Virus record (IMG/VR): IMGVR_UViG_3300046804_003398 | Reading direction: 5' to 3' (one strand) | Origin: a virus | Taxonomy: Duplodnaviria > Caudoviricetes | DNA: 64,000 nt | Shown: in pieces, positions 1 to 64,000 of the stretch | How the letters are laid out: the number at the start of each line of letters is the position of its first letter | How positions within the stretch are numbered: position 1 is the first letter of the stretch | Translations under genes and position numbers: made by a program | Notes under the pieces: model-generated | Databases searched by the model: none | What the model was told of the DNA's origin: nothing | Seen by the model: only the letters and a program-made list of their open reading frames with translations

Positions 1-2146
1 CCAAGAATTGTTGCATGAACTTACGAAACTGAATTGGGAATGATGTTCTAACAACGTCAATACCCTTCACTTCCATTTCATCACACACGATACCACCCTT
101 GTTGATGATAAACTGTGCATATCGTTTCTTAGCCAACCAAAAACCAGTCTTTGCAATAACTTCTTGTTTTGCATCAAACCGATGTTTTTCGATGTTAAAG
201 AATCGAACTGCCATCATATCATAAAACTTATTGACAAACGACTGAACTTCGTCAGTCACCTTCAAGATTGCATCCGTCATTTGTTTTTCATCGTTCTGAT
301 CAATCTCAGGCATGTTTTTCTGGATGATAGGCAACGCACTTGCGAAACAAGAATCAGTGTCGGTATAAATCACCCAATCACCTTCGGTTTCGTTCAATGT
401 CTTCTTGAAATATTCATTGATTGCCTTACCAGTGGTCTTGATAATATCTTGACCAGTGATAGTCACGGCACTTGCATTATCCTTATCATAGAATCTAAAG
501 ATAGGAAGACCCAAAACACCATAGATTGAGTTGAGTAGAACCTTTTGAACCTTCTGTCTCTGTTCATAAAATTCATACATAGACTCATCACCTTGTTCGT
601 GATACTTCTTAGCCATCTTACGCATGTCTTTACGTTCATCGAACCACTTGACCAGAATCTCTGGAATAACACCGGCAGTCTCTTTGTAATAAAGAACACC
701 GTTACTCGCAACACTCAACTTGGATTCTGCAATCAATTTCTTGAACTGTTCATTTGTGTAAGCGTTTCCACCAATATGATAAGTGGAAATTCTGTTCTGT
801 GTGAACATCTTGGCACTGTAGTAATACAGTCTTTGTTCAATATATTGTTCCAACGAAGTTTCTTTCTGTGTGCTGTCACTCAGATTGTTGTAATCATCGG
901 TCAATTCTGCACGACGTTCATCGACGAACTTTTCATCAAATTCGATTCGGTCAATAACACCTATCTTGGTTTCAGGACTGATGTTAAGACTGATGATGAT
1001 ATTCGGATACATCGATGTAAGGTCCAAGTCAAAAACCCAATCATAACGACCAGGCTTAGGAGCCTTAACATATGCACCCTCAAATCCTTCTTCATTTTCA
1101 TCTAAACGTTGTTCATATTCTTCCCTACCTTCAATAGGTTTATTCTTGGCAACTTGTCCCTTTCTGCGAAGATACATAAGAATTGCACCTTCGATGAATC
1201 GTGAACTCATTTGATAACAATCATATGGAACGTGACCCTTGTGACAAATAGCCCTAGCCAACTCAATAAACTGAAGTTTCTTCTCCAATGCGACAATAAT
1301 CTGAACGTCATTCAAGTTGTATTCGATATACTTCTTGATATCAGACTTATACAAATCATCAAGACTTCCTTTGTAGGTAATCTTTTCCATACCCACAACC
1401 TTCTTACCAATCGCATTAAGTGCGTAACTTGGCTCTTTCTTGATGTTCAACTTTTCATACAAACGCATATAGTCCAAGTGAGTCACACCAGCGATTACGA
1501 GTTTCTTACTCCAATCGTTGATATAAGTCACACCAATCGGACTCATACGTTTTGCTTGTGAAGCACCAATAATGTTCTTCATTCGACGATACAAGTAAGG
1601 CATGTCGAAATCATTACTGTTCCAACCAGTCACAATAGTTGGTTGAATTTCTTCCCACTTGGTAACAAAGTGAGCCAACAAACTTTCCTCCGTGGTAAAA
1701 CTCACAACCTCAACATTATCTTTGGAAAATGTCTCAAGTTTACCTTCTCTATCAAGAATGAAAGCAGTATACTTTTCGGTCAGACCATCACAGATTGCGA
1801 TCGCTGTAATTTCCTTGTCTGCTTCATCAACGTTTGGAAATCCACCTTCGGTGCTGACCTCAATGTCCAGATACAACACACGATGTCCTTCTGAAAGATC
1901 ATCACTATCTTCGTATGCGTCGATCAAGATTCTGGTTTCAATCGGAACGTCCGACTCAAACAACGATGGATCTCTGGGATTAAAACTATAAACCTTCTCA
2001 AGTTCATCACCAAAAATACTCTTATACTTTCCGTTGGGACGTTTACGATACGCATACGGTCTGAACACGAAGTTCGTGTAACCTTTTTTGTCATCCCAAA
2101 GATGACACGTATTTGTCTTTTTGTCGAAATAGATGTTTTGATACAT
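1..2146 (-). CDS. gp43: Family B DNA polymerase (T4 gp43-like), 3' end runs off the left edge
   Basis: Not in the ORF track because it is truncated. My translation from the ATG at 2146 reads MYQNIYFDKKTNTCHLWDD..., with exonuclease motifs YLDIEVST, TGWNSNDFDMPY and YNLNDV, polymerase motif A FDLDLTSMYPNII, and KGIDVVRTSFP near position 1. Confidence 0.95.
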   Translation of the reverse strand, partial: MYQNIYFDKKTNTCHLWDDKKGYTNFVFRPYAYRKRPNGKYKSIFGDELEKVYSFNPRDPSLFESDVPIETRILIDAYEDSDDLSEGHRVLYLDIEVSTEGGFPNVDEADKEITAIAICDGLTEKYTAFILDREGKLETFSKDNVEVVSFTTEESLLAHFVTKWEEIQPTIVTGWNSNDFDMPYLYRRMKNIIGASQAKRMSPIGVTYINDWSKKLVIAGVTHLDYMRLYEKLNIKKEPSYALNAIGKKVVGMEKITYKGSLDDLYKSDIKKYIEYNLNDVQIIVALEKKLQFIELARAICHKGHVPYDCYQMSSRFIEGAILMYLRRKGQVAKNKPIEGREEYEQRLDENEEGFEGAYVKAPKPGRYDWVFDLDLTSMYPNIIISLNISPETKIGVIDRIEFDEKFVDERRAELTDDYNNLSDSTQKETSLEQYIEQRLYYYSAKMFTQNRISTYHIGGNAYTNEQFKKLIAESKLSVASNGVLYYKETAGVIPEILVKWFDERKDMRKMAKKYHEQGDESMYEFYEQRQKVQKVLLNSIYGVLGLPIFRFYDKDNASAVTITGQDIIKTTGKAINEYFKKTLNETEGDWVIYTDTDSCFASALPIIQKNMPEIDQNDEKQMTDAILKVTDEVQSFVNKFYDMMAVRFFNIEKHRFDAKQEVIAKTGFWLAKKRYAQFIINKGGIVCDEMEVKGIDVVRTSFPIQFRKFMQQFL

Positions 2147-2157
2147 AACCTATGTTC

Positions 2158-2388
2158 TTATGGTAGTCGCAACTTGTCCATAAGTCCATCGAAAACTTGC
2201 AGCTTCTCTGGCTTGATCATGAGTCTGCAATTTGTTAACCTGTTCATCAATGTTCTATGGTTAATACTTGTGAATAAAGATGGTTCAAGGTCAACTCCCG
2301 CTAATACGGGTGGGTTGACCTTGTTCACACAATACCACAATATTGATAATTCGTCTTCGTTGAGACTGTGTAACTGTTGTAGTGTCAT
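2158..2388 (-). CDS. Hypothetical protein (76 aa)
   Basis: ORF coupled to the upstream gene by a TAATG stop/start overlap at 2386-2390, and fills the gap to the polymerase. Confidence 0.7.
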   Translation of the reverse strand: MTLQQLHSLNEDELSILWYCVNKVNPPVLAGVDLEPSLFTSINHRTLMNRLTNCRLMIKPEKLQVFDGLMDKLRLP

Positions 2389-3125
2389 TATTTCAGTTTA
2401 AAACCAAAAATGTTAGAACCATAATTTACAAACAAAACATTATCCAATTTGGACTGCAATGTCTTTAATTCAGCTGTATGAACTTCTTTTTCTACATCTT
2501 CTACTTCTTTGATACTGAAGCTGTTGCCTGTGGTCTTTACGCTAGCTTCTCTTGGACTCAAAGATGCTTGTGGAGTTATTACCAAGAAGTCACCCTCCTT
2601 CAAATCCTTCTTTTTCTTGCTGCTCTTTGCATCTAGCACCACAGCCTTACCTTCTACAACATATACTTGCGTAAATTTTTCTCCAGACTTAACAAAAAGT
2701 TTTGCCTTGTCGAAAATAACAAGTGCCATCGAAGTTCCGATAGTCACCGATTTGTCTGATTCGCTGATGATATACAATTCTCCTTGAGTAGAGAAGTTGA
2801 GAGAATGATCCTTGATTTTCACCACTTCAGGTAGCGAAAAATTGTTTACATACTCAGTCTGAGTTGCATTGAAATAAGCTGCTGAGTTTTCCTTTTGATA
2901 CACAGAAACCCTATATGGCAGGGCGTATGACGCAGTTCCGTTTGTTCCAATTGTTACTGATAAGTTATTGGTCAAAGTATAGGTCTTACCATTTGTTGTA
3001 GGCAATACGTTCAGTTTATTTGCAACAACCTCACCCAATTCAACTTTATCTGTAGAATCATATAGATAAAGATCGTTTGCTAATAACGAGACTCCAGTTA
3101 GTAATAATGTTAGTAATTTCTTCAT
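2388..3125 (-). CDS. Secreted protein with signal peptide, FecR-like beta domain
   Basis: N-terminus MKKLLTLLLTGVSLLA looks like a signal peptide. The segment FVKSGEKFTQVYVVEGKAVV resembles the FecR domain C-terminal T-x-V-x-V-x-E-G-x-V motif. Confidence 0.5.
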   Translation of the reverse strand: MKKLLTLLLTGVSLLANDLYLYDSTDKVELGEVVANKLNVLPTTNGKTYTLTNNLSVTIGTNGTASYALPYRVSVYQKENSAAYFNATQTEYVNNFSLPEVVKIKDHSLNFSTQGELYIISESDKSVTIGTSMALVIFDKAKLFVKSGEKFTQVYVVEGKAVVLDAKSSKKKKDLKEGDFLVITPQASLSPREASVKTTGNSFSIKEVEDVEKEVHTAELKTLQSKLDNVLFVNYGSNIFGFKLK

Positions 3126-3149
3126 ACGTTAATAAATAGTTGTTATAAA

Positions 3150-3177
3150 TTGACAGTTCAAGGTTATAGTGTATCAT
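3150..3177 (+). promoter_or_regulatory. Sigma70-like promoter for the nuclease/glycosyltransferase operon
   Basis: TTGACA (3150-3155), 16-nt spacer, TATCAT (3172-3177), just upstream of the ATG at 3184. Confidence 0.6.
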
Positions 3178-3183
3178 GTCATT

Positions 3184-4068
3184 ATGTCTGTTCAAGAAAT
3201 AAAAAAGAATCGTGTTAGTTTCAGCCAATATTCGACATTTTTGAAGTGTCCACACAAGTGGTATTTGGATTATGTCAAGAATCTTCGTGTGCGTGATGAT
3301 AGTATTCACACCACATTTGGAACTGCAATTCACCATGTGTTTCAAACATATTTGGATACACTGTATAAGAAGAGTGTGACCGAAGCTGATTCATTGAACC
3401 TCAATAAAATCTTCATTGACAAGTTTACTGAAGAAGTCAAGAAGTTAAAGCCTGAAGATTACAACGAAGAAGAGTTCACTGACTTTTGTTTTGATGGACA
3501 AGACATTATCTCTACATTCTGTAAGACTGCCAATAGACTCAAGTATTTTCCCGCAAAAGACTATGAACTGATTGGTATTGAAATTCCTTTGGAGATGCCA
3601 CTCAAAAACAACGTTGAATTCGTTGGGTTTATTGACATTGTTCTTAAAGAAGTAAACAAGGAAAAGTATCGTATTATTGACTTCAAAACTTCTGGTCAAG
3701 GTTGGAACAAGTATCAAAAAGAAGACGAAAGCAAATATGCGCAACTTCACCTATACAAGAGTGTTTACAGTAAGAAGTTCAATGTTCCTTTGGACTCTAT
3801 TGATGTCGAATTCTTCATTGTAAAGCGTAAGTTGTTAGAAAACGTTAGCTTCCCACAAAGCAGAATTCAAGTATTTATTCCTCCTCATGGATCAAACCAT
3901 ATCAAGGAATCAATCAATAACTTCATTGAATTCTTGGATCATGGATTCAAACCAGATGGATCTTATAATGAGGATAGTCAATATCCCAAGATTCCAGGCA
4001 ATGGTAAAAAGAACTGCAAGTATTGTATCCACTACAAGAAAACTTGCGACGGTAAAGCCACAAAATAA
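3184..4068 (+). CDS. Cas4/AddB-like PD-(D/E)XK exonuclease with probable 4Fe-4S cysteines
   Basis: SFSQYSTFLKCP, GTAIH, GFIDIV, IIDFKTS, QLHLY and C-terminal CKYC...C. Start moved to 3184 because the track start overlaps the -10 box. Confidence 0.85.
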   Translation: MSVQEIKKNRVSFSQYSTFLKCPHKWYLDYVKNLRVRDDSIHTTFGTAIHHVFQTYLDTLYKKSVTEADSLNLNKIFIDKFTEEVKKLKPEDYNEEEFTDFCFDGQDIISTFCKTANRLKYFPAKDYELIGIEIPLEMPLKNNVEFVGFIDIVLKEVNKEKYRIIDFKTSGQGWNKYQKEDESKYAQLHLYKSVYSKKFNVPLDSIDVEFFIVKRKLLENVSFPQSRIQVFIPPHGSNHIKESINNFIEFLDHGFKPDGSYNEDSQYPKIPGNGKKNCKYCIHYKKTCDGKATK

Positions 4069-4117
4069 AATATAAGATCCGCCAGCATATTTACATATGT
4101 ATATATGTGAATATGTT

Positions 4118-4339
4118 ATGGATCAATTTGTTACTACAGTAAAACTTGATAATGAGTTATATACTCAGTTCAAGGAAATCAATGTGCGAGCACGTATATC
4201 TTTTCAGGACTTTGTAAACAAGTGTCTTGAGAAATATGTTGAAGACGATGATTTTAGAAATGAAATCAGCGAGAGTGTTGTGCAGCAGTTGAGTTATAAT
4301 AAACCGTTTCAACTCTCAAATCCCAAAAGCAAACAATGA
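4118..4339 (+). CDS. Small ribbon-helix-helix-like DNA-binding protein
   Basis: TTVKLDNELYTQFKEINVRARISFQDFVNKCLEKYV follows a beta-helix-helix RHH pattern. Confidence 0.5.
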   Translation: MDQFVTTVKLDNELYTQFKEINVRARISFQDFVNKCLEKYVEDDDFRNEISESVVQQLSYNKPFQLSNPKSKQ

Positions 4340-4881
4340 AAAAGAAAAAGATACTATTATTAAGTGATGATCTTCGAATGCATAGTGGTGTGGCAACTAT
4401 GAGTCGAGAACTGGTATTAGGAACATTACACCATTATGACTGGGTTCAGATCGCTGGTGCAATCAAACATCCAGAAGCCGGTAAGGTTGTGGATATGTGT
4501 GATGCTTCCAATAAATTGACGGGTCTAAAGGACTCTTATTTGAAGTTATATCCAGCCGATGGTTATGGTAATGAAGAAACACTGTTTGGTGTGATTGGTG
4601 CTGAGAAGCCTGATGCTATCCTACACTTTACAGATCCTCGTTATTGGGCTTGGTTGTATCTAATTGAGAATCAAATAAGAAGCAAGATTCCTTTAACATA
4701 TCTGGACATTTGGGATGATCTACCATATCCTATGTGGAATAGACCGTTCTATAAGAGTTGTGATGCTTTGTTTGCTATTAGTAAACAGACCGACAATCTA
4801 AACAAGTGGGTATTGGGACCAGAGTATTGCACCAGTATCTATGGAGACTTTGACAAGGAAGGAAAAATTGTATGCCAGTAA
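4336..4881 (+). CDS. Glycosyltransferase (GT-B/GT4-like), N-terminal half
   Basis: KILLLSDDLRMHSGVATMSRE, KPDAILHFTDPRYW and CDALFAISKQT are typical GT4 N-terminal domain motifs; no C-terminal domain in this ORF. Confidence 0.8.
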   Translation: MKKKKILLLSDDLRMHSGVATMSRELVLGTLHHYDWVQIAGAIKHPEAGKVVDMCDASNKLTGLKDSYLKLYPADGYGNEETLFGVIGAEKPDAILHFTDPRYWAWLYLIENQIRSKIPLTYLDIWDDLPYPMWNRPFYKSCDALFAISKQTDNLNKWVLGPEYCTSIYGDFDKEGKIVCQ

Positions 4882-5840
4882 AAGGAAAACATTTATTACA
4901 TTACGTTCCACACGGAATCGACTCAAAGGTGTTTAATACACTTCCCAAGAACAATGGCTTGGTCAACAAACTAAAAAAGGAGTTATTGGGTGACACCAAT
5001 TACAAGTTCGTGATTGGGTTCAACAGTAGAAACACTCATAGAAAGCATCCCGCCAACCTAATTTTGGCATTCAAGAACTTCTGTGATCATTTGACTCCAG
5101 AACAAGCAAAAGAATGTGCTTTGTTGATGCATACGGACAAAACGTGTGATCAAGGAACCAACCTATTGTCAGTTATTGATGCAGTATGTCCAGACTATAC
5201 TGTGGTCATCGATGAAAATCGTAGAACTCCAGAAGAAATGGTCGCATTTTACAACATTTGTGATGTGGTTGCCAATGTGAGTTCCAATGAAGGATTTGGA
5301 TTAAGTATTGCTGAAGCAATCATGTGTGGAACTCCAGTTATTGCAACTGTGACTGGTGGTCTACAAGATCAATTGGGACTAGTGGATGATGATGGAAATC
5401 CATACGAGTTTAACTTAGAGTTTGGCACCAACGTCACTGGTAAATACAAGAAGCATGGTGTTTGGTCAAAGCCATTGTGGACCAAGGTTCAAACACTACA
5501 AGGTAGTCCTCCTACACCATACATCATGGATGACTTTGTGGATTACAAGGATATTTCTGAGGCTATCATGTATTGGTATTTGGTTGGTCCAGAAAAGAGA
5601 GAGTCATACGGTGCTGAAGGTAGACGTTGGGCACTGAACGAAGGTGGTATTAATTCTAAGAACATGTGTGATCAGTTCATTAAAGCAATGGATTTCACTA
5701 TTGATAACTTTACACCACCTAAGAAGTTTGGTATATTCCGTTATAGTGAAGAGTTCAACACGGATAATTTGCCACAAGACAAACTTGGATTTGATATGCA
5801 CAAGATCGATGTTGAAGCCATCAAGAAGGAAATTCAATGA
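4872..5840 (+). CDS. Glycosyltransferase (GT-B/GT4-like), C-terminal half
   Basis: YVPHGID, RKHPANLILAF, FYNICDVVANVSSNEGFGLSIAEAIMCGTPVIATVTGGLQDQ (GT4 E-x7-E motif). Confidence 0.85.
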   Translation: MPVKGKHLLHYVPHGIDSKVFNTLPKNNGLVNKLKKELLGDTNYKFVIGFNSRNTHRKHPANLILAFKNFCDHLTPEQAKECALLMHTDKTCDQGTNLLSVIDAVCPDYTVVIDENRRTPEEMVAFYNICDVVANVSSNEGFGLSIAEAIMCGTPVIATVTGGLQDQLGLVDDDGNPYEFNLEFGTNVTGKYKKHGVWSKPLWTKVQTLQGSPPTPYIMDDFVDYKDISEAIMYWYLVGPEKRESYGAEGRRWALNEGGINSKNMCDQFIKAMDFTIDNFTPPKKFGIFRYSEEFNTDNLPQDKLGFDMHKIDVEAIKKEIQ

Positions 5841-6412
5841 ATGTTAAAAAATTATCTGATAAAGCGGTAATTCCTAGTAAGGGAAGTGTTGGTGCGGCTG
5901 GTTATGATTTGTATACAACCGAATCATATGAGCTTAAACCAGGCGAACGTAAAGCATTTAAGACTGATATTGCATTGGCTATACCAGACGGATTCTATGG
6001 TCGAGTAGCACCACGTAGCGGACTTGCTGTTAAACACGGTATTGATGTTCTTGCCGGTGTTATTGATAGTGACTATCGTGGAGAAATTCTAGTTGCACTA
6101 ATCAACCTCGGTGAAAAACCAGTTCAACTACCTATTGTAAAAGACGGTAAAGAAACCGCAATTGCTCAAATTATTTTTGAACGATGTGGAACTATTACCG
6201 GTGGATTTGTTGAAGTCGATGATCTCACTGCTACGCAACGTGGATCTGGTGGATTTGGTAGTAGTGACAACAAACGTGAAACAATTGACCAAGCATCCAA
6301 ACAAATGTCAAAGATGGAAGAACTATACAACAAGTTGGGAGGCATTCCAACACCAGCAAGAAAGTATAGTGAACTAGTCAACGAAAGAGAACAACAACAA
6401 TTCAATAAATAA
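5837..6412 (+). CDS. dut: Trimeric dUTPase with C-terminal extension
   Basis: AAGYDL, RVAPRSGLA, AGVIDSDYRGEI, AQII and RGSGGFGSS motifs I-V. Confidence 0.95.
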   Translation: MNVKKLSDKAVIPSKGSVGAAGYDLYTTESYELKPGERKAFKTDIALAIPDGFYGRVAPRSGLAVKHGIDVLAGVIDSDYRGEILVALINLGEKPVQLPIVKDGKETAIAQIIFERCGTITGGFVEVDDLTATQRGSGGFGSSDNKRETIDQASKQMSKMEELYNKLGGIPTPARKYSELVNEREQQQFNK

Positions 6413-6413
6413 T

Positions 6414-7736
6414 ATGAGTAAACCACTATGTTTAATTTCTGGTCCAGTCTTCAACCGTAGCGGATACGGTGATTGGGCGACAGCTGTTGCTAAGAGCATC
6501 GTTCGATATGATAAATACGATGTAAAGATTGCACCTACACGTTGGGGTAATTGTCAACCAAAGCGTTATATCGAAGAACTAACAGATCCAGAAGATAGAA
6601 ACCTCACCACGAAGTTTCTGTTGCAACCTCTTCAAAAGCAACCAGATCTGTTTATTCAATTAAGTATTCCAAACGAGTTTCAACGTGTGGGTAAATACAA
6701 CATTGGTATGACCGCTGGTATTGAAACCACAGTCGCATCTGGTGAGTTCATTGAAGGTGTGAATAGAACCGATTTGACCATCGCATTGTCTAAACATTCC
6801 AAGGATGTGTTGGAAAACACCAAGATGTTGAAACAAACTCCAGATGGCAAGCGTGAAGAAATTGCGGTCAAGAAGCCAATCGAAGTATGCTTCTGGGGAG
6901 CTGACACTCGTATCTTCAAGAAGACTGATGAACGAGTTGCAACTGTTGATGAAGCACTCGACGATATCAAGGAAGACTTTGCTTACTTGTTTGTTGGTCA
7001 GTGGACTCACAGTGGATTGTTTGCGGATCGTAAGGATATTGCAAATCTAGTCAAGACCTTCTGTGAAGCATTTAACAACAACTCACCGAATAAGCCATGT
7101 TTGATCCTCAAGACTTCGGGTGTTGGATTCTCGACTGTTGATAGGTTTGAGATCCTAAACAATATCAATAAGATCACCTCATCATTTGAAGGTCAAGTTC
7201 CTAATGTATATCTGTTGCATGGTGAGTTGACTGAGGTAGAAATGAATGCATTGTTCAATCATCCAAAGGTTAAGGTTCATATTTCATTTACTCATGGTGA
7301 AGGATATGGTCACCCATTGTTGTTACAGACACTCAGTGGTAAGCCAGTTCTTGCTCCAGACTGGAGTGGTCACCTCGACTTCATGAATCCAAAGTATGCT
7401 ACACTACTTCAAGGTCAATTGGTTGATGTAGATAAGAAGTCCGTCAATCAGTGGATTATCAAGGACAGTAAGTGGTTTAGAGTATCTTATGGTCTGGCTG
7501 AAACCAAGATGAAGGAGATCTTTAATAGTAGACCAAAGAAGATATTTGAAAACGCAGAACTTCTTCGTCAAGAAAATGCTGAGAAGTTTAGCATGGATGC
7601 CATGGACAAGAAACTGTGGTCTATACTGGATCAGTATGTTCCTAAGTTTGCTGTTGAGAATCAATTTGTGCTTCCAAAGTTCACTAAGTCAACGGGTGAC
7701 TCATTGGCGGCTGGACTACCCACTTTGAAGATCTAA
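6414..7736 (+). CDS. Glycosyltransferase (GT-B/GT4-like)
   Basis: GPVFNRSGYG, YLFVGQW...RKDI, SFTHGEGYGHPLL...SGKPVLAPDWSGHLDF. Confidence 0.85.
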   Translation: MSKPLCLISGPVFNRSGYGDWATAVAKSIVRYDKYDVKIAPTRWGNCQPKRYIEELTDPEDRNLTTKFLLQPLQKQPDLFIQLSIPNEFQRVGKYNIGMTAGIETTVASGEFIEGVNRTDLTIALSKHSKDVLENTKMLKQTPDGKREEIAVKKPIEVCFWGADTRIFKKTDERVATVDEALDDIKEDFAYLFVGQWTHSGLFADRKDIANLVKTFCEAFNNNSPNKPCLILKTSGVGFSTVDRFEILNNINKITSSFEGQVPNVYLLHGELTEVEMNALFNHPKVKVHISFTHGEGYGHPLLLQTLSGKPVLAPDWSGHLDFMNPKYATLLQGQLVDVDKKSVNQWIIKDSKWFRVSYGLAETKMKEIFNSRPKKIFENAELLRQENAEKFSMDAMDKKLWSILDQYVPKFAVENQFVLPKFTKSTGDSLAAGLPTLKI

Positions 7737-7737
7737 C

Positions 7738-8379
7738 ATGTTTCTTTCATACTTAATTACTACCCATAACGAAACGACCAGCTTGGATAAGTTGTTGTCC
7801 AAGCTGGTTTCTTCCCTCAAACCAAACCAAGAAATTGTTGTGATTGATGATCACTCAACCAATCCAGATACACTGGCAGTGTTTGAGAAGTATCAAAACT
7901 CTATACAACTACGTCTTCATAGATTGGACAACAACTACGGAGCACAAAAGAACTTTGGTATTGACTCTTGTAGAGGTGAGTGGATATTCCAACTTGACGG
8001 TGACGAATATCCTACGGATGCTTTGTTGGAACATATTGAAATATTGATCAAACAAAATGATGTCAATGATGTCATTTGGTTGCCAAGATGCAATAATTTC
8101 ACGGGTGTAACTCAAGCTGACATCGATATGTGGGGTTGGCGTATGGTTGATGGTATGGTAAACTTCCCAGACTATCAGTCACGGTTGTATAAGAGAAAAC
8201 CAAACATTCGTTACAAGAAACGTTTGCATGAACGAGTTGAAGGTTATGATAGTTATACCATCATTCCTCCTCAAAAGGAATATGCAATTGTTCATGAAAA
8301 GACGATTGAAAAACAACGTGAGAGTAATGATCGGTATATGAAGAACTTTACTGTTGAGGAAAATCTGGGAACTCCATAA
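7738..8379 (+). CDS. Glycosyltransferase family 2 (GT-A)
   Basis: SYLITTHNE, VVIDDHSTN, QKNFGIDSCRGEWIFQLDGDE (DxD), FPDYQSRLY. Confidence 0.9.
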   Translation: MFLSYLITTHNETTSLDKLLSKLVSSLKPNQEIVVIDDHSTNPDTLAVFEKYQNSIQLRLHRLDNNYGAQKNFGIDSCRGEWIFQLDGDEYPTDALLEHIEILIKQNDVNDVIWLPRCNNFTGVTQADIDMWGWRMVDGMVNFPDYQSRLYKRKPNIRYKKRLHERVEGYDSYTIIPPQKEYAIVHEKTIEKQRESNDRYMKNFTVEENLGTP

Positions 8380-8380
8380 C

Positions 8381-9352
8381 ATGAGAACTTGTTTTATCAG
8401 TCCAATCAACATAAACGGAAAGGTTCCACGAAACTTCAACAACTTGAGTGTTGTGGTGTCTTGGCCGGTTGCATCCGATTCTGATATCATCAACGTCTTT
8501 GGTTTGGCACAATCTGATCCCCAATCCTTACAACAACAGTATGATATTGGTGTGATAATCCTACCCAAGGACATTTCACAACTCAATCTTGAAACTCTTC
8601 TTGTTAATGCTAAAAAGTTGTGTAAGAAGGTTGGTCATATGCAAGAGGGTAGTCATTGGTATTATCAAGATTACAAGTATGTGGATCAAATCAGATATTT
8701 GAACTTTGTTGGATCTATGGATATACTGTTTGCTCATAGTAAAACAGATGTTCCATATTACAGTGGTATATACAAAAAGAAAACGTATACCATTCAAACT
8801 CTGATTGTGGATGATGGATTACGTGCGAAGAACATTACCCCAGAAAGTAATGGTGAAGTTATTATTGGTGGTAACTTCTGTAGTTGGTATAGTGGAATTG
8901 ATAGTTACTTTGTTGCACGTAACTTCAACAAACCTATTTGGGTTCCAAGTATGGGTAGACGTATTGAAAATGAAGAACATACTCCAAACCTAAACCATTT
9001 GCCATTCTTGGAGTGGACTGATTGGATGATTGCCTTGTCCAAGTTTAGTTATGGTGTTCATTTGATGAGACCCAGAGTTGCTGGAACGTTTGCATTGAAT
9101 TGTTCTTATTGGGGTATACCATGTATTGGATATAAAGGATTGGATACTCAACAAATTCTACACCCAGATCTCAGTGTTGATACTGGAGACATTGAAAGTG
9201 CTAATAAGTTGGCAATCCAACTACGTGATGATAAAGATTTTTACAACCAATGTGTTGATGTTACCAAATCGAATTATCAAAAATATTACACCGAACAAGT
9301 TTGGTTGAAACAATGGAGAGAAATGTGCAATGATATTTTGGCGAATTCTTAA
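8381..9352 (+). CDS. Putative glycosyltransferase (divergent GT-B)
   Basis: C-terminal GTFALNCSYWGIPCIGY...QQILHPDL resembles a GT-B C-lobe, and it lies within the GT operon. Confidence 0.6.
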   Translation: MRTCFISPININGKVPRNFNNLSVVVSWPVASDSDIINVFGLAQSDPQSLQQQYDIGVIILPKDISQLNLETLLVNAKKLCKKVGHMQEGSHWYYQDYKYVDQIRYLNFVGSMDILFAHSKTDVPYYSGIYKKKTYTIQTLIVDDGLRAKNITPESNGEVIIGGNFCSWYSGIDSYFVARNFNKPIWVPSMGRRIENEEHTPNLNHLPFLEWTDWMIALSKFSYGVHLMRPRVAGTFALNCSYWGIPCIGYKGLDTQQILHPDLSVDTGDIESANKLAIQLRDDKDFYNQCVDVTKSNYQKYYTEQVWLKQWREMCNDILANS

Positions 9353-10196
9353 CGATAAACGAGTGAATGTATATGAATGTGAAGCTTTGGGATTTCCTCA
9401 AAGTGATGCTAGATTCATTCCCGATGACTATTTGGCAAAACAAAAGTTCGTTATTCTCAGAACATGTTTTGGTATTGGTGATTGGGGTATCATCTCAGCA
9501 CTTCCCCGTAAACTAAAACGAAAGTATCCAGATTGTAAAGTTTACCTACCATCTGAGGCTTTGTTGTTCAAATTGTTCTCAGACATTCTAAGTCCGTCTG
9601 CTCTGACCAACAAACCATTTGGTGTAGTCAAAGACATCTTTGCAAATAATCCTTATGTGGACGGTTATGTTGATACTTGTGAGGGTGACATCTTCCACGA
9701 TCACTACAGAATTTATAATCCAGAATTGCCCGACGAACCTCTTGCCAAACAAATGTTGAAGTTCTGGCAATTCAGAGATCATGAATTGGATGATGTCTTG
9801 CCAGAATTGTATTTTAGCAAATCAGAGATTGGTTTGGGTGATAAAATCATTAATGGGTTTACTGGTGACAAGCCATTTGGAACATTGTTGTTGTCGAACC
9901 GTTATGACTATCAATCAGATGAAAAGTTGTTGAAATACATCAATCTGTATGATTTGCCATATTACTACTGGACATCAAAACCAATAGAACTCACAAGGTT
10001 TGCTAATATAAACAAGGTATTGGACATGAGTATGTTACCTCTACGTATTCAGTTTTACATAAAAACCCGAGCACTTGTCAATATTGGAAACCAAAGCGGT
10101 ATGAATGATACTATTGCGAAGTATACCAAGAACATTACGCTTCAAAGACAATTTCCATTAGGAGGTAATTTTGTTGAAGCAACGCAATACATCTAA
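9330..10196 (+). CDS. GT9 (ADP-heptose:LPS heptosyltransferase)-like protein
   Basis: ILRTCFGIGDWGIISALPRKLKRKYPDCKV matches the GT9 N-terminal GIGD...L...LK..YP pattern; also NPYVD and LVNIGNQSG. Confidence 0.65.
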   Translation: MIFWRILNDKRVNVYECEALGFPQSDARFIPDDYLAKQKFVILRTCFGIGDWGIISALPRKLKRKYPDCKVYLPSEALLFKLFSDILSPSALTNKPFGVVKDIFANNPYVDGYVDTCEGDIFHDHYRIYNPELPDEPLAKQMLKFWQFRDHELDDVLPELYFSKSEIGLGDKIINGFTGDKPFGTLLLSNRYDYQSDEKLLKYINLYDLPYYYWTSKPIELTRFANINKVLDMSMLPLRIQFYIKTRALVNIGNQSGMNDTIAKYTKNITLQRQFPLGGNFVEATQYI

Positions 10197-10220
10197 AGTA
10201 TAAAAATCTATATATACCAT

Positions 10221-11423
10221 ATGAATATTAGTTTTATCATTCCGTCACGAAACAACCTAAAATACCTCAAGTGGGCGTATGCGTCTTTGAGAAAAAATCT
10301 AAGTCACAAACAGCATGAAGTTTGTGTTGCAGATGATTTTAGTGATGATGGAACGTCTGATTGGTGTAAGCAAACTGCCGAAAACGATCCTCATTTTAAG
10401 TTCATTCGCAATGATGGTCCAACCCGTCTAGGTCACACAATTTTATATGACCGTTTGATCAACGAAGTTGCCACCAACGATGTGGTCATGATTTACCATG
10501 CCGACATGTATGCGTGTCCAAATTTTGACAAACACATTGAGAAATATATTCAACCAGGCACAGTTGTGAGTTTGACCCGAATTGAACCACCTCTTCATCC
10601 TCCAGGTCCAGAAAAGATTGTGATGGATTTTGGAACCGAACCAGAGTTGTTCATCGAAGAGAACTTCTTGAAGTGGTTCAATGAAAGTAAGATCAGCCGT
10701 CGTGACAAAACCACTGAGGGTATATTCGCACCATGGGCTCTTTACAAGAAGGACTTTCAATCAATTGGTGGTCACGATCCACTTTATGCTCCTCAAAGCA
10801 AAGAAGACAGCGACATCTTCAATCGTTTTCAATTGAACGGTTACAAGTTTGTTCAAACATGGGAAGGATGTGTATATCACATGACATGTCGTGGCAGTCG
10901 ATACAATCCTACTCTAACTACCGTTGGTAAGGAAAGCGATGAGTGGTTGGCTCAGAACAACAAGAGTGCCAGAAACTTTATTCGTAAGTGGGGTCACTTT
11001 GTAAAACACACAGATACCATGAAGCCTATTGTGCCTAAACGTTATGATGTTGGGTTTGTGGCAATCAACTGTGATGAATACAGATTGATGTTGTTGGAAC
11101 CATGGTGTGATACAATCTACACGGATGTTCCATATGATCGTTATATTCAGGCTGAACAAAAGAATACCAAGTTCAATCTCAAGAAGAAATTGAAGAGATA
11201 TGAGGATCAAAAGACAAACGATGTGATCGTTGAGTTTGATGCATCTAAGTTATCCACACAGAACTTTGAGTTTTTCAACATGCTTCAATTGATGTTAGAA
11301 GATAGTGGTGCTGTAGGCAGCGTAGAGTTTGACATTTTCAAGTTAAAAATAAATAACTTAAAAGATTATGGTCAAGGATTGATAGATATTAATGATAAGT
11401 GGTATTTAGAAAAACTAGTATGA
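10221..11423 (+). CDS. Glycosyltransferase family 2 with C-terminal extension
   Basis: ISFIIPSRNN, VCVADDFSDDGT, MIYHADMY, IGGHDPLYAPQSKEDSDIFNRF. Confidence 0.9.
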   Translation: MNISFIIPSRNNLKYLKWAYASLRKNLSHKQHEVCVADDFSDDGTSDWCKQTAENDPHFKFIRNDGPTRLGHTILYDRLINEVATNDVVMIYHADMYACPNFDKHIEKYIQPGTVVSLTRIEPPLHPPGPEKIVMDFGTEPELFIEENFLKWFNESKISRRDKTTEGIFAPWALYKKDFQSIGGHDPLYAPQSKEDSDIFNRFQLNGYKFVQTWEGCVYHMTCRGSRYNPTLTTVGKESDEWLAQNNKSARNFIRKWGHFVKHTDTMKPIVPKRYDVGFVAINCDEYRLMLLEPWCDTIYTDVPYDRYIQAEQKNTKFNLKKKLKRYEDQKTNDVIVEFDASKLSTQNFEFFNMLQLMLEDSGAVGSVEFDIFKLKINNLKDYGQGLIDINDKWYLEKLV

Positions 11424-12217
11424 ATAAAGTATCAATAGGAATTATTGGTTATGGATATGTAGGAAAAGCGTTTCATAACTTTTTCAAAGGTCATTATGAT
11501 GTAAAGATATATGATCCAGCACTTGCAAATTCATCTACGAAGGATGATATCAATAAGTGTGATCTTGCTGTAATTTGTGTTCCAACTCCAGAAAACGAAG
11601 ACGGTAGTTGTAACACCACTATTGTGGAACAAACGGTTCAGTGGGTAAATACTCCATTGATTCTTTTGAAGTCTACCGTAGAAATTGGAACCACAGATCG
11701 TCTCATAAAGACCTATAATAAAGATATTGTGTTTAGTCCAGAGTTTGCAGGTGAATCAAAGTATTGGACACCCGATGGATTTACTACCGATGTTAAACAA
11801 ACTCCGTTCTTTATTTTTGGTGGTAAGAAGGAATTGTGTTATAAATTGATTGAAATTTATACGCCAATTACAGGTCCAAGCAAAACCTATAGAGTAACTG
11901 ATCCTATCAATGCCGAACTCGCAAAGTATATCACCAATACGCAGTTGGCAATGAAGGTAGCATATTGTAATGAGATCTATGACCTTTGTGAGAAGTTGGG
12001 CACCAACTATTATGAAGTTCGTGATCTGTGGTTATTGGACCCTAGAACTACCAAATCACATACAGCCGTGTTTACTGGTGAACGTGGTTTTGGTGGTAAG
12101 TGCTTTCCAAAAGATACAAAGGCTTTGGTTAAGTTGGGTGACAAGGTTGGTGTTGACCTAGCAATACTAAAGAGTGTATTAGATAGTAATGAAAAACAAC
12201 TAAACAAAAACGTATGA
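11420..12217 (+). CDS. UDP-glucose/GDP-mannose dehydrogenase family protein
   Basis: IGIIGYGYVG Rossmann motif, ICVPTP, LKSTV, FSPEF, AELAKYITN...K, GFGGKCFPKDT with catalytic Cys. Confidence 0.9.
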   Translation: MNKVSIGIIGYGYVGKAFHNFFKGHYDVKIYDPALANSSTKDDINKCDLAVICVPTPENEDGSCNTTIVEQTVQWVNTPLILLKSTVEIGTTDRLIKTYNKDIVFSPEFAGESKYWTPDGFTTDVKQTPFFIFGGKKELCYKLIEIYTPITGPSKTYRVTDPINAELAKYITNTQLAMKVAYCNEIYDLCEKLGTNYYEVRDLWLLDPRTTKSHTAVFTGERGFGGKCFPKDTKALVKLGDKVGVDLAILKSVLDSNEKQLNKNV

Positions 12218-12591
12218 ATCTAGCAGACCTCGACATTCCTCTAATTTTCTGGATATCATTTATACTAATCGTGTGGTTTGAAAGTGATATCATGACCACC
12301 ATTGCTAACTTAACAAACACTCGTAGTTTGATTAGAATTGATGAGTTCTTAAAGTATAAATTAGAAGTTGATGTGATGTCTAACTATCCTACGTTTTTGT
12401 ATAGTAAATACCCAAGTTACTTTACAAAGCTAATATCATGTCCAATTTGTTTATGTTTCTGGTCAACATTGGTAACAGTGAGCTTATTGGTATATGCAGT
12501 TGGTCATCATGAAATATACACGCTGTTGTTGTTTCCAATCAACTATGTGTCCAGTTTGTTTATCTATTTAATTATACGTAAGCTACTATGA
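12214..12591 (+). CDS. Small membrane protein, DUF1360-like
   Basis: Three hydrophobic segments and a CPICLCFW motif. Confidence 0.5.
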   Translation: MNLADLDIPLIFWISFILIVWFESDIMTTIANLTNTRSLIRIDEFLKYKLEVDVMSNYPTFLYSKYPSYFTKLISCPICLCFWSTLVTVSLLVYAVGHHEIYTLLLFPINYVSSLFIYLIIRKLL

Positions 12592-12869
12592 TTATTGGTG
12601 ACTATCAATCGTTTTATAACTTAATCAAAGGTGACCCAAACCAAATTGCAATTAGTTTGGGTGAATGCATTGACGGATTGTCAAGAATCTGTTCGTGCAA
12701 CAAAAGCAGAAAACAAGCAAAAGCTCAAGAGTGTAACGAACTTTATGTTAAGTTTGTGAAGAACAACCAAAACACTTTGGCTGACTATATGCGCAATAAA
12801 ACAAATGATGCGGAAATAGTTTTTAACCATAACTCGCATCATCCGATTTTGAAATTGAAACTACGTTAG
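12588..12869 (+). CDS. Hypothetical protein (93 aa)
   Basis: 4-nt ATGA overlap with the upstream gene; converges on the dNMP kinase gene. Confidence 0.7.
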   Translation: MIIGDYQSFYNLIKGDPNQIAISLGECIDGLSRICSCNKSRKQAKAQECNELYVKFVKNNQNTLADYMRNKTNDAEIVFNHNSHHPILKLKLR

Positions 12870-13528
12870 ATTACAGACTTAGTTACAATCTTCATTGAAA
12901 TCAAAGCATCCTCGACATGTTTTCTGATGTAAGGACACTCCAATAACTGTTCCTTGGTTGTGTATTTCTCCGACATATCTTCCCATTCAAAAGCATAATC
13001 GGCACGTTTCATCACCTTGGGATTATTAAGCATCTCATGTTCATTAGGAGCTGCTTCGTAAATCTTAACTGCTTTTGATGTGGTGACTCTACGTTTGGAT
13101 GGAGCTGGACCCATCTTGAATCGGGTAACATGAACCAACTTGCCTGCCATCTTGAATTGAAGCCAAGTGCATTCATCTTCTGGATAATGATCATATCTGA
13201 TATCGGTGATAAAGAATACATCTGCCTTTGACTTGGCAATGTGCTTTTCCACCTTTTGAGTCCAATACTTACCTTCACTGGTCTTTCTCATCACATCACC
13301 ATATGCAACGAGGAGTGGACGAATGATGGTCTTCTGTGCGGTATCTTCTGTGAATACATCAATACCTGTCTTTTTGAAAATAAGATCCTTGAGATCACTC
13401 TTCAATTCATAAGCAAGAGCATGACGCTCTGTCTTGAGTTTATATTGTTTTTCAAGAATGTCTTGTGCGACAGTTGTAAACAAATCTTTTCCGCTTCTGG
13501 CCATGCCTGATACACCTATAACTTTCAT
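12866..13528 (-). CDS. Deoxynucleoside monophosphate kinase (T4 gp1-like)
   Basis: VIGVSGMARSGKD P-loop, RPLLVAYGDVMR, FITDIRY..E. Confidence 0.85.
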   Translation of the reverse strand: MKVIGVSGMARSGKDLFTTVAQDILEKQYKLKTERHALAYELKSDLKDLIFKKTGIDVFTEDTAQKTIIRPLLVAYGDVMRKTSEGKYWTQKVEKHIAKSKADVFFITDIRYDHYPEDECTWLQFKMAGKLVHVTRFKMGPAPSKRRVTTSKAVKIYEAAPNEHEMLNNPKVMKRADYAFEWEDMSEKYTTKEQLLECPYIRKHVEDALISMKIVTKSVI

Positions 13529-13532
13529 AATA

Positions 13533-14030
13533 TTAATCCTTGGTAAATAGTTCTTCTACTTCTGTTTGTGAATATCCGAAAGATGCGACCAACGTTTGCA
13601 ATTCCTTGATACCATCTTCGGTCGAAATAAGTAGGTTGTAGTAATCTTTGGAATCACGACTACCAACATTAAATTTTCTACAGATGCAATCTATAATTGT
13701 TTGGTTGGGATCTTTTGTAGACTTCTTGATATATGGATAAAACTTGAAATCCTTGGGTAGACACTGAATCAACAATGTATACATTTGCTTCTCAGGCAAT
13801 ACCTCCATGTATTTTGATATCAAAGATATTTCTTCGATGACATTTGGGTCCATGCTCAAGACTCTCAGAATCATGTATTTACTGAAAGACTTTTGTTCAC
13901 TTTCAGTCAATGACTCATAATAATCTGGACTTTGAACTTGACGGATATGTTTAACGTGGTCAAACAATCCTTTACTCTTTACTACGGTCTCTTCGTTGTT
14001 GGAAGCTTTGCCTTTTCGTTTCATTGCCAT
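13533..14030 (-). CDS. gp62: Clamp-loader small subunit (T4 gp62-like)
   Basis: LFDHVKHI...Y...YMILRVLSM...YPYIKK pattern recalled from T4-like gp62 proteins. Confidence 0.6.
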   Translation of the reverse strand: MAMKRKGKASNNEETVVKSKGLFDHVKHIRQVQSPDYYESLTESEQKSFSKYMILRVLSMDPNVIEEISLISKYMEVLPEKQMYTLLIQCLPKDFKFYPYIKKSTKDPNQTIIDCICRKFNVGSRDSKDYYNLLISTEDGIKELQTLVASFGYSQTEVEELFTKD

Positions 14031-14268
14031 ACATTCTAATACGTCGCTTCAGTTCTTCAAGATCTTTTATGACCTTGACTCGTTCACCAGACAACAATTC
14101 AAATGCTTCAGTTATTGTAGTGAATAATTTGTCTGATTCGCTCTTCGTATCTTCCAGATTTTGTTTAAGATTGTTGATTTGTTTACGAAGACTGGTATAA
14201 AGAAAAAATGTGGCTGCTATCGACAGCAGCCACATTCCAACAATCAATATTGTTGTTCCTAATGTCAT
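13972..14268 (-). CDS. Hypothetical membrane-anchored coiled-coil protein
   Basis: N-terminal hydrophobic helix followed by heptad-like LRKQINNLKQNLEDTK. Confidence 0.6.
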   Translation of the reverse strand: MTLGTTILIVGMWLLSIAATFFLYTSLRKQINNLKQNLEDTKSESDKLFTTITEAFELLSGERVKVIKDLEELKRRIRMYGNETKRQSFQQRRDRSKE

Positions 14269-14271
14269 TGA

Positions 14272-14475
14272 TTAGGCCTTGTAACCAGCAGCGAGAACCT
14301 CACGGAGAGCCTTGATCTGACGACCGTTCAAATCGAGGCGGGTATCACCAGCACGAAGGGTCAAACGAGCCGCCTTCTTGGCGCCAGCAACTGGAGTGGA
14401 GAGATAGAGCTCAACACCAGTGGTATTGTGGCCGACGAAGTTAGTCTTGTTACGAGCATTCTTACGAGTATACAT
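14272..14475 (-). CDS. Small basic hypothetical protein (67 aa)
   Basis: Has its own promoter and an A-rich leader; codon usage (CGT, GCT, AAG) resembles the capsid gene. Confidence 0.75.
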   Translation of the reverse strand: MYTRKNARNKTNFVGHNTTGVELYLSTPVAGAKKAARLTLRAGDTRLDLNGRQIKALREVLAAGYKA

Positions 14476-14539
14476 ATTTATTTTCCTTTTTATTTGTTTT
14501 TGTTTTTTTGTTTCGTTAGTTCATCACCAACTTGTAATT

Positions 14540-14567
14540 ATCTTACCACACGTTCTTAGGAAGTCAA
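14540..14567 (-). promoter_or_regulatory. Sigma70-like promoter
   Basis: Minus strand TTGACT, 16-nt spacer ending in GTGG, TAAGAT (TGn extended -10). Confidence 0.6.
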
Positions 14568-14582
14568 CAACATCTACTTCTT

Positions 14583-15494
14583 TTATTTTTGGATGTTGCT
14601 TTCGAAGTATTCAATCGCATAGTCCTTTGCTTTGAACTCAAAGTCCAAGTCAATGTCCTCGCCAACAAATTCTTCGGGAAACTTGGTAGGATAGTCCGCA
14701 TGCGCACGAGGATTACGGTTTTTGACATCATTATCACTGAAATGAAACAACGGAACATGACTACCCCATGTAGATTTTGCCATTTTAACTGCATTTTTAG
14801 CAGTCAGACCACCAGTATTACACTGAAAATGTAAATTGTCATATGTAATTGGAATCCCAGTTTCTTGATAAATGTAGTTATACAGCTGGTCAACATTCCA
14901 ACTATTGGGTTTGTCTTCGTTCTCCAATACCAAACGACTCTTAACACCCTCAGGAAGCTGTCTAAACACCTCTATAAACCGTTTTGCCGTGGCTTTGAGG
15001 TCTCCCTTATAACAGTTCATGTGGATGTTTATAGGCGCATTATACGAACGAGGAAGACCCAACCGATCCATAATATCGGCATGATAGGTCAATTCCACAA
15101 TAGATTTCTGTGCCACAGACTCATTTGCACTGGCTGGAACCACAAACTGGTCAGGATGAGTGCTACAACGAATATTACTATTTTTGATAAGAATAGCACA
15201 TTCATGAAATGCTTGATCGATTTTATCTTTATTTGGAAGACAATCAAATGATAGATTTGCTTCGGGTAGAGTTTTTAGAGGAAATAGATCGCTACTTACA
15301 CGATAATTCCATCCTTTATCAATACAATACTTGATAGTTTCTTTTGTAACATTAACGTTGTTTAATACACGTTTGCTAAGAATTTCAAGTGAATCGACAC
15401 GTTCAAGTGCAAGAAACCGTGATTTTGTCATGGTATTTGCTTTGAAACCACGTTCTTGGAGTTTAAGGGATATGCAACACAAACTTTTTCTCAT
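14583..15494 (-). CDS. uvsE: UV-damage endonuclease UvsE/UVDE
   Basis: YRVSSDLFP, STHPDQF, INIH, RLVLENEDK, YDNLH, HFS, HAD, DFEFKAKD. Confidence 0.92.
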   Translation of the reverse strand: MRKSLCCISLKLQERGFKANTMTKSRFLALERVDSLEILSKRVLNNVNVTKETIKYCIDKGWNYRVSSDLFPLKTLPEANLSFDCLPNKDKIDQAFHECAILIKNSNIRCSTHPDQFVVPASANESVAQKSIVELTYHADIMDRLGLPRSYNAPINIHMNCYKGDLKATAKRFIEVFRQLPEGVKSRLVLENEDKPNSWNVDQLYNYIYQETGIPITYDNLHFQCNTGGLTAKNAVKMAKSTWGSHVPLFHFSDNDVKNRNPRAHADYPTKFPEEFVGEDIDLDFEFKAKDYAIEYFESNIQK

Positions 15495-15501
15495 GGTTGT
15501 T

Positions 15502-15529
15502 ATTATACCACGAGCAAGTGTGAAGTCAA
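15502..15529 (-). promoter_or_regulatory. Sigma70-like promoter of uvsE
   Basis: Minus strand TTGACT, 16 nt, TGG-TATAAT. Confidence 0.7.
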
Positions 15530-15946
15530 TTAGAAGCTACCACTACCGCTTTGGCTACCGCTGAATGAGCCAGTAGCACAACAATCAACACCCAATATTG
15601 GACAGAAGTATCCAAGTAATTTCCATGTGGTAGGACCAGCAGCTGTTTTAACCCAAGAGGCTTTCTTGTTGATGCCTTGGGTTAAAACATACTGTGTTTT
15701 CTTAGTAAGATCTGGAAATTGATCTGATAATGAATTGAAATCTGCGTCTGTATTTGATCTATACCAAATCAAATTGTCATTTTTAATGAGCAAATCACCT
15801 GGATCACCAGTGAATACACCTTCAGGAGAATTATCTTTTTCCGTCGTTGTTCTAGCAGACTTCGCAAATTGAGTCAGTTTAGATACAAATTTCTGATATC
15901 TATCTGCAAAGGTATAATTAACGGATGGATTTTTACTTTTTCCCAT
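15530..15946 (-). CDS. Hypothetical protein with Gly/Ser tail
   Basis: 138-aa ORF ending CCATGSFSGSQSGSGSF, preceded by the TATTTAT motif. Confidence 0.65.
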   Translation of the reverse strand: MGKSKNPSVNYTFADRYQKFVSKLTQFAKSARTTTEKDNSPEGVFTGDPGDLLIKNDNLIWYRSNTDADFNSLSDQFPDLTKKTQYVLTQGINKKASWVKTAAGPTTWKLLGYFCPILGVDCCATGSFSGSQSGSGSF

Positions 15947-15974
15947 TTCTTTACCATAATAAATAGTAAAAATC

Positions 15975-17156
15975 TCATCTTCCTACCTCACCAAAGTAAA
16001 GTTTTTTTGAGTCTTCATAAGACATTCCGATCATTTTGTTATAATACAGAACGTCTCCTTTCAATCTATTCTCACTTTTGAGAGTCTTATATCTTGCAAT
16101 TGCCTTTTGTCTCCACCAATCAATAATGTATTTTTCATTGTAAATTGGATTCAACTCTAGCTTGCTTTCTTCAATTTCTCCTCTTAGGAAATCCCTACTA
16201 TTACGATAGGGACAAGCATAATAGGTTCCACGTTCATAACCATGGACATATTCAGCTGCTTTAATTTCACATTGAGAGAAAATCATGCTCAACACACGAT
16301 TCTTGGCACCAGTTACAGGTCCACTAACACCTTCTTTTTGGGTCATTGCCTGTTTGTATTTGTCAGCCTTGTTCTCTTTAATCCAGTCATGCCATACCTT
16401 GTAAATAGCATCATCTGGCTTAATAGTCATTTTACCACTACTGGTTCCACACTTGTGCCACCACTTGAGACTATTATACATACTGTAACTGCCATATAGA
16501 CTGGTTGTGGTAATACCAGCTAGAGTCTGACCATACAACTGCTTCCAAAGATTTCTTACGGTCTCACCAGTTACTAATCCCGCAATCAACTTTCCACCCA
16601 AGAAGTTGTATCCAAATGGTTGTGTAGACATAATACAACTACCAATTGCACTGTTGTTCAACTTCTTACCTTTTAACTTTGCATCTGGAGTCCAACCAAT
16701 ATAGTTATCACGATCAGTAATTGTAATAACATCACTAGACATACTGATTACACCAAGATATCTAGGATTGTCTTTGTTACCATCACTAATCAACAATTTG
16801 ATGAATCTGCCTGGGGTTTGATCATATGCCATTGTATGAACAAACGTTCTAAGCATTACCCATTCAGTATCCAGTGCAGTATTATCTACATGAACTACCG
16901 TTGGATTGATGCTTTCAATTTCTTTAATAGTGGCTGCTTCATCATTTAGATCTGTTGGTGTCCAAATCTTGTTTCTGGCAATTGCTGCTCGTTCAGAATA
17001 ATGATTCAATTCTTGCAGTTCGACCCACTTCTTGTAGAAGGTTTGTTCTTCTACAGACATCGACTTGAGATAATTGAGATTGTCAATTAGTTTCTTCTTG
17101 TTTGTCTCATAGTCGAATTGTTCGATTCCACTAAAATATTCTTGTAATACGTCCAT
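15975..17156 (-). CDS. DUF4338/DruA-like protein
   Basis: PGRFIKLLI...YLGVISMSSD...RDNYIGW...KLNN...QPFGYNFLGGKLIA...TTSLYG pattern recalled for DUF4338-family proteins. Confidence 0.6.
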   Translation of the reverse strand: MDVLQEYFSGIEQFDYETNKKKLIDNLNYLKSMSVEEQTFYKKWVELQELNHYSERAAIARNKIWTPTDLNDEAATIKEIESINPTVVHVDNTALDTEWVMLRTFVHTMAYDQTPGRFIKLLISDGNKDNPRYLGVISMSSDVITITDRDNYIGWTPDAKLKGKKLNNSAIGSCIMSTQPFGYNFLGGKLIAGLVTGETVRNLWKQLYGQTLAGITTTSLYGSYSMYNSLKWWHKCGTSSGKMTIKPDDAIYKVWHDWIKENKADKYKQAMTQKEGVSGPVTGAKNRVLSMIFSQCEIKAAEYVHGYERGTYYACPYRNSRDFLRGEIEESKLELNPIYNEKYIIDWWRQKAIARYKTLKSENRLKGDVLYYNKMIGMSYEDSKKLYFGEVGR

Positions 17157-17175
17157 ATTTATAAACTAGTATATC

Positions 17176-17415
17176 ATGAAGTTTAAAAAGATCAATCCAA
17201 AAGAAGAAACGTTTTTTGTATTCGAAACGAGTCAAAGATCTTTTAGTATATTTGACAGTCAGTTGGATGAACCTATCTATTATGGTAGTTGGAACATGTG
17301 TGAAGGTGTTGTTAAAAACATCAAAAAACACATGAAAGATGCTTCTATCTATTACTACTCAAAAGAAAAAAGCGGACAGCTTAAGCTAAGTCCGCTTTGG
17401 TCTCACAATATTTGA
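17176..17415 (+). CDS. Hypothetical protein (79 aa)
   Basis: Lone plus-strand ORF in the gap, with TATTTATA at 17156-17163 upstream. Confidence 0.65.
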   Translation: MKFKKINPKEETFFVFETSQRSFSIFDSQLDEPIYYGSWNMCEGVVKNIKKHMKDASIYYYSKEKSGQLKLSPLWSHNI

Positions 17416-17423
17416 ATCAACTA

Positions 17424-17795
17424 TCACACAGACATAGTGACATTCTGTGACTTGGTTGACTCAGCAATCGTGACAACGGACTCTTCCTTAGAAGCATTGA
17501 CACTCAAAACATTGACACTCAATCCATCCTTAAGCACAACACCCTTACTCTTTGCTTCTGCAATATGTTCTTGAGTAATAGGTGAACATGCCAACACCAA
17601 ACGAGGACGGCCCTTACCATTGTGAAGATATCCAACCTCCGAAACCATGTTATCGGAAATCGACTTCTTGAGTCGAACTCGCAACGTGATGTTGACAAAC
17701 TCGGGGTTCTTCTGGTTTAGTTCCTCAATTGTGAAGATATTCTTCGGCCAAGTGACGGTGAGGTTTGTCTTGTTCTTACGATCAGTCTTTTTCAT
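17424..17795 (-). CDS. Putative winged-helix DNA-binding protein
   Basis: FTIEELNQKN...ITLRVRLKK...EVGYLHNGKGRPRLV resembles a wHTH wing (GxGRP). Confidence 0.5.
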   Translation of the reverse strand: MKKTDRKNKTNLTVTWPKNIFTIEELNQKNPEFVNITLRVRLKKSISDNMVSEVGYLHNGKGRPRLVLACSPITQEHIAEAKSKGVVLKDGLSVNVLSVNASKEESVVTIAESTKSQNVTMSV

Positions 17796-17852
17796 TTTTT
17801 ATCCTTTCTTGTATTTATGTTTATAGTTTAGGTATGATCTACCTGTGTTTAA

Positions 17853-17881
17853 ATTATATCAGAAGAGTTGTTATACGTCAA
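17853..17881 (-). promoter_or_regulatory. Sigma70-like promoter
   Basis: Minus strand TTGACG, 17 nt, TGA-TATAAT. Confidence 0.7.
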
Positions 17882-19970
17882 CACTTTCCAACATCTTTTT
17901 ATTGAGCGTGTTCACAATCTGGTTGATATTTTCAACATTAATAAACACACCGTCCTTGCCATACATGGTTTTGAACATATTAGCAGATTGTGGCGGAACA
18001 GTGTTATTTTCACTAATAAAGTAAGAAATAACCCGATAGTTCATGTTACGAATCTTGTTAACTTGCTTTCTGGTATGAGAAGCAGCATCAGCACCACTAT
18101 ATCCAACGGGTATCTGAACGCTTTCGCCATTGAAAGAAAAACATGGTTCGCCATCAGAAATATTGATGAAGTAGCTGTCCATATCAGCTCCACCTTCAGG
18201 CATTTCTTTCATGATTGCCTCAAAACTCAATCCTTCGGGAGTCAACCCATCTGGATGAATAAAAGCAAACAAATTCTTGAGCTTGACAATCTTATCCTTA
18301 TTGGAATCATATGCCATAACAACATAAGGCATCTTATCCATAGTAGACCTAAAACTAATGGTGACACGAATGTTTTCCAACATACTGGCAGCCTTAGCAA
18401 TTGAAGTGCAAAGAAGCATAGTCTTATTCCACTTGCTTCCTCTCATACTAGCACTAGCATCAACACTGATATGAAAGTTCATCTTCTTGTATTTAGAAGT
18501 AGCAGTGGTGTAAAAGATGTTTTCTGCATCAAAACCCAACTCATGGATAATACGCTTGTCAAGCCGTCCAGTTTCCCTACGAGTAAACTTTTCAATATTT
18601 ACTTCGTTACGAAATTGAAGACGCTTACCAATCTTGGTTCCAAGACTAATACCACGATCAATGATTTTCTGTAACTCAATAACTTGAGGAATAGAAGCCA
18701 CATCTTTATATCCATACCAAGACCTAGCAGGTCCAAGCGGAAACTCTTCAGACGTAGCCAATTCCTTAGTGAGGTTCTTGACCAAAATACATTCAATAGC
18801 GCCAACGTTGTTCTGACTGATAACATATTCGTTACCAACGTCAATCAGATCAATTTGACTACGTTCCAATATATTAAGAACCTGATTCTCCTTCTTGGAA
18901 ACCTTCTTCTTCTTGAGATTACCAGAAACAAATTCCTTCTGCTTTTCAAAAGCCCTTGCAATCTTGCTCTTCTTGGTTTGAGACACACTATCATCCTCGC
19001 CAACGTTAGTATCGGCAGTAGGTGCATCCGTTGCCTCTACAGAGGTAGTATCGCCACCAAGAGCATCTTCTTCATCTTTAGGATTAACCTTGTCAGACTT
19101 TTCACCAGATTCAGCCTTGGTTTCTTGACCCTTGGAATCCTCCTTTTGTTCGTCGCCACCAGAAGCATTGACATCCATCTTGGGTTGAGGAACCATCTTA
19201 GCTTCGTTGATGTTCTTGAATATAATTGTAGCAACTTCAAATGCACACTCAAGACGAGACATACCAGTGTCCAATCGACTGATGTTTGTCAAATCGATAG
19301 TCTTGGCAATTTCATACAGACCAGGCAAAGCATCCAGATCAGTATACTTATTGGTGATATTGATGATACGATATATGTATGACTCGGTGTTAAGCGACCT
19401 GTATAGGTTGCTCTTGAGTCCATCATCAATGATACTGGTGTTGAAATACTTGTCGTAAAGCGCCTCATAGTAACCTCGGTAACCAGGCGCATTCTTGTAT
19501 ACAGTGTAGTCAATGTATCGGTCTTCGATAATATTGAACAAAGTCTTACAGACGTTTGCCACTTCCTCCTTGGAAATGTTCAGGTTAATGGCACAATCAT
19601 AGATTTCTCTAGGAACCTTCTGCCACAAAGTCTTATACAAATCAAAATCAGAATAACAGATGTGGCTGCCTTCATGCAGCGCCAATCCGACAGCCACATC
19701 AAAGTTATTCTTTTCATTAACATCAGCACCAATATACACGGTCTTACCGTCAGTCATACTAACGTTTTGATCGTTAAACATGACGGGAATGTTTTTACTG
19801 GTGAGAATTGATACGTAGTTAGAAATAGCCCTACGTGCGGCCGACAACCTAATTAGGTGAGCAGTTGTTTCAGTCTGGGCACTAGAAAGATCAAGATCAT
19901 CGGATTCGTCTGTAAAATCCCAATCCATGTCATAATCCTTCATCCAGAAGTCGCTGTGTTGCTTTCCCAT
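17871..19970 (-). CDS. VWA-domain protein with N-terminal HExxH metallopeptidase-like region (MoxR partner)
   Basis: GLALHEGSH, NIIEDRYID, acidic linker, C-terminal ISVDASASM (MIDAS DxSxS), TPEG, ISDGEP. Confidence 0.85.
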   Translation of the reverse strand: MGKQHSDFWMKDYDMDWDFTDESDDLDLSSAQTETTAHLIRLSAARRAISNYVSILTSKNIPVMFNDQNVSMTDGKTVYIGADVNEKNNFDVAVGLALHEGSHICYSDFDLYKTLWQKVPREIYDCAINLNISKEEVANVCKTLFNIIEDRYIDYTVYKNAPGYRGYYEALYDKYFNTSIIDDGLKSNLYRSLNTESYIYRIINITNKYTDLDALPGLYEIAKTIDLTNISRLDTGMSRLECAFEVATIIFKNINEAKMVPQPKMDVNASGGDEQKEDSKGQETKAESGEKSDKVNPKDEEDALGGDTTSVEATDAPTADTNVGEDDSVSQTKKSKIARAFEKQKEFVSGNLKKKKVSKKENQVLNILERSQIDLIDVGNEYVISQNNVGAIECILVKNLTKELATSEEFPLGPARSWYGYKDVASIPQVIELQKIIDRGISLGTKIGKRLQFRNEVNIEKFTRRETGRLDKRIIHELGFDAENIFYTTATSKYKKMNFHISVDASASMRGSKWNKTMLLCTSIAKAASMLENIRVTISFRSTMDKMPYVVMAYDSNKDKIVKLKNLFAFIHPDGLTPEGLSFEAIMKEMPEGGADMDSYFINISDGEPCFSFNGESVQIPVGYSGADAASHTRKQVNKIRNMNYRVISYFISENNTVPPQSANMFKTMYGKDGVFINVENINQIVNTLNKKMLESVDV

Positions 19971-20001
19971 AAATTAAGTCGGTTAATTGTTGTTTATACT
20001 A

Positions 20002-20982
20002 TTAGAACGGAACCTGATTGTTTTCCTTGATAGGATCGTTGAACAGATTGGTCTTGGATTCAGTCTTGATATACTTTTGAACAAGCTGTTTCACATAGGT
20101 CCGTTCACTGTCAACGCCACCATCGTCACTGAAATTAGGATAAATGGTAGTCTCGGCAATTTCAAGCAAATTAAATCCGTCAACAATAAGTTCAGCAATC
20201 TCGACGGTTGAACGAGTAGGAAGAAAATTGGTAATCTTGCTATCTTCCAACTTGACTTGCTTACGGGTATGATCCGCAATGTCACACACAGCATTAAGCA
20301 TATCAAGCTTATCTACATCGGTGATATCAAAACGGGACTTCAACAGTTGAAACTCACTGGCACGATCCAGAGGAGTCATTTCGATCTTGACTGGGAATCG
20401 TGAAAGCAAAGCACGGTCCATAACACGGGTAGCGGTGTATTCATTACCAACATTTGCAGTAGCAATAAATGTGACCCCATCCGCAACCTTCACGATTTCA
20501 CTATCTTCCTTCTCATCAAGACGAAGATAACGTTGAAGGTCATCAAGAACGGTCATAAGAATATTAACACCATCGTGATGAGAACGAGAAATTTCATCAA
20601 GAAGAATGATGGCGTTGGGAGTGCGAATAGCCTTAACAAAGCTGGACTCCTTGAAGAAGGTTCCACTAGACTTGTCGAAGTGCGTATTTCCAATAAGAGA
20701 TGCACGGGCATCTTGAGTAGCTCCAAGATTGAAGTAGAAAAACTTGTTTTCCTTACCAACAACCTTGGCAACAGTTTGAGCAGCAAGAGTCTTGCCGCAA
20801 CCAGTGGGTCCAAGAAGAAGAATGTTCTTGCCACGAATTGTGGACCGAACCATATACTTCCACTTGACATCATCCATAATCAGAGAAGATGGACGCAAAT
20901 CCTTGCACGTATCAAGGAACTTCTTAATATCAAAATTCGCCGTCACGGTCAAATTCATTTCATTGCCTTTTTTGTTTTTCAT
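20002..20982 (-). CDS. MoxR/CbbQ-type AAA+ ATPase
   Basis: LLLGPTGCGKT Walker A, ILLDEISR Walker B, FIATAN, MDRALLSRF. Start moved to 20982 because the track start overlaps the promoter. Confidence 0.9.
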   Translation of the reverse strand: MKNKKGNEMNLTVTANFDIKKFLDTCKDLRPSSLIMDDVKWKYMVRSTIRGKNILLLGPTGCGKTLAAQTVAKVVGKENKFFYFNLGATQDARASLIGNTHFDKSSGTFFKESSFVKAIRTPNAIILLDEISRSHHDGVNILMTVLDDLQRYLRLDEKEDSEIVKVADGVTFIATANVGNEYTATRVMDRALLSRFPVKIEMTPLDRASEFQLLKSRFDITDVDKLDMLNAVCDIADHTRKQVKLEDSKITNFLPTRSTVEIAELIVDGFNLLEIAETTIYPNFSDDGGVDSERTYVKQLVQKYIKTESKTNLFNDPIKENNQVPF

Positions 20983-21002
20983 AGGTGATCTCAACACCAC
21001 CT

Positions 21003-21030
21003 ATCCTACCACACAGTTTTTGTATGTCAA
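21003..21030 (-). promoter_or_regulatory. Sigma70-like promoter of the MoxR-VWA operon
   Basis: Minus strand TTGACA, 16 nt, TGG-TAGGAT. Confidence 0.65.
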
Positions 21031-21039
21031 CACCCAAAT

Positions 21040-21067
21040 AAAAAAACCGCTGATTTTGTCAGCGGTT
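21040..21067 (-). terminator. Intrinsic terminator
   Basis: Stem AACCGCTGA/TCAGCGGTT with an A-run on its left, i.e. a U-tract on the minus strand. Confidence 0.8.
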
Positions 21068-21089
21068 CGTTTTGTTATTTTTAATCAAA

Positions 21090-21437
21090 TTAACGGTGCC
21101 AGTGATGATGGTGATGATATCTGTAAACCGGCGTTGGACAGCCTGGATACACTACCACACTAGGTGACGCATAATAAACAACTGGAGCAGGCTGCACATA
21201 AACAACAGGTGCTGGTTGAACTACTACCGGCTGTTGGACTACCACGGGTTGTTGAACTACTACCGGCTGTTGAACGTAAACCACTTGAGGAGCAGGATTT
21301 ACAATCTTATCAATAACATGAACAACAGCTACACCTGTCAAAACCTTACCAACTGTTGCCCATTCTCGATCTCCCGCCTTGACCGTCTGTGATGCTAATA
21401 CCGAAGCAAGAGCAACACCCATTACCATTTTAATCAT
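21090..21437 (-). CDS. Small secreted Val/Pro/Gln-repeat protein
   Basis: Signal peptide, GDREWATVGKVLTGVAV, repeated VVVQQP units, and a His-rich C-terminus. Confidence 0.75.
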   Translation of the reverse strand: MIKMVMGVALASVLASQTVKAGDREWATVGKVLTGVAVVHVIDKIVNPAPQVVYVQQPVVVQQPVVVQQPVVVQPAPVVYVQPAPVVYYASPSVVVYPGCPTPVYRYHHHHHWHR

Positions 21438-21498
21438 ATATGTCCTTTTAGTTATAATTTAGACCAACGCAGATTGGACGAAGACGGATTTATGTTAT

Positions 21499-21864
21499 TC
21501 AAGCATGTGGAGGGGTTGGTCCACCACCGCCACCACCCAAGAACTTTGTAAAAACATATGAAAAAAATGCGCCACCAAGAGCAGAAGCGGTAGTTACCAT
21601 ACCCGCAAGATAATATCTAAAATACTCCAATGCAACCACTTTATTGTTAACTTCTGTAATGTTCTTTGTCAACGTAGCATTGAAGGTGTCAATTTTATTA
21701 TCAATCTTTGTTTCTACTTCATTTATTTTTTTATGCAGCGCACTGTTGTTTTCTTTTTCAGTGTTCTGCATCGTTGTCAACGTTGAATTCATCGCCTGTA
21801 ATTGGGTATTGATTGACGACAATACCGCATCGTAACTATTTGGATTGAATTCTCCGTCTGCCAT
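21499..21864 (-). CDS. Coiled-coil protein with C-terminal transmembrane helix (holin/XhlA-like architecture)
   Basis: Heptad-rich N-terminal part, then YYLAGMVTTASALGGAFFSYVF. Confidence 0.45.
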   Translation of the reverse strand: MADGEFNPNSYDAVLSSINTQLQAMNSTLTTMQNTEKENNSALHKKINEVETKIDNKIDTFNATLTKNITEVNNKVVALEYFRYYLAGMVTTASALGGAFFSYVFTKFLGGGGGGPTPPHA

Positions 21865-21875
21865 AACAATGTATT

Positions 21876-22517
21876 TTACTTTTTACGAGCCTTACCGCCC
21901 TTGGTGTATTTGACTACCAACTTTTGTAGATTCTTTGGTAGCTTTGGAGGTTCATAAGATGGATTCTTAGACTTATGATCTACCTGCTTTTCAGTCTTTC
22001 CAACAGGACGCATAGGTTCAGTTGGATCATCTTTTGGTTCATTCATGGCCTTCGCCTTGATAGACTTTACTACCTTGTTGTCTTTTTCTGGATCAACCAA
22101 GTTTTGTTCTTCTGATGCCTTGTCTGCTTTCTTACCACCTTCTTTATCCTTGCTGTTTTCTACATTCTTTTCATAAGCATTATCAACATAGTTTAGTTCT
22201 TTTGAATTCAACCACTCTTTGACATACTTCTTGACATCCTCAAATGGAATATACAAAATCTTTTGACGTTCTACACCGTCTTTAAAGTATTGTAAATCAA
22301 AGATATCATGAACTATAGGACGAATGTTAATGTGATGAGGCTCACATTCGCATACGTTGTAGTTTCCAGCATCGTCAAGAGTAATAGGCTTCTTGATTTC
22401 TTTAGATAAAGATTCCATCATTTCAGCCCAGGTCTTATTGACCTCAGTCGTCTTTTCCTCAATGACCTCTCTTACTATCTTTTTTACAGCATTTTTCAGT
22501 TGATCTCTATAGTTCAT
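21876..22517 (-). CDS. Hypothetical charged protein, probably late/virion
   Basis: 213-aa ORF starting LKNAVKKIVREVIEE, with the TATTTAT motif upstream. Confidence 0.7.
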   Translation of the reverse strand: MNYRDQLKNAVKKIVREVIEEKTTEVNKTWAEMMESLSKEIKKPITLDDAGNYNVCECEPHHINIRPIVHDIFDLQYFKDGVERQKILYIPFEDVKKYVKEWLNSKELNYVDNAYEKNVENSKDKEGGKKADKASEEQNLVDPEKDNKVVKSIKAKAMNEPKDDPTEPMRPVGKTEKQVDHKSKNPSYEPPKLPKNLQKLVVKYTKGGKARKK

Positions 22518-22569
22518 ATGGTAAGTCTATCATATAAATATACGTCACTCATTAAAAGTGACATATTAT

Positions 22570-23631
22570 TTATAACTTAAATCCGTCGAAAGCATTCTCT
22601 GTAATTGTGTTATCCACACCCTTTACATAGCTACTCAACTCGGTTTCTTGAGGAGCCACTTGAAGCTTCTTACTGTCATAGTAACTGTCCAACCAACCAG
22701 CCAACGGATTGGTCTTGGCATTAGGATACAACTTCTTATATCCAATGCTTTGTAGACGGTTATTAGCCAACCACTCAACGTAGGTGTTCAAACTGTCATT
22801 GGTCAATCCAACAAGGTTACCCTTACTGAATAGATAATTAGCCCAGTCCTTTTCAGCCTCTACAGCAATTTTGTATGCTTCGTATACCTTGTCTTCGGAC
22901 TTCTTAACAATATCTTGGAATCCTTCTTCCTTGTTTTCACTCAAATAACGAAGAATATTTTGGGTAATAGCAACGTGTAGATTTTCGTCACGACTGATGA
23001 ACTTAATAATCTTAGCATTACCTTCCATCTTTCCACGATATCCAAAGTAGAAACTACAAGCAAACGACACATAGAAAACAAGACCCTCGGTGATCTGTGT
23101 AGCCAAAATAGCATCAAAGATCTGTTGTCGAATGTCATCCTTGTCGGTTGCCAAAAGAGCATCATACTTCTCACTAATAGCCTTGGCTCTCTTTACAATC
23201 TCGGTGTCTTCAAGAATACTATCAAAGAACTTGGTAGCATCTGGATACACGTTGTTGAGAATGTATGTATATGAATTACTATGAATAGTCTCAAAGAAAC
23301 TCCAAGTGTTCATACAAATCTCCAACTCGGGATTTGTGACATGTTTCATCATTTGGTGAATACTACGACTCAACATACTATCGGTCATAGTTTGAAACTT
23401 GAGGTTACTATCGAATACAAATCGTTCTTCATCAGAAAGATTCTTGTAGTCACTAATATCCTTCACCAACGAAACCTCCTGCGGTCTCCAGAAGAAATTC
23501 AGTTGTTGATCATATAGATCGTAAAACTTCGGATACTTTTGTTTGTCATATCGTTGAAGTGACAAGTCCTCTCCCAAGAACAATGGATTCTTCGTTGCGT
23601 CAATATTAGTTTTATTCAATACAGTCTTCAT
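22570..23631 (-). CDS. nrdB: Class Ia ribonucleotide reductase beta subunit
   Basis: FWRPQEV, QTMTDS, ETIHSNSY (radical Tyr), EGLVFYVSF, RDENLH, APQETE. Confidence 0.97.
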   Translation of the reverse strand: MKTVLNKTNIDATKNPLFLGEDLSLQRYDKQKYPKFYDLYDQQLNFFWRPQEVSLVKDISDYKNLSDEERFVFDSNLKFQTMTDSMLSRSIHQMMKHVTNPELEICMNTWSFFETIHSNSYTYILNNVYPDATKFFDSILEDTEIVKRAKAISEKYDALLATDKDDIRQQIFDAILATQITEGLVFYVSFACSFYFGYRGKMEGNAKIIKFISRDENLHVAITQNILRYLSENKEEGFQDIVKKSEDKVYEAYKIAVEAEKDWANYLFSKGNLVGLTNDSLNTYVEWLANNRLQSIGYKKLYPNAKTNPLAGWLDSYYDSKKLQVAPQETELSSYVKGVDNTITENAFDGFKL

Positions 23632-23643
23632 ATTCTCCTTTCA

Positions 23644-25941
23644 TTATAGGGCACATGCACCGCTTTCACAACCAGATTGTTGTTCAATCTTGGGTTCAGG
23701 CTTTACTGCCTCTGTCTTTTTATGTTCCATAGCGGTTTGTTTATCACCATCATCGGTATTAGCGTAATACAAATTCTTGATACCATACTTGTAAGCCATC
23801 AACATATCCTTAATAACTTCTTGAACTGGAACCTTGTTACTAGGATACCTTGAAGGAACATAATAGGTATTTGTGCTGATACTCATATCTGTGAACTTCT
23901 GAATAGCAGCAGCCACTCTGAGATATCCGTCATTGTCAGGCATGTCAAAAGCAAACGTATAATGTTCCTTATACTTGTCAATGCCTGGAACCACCACTGG
24001 CAAAATGTTACTCTTGCTTCCCTTGAAACTGATCAAACTACGAGGAGGTTCAATGCCGTTGGTGGAACTCTGAATCACACTGCTTGACTCCACAGGCATA
24101 CAGGCAGTAAGAGTAGAATGTCTCATACCATGTTTCTTGATTTCCTCACGCAGAGCTTCCCAATCCATATGTAGAGGTTCAGTGATGAATTCATCAACGT
24201 CTCTCTTATAAGTATCAATTGGCAACACTCCTTGACTAAACTTGGTCTTATCAAACTTCTCACACTTACCAAGTTCCTTAGCCATCTCAACAGATGCTTG
24301 AATCAAATAGTAACTCTGTTTCTCCATCCACTTGGCAACAAAGTTTGGAGCATTCTTGTCCCAATACTTCAATCCTTCTTTTGCCAACAAAGCAGCCAAG
24401 TTACTTACACCTACACCAAGACTACGGCGTCTCTTGGCAAAGTTCTCAGCAGCCGGAACGAAATAGTTTTGGTGTTCAATCAAAGAATCCAACATTCTAA
24501 CGATCACTTCACACACACTCTTCATTTCTTCGTCATCCTTGATCTCCAACCAGTTTACGGCAGCAAGAATACAAACGCCAATTTCACCGTTCTTGTCATT
24601 AACATCCTCAATAGGAATCAAAGGATGATTGACTTCAAGACACAAGTTACTGGTGTCAACCTGTTCCAACCAACTGCCGTGGTCGTTAGCATGGTCAACA
24701 AACATAGTATAAATACGACCAGTCTCCAAACGTTCCTTGGCAAGAAGACCCATCAATTCACGAGCAGAAACCTTCTTCTTGAACTTAATGTTCTTGTTGG
24801 CTTCAGCCTTTTCATACTTTTCCTTGAAGTCAGCAAAACCAAAACTGTTCCACAAACTAGGACACTCATGATAACTGAACAATGTAACTTCTTTGTTTTG
24901 GAGGAAACGTTCAAAGATTAACTTATCCAATCCTACACAATAGTCCAACTTACGAACTCGGTTATCGTCAGTTCCGGCATTGTTCTTCAACACCAGAATA
25001 TCCATGATGTCATAGTGGAACCAAGCAAAGTTAACAGTTGCACTTCCACCACGAATACCGTTCTGGTGACAACACTTCACAGTAGACTCAAATGCCTTGG
25101 CAAAAGGAATTGGTCCAGTATGAATAACTTCACCATTACGAATTGGTGCATTGGTGGCACGCAAACGAGAAAGGTTCAATCCAATACCATAACGACTTGC
25201 AGTAGCAAAACCAACTGCACTGTTGTTGCTGAAGATACTCTTGAGAGTGTCATCAACGGTAAATAGAGAACATGAAGCATAACTCTTCATTGGAGTTCTC
25301 ACACCAGCCATGATTGGGGTTGGAAGATTGATCTTGTGTTTGCTGAAATAGTTGTATGCCTTCTTTACATACTCAAGACGACCTTCCTTATAGTCCTTGA
25401 AGAATGTCATGGCAATCAACATATATGCGAACTGTGGAGTCTCATAGATCTTCTTGGTTGATCTATTTTGCACCAAGTATTTGTCACACAACTGCTTGAT
25501 ACCGGCATAAGTGAAATTGAAATCACGATCATGCTTCAGATATTCGTCAAGCTTGTCGAACTCTTGTTTGGTATACCAGTTGAGAATTTCTTCATCATAT
25601 ACCAAGTTGGTTATGTTTTCCTTTGTGAGGTCATACAACTTGGGTGGATTCTTGCCTCCCCACACTTCTTTACGAAGATGGTAATTCAACAATCGTGAAG
25701 CAACATATTGATAATTAGGCTTTTCTTCACTAATCAAATTTGCAGCTGCTTCAATCAACATAGAATGAACGTCCTTGGTTGTCATTCCATCAAAGAAGGA
25801 CAAGTGTGCGTTCATTGCTACTTCCTCGAAACCAACACCTTTGATGTCAACGGTAGCCCATTGCAAAACCTTATTGATTTTGTCTGCGTTGAATTTTTCT
25901 ACCTTACCGTTACGTTTTTTAATAAAAATCTCTTTGTTCAT
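23644..25941 (-). CDS. nrdA: Class Ia ribonucleotide reductase alpha subunit with ATP cone
   Basis: IKKRNGKVEKFNADKI ATP cone, YASCSLF, TSNLCLE, MPVESSS, C-terminal CESGACAL. Confidence 0.97.
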   Translation of the reverse strand: MNKEIFIKKRNGKVEKFNADKINKVLQWATVDIKGVGFEEVAMNAHLSFFDGMTTKDVHSMLIEAAANLISEEKPNYQYVASRLLNYHLRKEVWGGKNPPKLYDLTKENITNLVYDEEILNWYTKQEFDKLDEYLKHDRDFNFTYAGIKQLCDKYLVQNRSTKKIYETPQFAYMLIAMTFFKDYKEGRLEYVKKAYNYFSKHKINLPTPIMAGVRTPMKSYASCSLFTVDDTLKSIFSNNSAVGFATASRYGIGLNLSRLRATNAPIRNGEVIHTGPIPFAKAFESTVKCCHQNGIRGGSATVNFAWFHYDIMDILVLKNNAGTDDNRVRKLDYCVGLDKLIFERFLQNKEVTLFSYHECPSLWNSFGFADFKEKYEKAEANKNIKFKKKVSARELMGLLAKERLETGRIYTMFVDHANDHGSWLEQVDTSNLCLEVNHPLIPIEDVNDKNGEIGVCILAAVNWLEIKDDEEMKSVCEVIVRMLDSLIEHQNYFVPAAENFAKRRRSLGVGVSNLAALLAKEGLKYWDKNAPNFVAKWMEKQSYYLIQASVEMAKELGKCEKFDKTKFSQGVLPIDTYKRDVDEFITEPLHMDWEALREEIKKHGMRHSTLTACMPVESSSVIQSSTNGIEPPRSLISFKGSKSNILPVVVPGIDKYKEHYTFAFDMPDNDGYLRVAAAIQKFTDMSISTNTYYVPSRYPSNKVPVQEVIKDMLMAYKYGIKNLYYANTDDGDKQTAMEHKKTEAVKPEPKIEQQSGCESGACAL

Positions 25942-25975
25942 AAATCTGTTACAATGGTGATAAATAATTATGTGT

Positions 25976-26046
25976 CAAAAATGCCGTTGTAAACTATCTG
26001 ACAGAACTTTTTGAAACTTTTTTTGTCAGGTTTTTTACAACGGCAT
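25976..26046 (-). terminator. Long stem-loop/terminator between helicase and nrdA
   Basis: Perfect 13-bp inverted repeat ATGCCGTTGTAAA (25981-25993) / TTTACAACGGCAT (26034-26046), an inner CTGACA/TGTCAG pair, and a following U-run on the minus strand. Confidence 0.6.
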
Positions 26047-26054
26047 ACTATGAA

Positions 26055-27440
26055 TTATTCTTCGTCGTCTGTGCTACTATGGGCATTCCACTTATTCTTC
26101 AGAATTTTCTTGACTTGGTTTTCACCATCCATCATCTCATTTTGAAGTGCCATACCTTCTCTTGAAGATTCACTGAATATTTCAATCTGACCACATCCGG
26201 CATTCATCTTACTTGGGAATGTCAAACCATCTGGTCCGAAACGATTCTTGATGATATGGAATCGTGCAGTGTTGTTAACTTTATCGGTAACTTTACGACT
26301 GAGTGACATAACAAAGTCGGCAGTCATGATCTTACGATAACTGTCTGCGATGTTGTTAGCCTGAATGATATCTTCATCCATTGCGGCACGATTACTTTGT
26401 GAAGCACTCCAAATAGGAACTTGTAGTTCACCCGCAATACTTCTCAATTCTTCGTAAATACCACCAGCTTCTTGATAACTGTTACTATTACGATCACTGT
26501 GAATTGGTCGAAGAATATCAGCATAATCGACAATAATCATATCAATCTTGGTTCCCAGAGTATGAATACGTTCACAATGTGACTTCAAACTATGAGCTGA
26601 TACTGTCTTGATCGGGAAATACTTGATCTTCAACTTGCCAGGCACTTCGTTGATCTTCTGTTTGACTACCTCGACATTGTTACGAATATTCTGGAAGTCA
26701 ATACCAGTGAAACAACTATCATAACGAAGACCAACATAGTTCTCATTCAACTCCAACGTGAAGTGAAGAACGTTCTTTCCTTGCTTCATTGCCTCGGCAC
26801 CAAGCTTGCTCAAGACCCAAGACTTACCAGATCCGGCACAAGCCGTAATAATACCAAGTTCGCCAGGTCCAAGACCACCGTCCATCAAACCATCAATTAC
26901 TTCCCAATTGGTTTTGATTGAATTACGAGCCATCACAGTCATACGCTTCTCAACGTCTTCTTCATACGAATGACCGAGATTACGTTCCATGCCTGCCTTA
27001 AGAGCTTCATCAACCTTGCTCTTGATCTTTTCATACTCACCAGTTGCCAACAAATCTGCGGCATCCATGATGGCATTCTTCAACTTCTGATTCTTACAGA
27101 ATTCAAGAAACTGTTCCTTGATGAACTTCAAATCACCATCGTTCATCTTTTGATACACCAACTTTAGACTGTTAACGATACTCGCCTTGAGTGCCTCATT
27201 GGTAATAGTTTCAAGTCTGACCTTGAAGACGTTGAGTGAAGGAAGATCACGATATTCATGAAAGTAACTGATACTTTCCTTGACGATCCATCTATGTGCC
27301 TCATTCTCAAAGAAGTCTGCTTCTACGATGTCTGCCAATCGTTCAATGAATGGACGATCAGATACCAGTCCTGCGATGCATTTAACTTGGAATTCATTTC
27401 CAAACTTTTTTAGGTTGTCGATAATTACTTTGTCGCTCAT
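26055..27440 (-). CDS. gp41: DnaB-family replicative helicase (T4 gp41-like)
   Basis: GELGIITACAGSGKS, HFTLEL, IIVDYAD, WSASQSNR, IADSYRK, IIKNRFG. Confidence 0.92.
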   Translation of the reverse strand: MSDKVIIDNLKKFGNEFQVKCIAGLVSDRPFIERLADIVEADFFENEAHRWIVKESISYFHEYRDLPSLNVFKVRLETITNEALKASIVNSLKLVYQKMNDGDLKFIKEQFLEFCKNQKLKNAIMDAADLLATGEYEKIKSKVDEALKAGMERNLGHSYEEDVEKRMTVMARNSIKTNWEVIDGLMDGGLGPGELGIITACAGSGKSWVLSKLGAEAMKQGKNVLHFTLELNENYVGLRYDSCFTGIDFQNIRNNVEVVKQKINEVPGKLKIKYFPIKTVSAHSLKSHCERIHTLGTKIDMIIVDYADILRPIHSDRNSNSYQEAGGIYEELRSIAGELQVPIWSASQSNRAAMDEDIIQANNIADSYRKIMTADFVMSLSRKVTDKVNNTARFHIIKNRFGPDGLTFPSKMNAGCGQIEIFSESSREGMALQNEMMDGENQVKKILKNKWNAHSSTDDEE

Positions 27441-27464
27441 GTGTTACTTTCTATTTGATAATAC

Positions 27465-27494
27465 GATGCTACACTACATGCGTAGCATCTTCAA
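27465..27494 (-). promoter_or_regulatory. Sigma70-like promoter overlapped by an 8-bp inverted repeat
   Basis: Minus strand TTGAAG, 17 nt, TAGCAT; GATGCTAC (27465-27472) / GTAGCATC (27482-27489). Confidence 0.5.
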
Positions 27495-27507
27495 CTTTTT
27501 ATACTGG

Positions 27508-28575
27508 TTAGATTACGAAACTGTTGACCTTACCCCAAGTCTCATTCAACCATACCATGTAGTTTGGTAGGTTATTCCACATTTTATCTTCGTTGATCAA
27601 CTTGCTGAAGACCAGTTTGTTTATATGGGGAACTGGCTTTTGAATGATCTCTTCAATTCTGAGTTGAGTGAATGACTGAATCTGTGTGTCTTTCAATTGC
27701 ATCAACTCATGATTTCTATCAAGTGTCAGTTTGTCACTCAACACTTTTTCATAGAGCTTATACTTGCCTTTGTTGTTTTCAGCGTAATTGTAAATTTCTT
27801 GCAGAGAAGTTTGACGTTCGTCTGCCAAAAACGGAAAACACTTCAATATGGTTTTTAGACCAGCACCATTGATGCCTGGAATATTATCACTATCATCACC
27901 TTCCATAGCTCTATAGAAAATGAAGTTATTACATGTGATACCATATTCATCTACGATTTCTTTACAACCAAAAATCTTCTTCTTGGTAGGACTCCAAATT
28001 TTGATTCTGTCACTGGCTAACTGTAGAAAGTCTTTATCCGATGACATGATGGTAACGTTGCTTTCTTTGAATGTTTGTTCAGCCAAATAAGCAATAGTAT
28101 CATCAGCTTCAATATTATCAATTGCCATCACAGTAATTGGTAATACATCAAGATAGTTGATTAGTCGCAACAACTCCATCTTGAGATTCTTTTGTTCAAT
28201 ATCACTATTAGACATATCGTCATAGGTTCTATTGAACTTGATACGAGTCTTACGTCCCTTTTTGTATTCTGGGTAAATCTTACGACGTTTTTGACTACCA
28301 CCATTACCGTCAAAAACAACAATAACACGGGTGGGATTCAATAGTTTGATTGCATAACCGACACTCTTCAAGAAACCAGCAATCCCACCCGTGTGCATTC
28401 CATCGTCATTCATAGATGGAACCGCCATGAACGATCTAATAAAGGTATTTAGACCGTCCACGATGAGGATGTCGGAGTTGGTAGTTTTTTGAAGGCCACC
28501 AGCCCCGACATCCTCTTTGATGTTCTCAAACAACGAGAACAACTTTTTCTTTTCGTTGGAAGTAAATCCACTCAT
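27508..28575 (-). CDS. rnh: 5'-3' exonuclease/RNase H (T4 rnh / PolI 5' nuclease family)
   Basis: LIVDGLNTFIR, VVFDG, R...YPEYKKGR, EADDTIAY, SSDKDFLQL, GDDSDNIPGINGAG.KT. Confidence 0.92.
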   Translation of the reverse strand: MSGFTSNEKKKLFSLFENIKEDVGAGGLQKTTNSDILIVDGLNTFIRSFMAVPSMNDDGMHTGGIAGFLKSVGYAIKLLNPTRVIVVFDGNGGSQKRRKIYPEYKKGRKTRIKFNRTYDDMSNSDIEQKNLKMELLRLINYLDVLPITVMAIDNIEADDTIAYLAEQTFKESNVTIMSSDKDFLQLASDRIKIWSPTKKKIFGCKEIVDEYGITCNNFIFYRAMEGDDSDNIPGINGAGLKTILKCFPFLADERQTSLQEIYNYAENNKGKYKLYEKVLSDKLTLDRNHELMQLKDTQIQSFTQLRIEEIIQKPVPHINKLVFSKLINEDKMWNNLPNYMVWLNETWGKVNSFVI

Positions 28576-28577
28576 GA

Positions 28578-29720
28578 TTATTCTTCAGCGCCAGCGTCTT
28601 CTTCTTCAGACGACACTTCTGCGTCTTCAACAATCTTGCTGTTTGGGTCTTTATACTTCATTACTGTTGCGTCACAAATCTTCAAGTAAATTTCTTCCTT
28701 TAGCTTTGTGTCAGTTTGCAACGTAGAAATGAAATCCTTAGACTGGAACTTCCATTCGGTGCCATCATCCTTTTGATAGGTATAATATGCACCGCCTTGT
28801 TTGATTAGATTATTGTCCTTGAGAACTTTAATCCAACTGCTGTAGTCGGCAATTCCGCTATCGTAGTAGATATCGAAATTAGCGAGTCGATTGGGCGGAC
28901 CCATTCTGTTCTTAACAACAACTGCCTTACACTCATTACCGATGATTTCCTCACCCTTCTTGAGCTTACCAGTGTTGTTAAGACGAACACGAACACTACA
29001 ATGATAAGCCAGAGCCTTACCACCACTCACTACATACTTGTCACCAAATGCCATAGCATTTAGATTCTGACGTAGTTGATTAGTAAACACGGTAAGAACC
29101 TTTTGCTTACCAATCATGTTGGTGATCTTTCTCATAGCCTTACTGATAATGATACTCTTACCAGTTGCATAACCATCCTTGCCATGATCACTCTCTAGTT
29201 CTGCCTTTGTTGAAGCAGCAGCCACAGAGTCAACAATGATTGTGAGAATACGATCCTTGTTAGACTTTCTCACAATTGCAATCATCTTCTCCATCTGTTC
29301 AAAAATGTCCTCAACGGTTTCACATTGAACATACAGAAGTTTAGATAGATTTACACCAAGACTCTTCCAGAACTCAGGAGCAGCAGCATTTTCAGTATCA
29401 ATAACCACTGCAATTCCACCCTTCTTTTGGGTATCGGCCACGACATGCGCACTAACAAGACTCTTACCAGTGCCTTCAAGACCGTTGAATTCTACCATTT
29501 TACCAACAGGCAATCCACCGTGAGGACGATTGCTGATTGCTAAATCCAAAATAGATGATCCCGTGCTGATCCAGTCAGTGATATCAGCCGGATTATCTTG
29601 TTCATCCAACCTATACGCAATCTTTCCACCATCCTTATTAGCTTTGTTAAGCTCATTTTGGAGTAGATCAATTAGATCGTCTCTGTTGGATTCTTGTCCG
29701 CTATTTGATTTTTTTGCCAT
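28578..29720 (-). CDS. uvsX: RecA/UvsX recombinase
   Basis: GLPVGKMVEFNGLEGTGKS, IDTENA, IVDSVAA, FTNQLR, GGKALAYHCSVR, KNR.GPP. Confidence 0.95.
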   Translation of the reverse strand: MAKKSNSGQESNRDDLIDLLQNELNKANKDGGKIAYRLDEQDNPADITDWISTGSSILDLAISNRPHGGLPVGKMVEFNGLEGTGKSLVSAHVVADTQKKGGIAVVIDTENAAAPEFWKSLGVNLSKLLYVQCETVEDIFEQMEKMIAIVRKSNKDRILTIIVDSVAAASTKAELESDHGKDGYATGKSIIISKAMRKITNMIGKQKVLTVFTNQLRQNLNAMAFGDKYVVSGGKALAYHCSVRVRLNNTGKLKKGEEIIGNECKAVVVKNRMGPPNRLANFDIYYDSGIADYSSWIKVLKDNNLIKQGGAYYTYQKDDGTEWKFQSKDFISTLQTDTKLKEEIYLKICDATVMKYKDPNSKIVEDAEVSSEEEDAGAEE

Positions 29721-29735
29721 AACGTGTATAACTAG

Positions 29736-29770
29736 AAAGCCGGTGGGGTATAAAAAACTCCACCGGCTTT
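29736..29770 (-). terminator. Stem-loop between gp32 and uvsX (weak terminator or processing site)
   Basis: 11-bp stem AAAGCCGGTGG/CCACCGGCTTT with a 13-nt loop; only a short U-run on the minus strand. Confidence 0.55.
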
Positions 29771-29781
29771 ATTTATTGTTT

Positions 29782-30672
29782 TTAGGAGTTGAACAAGTCA
29801 TCAAAAGCTTTCTCTACATCAGTAGATCCACCCTTTGACTTACTTGCGGTTGGAGAAACAAAAGCAGCCTTCTTAGTTTCTGCCTTTGGTTGAACAGCAG
29901 TCTTTACTCCAGACGGAGCAGCTGCCTTCACTGTAGCGGGAGTTTCAGCGACTTCCTCTTCAGCCTCAGTTCCAGCGGGAACTTCAACTTCAGCGGTTTC
30001 GGTTTCTGGATTCAACCACTTATCCATAACGTCCTTGAGTTCATCATAAGACAACTCTGGGAACAGATCAAGGATGTTAGTCTGATTCTTGAGGGAATCA
30101 ACCAACTGAGCGTTCTTAGGATCAACAGCAGGTGTGACATTTGGCTTCACACGAACTGTGGTCTCAGGGAAGCTCTTACCAGTTTCCTCTGCGGTCTTGA
30201 ACTCAATGGTAATATCACGACCATTTGCGAGATCAGTAATATCACCATACTCTGGATCAAGACATACCGACACAAGCTCTTGATACACGGTCTTACCGAA
30301 TCCCCAGAACTTCACACCCTCACTCTCTTGACCACGAACGATCACAGGGGCGAATGTGCGCATCTTGGGTTCCATCTTACGACCCATCTGCCAATCTTCC
30401 TTGGAACCAGTCTTCTTCAAACGATTGGCAAACTCCACGATAGGATCTGGACGACCAAAGCTGTCAGGAGACAAATAGGTCTTACCATTAATGTTATAGT
30501 GGAACTTGAGTTCAATAAACGGATTCTCGGGATTGAACTTGTAGGGAACAATACGAACAACTTGCTTACCGGGATTAGGCTTCCAGAGAACATCATTCTT
30601 CTTACTGTTTCCAGAACCTTGGCTTGAAAGGGAGTTCAAGCGACTCTTCAACTGCGATATATTTAGTGCCAT
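29782..30672 (-). CDS. gp32: Single-stranded DNA-binding protein (T4 gp32-like)
   Basis: LWKP..GKQVVRIVP, GVKFWGFGKTVY, YGDITDLANGRD, and an acidic C-terminal tail ending AFDDLFNS. Confidence 0.9.
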   Translation of the reverse strand: MALNISQLKSRLNSLSSQGSGNSKKNDVLWKPNPGKQVVRIVPYKFNPENPFIELKFHYNINGKTYLSPDSFGRPDPIVEFANRLKKTGSKEDWQMGRKMEPKMRTFAPVIVRGQESEGVKFWGFGKTVYQELVSVCLDPEYGDITDLANGRDITIEFKTAEETGKSFPETTVRVKPNVTPAVDPKNAQLVDSLKNQTNILDLFPELSYDELKDVMDKWLNPETETAEVEVPAGTEAEEEVAETPATVKAAAPSGVKTAVQPKAETKKAAFVSPTASKSKGGSTDVEKAFDDLFNS

Positions 30673-30754
30673 AATTAGTTTAATTAGTTAATTAGTTTAT
30701 AGGTTAATTAGTTAAGTATTCTTAATTCACTTAAATTAAGATTCGTAACGAATC
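30673..30754 (-). promoter_or_regulatory. Putative translational operator of the gp32 gene
   Basis: Four copies of AACTAATT (mRNA sense) abutting the ATG, preceded by two small hairpins (30721-30740, 30740-30754). Confidence 0.55.
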
Positions 30755-30765
30755 ACCATGACAAT

Positions 30766-30794
30766 ACTCTACAGTCTATGCAGAGAATCGTCAA
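30766..30794 (-). promoter_or_regulatory. Sigma70-like promoter of the gp32/uvsX/rnh operon
   Basis: Minus strand TTGACG, 17 nt, TAGAGT. Confidence 0.55.
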
Positions 30795-30808
30795 GGTATA
30801 AATAAGTA

Positions 30809-31204
30809 TTACCAGGAAAGCACAGAAAACAACTTTAATCCGACTATTTTTACGCCTGGATCTGCTACCAAAATGATGCTATTTTTGTATAAATCCCAGT
30901 TCAATTGAAAGGTTTTATCGAACACACCGTTGTTCTCGTCTTCAATCAATCTGTTCATAGCATTCAACGTATATAGCGTGTTGGTTTGCTTCTTTCTGTG
31001 AACGCTTATCGTATTCGGATATTTGATTTTGGAATCGATGTTTTTAACAATATTGAATGTGAGATAAATTTCTCTCAGATTCTTCTCGTTAGCAAACACG
31101 AATATTTTGTTATCTGCCATCTCGTAGGTCTTTTTGATCTCGTCTACGACTGACAAATATTTGTTGCTGTCTGAGAATGTGCAAAGCAGTTGTTTTTGAA
31201 TCAT
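30809..31204 (-). CDS. Hypothetical protein (131 aa)
   Basis: ORF overlapping the upstream gene by 4 nt; SVHRKKQTNTLYTLNAMN segment. Confidence 0.75.
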   Translation of the reverse strand: MIQKQLLCTFSDSNKYLSVVDEIKKTYEMADNKIFVFANEKNLREIYLTFNIVKNIDSKIKYPNTISVHRKKQTNTLYTLNAMNRLIEDENNGVFDKTFQLNWDLYKNSIILVADPGVKIVGLKLFSVLSW

Positions 31205-33081
31205 GTTAATGTAGGTTCAGCAACAGGAGGTAACTGCGTCGATGTGTTTGGCATTTCCCATCTCCAAGCACCATCGGCATGTCCTTCAAACCCTAAAAAT
31301 TCTGTGAAGCTTTCCCAGCCCTCAGAAATCAACGCATTTAGATATCTCGAAAAGCGCAATAACACTTCAAATATACTTTGTAAACCAGATTTGATGTTCT
31401 CCCAAGCCTTTGTGAAAAAGTCTTTTAATTCGCCACTAAGCGATTTGATTGTGGTCCAAACATCACTAAAATAATCACTGATCGACTTGCCTATGCTTTG
31501 TAGTGTGTCCATAAGACCTTCGTCCAATTTAATTTCTTCTAGTTTAATATCACCACGAATCGCAATACCACGGGTGCCACCACGGTTTGAAAATCTGAAC
31601 GATATGTTCTTATCGTTTTCAGTAATGAACTTGTCTACTGTGTAATAATGGCAATCACCACTACAGTCCCAAGTCATCATATAGTCGGCAATACACTCGG
31701 CACTAAAGTCTGCCTTTCCTTGTTGGAATCTACGTTTTCCAGTAGCAAGTTCCTCAATTAACATGCGACGACGAGCTGGTTGAACAAATACACTATTGAG
31801 TGTCAACATCACAGTTTCAGTATTAACAGGTATCACACCCTTCTTTACAAACTGTTTGTTTTGAATAATGATCTTCTCAATATCACCCACTTCTGCTTTG
31901 ATTTGATCTACAGATTTATTACCTTTAACAGCATTCGTCAACGACTTTTGTAGTTTCTCTTTTACTTCGTCGTTTAGTCCAATATAAAACTTCTTTTGTA
32001 GACCATCCATAATGAATGACGAAACTTGTTCCATCACCTTTACGTCTTCACCAGAGTCTTTCAAAATAGCAGATACTACAGAATTGACTTCGGCATTTTG
32101 AGCACTACAAATTTGTGCTCCCTTTGCCTTCAAACTGGCTCTCATGCGTGTCTTACCTTCAAATATCAAATCTGTCTTTGAGGTTCTGTCAATATTTGCA
32201 AAAATAGGATTGGTAATGTCACATCTCAAATTACCCAATGCGGTTGATGATTTGATGCCTTTTTCTCTCAACTTTGCTACAATCTTCTTAGCAACATCGT
32301 CGTCTGTTTCAATTCCAGCAAACTCGTCATTGATGTGATACTCCATTTTTTGAGCATTACATTTGACTTGCTTTTCTACTACAACAACTGGACCAACATT
32401 TTCTTTATAAACTTGTTCACCAATCATGTTGCCAGCCTTGTCATACCAACGAAGACCGTTTTTTACATATCCTAGTTTAGCTGCTTCGTTGACAGTATAT
32501 TCTTCTTTCTCACAATCATTGCACCCACAATCTTCACACTCATCTACTTGTTGGTTGATCAATGGAACTCCGCCAGTCAAAATTGAATCGACAGCAGCTG
32601 CATCTTGAACTTTTTCTTTTGTGCTTCTGTCGTCTTTTTTATCATCTCCAGTAACTTTCTTGTTCAACTCCTTGTCAAGAGAAACTGTGTCAGACTTATC
32701 TTGTTTGTCTTCTTCACCAGAATCGGTTTTCGCAATATCAGCGGTTGATAGTCCTCCTGTGTCAGAGGGTGAAAACAAAGTTCCTGCATTTTTCTTCGGA
32801 TTTTCTGCAAAGTGAGTTCCTTTATCTACGGCACGGTCACGATATTCTTTGCTTGGAAATGTAACCAATATACCATCTTTATTGTAAGCCTGACGTTCTG
32901 GGAAACGACCTGCTTCAAACAACTTTGCTGTTCTCTCGACCACCGTATCAATTGAAAATCCAGCCTTCTCCAAGTATTCTTGTAACACAAAAACGTGCTC
33001 AGGCATTTCTAGCCTCAACACGCCATCTTTTATACGACTGTCACAACACACATCGTTTATAATTGAGTTGAATTTCATCAA
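31201..33081 (-). CDS. Large protein with a central PD-(D/E)XK endonuclease-like domain
   Basis: TSKTDLIF...RASLKAKGAQ fits the phage KTD...SLK restriction-fold motif; TATTTAT immediately upstream. Confidence 0.55.
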   Translation of the reverse strand: MMKFNSIINDVCCDSRIKDGVLRLEMPEHVFVLQEYLEKAGFSIDTVVERTAKLFEAGRFPERQAYNKDGILVTFPSKEYRDRAVDKGTHFAENPKKNAGTLFSPSDTGGLSTADIAKTDSGEEDKQDKSDTVSLDKELNKKVTGDDKKDDRSTKEKVQDAAAVDSILTGGVPLINQQVDECEDCGCNDCEKEEYTVNEAAKLGYVKNGLRWYDKAGNMIGEQVYKENVGPVVVVEKQVKCNAQKMEYHINDEFAGIETDDDVAKKIVAKLREKGIKSSTALGNLRCDITNPIFANIDRTSKTDLIFEGKTRMRASLKAKGAQICSAQNAEVNSVVSAILKDSGEDVKVMEQVSSFIMDGLQKKFYIGLNDEVKEKLQKSLTNAVKGNKSVDQIKAEVGDIEKIIIQNKQFVKKGVIPVNTETVMLTLNSVFVQPARRRMLIEELATGKRRFQQGKADFSAECIADYMMTWDCSGDCHYYTVDKFITENDKNISFRFSNRGGTRGIAIRGDIKLEEIKLDEGLMDTLQSIGKSISDYFSDVWTTIKSLSGELKDFFTKAWENIKSGLQSIFEVLLRFSRYLNALISEGWESFTEFLGFEGHADGAWRWEMPNTSTQLPPVAEPTLT

Positions 33082-33093
33082 TTATAAATATGT

Positions 33094-34416
33094 TTAACTT
33101 GAGACTAATTTCAAATCATTGTAATTATTTCCTTCATAAACCTTTACCTTGAACCGTTTATTTCTGATAATGTCCACTACATCGTTGATTTCTTCGGTTT
33201 TCACACTACTATCCACATCAAACAATATACTGTCATAAATGTATAATATTGGTATAATTGGTTTACCCGACACATATTTCAACACATTACCAAGACTGTT
33301 CAACCCATATTCAGTCTCAGTTGCTTGAATGATATAAGCAAACAACTTGTTTTTGTTGGGATCAATAATATGATGTTGATTGATCTTGCGTTTGTAGATA
33401 GGGGTCTTTACATAACCCTTGTTGGTAAACTCTTCCCAATACCTATTCTTAAGTTCTTCCACCTTTTCAAAATAAGGTATCTTCGTATGTTTATCCGATA
33501 TCTGACCATACAAGTTCACCATCGTCTGTTTCTTGGATTTAGACAATGTATTTGCATCAACCACATCAATATTATAATACTGTTTGGCCAGGTGTTCATA
33601 AATGGTCTCGTCATCTGGAACCTTATATTGAATCAATTGTGCGACCAGATACGGATGAAAACCAGTAAAGTCCACCATCATCAGTTTACCATTTGCAAAC
33701 CTAGATGTAAAACTTTCACGACAACCGTCTTCCTTGTTAAGCGCTACATAGTTTACACTATCAAATTTGTTGCTTGGTCTGCCAGTTGGATTGTAAATGT
33801 AATACTCACTATATACGGTATCTTGACTACCATCTTCACTGGTTACAACTCTTGCATTTGGAAAACACGATTTGAATTGAGGAGTGTTGACATGAATACC
33901 ATTACGTTCAACCTCAAACAAAGTATCCGTGACAATGTTATTGAAAAACTTGAAACAATATGAGTCTGTGTTTTCATCTTCATACTGATCAATTAGATCC
34001 ACTTCCGCATCAAATTCATTTTGGTGAACAACATACGGAATCACCAAATTGACATGATTCAACTTGTTGTGAGTCATCTGTAACTGTGTGGTATACAAAT
34101 GATTTGGCATTTCAACAACCTCACCATCTTTAAGAAACGAAAACAAGTTTATGTCATACAATTCCGCATTTGGAATATGATACTTGTATCGTTTCTTGTT
34201 GTTGACATAAACCTTCTTATTTGCCAACGTTTTCTTGAACGTCTTGAAAGTCGAGTTTGCGGTTACGTCGGGATGTTCAAAATTAAAGTATTCCGACTGT
34301 TTGGTTTGATAATCGTAAACAAACGCCGCAATCACCTTGTCTTGCGACGGATGAAGGTTTGTATCTCTGAAGATGAACTTCAAATATATTTTGGATGATT
34401 GTGACACAGCATACAA
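33094..34416 (-). CDS. Compact family A DNA polymerase-like protein
   Basis: VERNGIHVN, TGRPS, motif A-like VDFTGFHP, motif B-like KSKKQTMVNLYG, IQATE, motif C-like LYIYDSILFD. Confidence 0.85.
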   Translation of the reverse strand: MYAVSQSSKIYLKFIFRDTNLHPSQDKVIAAFVYDYQTKQSEYFNFEHPDVTANSTFKTFKKTLANKKVYVNNKKRYKYHIPNAELYDINLFSFLKDGEVVEMPNHLYTTQLQMTHNKLNHVNLVIPYVVHQNEFDAEVDLIDQYEDENTDSYCFKFFNNIVTDTLFEVERNGIHVNTPQFKSCFPNARVVTSEDGSQDTVYSEYYIYNPTGRPSNKFDSVNYVALNKEDGCRESFTSRFANGKLMMVDFTGFHPYLVAQLIQYKVPDDETIYEHLAKQYYNIDVVDANTLSKSKKQTMVNLYGQISDKHTKIPYFEKVEELKNRYWEEFTNKGYVKTPIYKRKINQHHIIDPNKNKLFAYIIQATETEYGLNSLGNVLKYVSGKPIIPILYIYDSILFDVDSSVKTEEINDVVDIIRNKRFKVKVYEGNNYNDLKLVSS

Positions 34417-34448
34417 TATACATCATACTGTGCTAGTGTCAAATATAT

Positions 34449-34835
34449 TTAATAGCCTTGCCAGAATTGTAGTGGGTTAGACAACACAATCTCAATGCCT
34501 GGTAGTGTTTTTCTCAAGTTTGAAATTTGTAATAAGTTGTTTTCTTGGACTCCAGCTTCTAACAAAATTCGATCTTTGTATAGACTATTCTTTCTTCCAC
34601 TAATTTGCCAGTCCAATTTACCCTTCACGAAAAAAGCCTCGTCAGTAGCACCATAGTCTCTAGCATTTGTTTCTATGATCATTTGTTGATTCTTTTTACC
34701 AACAAAGTATCTGGTTATCCAACCATATTCATAGTCCTTCTTTTTTGGTGTAGGAATATAGGTGCTAGGAAAGAATAGACTGAATTTCTCCAATCCTAAT
34801 CTGTATGCTAATGCTGGATCAGTATCTTGAATCAT
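34449..34835 (-). CDS. Hypothetical protein, baseplate region
   Basis: Translationally coupled to the upstream 1088-aa gene. Confidence 0.7.
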   Translation of the reverse strand: MIQDTDPALAYRLGLEKFSLFFPSTYIPTPKKKDYEYGWITRYFVGKKNQQMIIETNARDYGATDEAFFVKGKLDWQISGRKNSLYKDRILLEAGVQENNLLQISNLRKTLPGIEIVLSNPLQFWQGY

Positions 34836-37800
34836 ACGTTTATAAATTTGTAATTTTGGTCAGGACAACATCTTAACATTGCTGTGACCACAGTTTCCCA
34901 CTTACCGGCATTTATCTGATGGTCAACTTCATTAATCATAAATATGACATTGCCTGGAACATATGGCTTTGGTAGATTTGATATAGCTATGTGTTGGAAC
35001 ATTCTAAATCCAAATATACCATCAAATGTCAAGGTCAACGTAAAGTTATCAGCTGGACCAGAATACTTTGAGTTGTTGTTTGTAGTATCACTGTCATCCA
35101 ACATTTCTCTGAGTTTGCCCTTCAATGTTGGTGGAAGATTCAACATTACCCAACCAAACTTTGCAATTGACGTTTTAACCTCTCCAGAGAATGGGTTATC
35201 AATGCCAAGTATCTGTGTTTTGTAACTCTTTTCTTCAATTGGACCATATGGATCTTCACCAGGCAAAAGAGCTCTTACACGCATTACCAACACTTTTTCG
35301 TCTTGTTTACCTTGAGTCTGTATTCTGCGTATTTCTTCATTTTTGTCAACAATAGGCCCATGTGGAACCGTTTGATTTAGTTCCGAATCCGATTGTTGTT
35401 TTGGTGGTTCATTTCTTTCTTTTCGGATTTGGTCATCAATTTCTTTCAACTTTTTGTTGACCTCATCCAATATCTGATAACTGTCAAATCGATCCGCATA
35501 GTTCAAACTTGGCAAACCAGTTTTGATTTGTGTGATCTTATCTTTCTTCTGTATCAGATTAAGATTGGAATTGTTCAATATATCAGTTACTTGTCCCGCT
35601 GTATTATTTGCAGCATTTTGTCCACTGCCATACAACACTGAGTTGACTTGTTCATTGGTCAAATTAACTTGAAAATCAATCTTCTTGATGACATTTGAAG
35701 TTGATCCAATATCAAATTTGTAGATTTCATATTCTCTAGGCAATGAAAGATTTTTGTCAATAATAGATAACCCACCGTTTTCATTCCTCACAGTTTGTAG
35801 GTTCCAGAAATTATCTACAGCATCGTTGATGATGTTTAGAATCTTGTTGACGATTTGTTCCAATGTCTTCAATTCGGTGTCTTTACCAATTTCAATCAAT
35901 CGTGACTTACTGATGTATATGTGTTTGAGATATCCATAGTAGTGTGCTTGATACGTTCTACTACCGACAGTCTTTGGTTGGCTAAAAGGAAATGCCGCAC
36001 TATTGGTTCCTTGTCCGCCAATAGTATAATACAACCAATTGATGATTGTATCCAAGTTATCTCTGGCTGCAACACCTGTTTTAAATGTGTTACGTGCTTT
36101 AAGAGCCGCTTTCCAAAGTGGAGACGAAATTGTTGTAATACATTCAGCATCCAAAGAATTTGCTTTCAACTTTTGTGCCCTATCCTTTTCTTCTTTCAAA
36201 CCAGCATTGATCTTGGAATTGTAATTTTCCCAATAATACTGATCCAAAAATGCGTTATTGCTAACATCAGATTGATCTAAGTAACCTTTTGGACCAGCAC
36301 GACCAATGTTTACTTTTGGAGCAATTGGATTTGGAATCAACACATCTTTATCACATGAAATCAAATTTGGATGACCACCAATGATTATGTCAGAAATATC
36401 AATGTTGTTGTTTCCGGTTTTTGGTTCGGCACAAAAGAGGTTTATAATTTCAAAAACGAAATCCAATTGATACCATGCTTCATCATTAGAACCATCCTCA
36501 TAATCAAAATCTGTGGATTTATCTGCAAACGATACAACGTTTTTGTATGCAACTCCATTATTTGTTGGACCAGACTCGCCTGGAGCATAAGTTATAACCT
36601 CACTTGTATTTGGAACTGGGACTGGGACTGGATTTCCACGTAAACCAGCTGCAGCGGCTGCAGCGCCTCTGGAGCCTGCTGGTGATGGTGTTCCAGACGT
36701 TTGAGTTCCACGTTGACCAGCTGCAGCAGCTGCCGCTGCTCGTGACCCCGCTGGCATTGGATTGCCAGGAGTTGGATTTCTACGACCTCCAAGAGTTGCG
36801 GCATCAGCTCGACTCAAAGTTTTCTTTTTTGGAATTTTACTTGCCTTGTAAACGTCTTGAATACGTCCCATAAACACTCTGTTTTCTTTCTTTCCAGAAT
36901 AGAAATTGTTTGATGGTTTAAAATTACCAGGCAATCCAGTTTGTTGTGCTTGAACCTGTTGTTTCTTTTCGTCTTTTGCTTGTTTACTAAGAGCCTTTCT
37001 TAGGGTCTCAGTGTTCTTTGGATCAAGCAAATAGTTGATGTAATTTTCACGGCTCTCAAGAACTTGTTTTGTAAACTGAAGATAGTTTGAGAAAAAGTCC
37101 TTCAAGTTGACATATTCCTTTGTGTCAGCCTCTTGTTTATTGTCGCCTTGTGATACTGTCGGATTGTCAGCTCTGTATCCTGCATACATTGCTTGTCTTG
37201 AAATGAGTTCTGTTGTGCAGTTGTATACAAATCCGTCTTCTGTAGAGAAGTTATATTTGGATATGATTCCGGTGATCAACCCATAATTGCCAAATGACTT
37301 GTAATACTTTTCAAGTGCTAATTCTGGTCTTAGAATCAACTTGTAACATTCATTTACATCATCCAAAGGAACCAATGAATCAATGTTGAATAAATTCCAA
37401 CCAAACTCCAAGAACACATTGATCTTTGGACTCAACCAAAATGGCATCATGTATTCCAACTGCGCAAGACTGTAGCATTGCCAGTTGATCGTGGCATTCG
37501 ACATCATGTCTTTGTTTGTCTTGACATTTATAGATGTGATGCCGGGTGGTGGTAGTATAGACGGAACTGTAGAGTTTTGTGGGAACTTTAGTCCACCTGG
37601 ACAATGTGCACCGGCATCATAATATGTGCTGGTTCTATACTTTGTGTCTATGAAGTGAGGATTTCCATTGGCTTGATAACCAATTATTGCTTTATCTTCA
37701 ACCAAAGCATTTCCTTGTCGTTTGAATCCATAAGCATTGTTAAATCCTTCACCACCACTAAGAACAAATCCTTCGTATATTGGAAGCTTGTCATTCTTTA

Positions 37801-38098
37801 ACAAGTATTTACTGATTGGGACCGTTGGTGATCCTACTTGACCAGTTCCATTTGAAAATGCACGAACCCACGGAGTCATTGGACCTCTATAGGTTTCATG
37901 ATCCATTTGAAAATTAGTTACTGTGTTGACGCCAGCGTTTTGTCCTATGTTGACATTGTTCTTACGTCTACGAAGCTCACGAACCAACTGCCATGGAATA
38001 TTTTGTGCTTCCCACCATCTTACGTCTCTTTCAACGATATCAGATGATTGTGGTTTTGCCCATGTAGGTTGTAGTTGGACATTTGGTGTTGTTGCCAT
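34832..38098 (-). CDS. Large baseplate hub-like protein
   Basis: Follows the tape measure/tube-initiator/LysM genes. C-terminal LTFDGIFGFRMFQ...FMINEVDHQINAGKWETVVTA resembles the end of gp27/VgrG-type hubs. Confidence 0.6.
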   Translation of the reverse strand: MATTPNVQLQPTWAKPQSSDIVERDVRWWEAQNIPWQLVRELRRRKNNVNIGQNAGVNTVTNFQMDHETYRGPMTPWVRAFSNGTGQVGSPTVPISKYLLKNDKLPIYEGFVLSGGEGFNNAYGFKRQGNALVEDKAIIGYQANGNPHFIDTKYRTSTYYDAGAHCPGGLKFPQNSTVPSILPPPGITSINVKTNKDMMSNATINWQCYSLAQLEYMMPFWLSPKINVFLEFGWNLFNIDSLVPLDDVNECYKLILRPELALEKYYKSFGNYGLITGIISKYNFSTEDGFVYNCTTELISRQAMYAGYRADNPTVSQGDNKQEADTKEYVNLKDFFSNYLQFTKQVLESRENYINYLLDPKNTETLRKALSKQAKDEKKQQVQAQQTGLPGNFKPSNNFYSGKKENRVFMGRIQDVYKASKIPKKKTLSRADAATLGGRRNPTPGNPMPAGSRAAAAAAAGQRGTQTSGTPSPAGSRGAAAAAAGLRGNPVPVPVPNTSEVITYAPGESGPTNNGVAYKNVVSFADKSTDFDYEDGSNDEAWYQLDFVFEIINLFCAEPKTGNNNIDISDIIIGGHPNLISCDKDVLIPNPIAPKVNIGRAGPKGYLDQSDVSNNAFLDQYYWENYNSKINAGLKEEKDRAQKLKANSLDAECITTISSPLWKAALKARNTFKTGVAARDNLDTIINWLYYTIGGQGTNSAAFPFSQPKTVGSRTYQAHYYGYLKHIYISKSRLIEIGKDTELKTLEQIVNKILNIINDAVDNFWNLQTVRNENGGLSIIDKNLSLPREYEIYKFDIGSTSNVIKKIDFQVNLTNEQVNSVLYGSGQNAANNTAGQVTDILNNSNLNLIQKKDKITQIKTGLPSLNYADRFDSYQILDEVNKKLKEIDDQIRKERNEPPKQQSDSELNQTVPHGPIVDKNEEIRRIQTQGKQDEKVLVMRVRALLPGEDPYGPIEEKSYKTQILGIDNPFSGEVKTSIAKFGWVMLNLPPTLKGKLREMLDDSDTTNNNSKYSGPADNFTLTLTFDGIFGFRMFQHIAISNLPKPYVPGNVIFMINEVDHQINAGKWETVVTAMLRCCPDQNYKFINV

Positions 38099-38103
38099 AT
38101 AAC

Positions 38104-38394
38104 TTAATTTGCTTCTTTAAGATCCTGCATAATTTGTGGTAAATTGCCTGGTATTCTGACTTGCTTTCCAACTGGTATGGATAGTCTACCATTACCCAAA
38201 CCGTTAGCATTTGCAATTACCCACCAATAACTTTCATTACCATAATACTTTTTAGCTAAACTATCAAGATAATCTTCTTCACTAGCAGTAATATAAATAT
38301 CATTGACATCTGGTGGAATAACTGGGTAATATGTTGTAGCATATACTCGGTTTCCGTCCCAGCGCTTTTGGATCGGTGTAAATTGATATCTCAT
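38104..38394 (-). CDS. LysM/tail-X-like baseplate protein
   Basis: EDYLDSLAKKYYGNESYWWVIANAN...IPVGKQVRIP. Confidence 0.85.
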   Translation of the reverse strand: MRYQFTPIQKRWDGNRVYATTYYPVIPPDVNDIYITASEEDYLDSLAKKYYGNESYWWVIANANGLGNGRLSIPVGKQVRIPGNLPQIMQDLKEAN

Positions 38395-38403
38395 ACTGTA
38401 TAA

Positions 38404-40947
38404 TTATGGTGTTGCGGCAACATTAGTTTGATCAACACGGTTAATATCGTATCTAATATTTTGCGAAAACTTGTTGACCGAAGCATTGTCTTGTGACTTG
38501 TCTCCATAAAATTCGGTTCTTGGACCAGTCTCACCAATGTCTTCTGGATTAAAGATTTGAACTGGTGCATCACCCCATATAGCTTTTCCAACATATGGTA
38601 GATCTTTTTCAAGCACACTCATTTCAATCTGAATGTCTGCTGTTCTTGGGAATTGTGCTACACGACCAGTAGAGTTTCCTTTTCTTTGATCTATAGAACT
38701 GTTCAACAATGCTGATGAGTTTTCCCAAGATATTGCCTTGTTTGGACCATAATACCAACTTTGTCCGTTTTTACCGGCTTCTTCTGGTATTGTTTCCCAA
38801 CCAGCATCTTCTGGAATAGTTACGTTACAACTATTGATAACCACATTGTGATTCTTATAGAAATCACCCAAGGTCAATTGAACCATTGGTGACACCATAA
38901 AACCACCAAATTGACGAGCAGTATAGTTTGCCGGACGAGTCAATCCTACTAAATAATTGATTCTGTTCCACATTGGCATCAATTCTTTAATACTATGTGC
39001 GTTTACAGTGAAGTTGAAACTCACACTGCGGGTGAATCCTTTGTAGTAGTATAGCTTGTCCGCACGACCTAGATATTCAACTGTCTCCCAAGTTGCGTTG
39101 TTGTTGTCACTGATTGACTTGACCGTCGCATTGAATGGTATGTATTTCTTGTTTACAATGTCATAGAAATAGAACTTGATGATGTCTGGTCCATACACAC
39201 CAAACTTATCAGTGTTAGCATATAATTTGTCAAATTGATCCGCTTTCAAGACCTCTAACGCATTGACATAATCAACATTGTTTGTTGGACGAATATAACG
39301 ATCATTTGGTCCTTCTCCAAGACGAGTAGGAACCTTGTTTCCAGTTGTTTCATCCACTCTCCAACGACCTTGATATGTGTTGTTCTGTGGTGGATTTGGT
39401 GAGTTTAAGTTGTTAGGGTTTAGATCTTTTAAATAATCCATACCAACTTTACTTGAACCAAACTTAGCAAATTGAAGAGGTTGTAAACTGCTTCTATTGG
39501 CAGAATATTTCTCTTCGTTAGAACCCTTGATAGTATTGACTGAGGTATCAAGATTATTGATCAACCTTTGAACTGTTAGTGTCTGTGTATCAACAAACGT
39601 GTCATTGAAGTTCTTGGTGCCATCCATCAATGACTTGTAATTAAGAAGTTGATCACTTCTTTCTTGTTCACCATAATAACCTCTGGTGACCAACTTACCA
39701 TACTTCAACGAATTGTCTGATACTGAATTGTCGTTCTTCTCAGTGGTAATTTGATTACCTAAGAAAGGTTCAGATCCATTGTATAGACCAACTTCACCTG
39801 TAAGTGATGTAATGGTTGATGGCTGACTAGATTTGTATAAGTTACCAGTGATCGTCAACCTAGAAAGATTTGGCTTGTTCTTAGACTTATTGTAAAATCT
39901 TTGTGTTACTGCTTGTGAGTAATTAGCTCTTTTGCCAAATCCAATAGAATTCAACAATCCACTTAAAATACCACCGTTCTTGATTCCAGTTGAATTTGCA
40001 TCAAACAACTTACCAGCATTCAAATACAAATCATAGGTTTCTTCATCAGCACGAAACTTAGCTGCCCATGGTTGCTTTGGAGGAAGAATACCACCTACAA
40101 CAGTATTGTTCTGTATGAACTTGCCTACACCCGACAACAATCTACTAAAAAATGATCCCGCACCTTGACTCACCAAACGACTATATCTTGGTGAATTGTA
40201 TGCGTTTGTAGCAGTGTTACCTCTTAGAAGGTCTTTAACGTCTCCTCTTGCTATTGGCGCTACAACTTCGTTGGATCTATCACCACCACCAACAAGACTG
40301 GTAAGTGTGCTTAATCCAATACCGTTGCTAGCCGCACTGGCGACCGATGAACGTGGTGGAGGTGGTTGTGCTGGTGCTCCTCCGACCAAAGCACCTACGG
40401 TCGATACTACACTTCCAAGACCAATACCGTTGACAATACCACCAATAAGGTTACTGGTATCTATATGTCTTGTTGGCCAGTCCAATAGACCGAATGAAGC
40501 TGGTTTTAAAGCAGCAATCAATGGAGAACCTGGATTATAGACCTTGGTTTCATCAAACGACTGATATCCTTGTAGAATCAATTGTTTGACAATGAAACGA
40601 GTTCCTTTACCAGACCCCATGAATTTTCTAACCAAGTTAGCATCTTGGGTAGCAGCACGAACAAAACCCGTTACTTTTGATCGTTGACCTTGATTTGGGT
40701 TCTTATAGTCAAATCTGGACTTTAGTGCATCTGCCAAACCAACGTCTTCTGGTTTATTGATAGAATATAGTCGTTCAGCATTACCATTGCTTTCAAACAA
40801 TGCACGAAGTTTACCAGGCGATCTTATGTTGATAAAGTCGGCGGTGGGTGATGGTAGTCTTAGACCAGCACCTTGAATGTTTGCGAGTGTAGTGATTTGA
40901 TCACCACCACCAGTTAATCCTTCTACGAATGTTTGACTATTTGCCAT
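38404..40947 (-). CDS. Baseplate/tail-tube initiator-like protein
   Basis: C-terminal W.T..YLGRADKLYYYKGFTRSVSFNFTV...P.VQLTLGDFY is typical of tube-fold baseplate proteins; directly follows the tape measure gene. Confidence 0.65.
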   Translation of the reverse strand: MANSQTFVEGLTGGGDQITTLANIQGAGLRLPSPTADFINIRSPGKLRALFESNGNAERLYSINKPEDVGLADALKSRFDYKNPNQGQRSKVTGFVRAATQDANLVRKFMGSGKGTRFIVKQLILQGYQSFDETKVYNPGSPLIAALKPASFGLLDWPTRHIDTSNLIGGIVNGIGLGSVVSTVGALVGGAPAQPPPPRSSVASAASNGIGLSTLTSLVGGGDRSNEVVAPIARGDVKDLLRGNTATNAYNSPRYSRLVSQGAGSFFSRLLSGVGKFIQNNTVVGGILPPKQPWAAKFRADEETYDLYLNAGKLFDANSTGIKNGGILSGLLNSIGFGKRANYSQAVTQRFYNKSKNKPNLSRLTITGNLYKSSQPSTITSLTGEVGLYNGSEPFLGNQITTEKNDNSVSDNSLKYGKLVTRGYYGEQERSDQLLNYKSLMDGTKNFNDTFVDTQTLTVQRLINNLDTSVNTIKGSNEEKYSANRSSLQPLQFAKFGSSKVGMDYLKDLNPNNLNSPNPPQNNTYQGRWRVDETTGNKVPTRLGEGPNDRYIRPTNNVDYVNALEVLKADQFDKLYANTDKFGVYGPDIIKFYFYDIVNKKYIPFNATVKSISDNNNATWETVEYLGRADKLYYYKGFTRSVSFNFTVNAHSIKELMPMWNRINYLVGLTRPANYTARQFGGFMVSPMVQLTLGDFYKNHNVVINSCNVTIPEDAGWETIPEEAGKNGQSWYYGPNKAISWENSSALLNSSIDQRKGNSTGRVAQFPRTADIQIEMSVLEKDLPYVGKAIWGDAPVQIFNPEDIGETGPRTEFYGDKSQDNASVNKFSQNIRYDINRVDQTNVAATP

Positions 40948-40964
40948 TGTATATAAATATCAGA

Positions 40965-43625
40965 TTAGAAGGTTGCCTGACCAAGAGATCCTCTAGTATT
41001 AGCAGATTTTGCCAAAGCATAGTTGACCTGACGACCATCAAGATTGACTGCGATACCACCATTTGCCATCATTGTTGTCAATGTATCGATCTTTTGAGCA
41101 ACAAGTTCAAGACCTTGTTTGATTTCTTTTGTTTCATTACTTTTGTTAGCAGACGTTACTGCCGATACTGCGGCTAGAGCAGCTACATTACCAAGTTCTA
41201 TTTTTGGTAGTTCTATACCACTTAGTTCTTTTAATGAAGAAACTGCGGCTCTAATACCAGATGCTGATATTGCTAACAAACTCAATTGTGTTGTTACTCT
41301 GGTCAATTCTCTGGTTGGGAACAATATCAAAGCAGCTCCTAGTATTCCTAATGATGCTGATAGTGCTCCAACACCAGCAGCTGCCACAATTAACAATGGG
41401 GATACCAACGCCAACTTAACAAGTGGTCCAGCTACTCCACTTACAACAGTTGGTAGTTCTTTGAATATGTCCAACATTGTTTTGAATGCTGTTGTAATAA
41501 CACCTGAAACGATGGTTCCCAATCCTAGAATTACCCCACCAATTATACCAAGTGATGGTGTAACCATTTGTATAGCTTTAGCAAATCCAATTGCTGCAAG
41601 TGATGTTACAGCCAAGGCTCCAGCAAAGATCAACAAACCAGCACCAAGTGGTGAAGGTGGTGTCATCAATCCTGCAATTATAGCTAGTCCAGCACCAAGT
41701 ATTACTAAAGCGGCAGTAAATGCTAGTATTTGTGTTGCACTGGTTTGTCCAAGCATACTCATAGCATATCCTAATCCCATGGCTGCTCCAGTGATCAACA
41801 CCAACAATACTGCTAATTTTGCCATGTCACTCCACTTGAGTCCACCAACGGCAGTTCCTAAAGAAGTAATACCTCTTGATATGCCTTCAAGACCCTTACC
41901 AAGACCTTCACCAGCGACTTGAGCAGCTTTACCAAACATATTACCCAAGAACTCCAACACCTTGGTCAATCCAAACTTAAGTGTGTAGAACGCTACTAAT
42001 ACAGTTCCAACACCCACTGTGATTGCAATCAATACTTGTGACCAAGAAGCTTTGAATGAAAGTATAGCAGCTATAGCATTAAAGAATGCCGTTTGAACCG
42101 ACATTATTATTGCGTATACTGGTTGAAGTAACTTACCAAGATTCAACAATGCTTGTTCTTTTGCTTGTGCCAACTTTTGAGATTCAGCTTCAGCAGTCTT
42201 TTGTCTCAACATCAACTCAAGTTCTGCTTTACGTGCATCAGATCCTTTTTTCTCAAGAGATCTCAATTCCTCTTGAGCTTTCTTCATTTTCTTTGCTTCT
42301 TCTGGAAACAATCGTTCTGCTTCCAATAAGTTTTTCTTTTGAGTCTGAATCTTTTGTAGTTCAGAAAAATCTTTACCAGTAGCTTCAGCAAGTGCTTTAC
42401 GTTGGTTGTAATTCAACTTGTCGAGATCACCGACACGTTCAATTTCTTTTTGTAACGCTTTTTCAGCACCGATCAAATCACCAGCAAATGCCAATCTACG
42501 TGATTCATTGAAACTCAAATTTTGACCCAACAAAGCAGCTGCTTTTAGTTCGGCTCCAATTGATGACTCAAAATTTAATAATGCTTCGGCTGATTTTGCA
42601 GCTGCATCCAAACTAGTTCCAAGTTTTCTTGCTTCTGCGGCTTGTTTGATCAACTCAGTAGTGTTACCCTTGAAAATAGTTCTAACAGCACTGCTTGCGT
42701 TAGCCACATCTTTCATCACTTGACCCATTGGAACACCAGCAGCTTCGGCAGCCTTAGCAGCAATTACAGTCATTGCTTCTTGAGCCATTACTGATGTTCC
42801 TCCTACTTCGGCAAGTGTAGTTTGGAACTTGGTTGCTTCATCTACTGACAAACCAGTCAAACGACTTATGTTGGCTGACTCTTTACCGATTGTTGCCAAT
42901 TGAGTGTCAGTCAATGCGTATTCTTTTCTAATAGCAGTTACAGCTTTTAGAATCTCTTGGTTGGTTGCAAAGTTTGAACTTAATTCACCAGTGATCTTTT
43001 GGATAGTATCATACTGTCTGTTTATTTCATCCTTGGTAGTTCCTTGTGCTTTAGCCTGTTCACTCAATAAAGCATCATACTTTTCACCAAGAGAAATTAT
43101 GGTCGAATATACAGCACTAATTACTTCAAGTGTGTTTTTTTGTTTTTCTAAGTTCTTGAGTTGTTGATCTGTTGTATACTTCAGATTAAGTGCTTCAAAG
43201 TATATTCTTTGATACTCTTCATATGATCCCTCTAAAGAAGTTCTCTGTTTTTCTAAGTATGAAAGACGTTCTTGTTCGGATCTTGTCAAATTGTTTCTAT
43301 CACCATTTTCTTTCTGTTGAAGTTGCTGCATTTCTTCAAGTTGAGCGGTGATATTAAATAATTGATTCCGAGCCTTGTCCATTGTAGCCGCATATCCAGC
43401 AGATTGGTTTTTTAGTGCTTCATATCGAGCTGCCATTTGTGACAGAGTTTTGTCCATCAAAACAGCTGGATCTACAACACTTTGCATCTTTTTTCCAAGT
43501 TCATCGGCGTTTTTTGCCAACGACCCTAGTTTTTTCATGCCCTCATTAAGTTCTTTATTGAACTTGGTAGCTGCATTATCAAGTTCACTTCTGAGGTTGC
43601 GGAGGTCTGCTGTATAATCTGCCAT
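40965..43625 (-). CDS. Tape measure protein
   Basis: 886 aa, Ala/Leu/Gly-rich helical composition, hydrophobic C-terminal third, and IAVNLDGRQV near the end; lies downstream of the chaperone genes. Confidence 0.88.
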   Translation of the reverse strand: MADYTADLRNLRSELDNAATKFNKELNEGMKKLGSLAKNADELGKKMQSVVDPAVLMDKTLSQMAARYEALKNQSAGYAATMDKARNQLFNITAQLEEMQQLQQKENGDRNNLTRSEQERLSYLEKQRTSLEGSYEEYQRIYFEALNLKYTTDQQLKNLEKQKNTLEVISAVYSTIISLGEKYDALLSEQAKAQGTTKDEINRQYDTIQKITGELSSNFATNQEILKAVTAIRKEYALTDTQLATIGKESANISRLTGLSVDEATKFQTTLAEVGGTSVMAQEAMTVIAAKAAEAAGVPMGQVMKDVANASSAVRTIFKGNTTELIKQAAEARKLGTSLDAAAKSAEALLNFESSIGAELKAAALLGQNLSFNESRRLAFAGDLIGAEKALQKEIERVGDLDKLNYNQRKALAEATGKDFSELQKIQTQKKNLLEAERLFPEEAKKMKKAQEELRSLEKKGSDARKAELELMLRQKTAEAESQKLAQAKEQALLNLGKLLQPVYAIIMSVQTAFFNAIAAILSFKASWSQVLIAITVGVGTVLVAFYTLKFGLTKVLEFLGNMFGKAAQVAGEGLGKGLEGISRGITSLGTAVGGLKWSDMAKLAVLLVLITGAAMGLGYAMSMLGQTSATQILAFTAALVILGAGLAIIAGLMTPPSPLGAGLLIFAGALAVTSLAAIGFAKAIQMVTPSLGIIGGVILGLGTIVSGVITTAFKTMLDIFKELPTVVSGVAGPLVKLALVSPLLIVAAAGVGALSASLGILGAALILFPTRELTRVTTQLSLLAISASGIRAAVSSLKELSGIELPKIELGNVAALAAVSAVTSANKSNETKEIKQGLELVAQKIDTLTTMMANGGIAVNLDGRQVNYALAKSANTRGSLGQATF

Positions 43626-43652
43626 ATGTCAATTATACTAATAAATATCTAG

Positions 43653-43883
43653 TTATCTGAAACTAGGTCTATCTATTTTGCCTGACTTTGGCTGACTTGA
43701 AGACTGCTTTTGTGATTCTGCTTCTTTTTCCTTGGCTTCTATGAGTTTCTTGTAATAGAAGTTGCGAAGATATACAGGCAGATTGTATATCTCTGTTGGG
43801 AAGAATCCTCCGTTACCATAATAACAGAGGTCGAATATAACTTGTTGTATGTAAACCTTATACTCTTGAGTCAGGCCAAAAAA
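43653..43883 (-). CDS. Start-less frameshift extension of the tail assembly chaperone (gp51/lambda T-like)
   Basis: Open frame FFGLTQEYKVYIQQVIFDLCYYGNGGFFPTEIYNLPVYLRNFYYKKLIEAKEKEAESQKQSSSQPKSGKIDRPSFR*. It has no ATG, is bounded upstream by an in-frame TGA, and starts within the U7 run at the end of the upstream gene. Confidence 0.75.
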   Translation of the reverse strand, partial: FFGLTQEYKVYIQQVIFDLCYYGNGGFFPTEIYNLPVYLRNFYYKKLIEAKEKEAESQKQSSSQPKSGKIDRPSFR

Positions 43884-44661
43884 ACTGGACAGTCATTGGC
43901 ACTGCTGCCCTTTCTTCGGCACCGCATTCTTTACAACTGAACTCAAACGTTGCATCGATATCAGGTGTAATTTCTTTGATGTATTGACGTAGTGCAAGAC
44001 TGTCACGACTTTGCATATTGTCAATTAGAGACTTTAGTTTTGCTGGTTCGGTTTCACCATCAAACTCAATAACAGACTTCTTTAAACGTGAAGTAACCTC
44101 GGCTGATGACTTGTTGTTTAACTTGGCAAGTGCCGCAGTTTCACGTTCGATATCCTTTTCATCACTGTCAGTCATCAACTTGAACTTGACTACTGATTTT
44201 GAGTATGGAAGTGTGAATTCAAACACACTTGTGCCTGGTTCATACTTTGTTTCATCAAGTTCCTTTTCCTTGATTTCACTCAAATTGATATTGAGACGAT
44301 TGCTTGCTTGACACTTAGGACACGTAATATCTACTGGACCATAGTTGTCACCATAAGCAATACGACGAACCGCAAAGATAACCGCATTTTTGTCACCAAT
44401 CAAAAGATCGCTCGACTTGATGTTCTTGTCTACGATCAGTGACTCCAACAACTTGTCGATTGCCAATCCTTTCTTGAGAAGATTTGGGCTGGTGAGAATA
44501 TCTTCTTCCTTGGCAGTCATCATCTTTATTTCAATAGTTCCCTTTGCGAGAGGACTATTGGGTGGATAAAAATGACCTTTACTAGGAAGATCAATAGTTT
44601 CTGTTGGAAACGTAGTTTGTTGCTTGTTTGCCACTCTTTGTAAAACGATTTCGTCACTCAT
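43858..44661 (-). CDS. gp26: Tail/hub assembly chaperone (T4 gp26-like)
   Basis: IDLPSKG..Y, MTAKEEDIL, DLLIGD, CPKC and CKEC zinc-type pairs, ends QFFWPD. Confidence 0.75.
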   Translation of the reverse strand: MSDEIVLQRVANKQQTTFPTETIDLPSKGHFYPPNSPLAKGTIEIKMMTAKEEDILTSPNLLKKGLAIDKLLESLIVDKNIKSSDLLIGDKNAVIFAVRRIAYGDNYGPVDITCPKCQASNRLNINLSEIKEKELDETKYEPGTSVFEFTLPYSKSVVKFKLMTDSDEKDIERETAALAKLNNKSSAEVTSRLKKSVIEFDGETEPAKLKSLIDNMQSRDSLALRQYIKEITPDIDATFEFSCKECGAEERAAVPMTVQFFWPDSRV

Positions 44662-44706
44662 AAATTATAACAATACATAGAACCAATTGTATATTTTTGG
44701 ATATTT

Positions 44707-45498
44707 TTATTTTGGCTTGATCTTCTTTTGAGCGTCTTGGGCAGCTTTTGTTAAAATACCGGCTCTCACATTAATTTTAGCAATTGCGTCCTTAAACTTG
44801 GATTCTGGTCCAACCAAAGCATCCATAAACCCATTGTCTTCAGTCATTATTTTTCTGATCAATGCCTTGATTTTTCTTCTTTTGATTTCGTCCATAGATT
44901 TCTTCTTGGTTAATATGTTGTAAATACTCTTGACTACTCCAGTTTTTACGCCTGGATAATTTGTCTGAAAATTCTGAAAGTCTCCGTTTGCCAAATCTTG
45001 TCTTAATGTGCTAGCACTGATACTTTGTCCGTTTTTTTCATCGGTTCTACCTTGATAATTTGTTGGAGCGTCATCGGTCATTTCGATCACTGACACATTT
45101 TTTGGTGCTGTTGAACCGTCTTTTGTTGGTTTGGTTTTATAACGATCAACTGCTGCTTTAAATATCTTGCTACGTTTAGCATCTTCTGGACTCTTGGAAC
45201 TGGCTGCCAATGCGATGGTTTCATTACTATCTTTTGGTAGATTGAAAACATATCCAAATGCTGCGTTCATAGGGCTGTCATCGTTGACCGGCACAACCTC
45301 CACCTTGGGGTTTGTAGGCAATAGGTTCCATATTGCTACACTCTGTTGACGGTTAACTCCATCACGTTCACTTGGTCCTACCATCACAATTACTTTACCA
45401 ACATCACTTCGACTTGCAAATTTGTTGGCTAATCCAAGATGTCCAGCATGAGGTGGTTTGAATCCACCGGGTAGTAGCACAGTTACTTTATTGTCCAT
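44707..45498 (-). CDS. Cytidylyltransferase/NMNAT-like HxGH nucleotidyltransferase
   Basis: VLLPGGFKPPHAGH and ISASTLRQ motifs. Confidence 0.8.
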   Translation of the reverse strand: MDNKVTVLLPGGFKPPHAGHLGLANKFASRSDVGKVIVMVGPSERDGVNRQQSVAIWNLLPTNPKVEVVPVNDDSPMNAAFGYVFNLPKDSNETIALAASSKSPEDAKRSKIFKAAVDRYKTKPTKDGSTAPKNVSVIEMTDDAPTNYQGRTDEKNGQSISASTLRQDLANGDFQNFQTNYPGVKTGVVKSIYNILTKKKSMDEIKRRKIKALIRKIMTEDNGFMDALVGPESKFKDAIAKINVRAGILTKAAQDAQKKIKPK

Positions 45499-45514
45499 AT
45501 CAATAAATATACAT

Positions 45515-45550
45515 AAAAGAAAAAACCCTCCGCTTTTTTGACGGAGGGTT
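45515..45550 (-). terminator. Intrinsic terminator after the tail tube gene
   Basis: Stem AACCCTCCG/CGGAGGGTT with an A-run on its left (U-tract on the minus strand). Confidence 0.8.
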
Positions 45551-45573
45551 CAAAGGACATAAATGAACAGTAA

Positions 45574-46065
45574 TTAGTATTGGAGGATACAATAATCTGG
45601 TTGAACGGTCAAGTTGATCTTCATTGCTTCACCGTCGTTTGACCAGTCTAGTGAGTTGAACGTTGCTTCGGTGATGAACGAACCCTTGAGTGTCCATTCT
45701 TCTACCTTATCACCAACTGGACCTAGAACGTTGATGGTCAAGTCCTTCTTATAGAAGTCTTGGTAACCGTCACGACCAGTTACAGATTCATGGTGCAAAC
45801 GAACCCATTCCATTACAGCTTGAGCACCAGATGGAACAATTGGGTCATAAAGTTCCATTGTGATAGTTCCCCAGATACTCTTACCCTTGTAAAAAGTTCT
45901 GATGTTGATATGGTCAAGTTCCTTAGCTGTTTGTGTTAGTTTTGGACGGTCTGCCTTCTTGATGATGAATGAAGGAATGCCGTCACAATACAAGATAAAG
46001 CGGTTTTGAACCTTTGGCTCAAATGCTGTGTAAAAAATTTCTGATGGATTTAGTAATTCTGCCAT
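45574..46065 (-). CDS. gp19: Tail tube protein (T4 gp19-like)
   Basis: EPKVQNRFIL, W.TITMELYDPI, WVRLHHESVTGRDGYQDFYKKD, EEWTLKG.F. Confidence 0.88.
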   Translation of the reverse strand: MAELLNPSEIFYTAFEPKVQNRFILYCDGIPSFIIKKADRPKLTQTAKELDHINIRTFYKGKSIWGTITMELYDPIVPSGAQAVMEWVRLHHESVTGRDGYQDFYKKDLTINVLGPVGDKVEEWTLKGSFITEATFNSLDWSNDGEAMKINLTVQPDYCILQY

Positions 46066-46126
46066 AGTGTTATTCCTTTATGTCCTAGATATAAATATGA
46101 TTAAGATTCAATTCTTGTGATTTTTT

Positions 46127-47287
46127 TTATAATTTGTTGAGATCTTTATCGACAAGATTTGTGATGTTTATTCTCAACTTACTTATGAATCCACTGGCTC
46201 TCAAAAGTTTGAATACAAGGTTTTCGGTGCTGTATTCTCCTCCCGAACTCAAACCAGCTTCACGCATTTTATAGATACGTTGAACCAAGTCTTTCAATGT
46301 ATCTAAATCTTGTTGTTCGACAGCTGTGTTTATTTTAGTCACCAAGTCTTTGTATTTGGTCTTTATAGCGTCTTTGTCGATCTTAACGTCTTCATATGAT
46401 GGTTTCTTTACCCACTTGTTATGAAGGATACTATAAACAGCTTGGCTACGGTTTACATCGTTAATGTCTTGTATGTAAACTTCTACTGGATGATTGTCAA
46501 CACTGATGTCATGTTGTTCATTCCATTTGTTTTTGTAACCGTCAACTAGTTTCTTGACCAGTTCTTTGTTTTCATCAACCTTTGAAAAATCGATCAAAAC
46601 GTGTAGATCAATATCACTGGTTGGTGTCCAATTATAACCAGCTGTGCTTCCTAAAAAGTATATGTCTTCAATTGGTGCGGTCAACTCAGTATCTTTGTAA
46701 AATGTAGTTGCTATCTTTAACAACTGACTAAGAATTTCTGGTTTTAAAGTTTCACCGTCCCAAATTTCTGGATTCAAAATACTGTTGTATATTCTGTATG
46801 ACTCTTTGACACCCAACGTTTCTTTGAGTTTATTGATAGTGTCTGTTGCATTTTTGTGAAGTATACCAATGCCACCAGCTTGAATAAACTCATTTACGTT
46901 GTCTTCACGGTCGTCAATCAATATTGAGTCTGGTGTAGCAAATTTAGCTTTGTCTTCTCTTTCTGGAACCAAGTTTTGTTTGAGTGTAATGTTGTGATTC
47001 GACAACCACTTTTCTTTGCCTTGTATACACTCTGGATCAGTTCCATGACTCAATATTTCAGTTGGAAACTCTTTGATGAAATTGTAAAGAATTTTACCGT
47101 CGTTCATCCAAGGCATCGTTGCATAAAAATTGGGACTGTTTTTATGAACCAACTCGTATCTTTTTTCTTTACCGTGTTCAGCCTCGTATGTTTCTACTGG
47201 AACTCCAAATAATCTTTCAAACTGTTTTTCCCAGTCTGTCAGAACTCCATCCATATCAACGTAAATTTTGTATTTGCTTTGAACCAT
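46127..47287 (-). CDS. Fusion: HAD 5'-nucleotidase-like domain + Pol-beta-superfamily nucleotidyltransferase
   Basis: N-terminal YVDMDGVL...ILIDDR; C-terminal FLGSTAGYNW...SDIDLH...VEVYIQD. Confidence 0.8.
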   Translation of the reverse strand: MVQSKYKIYVDMDGVLTDWEKQFERLFGVPVETYEAEHGKEKRYELVHKNSPNFYATMPWMNDGKILYNFIKEFPTEILSHGTDPECIQGKEKWLSNHNITLKQNLVPEREDKAKFATPDSILIDDREDNVNEFIQAGGIGILHKNATDTINKLKETLGVKESYRIYNSILNPEIWDGETLKPEILSQLLKIATTFYKDTELTAPIEDIYFLGSTAGYNWTPTSDIDLHVLIDFSKVDENKELVKKLVDGYKNKWNEQHDISVDNHPVEVYIQDINDVNRSQAVYSILHNKWVKKPSYEDVKIDKDAIKTKYKDLVTKINTAVEQQDLDTLKDLVQRIYKMREAGLSSGGEYSTENLVFKLLRASGFISKLRINITNLVDKDLNKL

Positions 47288-47303
47288 TATATTAATAAAT
47301 ATG

Positions 47304-47627
47304 TCACTTTTTAAGAAACAAGGAGTATATTACACGACCAAGTTGTGCGCTAAACTTTCTTACTTTATACTCTGGTATATCCCAAAAAAATGCGTGAGTA
47401 ACTTCTTCAATCAACACATTTAGTCTACGTCTAGTTAAAAGACTCTTATCAATTAATATTCTGGAGTTTTTAAGGCTTGGATTAAAACACCAACCATCAG
47501 CATCTTTTATGTCGGAAAAATGAATCGGAATAATCTGCTTTAAGTAAGTTTCTATACTTAGTTGCTGCGTTTTGCTGATGCTGCGTTGCTTGTTGCGCTT
47601 ATTGCGCTTTTTAATTTTAGCATTCAT
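47304..47627 (-). CDS. Small protein with a degenerate HExxH-like motif (EEVTH)
   Basis: RRLNVLIEEVTHAFFWD; basic N-terminus encoded by a GC-rich repeat patch. Confidence 0.55.
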   Translation of the reverse strand: MNAKIKKRNKRNKQRSISKTQQLSIETYLKQIIPIHFSDIKDADGWCFNPSLKNSRILIDKSLLTRRRLNVLIEEVTHAFFWDIPEYKVRKFSAQLGRVIYSLFLKK

Positions 47628-47643
47628 ATATTAAGCACATAAA

Positions 47644-47688
47644 CAGCAAGGCTTGCTGCGCTTATACTTTATATATTCAGAATGTCAA
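47644..47688 (-). promoter_or_regulatory. Sigma70-like promoter with a 15-bp palindrome at the expected start site
   Basis: Minus strand TTGACA, 16 nt, TATAAG; palindrome CAGCAAG-G-CTTGCTG at 47644-47658. Confidence 0.55.
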
Positions 47689-47851
47689 CTAATTTTACTC
47701 CGAGACCCACAGAAATATCCAACTTTATTTTATGTGATTGGAATAGTTCTTCGAATACCGTTAAAAAATCTTCGTCTACAGACCCATTACTTTGCGAGTT
47801 GATGGGTTCGTAGTAGACTTCATCATCATACTGCTCAAACCTTAGTTTCAC
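47669..47851 (-). CDS. Hypothetical protein (60 aa, GTG start)
   Basis: Fills the gap; TATTTAT at 47857-47863 upstream. Confidence 0.5.
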   Translation of the reverse strand: MKLRFEQYDDEVYYEPINSQSNGSVDEDFLTVFEELFQSHKIKLDISVGLGVKLVDILNI

Positions 47852-47869
47852 ATAATATAAATATGTGAA

Positions 47870-48151
47870 TTATTTAGCAGCAGGTTTAAAAGTTCCGTCT
47901 TTGATATTCAAAACACCATCGCCATACTTCTGGCTCAACTGTTGAAGAATGTCATTTTCTTCCTTTTGAATAGTAGTCCAGTCTTCAAGCAACTTCTTTC
48001 TTGCATTACCAAGATCATTCAGTTGTTGATCCAAATCAATCTTGGCAAGTTCAAGTTGACCAAGTTCAAATATCTTTTGTTGATACTTGCCTTGGAGTTG
48101 CGCAATTTGTTGCATTTCTGCGTCGGTAAACTTTGTAACATTTTCACTCAT
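47870..48151 (-). CDS. Small coiled-coil protein
   Basis: Heptad-rich with a KYGDGVLNIKDGTF tail; TATTTAT 5 nt upstream of the ATG at 48151. Confidence 0.75.
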   Translation of the reverse strand: MSENVTKFTDAEMQQIAQLQGKYQQKIFELGQLELAKIDLDQQLNDLGNARKKLLEDWTTIQKEENDILQQLSQKYGDGVLNIKDGTFKPAAK

Positions 48152-48189
48152 ATACAATAAATACAGGCGGGTTGATCCCCGCTTTTATT

Positions 48190-49584
48190 TTATTCAGGTC
48201 TATCAATCAAGATCTTCAACTTATCAACGTCCTTACGTTCAGCGTTAATCATATAATAGAAATTGACAGTTCCCTTATTAAACAATCTGTTCAAGAAGTT
48301 TGCCTTTCTATCAACACCGATATAAATCTTGTTACCTTCTATCTTTTCGACATAATAAGTGTCAGGAGCACCAATTGCGGTCAAATGAACAGTGATTGTG
48401 GCTTCATCAATCAACCATGTCCAGTAATCAGGCAACTCAATAGACAACGATTCAGATCTACCACGAACGAATACAGCGTGTTCTGGACCTTCCAAGGTAG
48501 CATGAACAAGCCTCTTTGTTTGATCTTCTTGGTGATCAATAACGAATGACTTTGTAGATGCGGCAAACGAACCATTAACCTCAAAATTAAACTGCGGATC
48601 GGTTTTATTGTTTACACCAATCCTACTGCCTGTCACATAGAACACGTTTGTTCCATCGACACTACTTACAACCCTAAATGGTGCTGATGACCCACTGGCG
48701 ACCAATTGACGTTCAACAATAACATCTCTACCAACTATAACGTCGTTCTCAACGGTCAAGTCATTGTTTACTTGAGCATTGGTGGTTGTGATAATATCAT
48801 TGACAACCGCTGTGCCAGCCATCAAACTACCAACGTCTGCATTACTAGCACTCAAACTACCACTCAATACCAACCCACTAGATTTATCTTCCCAAATTCC
48901 GTCAGCGGCGTTATAGACTAAGAATGCGCCGTCTGCTGGAGAAGCACTACTACTAACATTGCTTATTTCATCAATGGTAGTTGGTTGTTTTACGTCAACA
49001 AAGATAGATCCAGTAGTGTTGTTTACACCGGTGATATAACCAACCTTGACCACATCTCTAGGAGCATGTGGACGAATACTAGTATATGAACCAGAAACCG
49101 AAGGACTTACAAACAGTTCATCGCCAAGAGAAAATCCAGTAGCAGTGTTTAAACCAGTCAAATATCCACTGGTCAAAACATAACCAGTAAATCCAGCTGG
49201 TATTGAATCATTGACAACACCCAAAATGTCACTGGTAATTGTAGATCCAGGAGTGTGTATTTTGGAAACTGCTAAATCAACAACTATTTGAGAACTTAAA
49301 TTACTTCCAATTACACTAACAACTTGGCCTTTAGAGAGCGTAAGTCCAGAACCATTTTGAACCAAAACCAAACTTGGACTAGGACCACCACCACCGTTCG
49401 AAGCATAAGAAGCACTTAAAGCATACGAAGCAGATTCAACTCTTACAGAAGACGAAGGAATTACAACCGGGATTTTATTTTCATCAAAAGCTAACAAAGA
49501 CGCAGTTTGTGGTCGAATAACCTGCTCAGTAAACGAACTACCACTTCTGCGGCTTAATAATAAATCCTTTTCTAAAAAAATCAT
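48190..49584 (-). CDS. Virion fibre/decoration-like protein
   Basis: S/T/G/V-rich beta composition, SASYALSASYA repeat, and a C-terminal FVIDH...LVHATLEGPE...ELPDYW..L.....ITVHLT domain common at the end of phage fibre proteins. Confidence 0.65.
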   Translation of the reverse strand: MIFLEKDLLLSRRSGSSFTEQVIRPQTASLLAFDENKIPVVIPSSSVRVESASYALSASYASNGGGGPSPSLVLVQNGSGLTLSKGQVVSVIGSNLSSQIVVDLAVSKIHTPGSTITSDILGVVNDSIPAGFTGYVLTSGYLTGLNTATGFSLGDELFVSPSVSGSYTSIRPHAPRDVVKVGYITGVNNTTGSIFVDVKQPTTIDEISNVSSSASPADGAFLVYNAADGIWEDKSSGLVLSGSLSASNADVGSLMAGTAVVNDIITTTNAQVNNDLTVENDVIVGRDVIVERQLVASGSSAPFRVVSSVDGTNVFYVTGSRIGVNNKTDPQFNFEVNGSFAASTKSFVIDHQEDQTKRLVHATLEGPEHAVFVRGRSESLSIELPDYWTWLIDEATITVHLTAIGAPDTYYVEKIEGNKIYIGVDRKANFLNRLFNKGTVNFYYMINAERKDVDKLKILIDRPE

Positions 49585-49627
49585 ATCTTAGTCTAATATA
49601 AATATGAACAGTTCCAGATATATTCAA

Positions 49628-51061
49628 TTAAAATGTTTCATCGACCATAGCAATCGGAACACGACGCCATTCACCGTATGAATATATGTAAAAATAGTTA
49701 CCATCATAGCTTACCCAACCATCTTCACCATAGTCGGAAGATTTGTATGGAACTTGATGATAATACTTATCTGGAAATCGTTGAAATACTCTAAAAGCAG
49801 TGTTTATTGGTCGAACTTCGGTGGAATAAACAGGGTTACCGTTACAGTCAGTTCCACTGATATAAGCCCCACTATTTGGGTCAAAATCAAACACTGCGAT
49901 AGCTCTACGCACCCATCCTAGTGGTTTTCGATATACATAAATAAAATATTCATCGTATGCCAACCAACCATTTTCTCCATAGTCTGATGTCTTTTTTGGA
50001 GGTGGTCTGAACAATACTTTCTCTGTAATTGCTGGTTTGTCGTCTTTTTCAAGGTCTGGTGCTCGTGTTGCAGAGTTGTATTTTACACCCACATTCTTCA
50101 AATAAGAGTATGGATTCTTGATGTTTGACTCTTCAACTTGCGACATTTGTTCACCATTTACAACATAATCAGACACCACAATCTTTCTGGTAGTGAACGT
50201 TTTTTGAGTTGTTGACTTAACACCATCAATAGTTTTTGGCAACAAGTAAGCATTAACAACCAAGTTAAAAGTCGTTTTTACATTTCTGTCTTCACCAGCA
50301 CCCAATTCAACTGTGTTGGTATAATCATCAACTCTGGTTCTGAATCTGAAATCTCCTACGCCCCAATAATCATGTGTAGCAAAATTGATCTTTTCCAACA
50401 ATTTGTTGTTTTGATCAACATAATCAGTCCACAAAATACATTCGTAAGTTATAGTAACATGATCTGGCAACGTAACATTATAGATCTGTTTAGTAGGTTT
50501 GTTCTTGAATGGATTACCCAAATTCAAAATATTGAACTTGTCGTATTTGTTCTTTTGATCAAATTTAGCAACAACTTGATATGACAAATAACGATTCAAT
50601 GTCATCAAATCTTTGTTGTTGCTTACCGTAGCTCTCTTGATCAAAATAGCAGGCAATAGGATTTTACCTTGGTTATCACGTAAAAACCCATCTCTTCTAA
50701 CAGCATTCCATCTTTCTGGACTTGCATACAAAATTGGAACCTTCACCAAAGTTCCGTTGTCCATCACAGTCAAATCAACTCGTTGACTCATGTGATTGAT
50801 TATGGTGGTGTCAACATCCAGAAGAGTTACACTAAAATTCTCAGTCTTGTCTTGATCACGACGAACTGCATTCTCTTTTCTATATGGACCTACCAATGGA
50901 ATTGCCGTATTATCATTAGGCATTGGGACACCAGTATCCTCATTTTGAATGACAGGTCTTCTAATGTCAGACAAGTTTGAATTATCTTGTTTGACGTTAG
51001 GAGCAGGATTGATTCCTTTTCCGTTTTGGCTTTTACCAGTTGGATTACCTTTCCACGACAT
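49628..51061 (-). CDS. gp15: Tail terminator/sheath stabiliser (T4 gp15-like) with appended repeats
   Basis: KVPILYASPERW, LPAI, PDHVTITYE..LWT; position after the neck genes. Confidence 0.65.
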   Translation of the reverse strand: MSWKGNPTGKSQNGKGINPAPNVKQDNSNLSDIRRPVIQNEDTGVPMPNDNTAIPLVGPYRKENAVRRDQDKTENFSVTLLDVDTTIINHMSQRVDLTVMDNGTLVKVPILYASPERWNAVRRDGFLRDNQGKILLPAILIKRATVSNNKDLMTLNRYLSYQVVAKFDQKNKYDKFNILNLGNPFKNKPTKQIYNVTLPDHVTITYECILWTDYVDQNNKLLEKINFATHDYWGVGDFRFRTRVDDYTNTVELGAGEDRNVKTTFNLVVNAYLLPKTIDGVKSTTQKTFTTRKIVVSDYVVNGEQMSQVEESNIKNPYSYLKNVGVKYNSATRAPDLEKDDKPAITEKVLFRPPPKKTSDYGENGWLAYDEYFIYVYRKPLGWVRRAIAVFDFDPNSGAYISGTDCNGNPVYSTEVRPINTAFRVFQRFPDKYYHQVPYKSSDYGEDGWVSYDGNYFYIYSYGEWRRVPIAMVDETF

Positions 51062-51064
51062 AAA

Positions 51065-51631
51065 TTATGTTTGTCTTTCTACCACATTCAACTTACTGAG
51101 TCTGCTGTAGTGTGTATTGCAGATAAAACTCCATGATTTATCTGGGTGACCACCTAAAAACTGTTCTTGAATTACGTTGTCAATTTCATAAAAACGTTCA
51201 TTGTATAACAACACATCACCAATTTCTGGGAAGAAACCAGTAACGATACAATCACGTTCACGAAACTTGTATACTACACTTTGATTGCGATCTGGTCCAA
51301 ACCCTTGGTTGTCGTCACCAGTAATATCTTCACGTTGAATCAAAGCGGTCATATTAATTGCTGGATAAAATGCCTTACCAGTCTCAGATGTTGCTTCACC
51401 ATAGATGTTTACTCTGGTTTCAGTCACAGCAACCTTGAACAGTTGAACAACACACTCAATTATATCGCCAACCAATTCTGCGTTGATAGAACTAAGAAAG
51501 TTCATATCACGACTACTAAAATACCTACCAGGCAAATAATTGGTTCCATAGATACCAATGTCTTTACGACCATTGGTCCAGTATTGAGGAAAATTATTCT
51601 GTGGATACTGTGGTGTTACTGGTGCTGCCAT
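51065..51631 (-). CDS. gp14: Neck protein (T4 gp14-like)
   Basis: TRVNIYGE, FPEIGDVL.Y....YEID; position after the gp13-like gene. Confidence 0.65.
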   Translation of the reverse strand: MAAPVTPQYPQNNFPQYWTNGRKDIGIYGTNYLPGRYFSSRDMNFLSSINAELVGDIIECVVQLFKVAVTETRVNIYGEATSETGKAFYPAINMTALIQREDITGDDNQGFGPDRNQSVVYKFRERDCIVTGFFPEIGDVLLYNERFYEIDNVIQEQFLGGHPDKSWSFICNTHYSRLSKLNVVERQT

Positions 51632-51634
51632 AGA

Positions 51635-52870
51635 TTATCCTATATAAATGTGAACTGGAACCTTAGACAACATTTTGTTCATTGCTTCAGATTCTTTTTC
51701 TGTATTCTCCATTTGATTTACTCTCAAAGACTTATCCAACATATCTCTGAGTTTCTCAAGAAGATTAGACATTTCATCCTTAGCTTCAGCACGAAGTTCA
51801 GCACCGTCCAAGGTTACTTCACCACCTGGAATTGGAACTGTGCTATACTTCTGCAAAATACGACCAAGTGTTTCTTTACATAGTGCCAAGAAATACTTTT
51901 TGATCCACTGTTTACCAGCTTGATTGATCTTACAATATTGACAATACTCATACGGCACATCACTTGGATCACTAATGTATTCATATCGTGAACCACTAAA
52001 GAAGTTGGTGATGTTCTTGTCACTTTCAACGTAGTAGTCGATATAGATTCTAAGATCGGTTGTTGGTATTGGGAAAATTCTCAACATGTTGTCACCAGTG
52101 ATTTGGAAACCGTAGTGACTCTTACGAACCATGTCGTTGAACTCAATTGCTTGAACACGTTCCAAATCTTCGAAGATTGGAGTCATCAAGAATTGTGTTG
52201 CTGGACTGTAAGCACTGAATCCCATTTCGCTCAAAACGTTACTATAACTCATACCAGTCATACTGAATGGGTCATAAATACGTGCGATTGCTGGTGGTCT
52301 AAAATGGAACACTCTACGAACTTCAATGCGTGATCCAGTAAGATGTTCAATTTGATTACCAATAATTTGATTCAAGTCAAATACTTGGTGACTGTCTTGT
52401 GGACCACCAAAACTTGCAGATCCAGTTGCCAAGAATGATGCTCTCTTTAACTCTACTTCACCACCAACCAATGCTTCACTACCATATTGTTTGCTTAGTT
52501 GGACGATAAATGGTATACCGCTACCCTTGACACTAAGACCCGTTAGGTTTTGATATTGATCTTGTGGCAAACCTTGAACGTTAACCAAATTGTTTACGAT
52601 GTTGAATTCGTTGATTACACGATTATATTCCAACACAGCTTCTTCAAAACATGCGTAAAAGTTGACATCGATCATTTCAATGTCAACGATTGGGTAACCT
52701 AAACGTTTTGCTGCCCACATCGCACTACCACTACAATCGTTCTCAAACGTTGTTTCTGCGACAGAACAGTTGGTTTCGTCAAGATAATAACCAAAGGGAA
52801 CACTCGCAGTAGTAACCGCACTACCTGATCCTGGCCACCTTACTCTATCTTGGTCTAAATTAGCACTCAT
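51635..52870 (-). CDS. gp13: Neck protein (T4 gp13-like)
   Basis: KRLGYPIVDIE, WIKKYFLALCKETLGRILQKY...IPGGEVTLDG. Confidence 0.8.
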   Translation of the reverse strand: MSANLDQDRVRWPGSGSAVTTASVPFGYYLDETNCSVAETTFENDCSGSAMWAAKRLGYPIVDIEMIDVNFYACFEEAVLEYNRVINEFNIVNNLVNVQGLPQDQYQNLTGLSVKGSGIPFIVQLSKQYGSEALVGGEVELKRASFLATGSASFGGPQDSHQVFDLNQIIGNQIEHLTGSRIEVRRVFHFRPPAIARIYDPFSMTGMSYSNVLSEMGFSAYSPATQFLMTPIFEDLERVQAIEFNDMVRKSHYGFQITGDNMLRIFPIPTTDLRIYIDYYVESDKNITNFFSGSRYEYISDPSDVPYEYCQYCKINQAGKQWIKKYFLALCKETLGRILQKYSTVPIPGGEVTLDGAELRAEAKDEMSNLLEKLRDMLDKSLRVNQMENTEKESEAMNKMLSKVPVHIYIG

Positions 52871-52915
52871 TAAATATAAATATCGGAATCTTCGATATTA
52901 GTGCTAAAATCTACT

Positions 52916-53455
52916 CTATACCAAATTATTACCTTCAAACTTTCGTGGACCACTTAAATCCACAATTTTATACTTAATTGGCATATCTTTTATAGTAGCA
53001 TAAACAGCCTTTATGTTCTTGGGACTGTCATCAATAAAAAAGATATCGTTGTAACCCTCATTTTCAATTTTATCCTTGATCCAGTTAGCCTTAGCCATAG
53101 GATCACTAGTTCCAACGGTCACAATAGGTATATTGACTTTAAAATACCTCTGGAGAACGTTTTGTATGTGAGGCTGACTCTCTGGACCTCTTGCAGTCAA
53201 AACGACGGCAAGACGACCATCTGACCCCGCACTGACTATCTTATAAAACCTCTTGGCTACATTACGAATAACTACTGGATCTATAACTGAACTAAACTCT
53301 GAAAAATCAAATTTGTCACCGGGTTGTTGAGTATACACCGCATATTGTGCGGGAGTTAATTTGACAACTGAACCATCTGATTTGGTCAATATTACCTTAC
53401 CACCAGTTTCAAAAAGTGTGTCATCAAAATCAAATACTCTTAGTTTCTTGGTCAT
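52916..53455 (-). CDS. HAD-superfamily phosphatase
   Basis: RVFDFDDTLF (DxD), VLTAR, K, FFIDDSPKN. Confidence 0.85.
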   Translation of the reverse strand: MTKKLRVFDFDDTLFETGGKVILTKSDGSVVKLTPAQYAVYTQQPGDKFDFSEFSSVIDPVVIRNVAKRFYKIVSAGSDGRLAVVLTARGPESQPHIQNVLQRYFKVNIPIVTVGTSDPMAKANWIKDKIENEGYNDIFFIDDSPKNIKAVYATIKDMPIKYKIVDLSGPRKFEGNNLV

Positions 53456-53583
53456 AGGAATGATTGCGCAATCAACTTATAGTCAGAAACATGTGGTTTT
53501 GGCTGTGCTTTTTTAACAGCATCCTCCTTCAGTTTCTTTGCCTTAAGAACCTTCTGAAGAGTGTTTTTTACTTTCTCATTCAT
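53452..53583 (-). CDS. Small basic protein (43 aa), not in the ORF track
   Basis: MNEKVKNTLQKVLKAKKLKEDAVKKAQPKPHVSDYKLIAQSFL*; overlaps both neighbours in operon fashion. Confidence 0.5.
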   Translation of the reverse strand: MNEKVKNTLQKVLKAKKLKEDAVKKAQPKPHVSDYKLIAQSFL

Positions 53584-53845
53584 ACATTTTTGTAATTTTG
53601 ACCACAAGTTTTCCAGAGCCTTTTATGACTCTGTGATACGTTTCTTTAGGTATAAATATTGAACCCTCCATCAAACACGGAAGATTATTATCCAATTGAA
53701 CCTCCCAACCACCATTATTCTCTACAACCTCAACCAAACGGTTTTCTTTGTCCAAATGCCACTCTAATTCATGACTATCTATATTGGATTCAAACTCACG
53801 AATATACTGATTATTCCCCAGACTTGTCTCTGTATAAGGCATCAT
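53576..53845 (-). CDS. Small cupin-like protein
   Basis: LEWHLDKENRLVEV...IFIPKETYHRVIKG cupin-type His motifs. Confidence 0.6.
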   Translation of the reverse strand: MMPYTETSLGNNQYIREFESNIDSHELEWHLDKENRLVEVVENNGGWEVQLDNNLPCLMEGSIFIPKETYHRVIKGSGKLVVKITKMYE

Positions 53846-54639
53846 ACATTTCTAGGACGCATTGGTTCTATTGTCCTCAGATGTAAATCATCGTCATCAG
53901 ATTGTTCTACACTGTCTACTTTCTTTACATTTTTATAGTAATTTTCAATCCACTTTCTACCGATTGGATTTTTTATAGGACTCTTCAAAAAGTCAATCAC
54001 ACTTCTCAAAACACCTCTATCAATTGGTTCATTGTTCTTTGTTCGATCAACTATTCTAAAGTTGTTACGAAATATGTTTTGAAAATGACCCAAATTATTT
54101 TGACAGCTAAACCACATCTGTGATAACAAATCCTCTGGTATCTTACGAGATCTCTTCGCATTACGTTCCATTGCAACTTGTAAACTAGTGTTGACAAATA
54201 TCATGTAACAATCATATCCATGTTGTTCCATAACACGTTTCTTGATTTGTATTGATTCTATACTATCACCAGTTCCATCTATGATAAGTCCTAATTTAGC
54301 CTTTCTATACATGTCTAGTTTTTTTCTTGTGATTCGTTTTGCTTTTTCTCTAGTAGATTGGGGACCAACAGTCAATCGTTCAAACTCTTCTGGACTCAAT
54401 TTACTAAAGTCTGTAGATATGTTCATATTATGAAGCATCTTCTCAAACTCGTTATCACTATTGATTACCTTCAAACCATATCGATTTACAGATGAATTGG
54501 AAGGCAAATCAAATAACTCAGTAGCTACAGTGCTTTTTCCACTACCAGGCCCACCAGCCATAAATATACACTTGAGAGTTGATGGATCATCGACACCCTC
54601 GGTCAATCTATGCTTTTTTAGTAGTTCAAGTAAATTCAT
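53842..54639 (-). CDS. P-loop kinase (zeta-toxin/AAA_33/PNK kinase-like)
   Basis: FMAGGPGSGKS, INSD, LIIDGTG, FVNTSLQVAMERNAKRSR lid motif. Confidence 0.85.
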   Translation of the reverse strand: MNLLELLKKHRLTEGVDDPSTLKCIFMAGGPGSGKSTVATELFDLPSNSSVNRYGLKVINSDNEFEKMLHNMNISTDFSKLSPEEFERLTVGPQSTREKAKRITRKKLDMYRKAKLGLIIDGTGDSIESIQIKKRVMEQHGYDCYMIFVNTSLQVAMERNAKRSRKIPEDLLSQMWFSCQNNLGHFQNIFRNNFRIVDRTKNNEPIDRGVLRSVIDFLKSPIKNPIGRKWIENYYKNVKKVDSVEQSDDDDLHLRTIEPMRPRNV

Positions 54640-55631
54640 AATGATTTGATATAAATATCAGTGTCTCTCTTCAATTCATCCTCTGGCACATTATCCAAAT
54701 TATCACCATACTTCTGTAACCAATATTGTTTGATTTTACCTAACATTGGTCCTGGCTTTACATTGAAGTTTTGCATGATCCAATCACCACCATATTTAGA
54801 TTTAACTGGGGTAAATGATTCAATCTCTTTTTGTTTATCCAACAACATCTGATACTTGTCTGGAAACAACCGCTTCAAGAAATAGTCTGGGTCACTAATC
54901 TGTTTGTGTTTATTCAAACCAATCAATGACTTTCTAATATAATCAGCACTAGGTCTACCAGCTCTAACTCTCTTTCTATCACTATGATTCATAGTTTGAC
55001 CCTTATAGTCATCGCTATCAAACATAGGACTACTACTGATAAACTTAACTACATCATCATTGTTTTGTATACTATCGTAATCACCCAATACATCACCATA
55101 ACCAAGTATCTTCAAACCATCTTTTAGATTCTTAGTAATTAGTATATCGTGATGTCTACCACTCTTATCTACATAAATCTTTTGAAAGCCTGTAGTAGCA
55201 TACTTGTAACCATTTTGTCTAGCCATTACCCCAAGTATTCCACTCAAGTCTCCCAGAGCCAAATACATTCTTTGTGCTTCAAAGTCTTCATCATTATCTG
55301 AATGTATAAAATCTATATGAACATTCTTGCCTGTATTGCTTTTATACAACACACTATAAATGTTACCGTTACGACTGTAATCCAATACTTTCTCACCCAA
55401 TTGTGATTTTAGAGTATTAGCTACATCACCACCACCAGATACAACCACATCAATATCACCGTGGTCTGCTTTAGATGGTAATGCTTTGCTTAATTCAAAC
55501 TTATTGAATTTGTTATTCAACAAGTTTTTAAGCTCGTCAAAGATACTATTCATTTCAGCGGTAGACACTCTACTGGCTCTAGTGCCAAAGAGTTTACCAC
55601 CTTCAACTAATAGATCCATCAATTTGATCAT
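54636..55631 (-). CDS. Pol-beta-superfamily nucleotidyltransferase
   Basis: HGDIDVVV, third Asp in VHIDFI, and a C-terminal GGDWIMQNFNVKPGPMLGKI resembling the tail of CCA-adding/poly(A) polymerases. Confidence 0.65.
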   Translation of the reverse strand: MIKLMDLLVEGGKLFGTRASRVSTAEMNSIFDELKNLLNNKFNKFELSKALPSKADHGDIDVVVSGGGDVANTLKSQLGEKVLDYSRNGNIYSVLYKSNTGKNVHIDFIHSDNDEDFEAQRMYLALGDLSGILGVMARQNGYKYATTGFQKIYVDKSGRHHDILITKNLKDGLKILGYGDVLGDYDSIQNNDDVVKFISSSPMFDSDDYKGQTMNHSDRKRVRAGRPSADYIRKSLIGLNKHKQISDPDYFLKRLFPDKYQMLLDKQKEIESFTPVKSKYGGDWIMQNFNVKPGPMLGKIKQYWLQKYGDNLDNVPEDELKRDTDIYIKSL

Positions 55632-56131
55632 AGAGGATTGTATGTCTTTTCAAACTCAACTTTAGCAATACGATAATAACCAGTATTAGCTGGATCTTTT
55701 ACCAAATAATCACCAGGCTTGATAATCATATCTTCTCCCCACGGAGCTTTAAATGTTACTGGTTCGCCTGTATACAAAGCAACTTGTCTTGGAGATTGTT
55801 CTGGATAAATATCTCCACCAACATTACCAGTATATAACTTAGGTAACTTAACTGCCTTGATTACATAATTCTCACCAGTAGCACCACTAAAAATAATATC
55901 GCCGACCTCAGCAGTGTTTTGTGTTTCTTTACCATCTGTAGTTGTAGTAACCACTGGTTGTTGAATTGTTGACTTGGTATATGTCATTGGAGGCATAGAA
56001 CCTGGTTTACCATCTTCAACGTATTTATAAACCAACTTTTGTTTGGTTACTGGCTTAAATGCTAATGTGGATGCAATTTGATTGATATCTGCATTAGCAA
56101 CTTCACTGAGAATGTCTTTTAGTTTAATCAT
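55628..56131 (-). CDS. PGDYG-like domain protein
   Basis: TTDGKETQNTAEVGDII..GATGE.Y and APWGEDMIIKPGDYLV..YRIAKVEFEKTY. Confidence 0.6.
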   Translation of the reverse strand: MIKLKDILSEVANADINQIASTLAFKPVTKQKLVYKYVEDGKPGSMPPMTYTKSTIQQPVVTTTTDGKETQNTAEVGDIIFSGATGENYVIKAVKLPKLYTGNVGGDIYPEQSPRQVALYTGEPVTFKAPWGEDMIIKPGDYLVKDPANTGYYRIAKVEFEKTYNPL

Positions 56132-56661
56132 AGGTTTATAAAGTATTTGCCTTTTGGCCCACTATACTTGAATCTGGTAATTGGTAAAGATATATTTAGA
56201 TTGTCTTTGATGTGTGGAAAGCTACCCTTCTTCACATAAGCTAATGTCATATGGGGTTTGTAGTCTGGGTAACCGTCAGTATTTGGATAACCATCACATC
56301 TACGTCTCAATTCAGTTAAGATAGGACTCTTTTCAACTTCAAACTTAACCACATCAAATTTATCATTTTCAAACAAATTGAGTGCTTTCAATACCACATT
56401 AAATGGCTTTACACCTTGAAGGATTCTAGCAACATCGGGTCTACCAATATCTGGTTCAAATCCATACTTGAGAGTCACATGAGGTTCTTCATCGTAACCA
56501 TATGTAGGATCATTAGGATCAGTATATAGTATTTGTGGTGGTATTGCGGTTCTACCAAGTCTAATTACATGTGGTCCATAAGTAGGACTTACATGTGCCA
56601 TTAAACAACCCTTTTCAACGTGTCTATTTTCTACGAGTAACATATTTTCTAATAATTTCAC
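56128..56661 (-). CDS. 2H phosphoesterase (Acb1/T4 gp57B-like)
   Basis: Two HxT motifs: EPHVTLKYG and KPHMTLAY. Confidence 0.85.
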   Translation of the reverse strand: MKLLENMLLVENRHVEKGCLMAHVSPTYGPHVIRLGRTAIPPQILYTDPNDPTYGYDEEPHVTLKYGFEPDIGRPDVARILQGVKPFNVVLKALNLFENDKFDVVKFEVEKSPILTELRRRCDGYPNTDGYPDYKPHMTLAYVKKGSFPHIKDNLNISLPITRFKYSGPKGKYFINL

Positions 56662-57901
56662 GAATCAAATGTTCTTTCTTTACCAATTGGTCCAAAGGCA
56701 CACCTCTATACTTTTGTCTTAGTTGCGCAATTGGCATACCATATTGTTTTTCAGCTTGAGCAATCAGATTGTATCTATCTTGTTTCTCTTTTTCTAAAGA
56801 TGCCAATTTACGAGCAACTACAGTAGCAACAGTATTCTTAATGTTATCATTATAATACTTCTCACCCGATACCAAAAGATCATTCAATATTTTAATTTCT
56901 ACTTCTAACCCATTTACTTCTTTTTCTAAATTATCCTTTTCAGCAGGCGTGAGTTTCGCTCCTGTTGTATGAAGTTTTCCTCTTTTTTCAATAAACTCTT
57001 GTGTCTTATCATCAATTACTTTTTCCAAACTAGGTTGTTGTTGTATTTTCGTAAGACCCCAAGAAGGATAATCAAATTCACTACCAACCGGTGTATTGGA
57101 CAAATCACTATCAGTTACCTTTATTGATACATTATTACCTTTAATAGCGGTAACATCAGCTCTTATACCTAGTCCTAGGATTTTTATTTTGTCACCTACT
57201 TTGAATTCAACATCTGCTTTATCGGTAACAGATGGTTTAGGTGCGGCCGGAGGAGTTTCTTTCTTAGGTTCTTCTTTATCATACATTTGATCGTATGACA
57301 TCATCTTGCTACCAGTTTCATACAAACACTCAGTTGGATTATATCCATTAAACTCTATGACTTTTTCATATTGATCTTTGTATGGAATTACCTTATCTTT
57401 ATTATAATCCCAGAATGTTACAATGATAGCTTTACCACTCGGGATTGTGCTTTCAATTTGAAGATCCAAATTTTCTGGCGGTTTACCATCTGTATTGTCT
57501 ACCTCAAAGATTCTACCTTTCATGATAGGATCTGAATATGCGCCCATTCTACCCAATCCCTTTAGAATATTTTCCAAATCCAAATGACCACCACCATTAT
57601 TACTAGCCTTTAATCGTTTGATACCTTTTTGGGCCCAATAATCCAATTGTTCTCTCTTATTAGAATCATACTTTATTTCCGGAGCGTCTTCTAATTCTTT
57701 GATTTCTTTTAATACATCACTATCATCTGAGTAAAATTCTTTCTTGTTGTCGCTATATCCAAATATTGACTTTTTACCACTCTTGTCGTCTTTATAAACA
57801 AAAAAAGCACATCTGTTGGCCGGAGAAGTGTAGTTATACAACTTTCTCTTGTAACTAACAGTGTCAGGATTTTCCACCAAAATATCAATTAATTTAACCA
57901 T
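56624..57901 (-). CDS. Hypothetical protein (425 aa)
   Basis: Starts with the shared MVKLIDILVE leader; C-terminal coiled coil. Confidence 0.8.
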   Translation of the reverse strand: MVKLIDILVENPDTVSYKRKLYNYTSPANRCAFFVYKDDKSGKKSIFGYSDNKKEFYSDDSDVLKEIKELEDAPEIKYDSNKREQLDYWAQKGIKRLKASNNGGGHLDLENILKGLGRMGAYSDPIMKGRIFEVDNTDGKPPENLDLQIESTIPSGKAIIVTFWDYNKDKVIPYKDQYEKVIEFNGYNPTECLYETGSKMMSYDQMYDKEEPKKETPPAAPKPSVTDKADVEFKVGDKIKILGLGIRADVTAIKGNNVSIKVTDSDLSNTPVGSEFDYPSWGLTKIQQQPSLEKVIDDKTQEFIEKRGKLHTTGAKLTPAEKDNLEKEVNGLEVEIKILNDLLVSGEKYYNDNIKNTVATVVARKLASLEKEKQDRYNLIAQAEKQYGMPIAQLRQKYRGVPLDQLVKKEHLIREIIRKYVTRRK

Positions 57902-57906
57902 AAATT

Positions 57907-58509
57907 TTACCAGTATTTTCCTTTACCCTTGTTTCCTAAACTACGAATACGATGACTACGACAACTCCAGTAACCAGCTGTAGTTCTATCTTTCTTTTGA
58001 CTACATCTGTGACGTGCAGCAAAACTCTTACGACGAGCCTTGTTACCAGCTCTACTTCTCATATTTGGATCACCAAAAGTTACCTTCTTCACATTGCCGT
58101 TTTTTGATTTGACATACACGGCGTATTTCTTAGGACCGCCTGGAGTTCTGAATGGTCTATTGAGATGAACAGTGCGACCTCTGTGTTTCAACTCCATGAT
58201 CAAATCTTCTTCGACTTCAATAGGAGCATCCAAATAAACTTCTCGACCTTCAAATACTTCCTTCTTACCAAGATCACTTTCCACCAATTCAGCATCCGCA
58301 TCACACAACTCTATTAGGTTGTCATAATACAATTTACGAACTTCATCAATCAACTCAAAGTAAGACTCACTGTAGGTTCGAAAAATGTTCTCACTGAGAG
58401 ATATATTCTTTGACAAATGATATCGTAAATTTGAACTTGTTTCTACTTCTTCCAACAAGTTCATTGAGCAAAGCGAGTCGCTCTCTATAAGGTCGTTAAG
58501 CTTGATCAT
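57907..58509 (-). CDS. Conserved-type phage protein with basic C-terminal domain
   Basis: MIKLNDLIE leader; KKVTFGDP...ARRKSFAARHRC...AGYWSC C-terminal domain. Confidence 0.75.
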   Translation of the reverse strand: MIKLNDLIESDSLCSMNLLEEVETSSNLRYHLSKNISLSENIFRTYSESYFELIDEVRKLYYDNLIELCDADAELVESDLGKKEVFEGREVYLDAPIEVEEDLIMELKHRGRTVHLNRPFRTPGGPKKYAVYVKSKNGNVKKVTFGDPNMRSRAGNKARRKSFAARHRCSQKKDRTTAGYWSCRSHRIRSLGNKGKGKYW

Positions 58510-58521
58510 ATGATATAAATA

Positions 58522-59448
58522 TTATCCGTATTTGTTTATCGTTTTTAATTCGTTAATCAATATCTTTTCCTCAGCATCCAAGTTCTTATCCAATTCAACA
58601 AACACATCATCCAACGACATCTTGGTATTTGAACGTTTTTGAATAGTCTTTAAACTTTCAAGAGTATCAACCACAGTATCCAATGTGTTCTTATGTCTAT
58701 TGAATGTCGGTAATTCTATGTGGTTACTAAATTGAACTGCTTTTGGAGCAACACCTTTGAGAAGATTGATGATCGAAGCAACAATATGTTCAAAAATACC
58801 AAATATAGCTCCAGCAATTGGGTTTGTTGCTGCCAAAAATCTCAATACCATAAAACATATCAAGAATATCAATATGCCAGTTACACCGATAGTAACAAAT
58901 CGTTTTAGACCATACATCACACCACCAAGTCCCATCCAACTATTTACTTCATCAACGGTCACTTGCAAGGCATCAGCCTTCTTTGCAACTTGTGTTGCTT
59001 GGGTTTCAAGACCCTTTATTTGTTCTTCATAAACATCCTCAATTTCCTTCTGTTTAACTTGAAGTGCTAAAATTTCTTCGTCTCTTTGTTTTAGAAGTTT
59101 ACTACCCTTGTCTTTTTCCTTTTGAACTTCACTATTCAAAAGATCTGTAAGTTCCTTAATTTTGTTCAACTCGTCGATATTAGGGTTGCCAGTAATGTTC
59201 AATACCCTATTGTTAAAGTCTATAGCAGTCTTGACTTGAACTGGAGGATTGGTAACTGCCTTCAACGAGTAATCAGTTCCAGATGCTAACGTAGCTACTT
59301 GCTGTAATTTCTCACCTTCGTTTTTTGCCAATTCAACTCGGGTCTCCGCAAGAACATCTTTTGTCTTTTGAACTTTTTCTACATTGGACGTTTTGCATCC
59401 TCCGACCAATAAAAAAGAAGCCAAAAATAGTGTAAATAGTTTTCTCAT
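58522..59448 (-). CDS. Lipoprotein with coiled coil and C-terminal membrane segment (spanin-like architecture)
   Basis: MRKLFTLFLASFLLVGGC lipobox, coiled coil, then FVTIGVTGILIFLICFMVLRFL. Confidence 0.55.
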   Translation of the reverse strand: MRKLFTLFLASFLLVGGCKTSNVEKVQKTKDVLAETRVELAKNEGEKLQQVATLASGTDYSLKAVTNPPVQVKTAIDFNNRVLNITGNPNIDELNKIKELTDLLNSEVQKEKDKGSKLLKQRDEEILALQVKQKEIEDVYEEQIKGLETQATQVAKKADALQVTVDEVNSWMGLGGVMYGLKRFVTIGVTGILIFLICFMVLRFLAATNPIAGAIFGIFEHIVASIINLLKGVAPKAVQFSNHIELPTFNRHKNTLDTVVDTLESLKTIQKRSNTKMSLDDVFVELDKNLDAEEKILINELKTINKYG

Positions 59449-59514
59449 ACCTATAAATATTGAATCGGTATATAAAAACTTGTGTATTTCACCACACTCA
59501 TTTATGATATTAAC

Positions 59515-60288
59515 ATGTCAAAATATTGTGACACATCACTGATATATCTAAAATCGATCAACAAATCGGTCGCACGTAACTTGATCGAAAAGAACCACTA
59601 TACACACAAGTGGACCAGTTGTTCTGTAGCATATGGTGTGTATACCAAAGATTATGTTGAAAGCACATTCTTTGGAGGATTCGATAGTAGATTGATTGGT
59701 GTTCTTGTATATGGTAATGCTGTAGGACGTAATTCAAGCACTAGTATAACTCCGTTACTAACCAACGATAACGTGTTTGAATTGACCAGATTGTGGATTG
59801 AAGACGGTCACGGCAGTAACATAGAAAGCTACTGTATAGCAGAAAGTTTCAGATTGTTGAACATGGAGTTTCCTCAAATCAAGTGTATCTTGAGTTATGC
59901 TGACAGTGAAGTGGGTCACGCCGGAACTATTTATCAAGCAACTGGTTTCTTATATCAAGGGGACAATTATGTTGATATAGCACTGATGCCAAATTATAGT
60001 GTTAGTTTGATTGGACCACCCAACTATGATTGGATACACAGTAGAAACGTCTATGGTAGATGGAAAACACACAATGTGGACAAACTCAAGGAACGTATAG
60101 GAAAAACGTTCTGGCGCAAACGTGAGAGTGGCAAACACCGTTATATTAAGTTCATCAGTAACAAGATTGAAAATAAACGGTTGTCAAAGTCACTGATACA
60201 TAAACTGTTACCCTATCCAAAATCAACATCGTTCACAGAACAAATACAAGAAGTTGTGGTGAATAATGACCACAAATTTTTCCAATAA
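59515..60288 (+). CDS. Mom-like GNAT-fold DNA base-modification protein
   Basis: LIEKNHY, LIGVLVYG, ELTRLW, ES, ILSYAD..VGHAGTIYQATGFLYQG, KHRY. Confidence 0.8.
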   Translation: MSKYCDTSLIYLKSINKSVARNLIEKNHYTHKWTSCSVAYGVYTKDYVESTFFGGFDSRLIGVLVYGNAVGRNSSTSITPLLTNDNVFELTRLWIEDGHGSNIESYCIAESFRLLNMEFPQIKCILSYADSEVGHAGTIYQATGFLYQGDNYVDIALMPNYSVSLIGPPNYDWIHSRNVYGRWKTHNVDKLKERIGKTFWRKRESGKHRYIKFISNKIENKRLSKSLIHKLLPYPKSTSFTEQIQEVVVNNDHKFFQ

Positions 60289-60319
60289 AAAAACCCACCA
60301 GCCTTTCGACTGGTGGGTT
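60287..60319 (-). terminator. Intrinsic terminator after the major capsid gene
   Basis: Stem AACCCACCAG/CTGGTGGGTT with an A-run on its left. Confidence 0.8.
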
Positions 60320-60345
60320 CGTTATCTAATTTAGACTAATCCAAA

Positions 60346-62076
60346 TTATACGGTGTCGAGATCGGCGATCAAGACCTTACCGTAGAACTCAGGACGCACT
60401 ACCTTCTTAGCGTAGCGAGTCATCACACCACGGCGTGGAGTGAAGTTCACTGGATCATAGACCAATGGAGTTTGGATGAGTGGGATGTATGGAGCATACA
60501 CAGCACCAGTCTCCAAGAAGTTGCTACCACGGAAACCAACGAGGATAGCATTATCGGTCATGTATGGGTTCTTGTAAACTTGGAAGCGACTTGCGAAGCT
60601 ACCAACACGGCTTACACCCATTGCGAACTTAGCTTGGTCACCGTCAGTGTTCACAACATATCCTGGGATTGACTCCAAGATGGTTGCTACGTCTGGCGAA
60701 CATACCAAGAAGTTTGCGCCACCACGTAGAGTCAATTGGTGAATCTTGTTAGAGACCTTTTGGATCTTGTTACCAAGAGTTTGGAACCAAGTGCTCTTTA
60801 CGTAAGCGGTGCGGTTTGGTGAAGCGTTAACAACACGGGTGAACGAAGCCACATCGGTGGTGTTGTTTACAGTCTTGGTGAACTCAGTTCCGATTTGGGC
60901 AGACCAAGCTTCGGTAGTTACACCAGTGACAGACTCGTTCAACATGTCGAGGATTTCGAGGTCGATTTCCATCGAAACATACTCACTCAAGAGAGCAGTA
61001 AGTTCTGCTTCTGCATCAATAGAGTGATATGCGTTCAAGTCTTGAGCCAATTCTGGGGTCCAGACAGCCTTCAACTTACGGGTCTTAGCAACGATTGGTT
61101 CGCTCTTAAGTTCCAAGTTGACTTCTGGGATCTTGATATCAGTGCCGATAGATTGGGTATAGACGTTGTTAGCAACACCAGAACCTTCACCAGCGGTCTT
61201 ACCGTCTTCAAAGTCACCACGGAGGTTGTCCGAAGGTTGAACTGTGTAGTTCAAACGTGCAGTAGTAGATGGAGCAGCAGCACCAGCAGATTGACTTACG
61301 AACAAGTTAATTTGATAGTATGGGTTTGCCAAGCTACCAGTGTTAACTGCGGTTGCGTAAGTGTTCAATACAGTGTAAGCTACACCAGAACTCTTTTGAA
61401 CACCGAAAGAACGCACTGCGTTCAAGTCAACGTTCCAGAGGTTACCGGAACCTGGCTTTGCTTCGGTGTTGTCATCAAGGTTAAAGGTAATCTTGTAGAC
61501 ACCTGGAACATTGTTAGAACCGTTAACGGAAGCACTGAAAGCAGAATCGAATTGTAGATCGTTCCAGCTTGCGGTAGCTACGAGAACAGTTGCGTTGGAG
61601 CTAGAGACGGTGCGCTCAGAATAAGCATAGCGTCCTTGGCCATAGAGACCATTTACAGCAGCATCAGTAGAACCGAGCTTCTTTTGGTTACCACCGAACA
61701 AGCTTTCGCCTGCAGTGTGTCCCAATTGAGTGCCGGAACCATACTTGAAGTCGAGATAGAAGATAAGACCGCTTGGGAGGTTCATTGGTTGAACCGAAAC
61801 GAACTCCTTAGCAGCGATCTCAGCAAATACACGACGGACCAATGGAAGAGCAACGCCTGCCCATTGTTCACTGTTTGCACTAGTTCCAGTTGTTGAAGCT
61901 TCGTCCAACAATTGCTTTGCTTGGTTTTCCAAGAGGATTGACATGTGTGCCTTTTCAACACCGGTGGTGTTTTCGAGAAGACCTGTCTTTTCCCACTTGT
62001 TTTGAAGACCACGGGTTTCAGCCATTAGCTTAGCCTGTGGATTCATATTATTTGTTAGTAGACTCTTTACGTCCAT
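60346..62076 (-). CDS. gp23: Major capsid protein (T4 gp23-like)
   Basis: PLVRRVF, VSVQPMNLPSGLIFYL, AKTRKLKAVWTPELAQDLNAYH, APYIPL, FTPRRGVMTRYA. Confidence 0.97.
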   Translation of the reverse strand: MDVKSLLTNNMNPQAKLMAETRGLQNKWEKTGLLENTTGVEKAHMSILLENQAKQLLDEASTTGTSANSEQWAGVALPLVRRVFAEIAAKEFVSVQPMNLPSGLIFYLDFKYGSGTQLGHTAGESLFGGNQKKLGSTDAAVNGLYGQGRYAYSERTVSSSNATVLVATASWNDLQFDSAFSASVNGSNNVPGVYKITFNLDDNTEAKPGSGNLWNVDLNAVRSFGVQKSSGVAYTVLNTYATAVNTGSLANPYYQINLFVSQSAGAAAPSTTARLNYTVQPSDNLRGDFEDGKTAGEGSGVANNVYTQSIGTDIKIPEVNLELKSEPIVAKTRKLKAVWTPELAQDLNAYHSIDAEAELTALLSEYVSMEIDLEILDMLNESVTGVTTEAWSAQIGTEFTKTVNNTTDVASFTRVVNASPNRTAYVKSTWFQTLGNKIQKVSNKIHQLTLRGGANFLVCSPDVATILESIPGYVVNTDGDQAKFAMGVSRVGSFASRFQVYKNPYMTDNAILVGFRGSNFLETGAVYAPYIPLIQTPLVYDPVNFTPRRGVMTRYAKKVVRPEFYGKVLIADLDTV

Positions 62077-62122
62077 AATATTATTTTCCTATCTTTTGGT
62101 TTGTTAATTACTCGCAAACAAA

Positions 62123-63223
62123 TTACTTCTTGATTCCTGCGAGCTTTTGGAATCTTGAAGCCATCACATCAGCTTGAGGTTCTACAATCGTAGAGTCAGG
62201 CTTTGTGCTGGATACTGGTTTGCTTGCCAAACCTTCGGTGATAGTTGAGACAGTCGCATTTGACTTTTTCTTGGCGACTGATCCACCGGCATTAAATGAT
62301 TCGGCCAAAACTGTGTATGCCAATTTGATTTCACGCAATGTCTTGGTGAGATCAAATGTGTTGATGACCTTCAACTTTTGGTCTTCGGTCAAATTCTTAC
62401 CCTTGAAGATCTTGTTGGTATAAAGCAACTTAGCATTCAAGAGATTGGTTTCTTCAAGAACACCCTTCAAATACTTCACAGTATCTTGATGTTCCTTCAA
62501 TTGATTCTTCAATGCTTCGTTTTCTTCATTGATTGCAACAAGTGCTTCTGCCATTTCTTCAGCAGTCACATCCTCTTCATAAGTGTCTTCTTCCATTGGA
62601 GAAGGAACTTGTCCAGCAACTGGTGCTACTGGAGCTTGAGGAACTACTGGAGCAGCTGGTGCTGCTACTGCGGCAGCTGCTGGATCAGCAACTGGGGCAA
62701 CTGGAGCAGCTGGTGCTTGACCATCTTCTTCCAATTCAGCGAGAAGTTCATCAAGATCAACAACTTCTTCTTCAGAAGCTTGTTCTTCTTCAGCTACAAC
62801 TTCATGCTTCTCTTCCTTTTCCTCTTCGCCGTCTTCCTTCTTACCTTCTTGTTCCAACTCAGCAAGAATCTCATCCAACTCTTCGCTGGTGATTTCTTCG
62901 CCTTCTTCAAGAGTTGCGTCGAACTCTTGCTTTCCAGCTGGAGTGGTGTTTTTCTTTGCTGCAGTAGAAGGTTGGGTTGGGTGTTGCTTAGAAGCAATAT
63001 TGCTGTCATCCTTACCGATGCCAGAAGATGCAAGCTTCTCTTCGATCTTGCCTTCCTCTTCCTTACCTTCTTGTTCTTGTTCTGATTCTTCCTTGAGCTT
63101 CTCTGCGAACATTTCTTTCATGCTCTTTGCGAAGTTTTCCTCAAGAAAGGTTTTTGCATTAGCAATTGCAGTTTCACGAACTGCCTTTGCGTCTGCGATG
63201 CTTTCCTTTAATAGATCGCTCAT
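62123..63223 (-). CDS. Prohead scaffold/core protein (gp22-like)
   Basis: MSDLLKESIADAKAVRETAIANAK, a very acidic middle, LLNAKLLYTNK, RFQKLAGI; directly upstream of the capsid gene. Confidence 0.85.
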   Translation of the reverse strand: MSDLLKESIADAKAVRETAIANAKTFLEENFAKSMKEMFAEKLKEESEQEQEGKEEEGKIEEKLASSGIGKDDSNIASKQHPTQPSTAAKKNTTPAGKQEFDATLEEGEEITSEELDEILAELEQEGKKEDGEEEKEEKHEVVAEEEQASEEEVVDLDELLAELEEDGQAPAAPVAPVADPAAAAVAAPAAPVVPQAPVAPVAGQVPSPMEEDTYEEDVTAEEMAEALVAINEENEALKNQLKEHQDTVKYLKGVLEETNLLNAKLLYTNKIFKGKNLTEDQKLKVINTFDLTKTLREIKLAYTVLAESFNAGGSVAKKKSNATVSTITEGLASKPVSSTKPDSTIVEPQADVMASRFQKLAGIKK

Positions 63224-63373
63224 ATTAATTTTACCTTTCCTATGTTGTTTTGTGAAGTTATTGGAGAACTCCAAAGAAGATTTAAATTCCGTGGCATCAA
63301 AGACATTGACGCATTTGATAATAAATATAATTTAAATTTGGAAAATGGCAATTTTTTTGATATTTATAGATGT

Positions 63374-63979
63374 ATGCCAGCAAAATCTGAAAAACAAGCA
63401 CGATATTTTAGACTCGTTAGAGCAGTTCAAAAAGGTGATGTTCCTGCAAAGGACGTATCTAAGGACTTGAGAAAGACTGCGAAAAGTATGTCACCAAAAG
63501 CTGTAAAAGATTTCACCAAGTTGAAAGAGTTACTAAAGAATTTGAGCGAATCGGAGTTCAGTTCTGCAAAAATGCAAGAAGTTCCAGATAAAACATTGGA
63601 TGATGTATTGAGAGAAAACTCGGGTGTGAAGTTTGATAAAGAAGAACTTCTAACATTCCAAAACAAACAAAATGGTTTTGGTGGTTTTGGTAAAGCAAAC
63701 TTTGTTCATAAAAAGAGTAGCAACGAAATCAAAGCAAATATCACTAGTAATGAATCAAACAAAGATTATGTGTTTAAGAAACTAGTGAATAACCAAAACC
63801 CAGGCTTATACAACTACGGTTGCTTTATTGGTATCACACCATCTAAACAAAGTGATAACCCAGAAGATAACAAAGAAAAAGTAGTCTACATGTTGAGTAG
63901 TATCTTCGATAATGATGGTGAAGAAAAAAACAAAATATTAGCAGACTTCATTGATAGAATTAATTCATATGGACTATAA
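63374..63979 (+). CDS. Hypothetical late protein (MPAKS-type N-terminus)
   Basis: MPAKSEKQARYFRLV...SMSPKAVKDF; TATTTATA at 63361-63368 supports the 63374 start over the track's 63242. Confidence 0.75.
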   Translation: MPAKSEKQARYFRLVRAVQKGDVPAKDVSKDLRKTAKSMSPKAVKDFTKLKELLKNLSESEFSSAKMQEVPDKTLDDVLRENSGVKFDKEELLTFQNKQNGFGGFGKANFVHKKSSNEIKANITSNESNKDYVFKKLVNNQNPGLYNYGCFIGITPSKQSDNPEDNKEKVVYMLSSIFDNDGEEKNKILADFIDRINSYGL

Positions 63980-64000
63980 AAACCTATATGCTCAAGTTAA

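Follow-up and report, generated by a model that had tools for sequence, protein, structure and literature searches.

The DNA analysed here, referred to as the window (64,000 nucleotides), comes from an uncultured T4-like marine jumbo phage, and the gene cluster under study sits within its head-gene block, which runs from a gp23-type major capsid protein (MCP) gene (60346-62076; Gp23 family, 4.7e-75) to a neck/adaptor gene (51635-52870). An initial annotation had described the cluster as a HAD phosphatase, a cupin, a P-loop kinase, a nucleotidyltransferase (NTase), a PGDYG-like protein and a 2H enzyme, and all six open reading frames with their motifs were confirmed on the minus strand (Table 1). 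They form the downstream portion of a variable cargo array between the capsid and neck genes. From the 200-aa gene through the 89-aa gene, adjacent frames overlap by 4 nt except for one 5-nt gap and one 20-nt overlap, and the genes can therefore be regarded as one coupled string, which reaches upstream beyond the six-gene cluster, up to 58509. The 425-aa protein of this string is retained in close relatives and found no family match in Pfam or PHROG.

Table 1. Features of the cluster and of the adjoining part of the gene string.
Feature	Coordinates	Strand	Remarks
HAD-superfamily DxDxT phosphatase, 179 aa	52916..53455	-	leaderless; motif I FDFDDT at residues 8-13; motif IV DDS
89-aa protein	53576..53845	-	leaderless; cupin-like as a lead only, from Atlas neighbours
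P-loop kinase, AAA_33/Pnk/PSTK/zeta group, 265 aa	53842..54639	-	N-terminal extension ending LTE|G; Walker A GGPGSGKS
ATATTTATA, late-promoter-like motif	54650..54658	-	directly upstream of kinase start
NTase, 331 aa	54636..55631	-	leader MIKLMDLLVE; family-X-like palm and thumb (~15-191); helical C-domain; CCA-enzyme-like tail 277-331
PGDYG-like protein, 167 aa	55628..56131	-	leader MIKLKDILSE, strict pattern
2H phosphoesterase, 171-177 aa	56128..56661	-	short leader MLLVE, or MKLLENMLLVE from GTG start
425-aa protein, no functional label	56624..57901	-	leader MVKLIDILVE, strict pattern; same string, outside six-gene cluster
200-aa protein, first in string	57907..58509	-	leader MIKLNDLIE, strict pattern; phrog_7595 6.6e-16

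The motif ATATTTATA occurs 14 times in the window against 0.93 copies expected, with 12 of the 14 on the minus strand and nearly all of these a few bases ahead of gene starts. Besides the copy in Table 1, others lie at 58514-58522, which terminates 4 nt ahead of the ATG of the 200-aa gene, at 53651-53659 and at 52875-52883. The motifs precede both cargo and structural genes, and the cargo genes look late-expressed, being probably transcribed along with the structural genes.

The kinase matches AAA_33 (1.7e-13) and Zeta_toxin (1.3e-10) as well as phrog_12810 (4e-38) and phrog_505, "polynucleotide kinase" (5.6e-10), and its profile reaches PSTK (3.5e-4), the Clostridium thermocellum Pnkp kinase (0.04) and T4 Pnk (0.44) in the PDB; the substrates of its closest solved relatives are tRNA or polynucleotides. 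In the HAD protein, motif I supplies D9, D11 and T13 and motif IV D142-D143, and 17 homologues share D9, D11, K122 and D142-D143 without exception. Its reading frame matches phrog_415 (7.7e-8) and DUF2608 (1.4e-6), phrog_415 is found in 17/17 family members (best 3.6e-11), and profile comparison with the PDB gives only weak nucleotidase and PSP matches. The parallel to T4 Pnkp drawn in the initial annotation does not carry over to this protein: profile and PDB comparison detected no link to the Pnkp phosphatase beyond the PHROG label, and kinase and HAD are encoded separately. The 2H protein has the HxT motifs HVT (61-63) and HMT (137-139) and matches 2_5_RNA_ligase2 (4e-13) and LigT_PEase (5.7e-7), both over the cut-off. 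Judging from its relatives, the ATG at 56643 is the likelier start; homologues from other phages align from residue 18.

The NTase had been described as a Pol-beta enzyme with a tail like that of CCA-adding enzymes, and the tail is real: its final 55 residues match the class II tail by sequence (BLASTP 3e-4; hhalign weak, 8e-4, probability 25%) and by fold, the best structural match of the C-domain being the tail of the Bacillus stearothermophilus enzyme 1MIV (Z 6.0 over 55 aa, a short match), with the same three helices and a G-x-D/W...KPGP...G-K-I motif. In contrast to class II enzymes, the NTase has no head, neck or body domains, PF01743 does not match, and the whole model reaches only Z 5.9. 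An identity as CCA enzyme was rejected, as the core (residues 15-191) of the AF2 model (pLDDT 85.6) folds as the palm and thumb of a family X DNA polymerase. Matches of this part to Pol beta, lambda, mu, TdT and ASFV PolX score Z 10-12 and span 157-183 residues (Z 11.9 and 183 aa for Pol beta; Z 10.3 and 157/176 aa for the minimal ASFV PolX), whereas RNA-specific NTases reach Z ~8 over ~92 residues. The D-x-D plus D carboxylate triad of family X is present as D59, D61 and D107, invariant among homologues. Unlike these polymerases, however, the NTase shows no 8-kDa or finger domains, carries an extra 135-residue helical C-domain ending in the CCA-enzyme tail, and is ~11-18% identical to them, with no sequence match in Pfam or the PDB.

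Two features missed by the initial annotation, the position in the head module and an N-terminal leader, alter the view of how the cluster probably works. A leader of the MIKLxDLLxE type, 5-14 residues long and ending in [L/I]-x-E, opens six proteins (200-aa, 425-aa, 2H, PGDYG-like, NTase and kinase); the HAD and 89-aa proteins of the same block lack it. The strict pattern is found at only four ORF N-termini in the 64 kb, all contiguous, and across 22 loci at 38/525 N-termini versus 2/2071 internal Met positions, on 11 unrelated families including a CCA enzyme and a lysozyme. Leader codons vary synonymously and the DNA upstream of the leader genes is not conserved, therefore selection acts on the leader peptide. 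NTase leaders differ in length and invariably end in [L/I]-x-E before GGKLFG, while leaderless homologues begin with MGGKLF, precisely where cleavage is predicted; the AF2 model shows residues 1-12 as disordered. The N-termini of the kinase family are variable, yet end in [L/I]-x-E before an invariant G, and one member opens with MIKLIDIL. Among the loci compared, the leader is confined to head-module genes of gp23/S77 phages.

These properties mirror the capsid-targeting propeptides of T4, and the leader may thus be regarded as capsid-targeting-like, a tag for loading into the capsid followed by clipping. The critical positions of the T4 IPIII targeting sequence (L4, L/I7, L8 and E10) are those conserved here, and T4 propeptides of 10-19 residues are cleaved by gp21 after Glu (ITE-6, LTE-619, LIE-9) (PMC9026906, PMC5694885). 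The internal proteins of T4, a diverse set of anti-defence proteins, have the targeting sequence alone in common (PMC3012670). As here, they and Alt carry a short N-terminal propeptide with hydrophobic residues at 4 and 7 and L-x-E at 8-10, are fast-evolving and are expressed with head genes (PMC9026906, PMC3012670), and the lineage has the gp23-type capsid and S77 protease as well. By contrast, the leader sequence differs from that of T4, the cargo consists mostly of recognisable nucleic-acid-end enzymes rather than small basic inhibitors or an ADP-ribosyltransferase, and its packaging is putative. A Peptidase_S77 (gp21) gene is present in the sister loci L016 (7e-31) and G002 (1.2e-30), whose MCP is ~85% identical; searches of the window and of G001, the nearest record, did not reveal one.

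Whether the genes travel together, a point on which the initial annotation let its RNA-repair proposal depend, is answered in part against the proposal. Only relatives of >95% identity retain all six genes, and the occurrence of PGDYG and HAD is patchy. The NTase recurs with enzymes of RNA ends: in sister phages it is adjoined by a true CCA-adding enzyme and by a 2H or cRec cyclic-phosphate enzyme. Of 22 loci, 6 have a CCA enzyme and 9 a 2H no more than 10 kb from the NTase, L026 has the order NTase, cRec (PF20274, 4e-29), CCA, with cRec in place of 2H, and the metagenomic protein P0155 is a CCA enzyme fused to this NTase. The proposed enzymology of RNA-end healing fits these enzyme classes, and the RNA-end-repair interpretation as a whole is partly supported.

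From the genes present, their folds and neighbourhoods, the leader pattern and the CCA-NTase fusion, all of them observed, we infer packaging, cleavage, substrates and pathway: the genes would encode RNA/tRNA end-healing enzymes forming a variable cargo that is expressed late, packaged and then injected, a reading with a probability of about 0.45. The leader would dock the proteins onto the scaffolding core and be clipped after Glu by a gp21-type prohead protease, leaving mature enzymes in the capsid to be delivered to the next host together with the DNA. On arrival they could immediately work on RNA ends, most probably those of tRNAs that host defence nucleases have damaged: the kinase would phosphorylate 5'-OH ends, 2H would open 2',3'-cyclic phosphates, the leaderless HAD phosphatase, made in the cell, would remove the remaining phosphate, and the NTase, held on tRNA by its tail, would re-add nucleotides, joined in sister phages by the true CCA-adding enzyme.

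Phage RNA-repair sets of Pnk, HAD, 2H, cRec, NTase and CCA enzymes have been described (PMC7824862), and the cluster shares with them, as with T4 Pnkp plus Rnl1 and the jumbo-phage Pnk/HAD/2H/cRec/RlaP/CCA sets, a Pnk-group kinase, HAD, 2H, a Pol-beta-superfamily NTase and, in sister phages, a CCA enzyme, as well as the presumed purpose of reversing host tRNA cleavage. It differs in that kinase and HAD are unfused, the genes are leader-tagged, apparently late-expressed and placed in the head module, and the NTase belongs neither to RlaP (PF10127) nor to the CCA enzymes. As the initial annotation had noted, there is no RNA ligase in the window: a search with the relatives' RNA ligases found no homologue there, and a tRNA search of the window found none. 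These absences count against healing by an injected cargo, as do the lack of co-conservation of the six genes, the S77 result, the leaderless HAD and 89-aa proteins, the HAD's missing tie to Pnkp, the shortness of the tail match, the position of 2H relative to Acb1 and LigT (see below) and, from the model, a core resembling templated DNA polymerases.

The head-module slot could instead be a hot spot swapping unrelated leader-tagged genes, each aimed at a different target, in which case what looks like a kinase-phosphatase-2H-NTase pathway would be coincidental. No two lineages have the same gene content: the kinase is confined to the near-identical relatives L001-L009, which have an inserted 726-aa Laminin_G_3 gene and an NTase identity of 86% against 95-100% in the flanks, L029 keeps the NTase alone, and L010 has 2H, a 139-aa protein, NTase and a 277-aa protein in non-structural surroundings. 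Lysozyme, unassigned proteins and ArdC-N-like neighbours are also among the cargo. This explanation is nevertheless rather unlikely, as several unrelated arrangements bring the NTase together with CCA, 2H or cRec, one protein fuses it to CCA, and every identifiable enzyme targets nucleotide or nucleic-acid phosphate ends.

Handling of nucleotide messengers, the alternative in the initial annotation, may apply to the 2H gene alone, which is equidistant from LigT and Acb1. Like the anti-CBASS phosphodiesterase Acb1, it is a single-domain phage 2H with two HxT motifs; the Pfam Acb1 profile matches 8/8 family members (best 3.5e-6), and the 2H profile reaches Acb1 in the PDB at 0.06-0.07, with PH0099 at 0.016. 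Injection would suit an enzyme needed before signalling, degrading cyclic nucleotides of CBASS, type III CRISPR or similar systems while kinase, HAD and NTase modify or consume messengers. However, the protein itself scores 24.1 bits against Acb1, under the gathering cut-off of 27, whereas its RNA-ligase-like and LigT matches exceed theirs, and it is equally near LigT-type RNA cyclic phosphodiesterases. The RNA-end neighbours, the substitution of 2H by cRec, the tRNA-enzyme tail and a Pnk/PSTK-like kinase with no evident role make signal destruction by the cluster improbable.

Similarly improbable is DNA-end repair modelled on the single-strand-break pathway of PNKP and Pol beta, with a PolX-like polymerase, Pnk-like kinase and 3'-phosphatase restoring an ejected phage genome that carries nicks and gaps, for instance from sunlight. 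The palm and thumb scores, giant-virus PolX proteins among the viral fold matches of the NTase, and L028, with the order AAA_33 kinase, ATP-dependent DNA ligase, NTase, speak for it. This ligase adjacency is limited to 1/22 loci, no 8-kDa or finger HhH domains were detected in the NTase, and the tail, the fusion and the CCA, cRec and 2H neighbours indicate RNA. To our knowledge, DNA is not a usual substrate of 2H enzymes.

Least credible is a leader serving translation initiation, folding or another compartment, with enzymes acting late in the producing cell: it would accommodate the S77 result and the untagged HAD and 89-aa proteins, but the leader is conserved as peptide and not as DNA, ends in a gp21-type cleavage motif at the very position where leaderless homologues begin, and is confined to the head module.

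The PGDYG-like protein matches PF14083 over the entire profile (3.8e-4, under the gathering score) and lies at 0.93 to a PGDYG cluster in the Atlas. For the 89-aa protein, searches of Pfam, PHROG and NCBIfam gave no match; the gene exists as annotated, and its naming as a cupin is only a lead from a neighbouring Atlas cluster with Cupin_2 in 16% of members and TehB-like proteins as well. It adjoins NTase and HAD in L016 and is placed elsewhere in L035.

The favoured reading of the six-gene cluster, held with a probability of about 0.45, is that of a packaged cargo which would heal RNA or tRNA ends. The six genes of the initial annotation are present, all in the same direction on the minus strand, and they include a HAD protein with a DxDxT motif, a P-loop kinase and a 2H protein with two HxT motifs. 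From the gene of a 200-aa protein (58509) down to that of the 89-aa protein, most reading frames share 4 nt with the next one, which means that the real unit reaches 1.85 kb upstream of the cluster, a stretch that contributes a 425-aa and a 200-aa protein, both of unknown function. RNA-repair sets of Pnk, HAD, 2H, cRec (cyclic-phosphate domain), Pol-beta nucleotidyltransferases and CCA-adding (CCA) enzymes have already been catalogued in jumbo phages (PMC7824862), so that the enzymology of the cluster is of a known kind. What appears unusual is that, within a gp23-type head module, most of the cluster's proteins bear a capsid-targeting-like propeptide. The window belongs to a 260-kb contig from an uncultured phage, which has many relatives in marine metagenomes; its only cultured kin at the protein level are T4-like pelagiphage and Methylophilales phages, and a DNA-level search of phage records returned only a 68-bp match to Pelagibacter phage HTVC008M. 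The head module also holds a Mom-family DNA-modification gene in antisense orientation, the position of which is kept in relatives.

Positions of features in the window and in related phage loci, with gene orders around the nucleotidyltransferase (NTase)
Locus	Position	Strand	Feature or gene order	E-value
Window	46127-47287	minus	HAD-NTase fusion	
Window	51635-52870		head-tail adaptor-like gene, flanking the block	
Window	52916-56661	minus	six-gene cluster	
Window	53452-53607	minus	51-aa ORF	
Window	54636-55631	minus	NTase	
Window	58522-59448	minus	lipoprotein	
Window	59482-60288	plus	Mom-family gene	3.2e-42
Window	60346-62076		Gp23-family major capsid gene, flanking the block on the other side	4.7e-75
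Window	59452-59460, 58514-58522, 54650-54658, 52875-52883, 49597-49605, 46090-46098		ATATTTATA sites (examples of 14)	
L002	7773-9953		726-aa Laminin_G_3 gene	
L011	8636-12820		1394-aa Laminin_G_3 protein	
L012-L016			200-aa protein, 2H, CCA enzyme (leader-tagged), NTase, 89-aa protein, HAD	
L017-L027	about 7000-13000		leader-tagged NTase and flanking genes	
L026			NTase, cRec, CCA	4e-29 (cRec)
L028			AAA_33 kinase, ATP-dependent DNA ligase, NTase	
L029			NTase alone	
L035			2H, 86-aa protein, CCA, PGDYG, NTase	
L036 (HTVC008M)	4242-8435		kinase homologue and neighbours	
L037 (record G005)	373-2460		RNA ligase, Pnk-like kinase, cRec-like gene	

The most conserved member of the cluster is the NTase, an undescribed protein which, judged from sequence and model, appears to join a family-X core to a CCA-enzyme tail. 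By sequence it has no match in Pfam, NCBIfam or the PDB. In its AF2 model (pLDDT 85.6), residues 15-191 align best with the palm plus thumb of family-X DNA polymerases (Pol beta, Z 11.9, 183 residues; TdT, lambda and mu, Z 10.3-11.4; the minimal ASFV Pol X, Z 10.3 over 157 of 176 residues), while for RNA-specific NTases, MenT and CD-NTases the Z values stop at 7-8, over about 92 residues. Together with the carboxylates D59, D61 and D107, invariant in the NTase family, this would give the protein the palm plus thumb and three catalytic carboxylates of family X (Z 10.3-11.9, 157-183 residues). Family X also has N-terminal 8-kDa and finger (HhH) domains and carries out templated DNA synthesis; in the NTase only about 15 residues precede the palm, and no HhH fold was matched by the C-domain in the structure search. 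The viral fold matches are uncharacterised phage proteins and giant-virus PolX. An assignment as a CD-NTase or MenT-type enzyme was rejected on Z values of about 7-8 that cover the palm only.

The label of a CCA-like NTase holds for the tail but not for the core. A CCA-adding enzyme was rejected for the whole protein, as PF01743 does not match (no Pfam match at E <= 0.1) and the class II CCA enzyme 1miv aligns at Z 5.9 against 11.9 for Pol beta; in place of the PolyA_pol head, neck and body of that class, a resemblance is found in the tail (residues 277-331) only. In BLASTP, the true CCA enzyme of a sister phage is matched in its tail by residues 256-311 (3e-4), and profile-profile comparison of the tail with CCA enzymes shows weak similarity (E 8e-4, probability 25%). 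Modelled separately, the C-domain (pLDDT 87.7) has as its best match among 48,161 chains the tail at the C-terminus of the CCA enzyme from B. stearothermophilus (Z 6.0 over 55 residues), with two further CCA enzymes among the top eight; Foldseek with the isolated C-domain returned no match. So small an element gives low Z values, and the resemblance to the CCA-enzyme tail is therefore treated as convergent but modest evidence from sequence and model. The NTase family comprises 909 clusters at 50% identity (E <= 0.001), and in one metagenomic protein (P0155) a complete CCA enzyme is fused to this NTase. Elsewhere in the window, a 386-aa protein fuses an NT5C-type HAD nucleotidase to a second Pol-beta NTase domain, which proved unrelated to the tailed NTase on comparison; fragments of this fusion family are found immediately upstream of the tailed NTase in both L026 and L033.

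Related loci were sampled in IMG/VR by anchoring on the NTase, which gave 35 loci; counts refer to 22 non-redundant related loci. The complete six-gene set occurs only in relatives that are >95% identical, so that the co-conservation asked for in the initial annotation fails for the set as a whole; it stands for the NTase with RNA 3'-end enzymes. The pairing of NTase and CCA enzyme seen in several gene orders (table) is also present in L015, L018 and L030, and NTase and 2H occur together in the other contexts of L010, L015, L018 and L031. The CCA enzyme of L012-L016 contains PolyA_pol, RNA-binding, HD and tRNA_NucTran2_2 domains. From these neighbourhoods, the NTase appears to be associated as a core pairing with enzymes that handle RNA 3' ends. 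The >95% identical relatives (L001-L009) carry an extra Laminin_G_3 gene beside the NTase, as does L011; the NTases of the near-identical relatives are only 86% identical and their flanking genes 95-100%, which together with the inserted Laminin_G_3 gene points to cassette exchange here. It is against this background that an unrelated mosaic cargo must be weighed, a reading which is unlikely.

The NTase of a distant phage group (L017-L027) has as neighbours an ArdC-N-like protein of 607 aa, a DUF5661/DUF5872 protein and a protein of 566-685 aa that contains a cell-wall hydrolase domain; the set looks like ejected proteins. The second most conserved NTase neighbour is a lipoprotein with a coiled coil and membrane helices, found in 14 of the 22 loci, some of them from phages whose NTase is only 37% identical and whose other neighbours differ.

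The 265-aa kinase has a Walker A motif and matches AAA_33 (1.7e-13; 51.5 bits against a cut-off of 27), Zeta_toxin (1.3e-10), phrog_12810 (4e-38) and the "polynucleotide kinase" family phrog_505 (5.6e-10). As its profile finds in the PDB seryl-tRNA(Sec) kinase (PSTK, 3.5e-4), then the kinase domain of C. thermocellum Pnkp (0.04) and T4 Pnk (0.44), it probably belongs to the tRNA/polynucleotide-kinase clade. A likeness of kinase plus HAD to T4 Pnkp, where a HAD homologous to the Pnkp C-domain is fused to the kinase, was not borne out. The 179-aa HAD protein is encoded by a separate gene 387 bp downstream of the kinase, with the 89-aa gene between them. Its motif I reads FDFDDT; D9, D11, K122 and D142-D143 do not vary among 17 homologues, and its profile has only weak nucleotidase and phosphoserine phosphatase matches in the PDB; neither single-sequence nor profile search links it there to Pnkp, a PHROG label being the one link. 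With tblastn, it had no match in 50,697 phage records. The 167-aa PGDYG-like protein scores 21.2 bits against PF14083 (cut-off 27), aligned over profile positions 3-101 of 102, with an Atlas value of 0.93 to the PGDYG cluster. The 89-aa protein has no family match, and its earlier label of cupin is only a lead.

The 2H protein has both H-x-T/S motifs (HVT at 61-63, HMT at 137-139) and the domain of about 170 residues expected of its superfamily, above the Pfam cut-offs (2_5_RNA_ligase2, 4e-13, 50.1 bits against 27; LigT_PEase, 30.1 against 23.3), and all eight family members match. Destruction of signal molecules by an Acb1-like 2H enzyme is a rival reading. In PDB profile searches Acb1 is reached at 0.06-0.18, no better than LigT-like PH0099 at 0.016, and the protein is equally distant from both; the Acb1 anti-CBASS family (PF23474) scores 24.1-24.3 bits, below the cut-off of 27. 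Signal destruction is quite improbable.

No tRNA lies in the 64-kb window, and tblastn with the RNA ligases of relatives found no homologue there, in agreement with the initial annotation, which had seen no ligase; Rnl2-type ligases are encoded elsewhere in the related records G002 and G005. In the latter, what appears to be a conventional RNA-repair operon is made up of adjacent genes for an RNA ligase (N-terminus similar to a tRNA-binding domain), a Pnk-like kinase of 153 aa and a cRec-like protein of 130 aa, and the same phage has a leader-tagged NTase elsewhere. Repair of DNA ends, for which the family-X core and the neighbouring DNA ligase of L028 have to be considered alongside the RNA 3'-end partners of the NTase, is again improbable.

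The argument for packaging starts from a short N-terminal leader. Within 64 kb, precisely four ORFs, contiguous with one another, have an N-terminus that fits the strict pattern M-[IVLKN]-[KRNL]-L...hydrophobic pair...E: MIKLMDLLVE (NTase), MIKLKDILSE (PGDYG), MVKLIDILVE (425-aa protein) and MIKLNDLIE (200-aa protein), with looser versions in the 2H protein (MLLVE) and the kinase (...RLTE). Of 525 ORF N-termini in the 22 non-redundant loci, 38 have the leader, compared with 2 of 2071 internal Met positions, and it is borne by 11 unrelated families; tagged proteins include a CCA-adding enzyme, a lysozyme and a 151-aa protein encoded after the protease gene. The codons for the common residues differ and the upstream DNA is without conservation, which rules out a DNA-level repeat and implies that the peptide is what is kept. 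The leaders of the NTases vary from 9 to 17 residues and always close with [L/I]-x-E right before an invariant GGKLFG, and distant leaderless homologues start with M-GGKLF or M-GGNL, the exact predicted mature residue. Likewise, 2H homologues in other phages align only from residue 18, the kinase family has variable N-termini with a closing [L/I]-x-E ahead of an invariant Gly, and residues 1-12 of the NTase are disordered in the AF2 model.

These N-termini have the form of the propeptides of T4-type internal proteins, about 10-19 residues that end in [L/I]-x-E. In T4, N-terminal capsid-targeting propeptides of 10-19 residues depend on positions 4 and 7 for targeting and on positions 8 and 10 for cleavage, and gp21 cleaves after Glu, for example at ITE-6, LTE-619 and LIE-9 (PMC9026906, PMC5694885). 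The conserved leader positions in this phage group are L4, L/I7, L8 and E10, compared with 4, 7, 8 and 10 in T4. Two sister loci, L016 and G002, have a Peptidase_S77 (gp21) gene (7e-31 and 1.2e-30) in their head-gene block, upstream of the genes for scaffold and capsid; it was found neither in the 64-kb window nor in the nearest record G001, a 61-kb fragment, and synteny suggests that in this phage it lies beyond the window end. The capsid-targeting-like propeptide and the gp23-type head module imply that leader-tagged proteins would be synthesised late, packaged, clipped and injected. That the leader has no role in packaging is very improbable.

The motif ATATTTATA occurs in 14 copies in the window against 0.93 expected, and 12 of the 14 are on the minus strand, ending about 4-12 nt ahead of gene starts, among them those of the lipoprotein, the 200-aa protein, the kinase and the adaptor. 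This could be a late-promoter-like or start-region motif, with nearly no space left for a ribosome-binding site. As it precedes both cargo genes, which lie between capsid and adaptor, and structural genes, the two look co-expressed. A 51-aa ORF with a TTG start fills the gap between the 89-aa and HAD genes, with ATATTTATA 44 nt upstream; a stretch in the NTase-adaptor interval of L029 is 50% identical to it. The ORF may be a gene or regulatory DNA.

A more specific form of the packaged end-healing cargo would be a tRNA acceptor-end repair kit carried in the virion, with the NTase as a new tRNA enzyme that combines a templated polymerase-X-like core with a tRNA-binding CCA-enzyme tail; this version is rather unlikely. 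The NTase would copy the 5' strand to rebuild the 3'-strand nucleotides of damaged tRNA ends ahead of CCA addition; the ends would be cleaned by the kinase together with the 2H or cRec enzyme, and the kit would be ready at DNA entry, pre-empting host defences that cut or tail tRNAs. Phage RNA repair and the capsid-targeted internal proteins of T4 are each already known. In the literature searched, the combination of head-module-encoded, packaging-tagged and presumably injected repair-type enzymes is not described, and neither packaged repair enzymes nor phage PolX in virions were found. If true, counter-defence against tRNA-targeting immunity can begin ahead of any phage gene expression, and the view of what "internal proteins" do would be widened. 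The large uncharacterised NTase family has a directly testable substrate, and the short leader could double as a packaging tag in non-model T4-like phages. In the cultured T4-like pelagiphage HTVC008M, the kinase homologue starts with MIPFILKE, and near it are encoded a DUF6267 protein (3e-135; start MYNDLLVE, KWDG motif) and a cytidylyltransferase-like/DUF5824 protein; from these two starts, leader-like N-termini may exist in a cultivable system.

Follow-up and report, generated by a model that had tools for sequence, protein, structure and literature searches.

In phage T4, the internal proteins IPI, IPII and IPIII carry a capsid-targeting sequence (CTS) at their N-termini (Mullaney and Black 1996; reviewed in PMC9026906 and PMC3012670), in which residues 4 and 7 serve targeting and residues 8 and 10 serve processing (PMC9026906). 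In the same phage, the protease removes the first 10 residues of gp24 and gp23 is cleaved at E65|A66 (PMC9958956), and the enzyme Alt is packaged, undergoes cleavage at ITE-6 and is injected (PMC5694885, PMC5512222). Many head-internal proteins of the phiKZ-like/SPN3US giant phages are cut after Glu by a gp21-related protease, and the SPN3US paralogues gp53 and gp54 have identical 15-residue N-termini, with the rest of the two proteins diverged (PMC5694885). For the polyvalent proteins of phages and conjugative elements, packaging and delivery together with the DNA have been proposed (Iyer et al. 2017, PMC5512222).

The locus considered here lies in a 64,000-nucleotide stretch of DNA (the window) from a T4-related freshwater phage with a jumbo-sized genome of about 260 kb. 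A sequence-only reading of this stretch had claimed that six consecutive genes share an N-terminal leader. Indeed, ORF translations of the 64-kb window contain the six minus-strand ORFs at the coordinates and with the N-termini first read, and the shared consensus is present as claimed, with the core motif in four of them and looser variants in the kinase and 2H genes, which do not match the strict pattern. More specifically, the strict pattern x-[IV]-K-L-x-[DE]-[LI]-[LI]-x(0,1)-E occurs four times in a six-frame translation of all 64 kb, always on the ATG of one of the adjoining cluster genes (nucleotidyltransferase (NTase), PGDYG-like, gene 5 and gene 6), and has no match in 100 codon-block shuffles of the window. 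All six leader ORFs stand in the structural half of the window (Fisher p = 0.0035, with the boundary picked post hoc). Within residues 4-15, [LI]-x-E is seen in 6/6 cluster ORFs vs 4 of the 67 other called ORFs. Two internal strings that had been pointed out as similar do exist: the plus-strand ORF 63242-63979 contains KLKELLKNLSE, and ORF 46127-47287 has KLKETLGVKE at its residue 153. Nothing here supports either as a signal. Other enzymes of the late block are without the leader, namely a HAD protein (52916-53455), a HAD-NTase (46127-47287) and a cytidylyltransferase-like protein (44707-45498), and this counts against reading the leader as a mark of cargo.

The six genes, all on the minus strand, encode rather different proteins. 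The P-loop kinase (265 aa, 53842..54639) matches Pfam AAA_33 (51.5 bits), Zeta_toxin (41.5 bits), PHROG 12810 and the polynucleotide kinase phrog_505; its 14-residue leader, MNLLELLKKHRLTE (54598-54639), has a predicted cut after E14, before GVDDP. The NTase (331 aa, 54636..55631) is Pol-beta/family-X-like according to AF2 and Foldseek, with DNA polymerases beta, mu and lambda as the best matches of the model (E about 2e-6), and its leader MIKLMDLLVE (55602-55631) has a predicted cut before GGKLFG. The PGDYG-like protein (167 aa, 55628..56131) scores 21.2 bits against Pfam PGDYG, not reaching the cut-off of 27, and starts with MIKLKDILSE (56102-56131); XacN1 ORF211 is a full-length homologue (30% identity) with the N-terminus MKLHDIITE|G. 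The 2H phosphoesterase (177 aa, 56128..56661) matches Pfam 2_5_RNA_ligase2 (50.1 bits) and LigT_PEase (30.1 bits), and Acb1 under the cut-off (24.1 bits); it has two H-x-T motifs (PHVTL and PHMTL) and the leader MKLLENMLLVE (56629-56661). Its GTG start is uncertain, and 38 nt of the gene are shared with the end of gene 5. Gene 5 (425 aa, 56624..57901; leader MVKLIDILVE, 57872-57901) encodes a conserved protein whose homologues, found in 39 viral contigs at alignment identities as low as 46%, keep L8, E10 and then NPDT. Its model has an alpha/beta domain at the N-terminus, a KOW/SH3-like barrel and a C-terminus made of helices; only the KOW/SH3 domain matched known folds. Gene 6 (200 aa, 57907..58509; leader MIKLNDLIE, 58483-58509) has a second leader-like string, MNLLEEVE, at residue 16 and a basic C-terminal domain (PHROG 7595, residues 108-184) that is widespread among podophages and myophages. 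Catalytic motifs are intact in the four genes with enzyme folds (Walker A, G-D-x-D of the NTase and two H-x-T), and no enzymatic fold could be recognised in genes 5 and 6.

The leaders MIKLMDLLVE, MIKLKDILSE and MVKLIDILVE align in register with MKTYQEFIAE of T4 IPII/IPIII and with MAKINELLRE of gp24, all of them with positions 4, 7 and 8 hydrophobic, position 6 acidic and Glu in position 10. The gp23-type major capsid protein (60346..62076, minus strand; Pfam Gp23, 4.7e-75) has a predicted propeptide of residues 1-59 (61900-62076, minus strand) that ends in L-L-D-E|A. When it is aligned with T4 gp23 (32% alignment identity, with the N-terminal ~100 residues aligned), E65|A66 of T4 falls on E59|A60 here, on IVSE|A in immuto and on LISE|A in Mel-JY01. 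The gp22-like scaffold protein (62123..63223, minus strand) has the likely start MSDLLKESIADAK, similar to the leaders and also to MLKEQLIAEAQK, with which T4 gp22 begins. The prohead protease gene lies outside the window and is known from relatives; specifically, L018 and L019 share the gene order at this end and have a candidate protease gene there, which in L018 matches Pfam Peptidase_S77 at 1.3e-30 (gp21-type). It is probable, judging from these comparisons, that six unrelated proteins each carry a T4-type capsid-targeting propeptide, are packaged and have it cut off by the prohead protease. Because the leader in its three clearest copies corresponds residue for residue to a tag that in T4 loads proteins into the head and is then cleaved off, the virion probably contains these enzymes.

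Homologues provide further evidence for the junction at the end of the leader. In 94 of 96 distinct N-termini of kinase homologues, a hydrophobic-x-E stands directly before G[VI]xDP, 14 residues ahead of the P-loop, and it is kept regardless of the preceding residues, which vary (4-86 aa). Several of these homologues have canonical leaders (MIRLKDLLNE, MVKLIDLLNE, MLKLKDILLE), and leaders of a similar style, MTTFKEYLLE|G (RsoM2USA), MKTFAELQE|G (Melnitz), MIPFILKE|G (HTVC008M) and MKLHDIITE|G (XacN1), begin the kinase and PGDYG homologues of further T4-core phages. For the kinases, the invariant hydrophobic-x-E ahead of GVDDP may instead belong to a fold specific to this family and mark no cut site. 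Leaders of NTase homologues are 10, 14 or 17 aa long owing to indels, the initial MIKL is nearly always kept, and a hydrophobic-x-E immediately precedes the invariant GGKLFG in every intact N-terminus inspected.

The kinase domain also occurs (37% identity, E 6e-42) in gp53 of the Agrobacterium phage Atu_ph07 (778 aa, 87.07 kDa), where it is bounded by VTE|GVND and LTE|LFD. This gp53 is a virion protein by mass spectrometry (31 unique peptides, 45.5% coverage) and is most abundant in gel band 9, at about 21 kDa, whose band-9-only proteins are 20.8-24.3 kDa (PMC6102473 Table S5). The predicted kinase fragment between the two cuts is 23.0 kDa, and the position in band 9 is as expected if the domain were excised at the hydrophobic-x-E sites, the band assignment being indirect because semi-tryptic peptides are not reported. 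The Atu_ph07 virions were PEG-purified, and their proteome includes a few likely low-coverage contaminants, among them RecA-like, SSB and RNR proteins (PMC6102473).

In relatives, which differ among themselves in gene content, the leader is carried by at least seven unrelated protein families. A seventh leader gene (MIKLKHLVEN) lies there beside the protease gene, between it and the scaffold gene, and sheath and terminase genes flank two further ones. The immuto and HTVC008M homologues sit outside the head module, which again counts against cargo. The leaders may target the proteins and be cut, with the proteins themselves (or at least those of genes 5 and 6) serving head assembly or the core in the manner of T4 gp67, gp68 and Inh. 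They would then be degraded or kept structurally and would not be effectors for the next host. The leader gene between protease and scaffold would suit such a role, as would N-termini of the same style in T4 gp67, gp68, gp22 and Inh, and gene 5, which belongs to the clade's core genes, is always beside the neck gene and is without an enzymatic fold. However, four of the six are enzyme folds with intact catalytic motifs and no obvious assembly role, and the cargo set differs among close relatives as it does for T4 internal proteins, making this explanation unlikely.

It is quite unlikely that the leader is a docking peptide that acts elsewhere, be it in a cytoplasmic multi-enzyme complex, at a membrane or compartment, or as a regulated tag for degradation or activation. 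A short amphipathic peptide on enzymes possibly of one pathway, acting on nucleic-acid ends (kinase, 2H, NTase and the neighbouring HAD), in a genome of jumbo size would be compatible with docking, which nevertheless leaves unexplained (i) the register match to the T4 CTS and gp24 propeptides, (ii) the Glu-ended junction common to the leaders and the capsid cleavage site, (iii) the location of leader genes among head genes and (iv) the presence of a kinase homologue in a virion.

The relation of the leader to the folds can be assessed in models and homologues. In the AF2 model of the NTase (pLDDT 87.5 overall), residues 1-11 are below 50 and the confident fold starts right after them, and the same holds for residues 1-10 of gene 5; low N-terminal pLDDT is common to any protein. 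The first 15 residues of gene 6 appear to be an add-on, because alignment with the immuto homologue (41% identity) begins only at residue 16. Most phage homologues of the 2H protein align from residue 18 on only, and the leader is absent from both 2H homologues inspected for it (LR756508 and Maribacter phage Molly). Judged from homologues without it and from models that place it outside the fold, the leader is an apparent add-on to gene 6, 2H, NTase and gene 5. A likeness without targeting function, due to A/T-rich starts (in a host without Shine-Dalgarno use) or to the fold's own N-terminal helix, is very unlikely: MIK and MKL starts do consist of A/T-rich codons and the kinase-family junction residues are conserved as much as the fold, but the motif is missing from 67 other ORFs that share this translational regime, positions 6-10 are conserved too, indels are tolerated while both leader ends stay fixed, and the leader is outside the fold in the two AF2 models and missing from some homologues.

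At the DNA level the picture is different, as the likeness of the leaders is one of protein and not of DNA. The three 10-residue leaders are pairwise identical at 7/10 residues and 18-22/30 bases, their codons vary (Leu as TTG, CTA, TTA, CTC and CTT; Asp as GAT and GAC), and the DNA upstream of the leader genes, when compared, is unrelated between genes. The promoter-like motif ATATTTATA has 14 copies in the window vs 0.93 expected, mostly on the coding strand and within about 25 nt 5' of a start codon, including those of the tail tube and neck genes. Minus-strand copies lie just 5' of gene 6 (58514..58522) and 5' of the kinase gene, within the 3' end of the NTase gene (54650..54658); the other four leader genes are without it, three overlapping the preceding gene and gene 5 beginning 6 nt after gene 6. 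Recombination cassettes copied as DNA with a regulatory element and kept for gene shuffling are an extremely unlikely source of the shared 5' ends, since, although such mobile cassettes have reportedly been described in T4-type phages, the gene set of the locus differs between relatives and the motif precedes two of the six genes, the low base identity, differing synonymous codons and unrelated upstream DNA speak against it, as do the four tightly packed genes without the motif and a peptide kept in homologues of 43-60% identity.

If the leaders are indeed capsid-targeting propeptides, the leader genes would be expressed together with the structural genes, as suggested by the common ATATTTATA motif. 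By analogy with T4, the leader would bind the scaffold core through its hydrophobic residues 4, 7 and 8 and bring the protein into the prohead, where the gp21-type (S77) protease may cut after the Glu of hydrophobic-x-E, a step backed by the conservation of the junction, to leave a mature protein that would begin exactly at the start of the fold or conserved region. The mature forms, five of which have a predicted pI of 8.4-9.4, would remain inside the head alongside the DNA and probably exit with it at infection. The presumed cargo would comprise the P-loop kinase, the Pol-X-like NTase, the PGDYG-like protein, the 2H phosphoesterase, the conserved gene 5 protein and the basic gene 6 protein. 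Of the original proposal, a T4-like targeting leader on unrelated proteins agrees with every comparative test run (register, S77 protease, capsid site, junction, AF2 models and Atu_ph07), while packaging by this phage, delivery to the host and the role of a 'nucleotide-processing kit' active ahead of transcription are what we infer from it.

Similar to the T4 CTS, the leader is a 10-residue N-terminal peptide on unrelated proteins and terminates in the gp21 cleavage motif [IL]-x-E, and the cargo set varies among related phages as it does for T4 internal proteins; a leader-tagged set of this kind would therefore make the locus a counterpart of the variable internal-protein and Alt cargo of T4. 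The sequence itself differs (MIKLxDLLxE here vs MKTYQEFIAE in T4, the phage being only distantly related), the presumed cargo consists chiefly of 17-47 kDa enzymes in place of small restriction inhibitors, and the leader genes lie within the head and neck block, unlike those of T4 internal proteins. MIKLNDLIE|S and MIKLKDILSE are closest in sequence to the cleaved MAKINELLRE|S of T4 gp24. That protein, however, belongs to the shell, and no paralogue of it is seen here; nor is there an ADP-ribosyltransferase (ART) fold like that of Alt among the six cluster genes. The SPN3US/phiKZ-like system relies on A/S-x-E, an S80 protease and tagged proteins that are largely mutual paralogues, compared with [LI]-x-E, S77 and unrelated folds here. 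With the polyvalent proteins there is an overlapping repertoire of Pol-beta NTases, 2H phosphoesterases, kinases and ARTs, although the kinase here is of the P-loop type (AAA_33/Zeta-like) and that of polyvalent proteins is of the Ser/Thr type (PMC5512222). Atu_ph07 gp53 likewise combines an ART-like region (read from a YRG motif), the kinase and two further modules, with hydrophobic-x-E sites between them. Unlike in these long polyproteins, each domain here is its own gene with its own leader, and if the capsid-targeting reading is true, the locus looks like the 'polyvalent' packaged effectors of other phages in unbundled form.

The six consecutive minus-strand open reading frames (ORFs) at 53842-58509 and their N-termini are exactly as the sequence-only reading had given them, and these six unrelated proteins carry leaders of 9-14 residues. 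The leader is clearest in the nucleotidyltransferase (NTase; MIKLMDLLVE), the PGDYG-like protein (MIKLKDILSE) and gene 5 (MVKLIDILVE); gene 6 begins MIKLNDLIE, and looser variants are found on the kinase (MNLLELLKKHRLTE) and on the 2H phosphoesterase (MKLLENMLLVE, from a GTG start). The strict core [IV]-K-L-x-[DE]-[LI]-[LI]-x(0,1)-E has four matches in the six-frame translation of the whole 64 kb, all of them on the ATG of four neighbouring genes, and does not occur in 100 codon-block shuffles. Within the window, [LI]-x-E falls in residues 4-15 of only 4 of the 67 other called ORFs. The leader ends, with the first residue of the predicted mature form (arrows mark predicted or known cuts), are LVE↓G11 (NTase), LSE↓V11 (PGDYG-like), LVE↓N11 (gene 5), LVE↓N12 (2H), LIE↓S10 (gene 6) and LTE↓G15 (kinase), all with [IL] at P3 and Glu at P1, the residues that determine processing by gp21. 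A degenerate DNA pattern scan of three related records returned the known leaders only, the pattern being too strict for variants.

A shared leader could also arise from a repeat at the DNA level, and this was rejected: 18-22 of 30 bases are identical between leaders, compared with 7 of 10 residues, and the DNA upstream is unrelated from gene to gene. Since synonymous codons differ as well, the constraint is on the peptide and not on a DNA or RNA element. Translation-start codon bias was likewise rejected, both by the codon and base comparison of the leaders and by the counts in the other ORFs.

The leader is an add-on to the mature proteins. Among NTase homologues (56-100% identity) it is 10, 14 or 17 residues long, the starting MIKL is nearly always kept, and every intact N-terminus inspected has hydrophobic-x-E directly before the invariant GGKLFG. 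At E ≤1e-5 the kinase family numbers more than 7,600 environmental members. Of the 96 distinct N-termini among its best 120 hits, 94 have hydrophobic-x-E exactly 14 residues ahead of the P-loop, with G[VI]xDP following at once and 4-86 residues in front; several of these homologues have canonical leaders (MIRLKDLLNE, MVKLIDLLNE, MLKLKDILLE). In gene 5 homologues L8 and E10 are kept down to 46% alignment identity. Among environmental sequences, the junction rule holds for most of the homologues inspected. In the two modelled proteins the leader is predicted to lie outside the fold: AF2 pLDDT stays under 50 over NTase residues 1-11 and gene 5 residues 1-10, and confident structure starts at the next residues; the Pfam kinase match begins at residue 25.

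Leaders of the same style occur on kinase homologues of the phages RsoM2USA (MTTFKEYLLE↓G), Melnitz (MKTFAELQE↓G) and HTVC008M (MIPFILKE↓G), and on a PGDYG-like homologue in XacN1 (MKLHDIITE↓G), and the leader was absent from both 2H homologues inspected in other phages. Gene 6 has 15 extra N-terminal residues compared with its homologue in the Flavobacterium immuto phages, and its residues 16-23, directly after the first leader, form a second leader-like string (MNLLEEVE) that aligns with the immuto start MIRLQEIV, which looks like an older leader with a newer one placed ahead of it. Among relatives the leader is found on at least seven unrelated families, and the gene set of the locus varies. 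One relative (L015), whose gene 5 is 98% identical, has at 10325-12505 a leaderless 726-aa Laminin_G_3 (concanavalin-like) protein between the PGDYG-like and NTase genes; its absence from the window marks the leader locus as a hot spot for gene gain and loss.

A second N-terminal theme also recurs in relatives. Small proteins beside gene 5 in the related contigs L020-L048 (e.g. L041:7209-7739) begin with M-T-K-x-D-L-K-x-L-I-x-E-V-Y-E-E, and the window gene at 21876-22517 (MNYRDQLKNAVKKIVREVIEE), which has the promoter-like motif ATATTTATA upstream, has an N-terminus similar to the M-T-K-x-D-L-K theme. At the right end of the window, beyond the scaffold gene, the plus-strand gene at 63374-63979 also has ATATTTATA upstream; in relatives it stands between the protease-side leader gene and the scaffold. 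In its product, which may be cleaved internally, KLKELLKNLSE↓S comes after a short N-terminal domain with matches to small PHROG families.

The source of the window is a distant T4-type myophage. The capsid gene is at 60346-62076 on the minus strand; its product matches Pfam Gp23 (4.7e-75), and the best database relatives of this protein are in Microcystis phage Mel-JY01 and the Flavobacterium immuto phages (~51% identity) and in Rhodothermus phage RM378 (36%). A contig of 260,318 bp encodes a protein identical to the NTase, which makes this a jumbo-sized genome; the related IMG/VR contigs are fragments, ~27-31% complete by CheckV estimate. Between the capsid gene and the leader cluster is a gene (58522-59448, minus strand; ATATTTATA upstream) for a 308-aa protein that begins like a lipoprotein (LVGGC), continues in a long coiled-coil-like region and has hydrophobic helices at its C-terminus, and between this gene and the capsid gene, on the opposite strand, is a Mom-family gene (59482-60288, plus strand; Pfam Mom 3.2e-42).

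No prohead protease gene was found within the window. In a related contig with the window's gene order at this end (L018), the ORF just past the scaffold-side genes is a Peptidase_S77 (Pfam, 1.3e-30), the family of gp21-type prohead proteases, and next after it comes a seventh leader gene (MIKLKHLVEN); another contig with the same gene order (L019) has a candidate protease ORF there, judged by its N-terminus only. Two further leader genes (MIKLSRILFE and MISLSDLLLE) lie between sheath and terminase genes. In alignments, the site at which T4 gp23 is cut (LTE↓A) falls on LLDE↓A of the window capsid protein, whose mature form would start at A60, and on IVSE↓A or LISE↓A of related capsid proteins, and because this site is conserved in the capsid proteins, the hydrophobic-x-E specificity of the protease is plausibly retained in this clade. 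A predicted complex of the L018 protease with NTase residues 1-45 scored 0.00 against a mark of 0.32, which is evidence neither for nor against binding.

The motif ATATTTATA has 14 copies in the window against 0.93 expected, mostly on the coding strand and within ~25 nt upstream of a start codon; examples are 46090-46098, 52875-52883, 58514-58522 and 59452-59460 (minus strand) and 17155-17163 and 63360-63368 (plus strand). The genes behind it include those for the tail tube, the neck, gene 6 and the kinase, a placement that suggests co-expression of the leader genes with structural genes. It contains TATTTATA, the reverse complement of TATAAATA, which is the T4 late promoter, and ATATTTATA may itself be a late promoter. 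As it lies so near the ATG, 5′ leaders must be very short or lacking.

The proteins that carry the leader are for the most part recognizable enzymes. The kinase (53842-54639, minus strand) is a P-loop kinase of the AAA_33/Zeta-like type by profile match, with the Walker A motif GGPGSGKS and scores of 51.5 bits for PF13671 (cut-off 27) and 41.5 bits for PF06414 (cut-off 22.3); it also matches the PHROG polynucleotide kinase at E 5.6e-10. The NTase (54636-55631, minus strand; AF2 pLDDT 87.5) has a Pol beta/X-like fold, its model matching Pol beta, mu and lambda in Foldseek (E ~2e-6, TM ~0.36), and G58, D59 and D61 are invariant across 22 homologues, giving the metal-binding G-[SD]-x-D motif of the Pol-beta superfamily palm in the form G-D-x-D. 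Its BLASTP comparison with immuto gp181 was not significant (E 0.31-0.81), and the gp181 start 'MGGNVF' is only a hint. The PGDYG-like protein (55628-56131, minus strand) scores 21.2 bits with PF14083, below the cut-off of 27. The 2H protein (56128-56661, minus strand) belongs to the 2H phosphoesterase superfamily (LigT/2′-5′ RNA ligase-like), with two H-x-T motifs (PHVTL and PHMTL) and 50.1 bits for PF13563 against a cut-off of 27. Its assignment as an Acb1 anti-CBASS phosphodiesterase is not supported, since PF23474 reaches 24.1 bits, under the cut-off of 27, with only residues 124-152 matching. Searches of PDB sequences with phmmer gave no matches for the kinase or the 2H protein. Gene 5 (56624-57901, minus strand) is conserved in the clade and consists of an N-terminal domain, a KOW/SH3-like barrel and a helical tail, of which only the barrel was matched in fold searches of PDB and AFDB clusters, with nothing for the N-terminal domain. 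Gene 6 (57907-58509, minus strand) has a basic C-terminal domain that is widespread in phages. The predicted mature forms have a pI of 8.4-9.4 in five of the six cases.

Literature searches found no virion proteomes for the nearest cultured relatives, Mel-JY01 and RM378. Virion data for a homologue come from Agrobacterium phage Atu_ph07, which has 16 T4 core proteins, a gp21 homologue among them (PMC6102473). There the kinase domain is part of AUZ94865 (37% identity, E 6e-42), which corresponds to gp53, the numbering being checked by gp1 (AUZ94813), gp50 (14.36 kDa, 135 aa) and gp54 (56.49 kDa, 490 aa). In the virion proteome gp53 (87.07 kDa) is represented by 31 unique peptides at 45.5% coverage, and its own abundance is highest in gel band 9; the proteins confined to that band are of 20.8-24.3 kDa (PMC6102473). 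The kinase domain of gp53 is flanked by VTE↓GVND (cut after E252), which aligns with LTE↓GVDD of the window, and by LTE↓LFD (cut after E458), and cuts at both would release a fragment of 23.0 kDa. In virions that were PEG-purified only, and with no semi-tryptic peptides in the reported data, these observations fit a virion protein cut at the two junctions by the prohead protease. By its domain order gp53 (L059:1754-4090) looks like a polyprotein, in which an N-terminal region with a YRG motif is followed by the kinase and then by a pair of modules that resemble each other and each start LFDT after L-x-E. The neighbouring gp54 (L059:258-1730), which starts MRWEQLNE and also has a YRG motif, is listed with gp53 in the published virion proteome. 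For RsoM2USA, where the proteome covers the 10 strongest bands only, the kinase ORF254 is not listed and the nearby ORF257 is.

In Pelagibacter phage HTVC008M a comparable cluster adjoining replication genes (L055, 5242-9836) comprises a DUF6267 protein (MYNDLLVE), the kinase (MIPFILKE), a cytidylyltransferase-like protein (MKTLKELL) and a gene 6-like basic domain. In LR756508.1 (L057), a 484-kb uncultured phage, five proteins of 250-283 aa (2211-3026, 3058-3906, 5009-5860, 9647-10459 and 10502-11257) all start M-[KRM]-[LR]-[KF]-K-x-[LY]-...-E and lie around a 2H homologue that has no leader. At least two of the five have an LYRG motif reminiscent of ADP-ribosyltransferases, and the set may represent a further family of leader-tagged cargo, here in a huge phage.

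Overall, the leader is probably a capsid-targeting propeptide of the T4 type that the prohead protease removes and that marks a variable and mostly enzymatic cargo for the head. The sequence-only reading had proposed such tagging, and it is supported by the motif with its statistics and protein-level conservation, the match to T4, the junction rule, the position of the leader outside the fold in the two models, the S77 protease of a relative and the virion location of one homologue. In the proposed mechanism the leader would bind the scaffold and be cut off, and the cargo would be present in the virion of this phage, be ejected into the host, and there could serve in counter-defence or RNA repair. 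If confirmed, this would (i) provide a simple sequence rule by which to predict virion cargo in uncultured T4-superfamily phages, namely an N-terminal leader ending hydrophobic-x-E at a fold boundary, (ii) suggest that kinase, NTase and 2H activities packaged in advance serve takeover or counter-defence in the first minute and (iii) yield new tags with which foreign proteins could be loaded into capsids of phages other than coliphages. A wider reading, which we regard as rather doubtful, is that a portable tag (M-I-K-L ... hydrophobic-x-E) loads into the head, across very distant T4-core and jumbo phages, an exchangeable set of enzymes that process nucleotides and nucleic-acid ends (P-loop kinases, Pol-X-like NTases, 2H phosphoesterases and others), and that this cargo enters the cell along with the DNA and pre-empts RNA-cleaving or cyclic-nucleotide abortive-infection defences before phage expression. 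Were it true, counter-defence enzymes delivered by the virion would form a widespread class that has been overlooked.

The capsid targeting sequence (CTS) of T4 is the textbook route for shipping proteins with phage DNA; most of its documented cases are from T-even coliphages and concern small restriction inhibitors. The concept is known, and the CTS has already been suggested in reviews as a loading device of general use among T4-like phages (PMC9026906); new are the clade, the cargo and the general junction rule. In IPIII the first 10 residues are enough for packaging, with positions 4 and 7 acting in targeting and 8 and 10 in processing (PMC9026906), gp24 sheds its first 10 residues and gp23 its first 65 (PMC9958956), and Alt is cut at ITE-6 (PMC5694885). 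Replacing Glu10 of the T4 CTS (E10D or E10A) is reported to prevent cutting. The T4 N-termini, as fetched, are MKTYQEFIAE (IPII and IPIII), MAKINELLRE↓S (gp24), MELITE↓L (Alt), MLKEQLIAE (gp22) and MEGLIE (gp67). The three 10-residue leaders of the window equal the T4 CTS in length and pattern, being hydrophobic at 4, 7 and 8, acidic at 6 and Glu at 10, and at the targeting positions the NTase, PGDYG-like, gene 5 and gene 6 leaders have L4 and L/I7 where IPIII has Y4/F7 and gp24 I4/L7. The kinase and 2H leaders are out of this register; both are longer, with the same ending, and that of gene 6 is one residue shorter than the 10-residue pattern. The domain classes of the window cargo overlap those of 'polyvalent' packaged effectors (PMC5512222), and because of this an effector role for the leader-tagged cargo is plausible. 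In the window the tag is on enzymes and not on small inhibitors, and it follows the logic and register of T4 in a jumbo phage from freshwater, the capsid protein of which is a distant relative of the T4 one.
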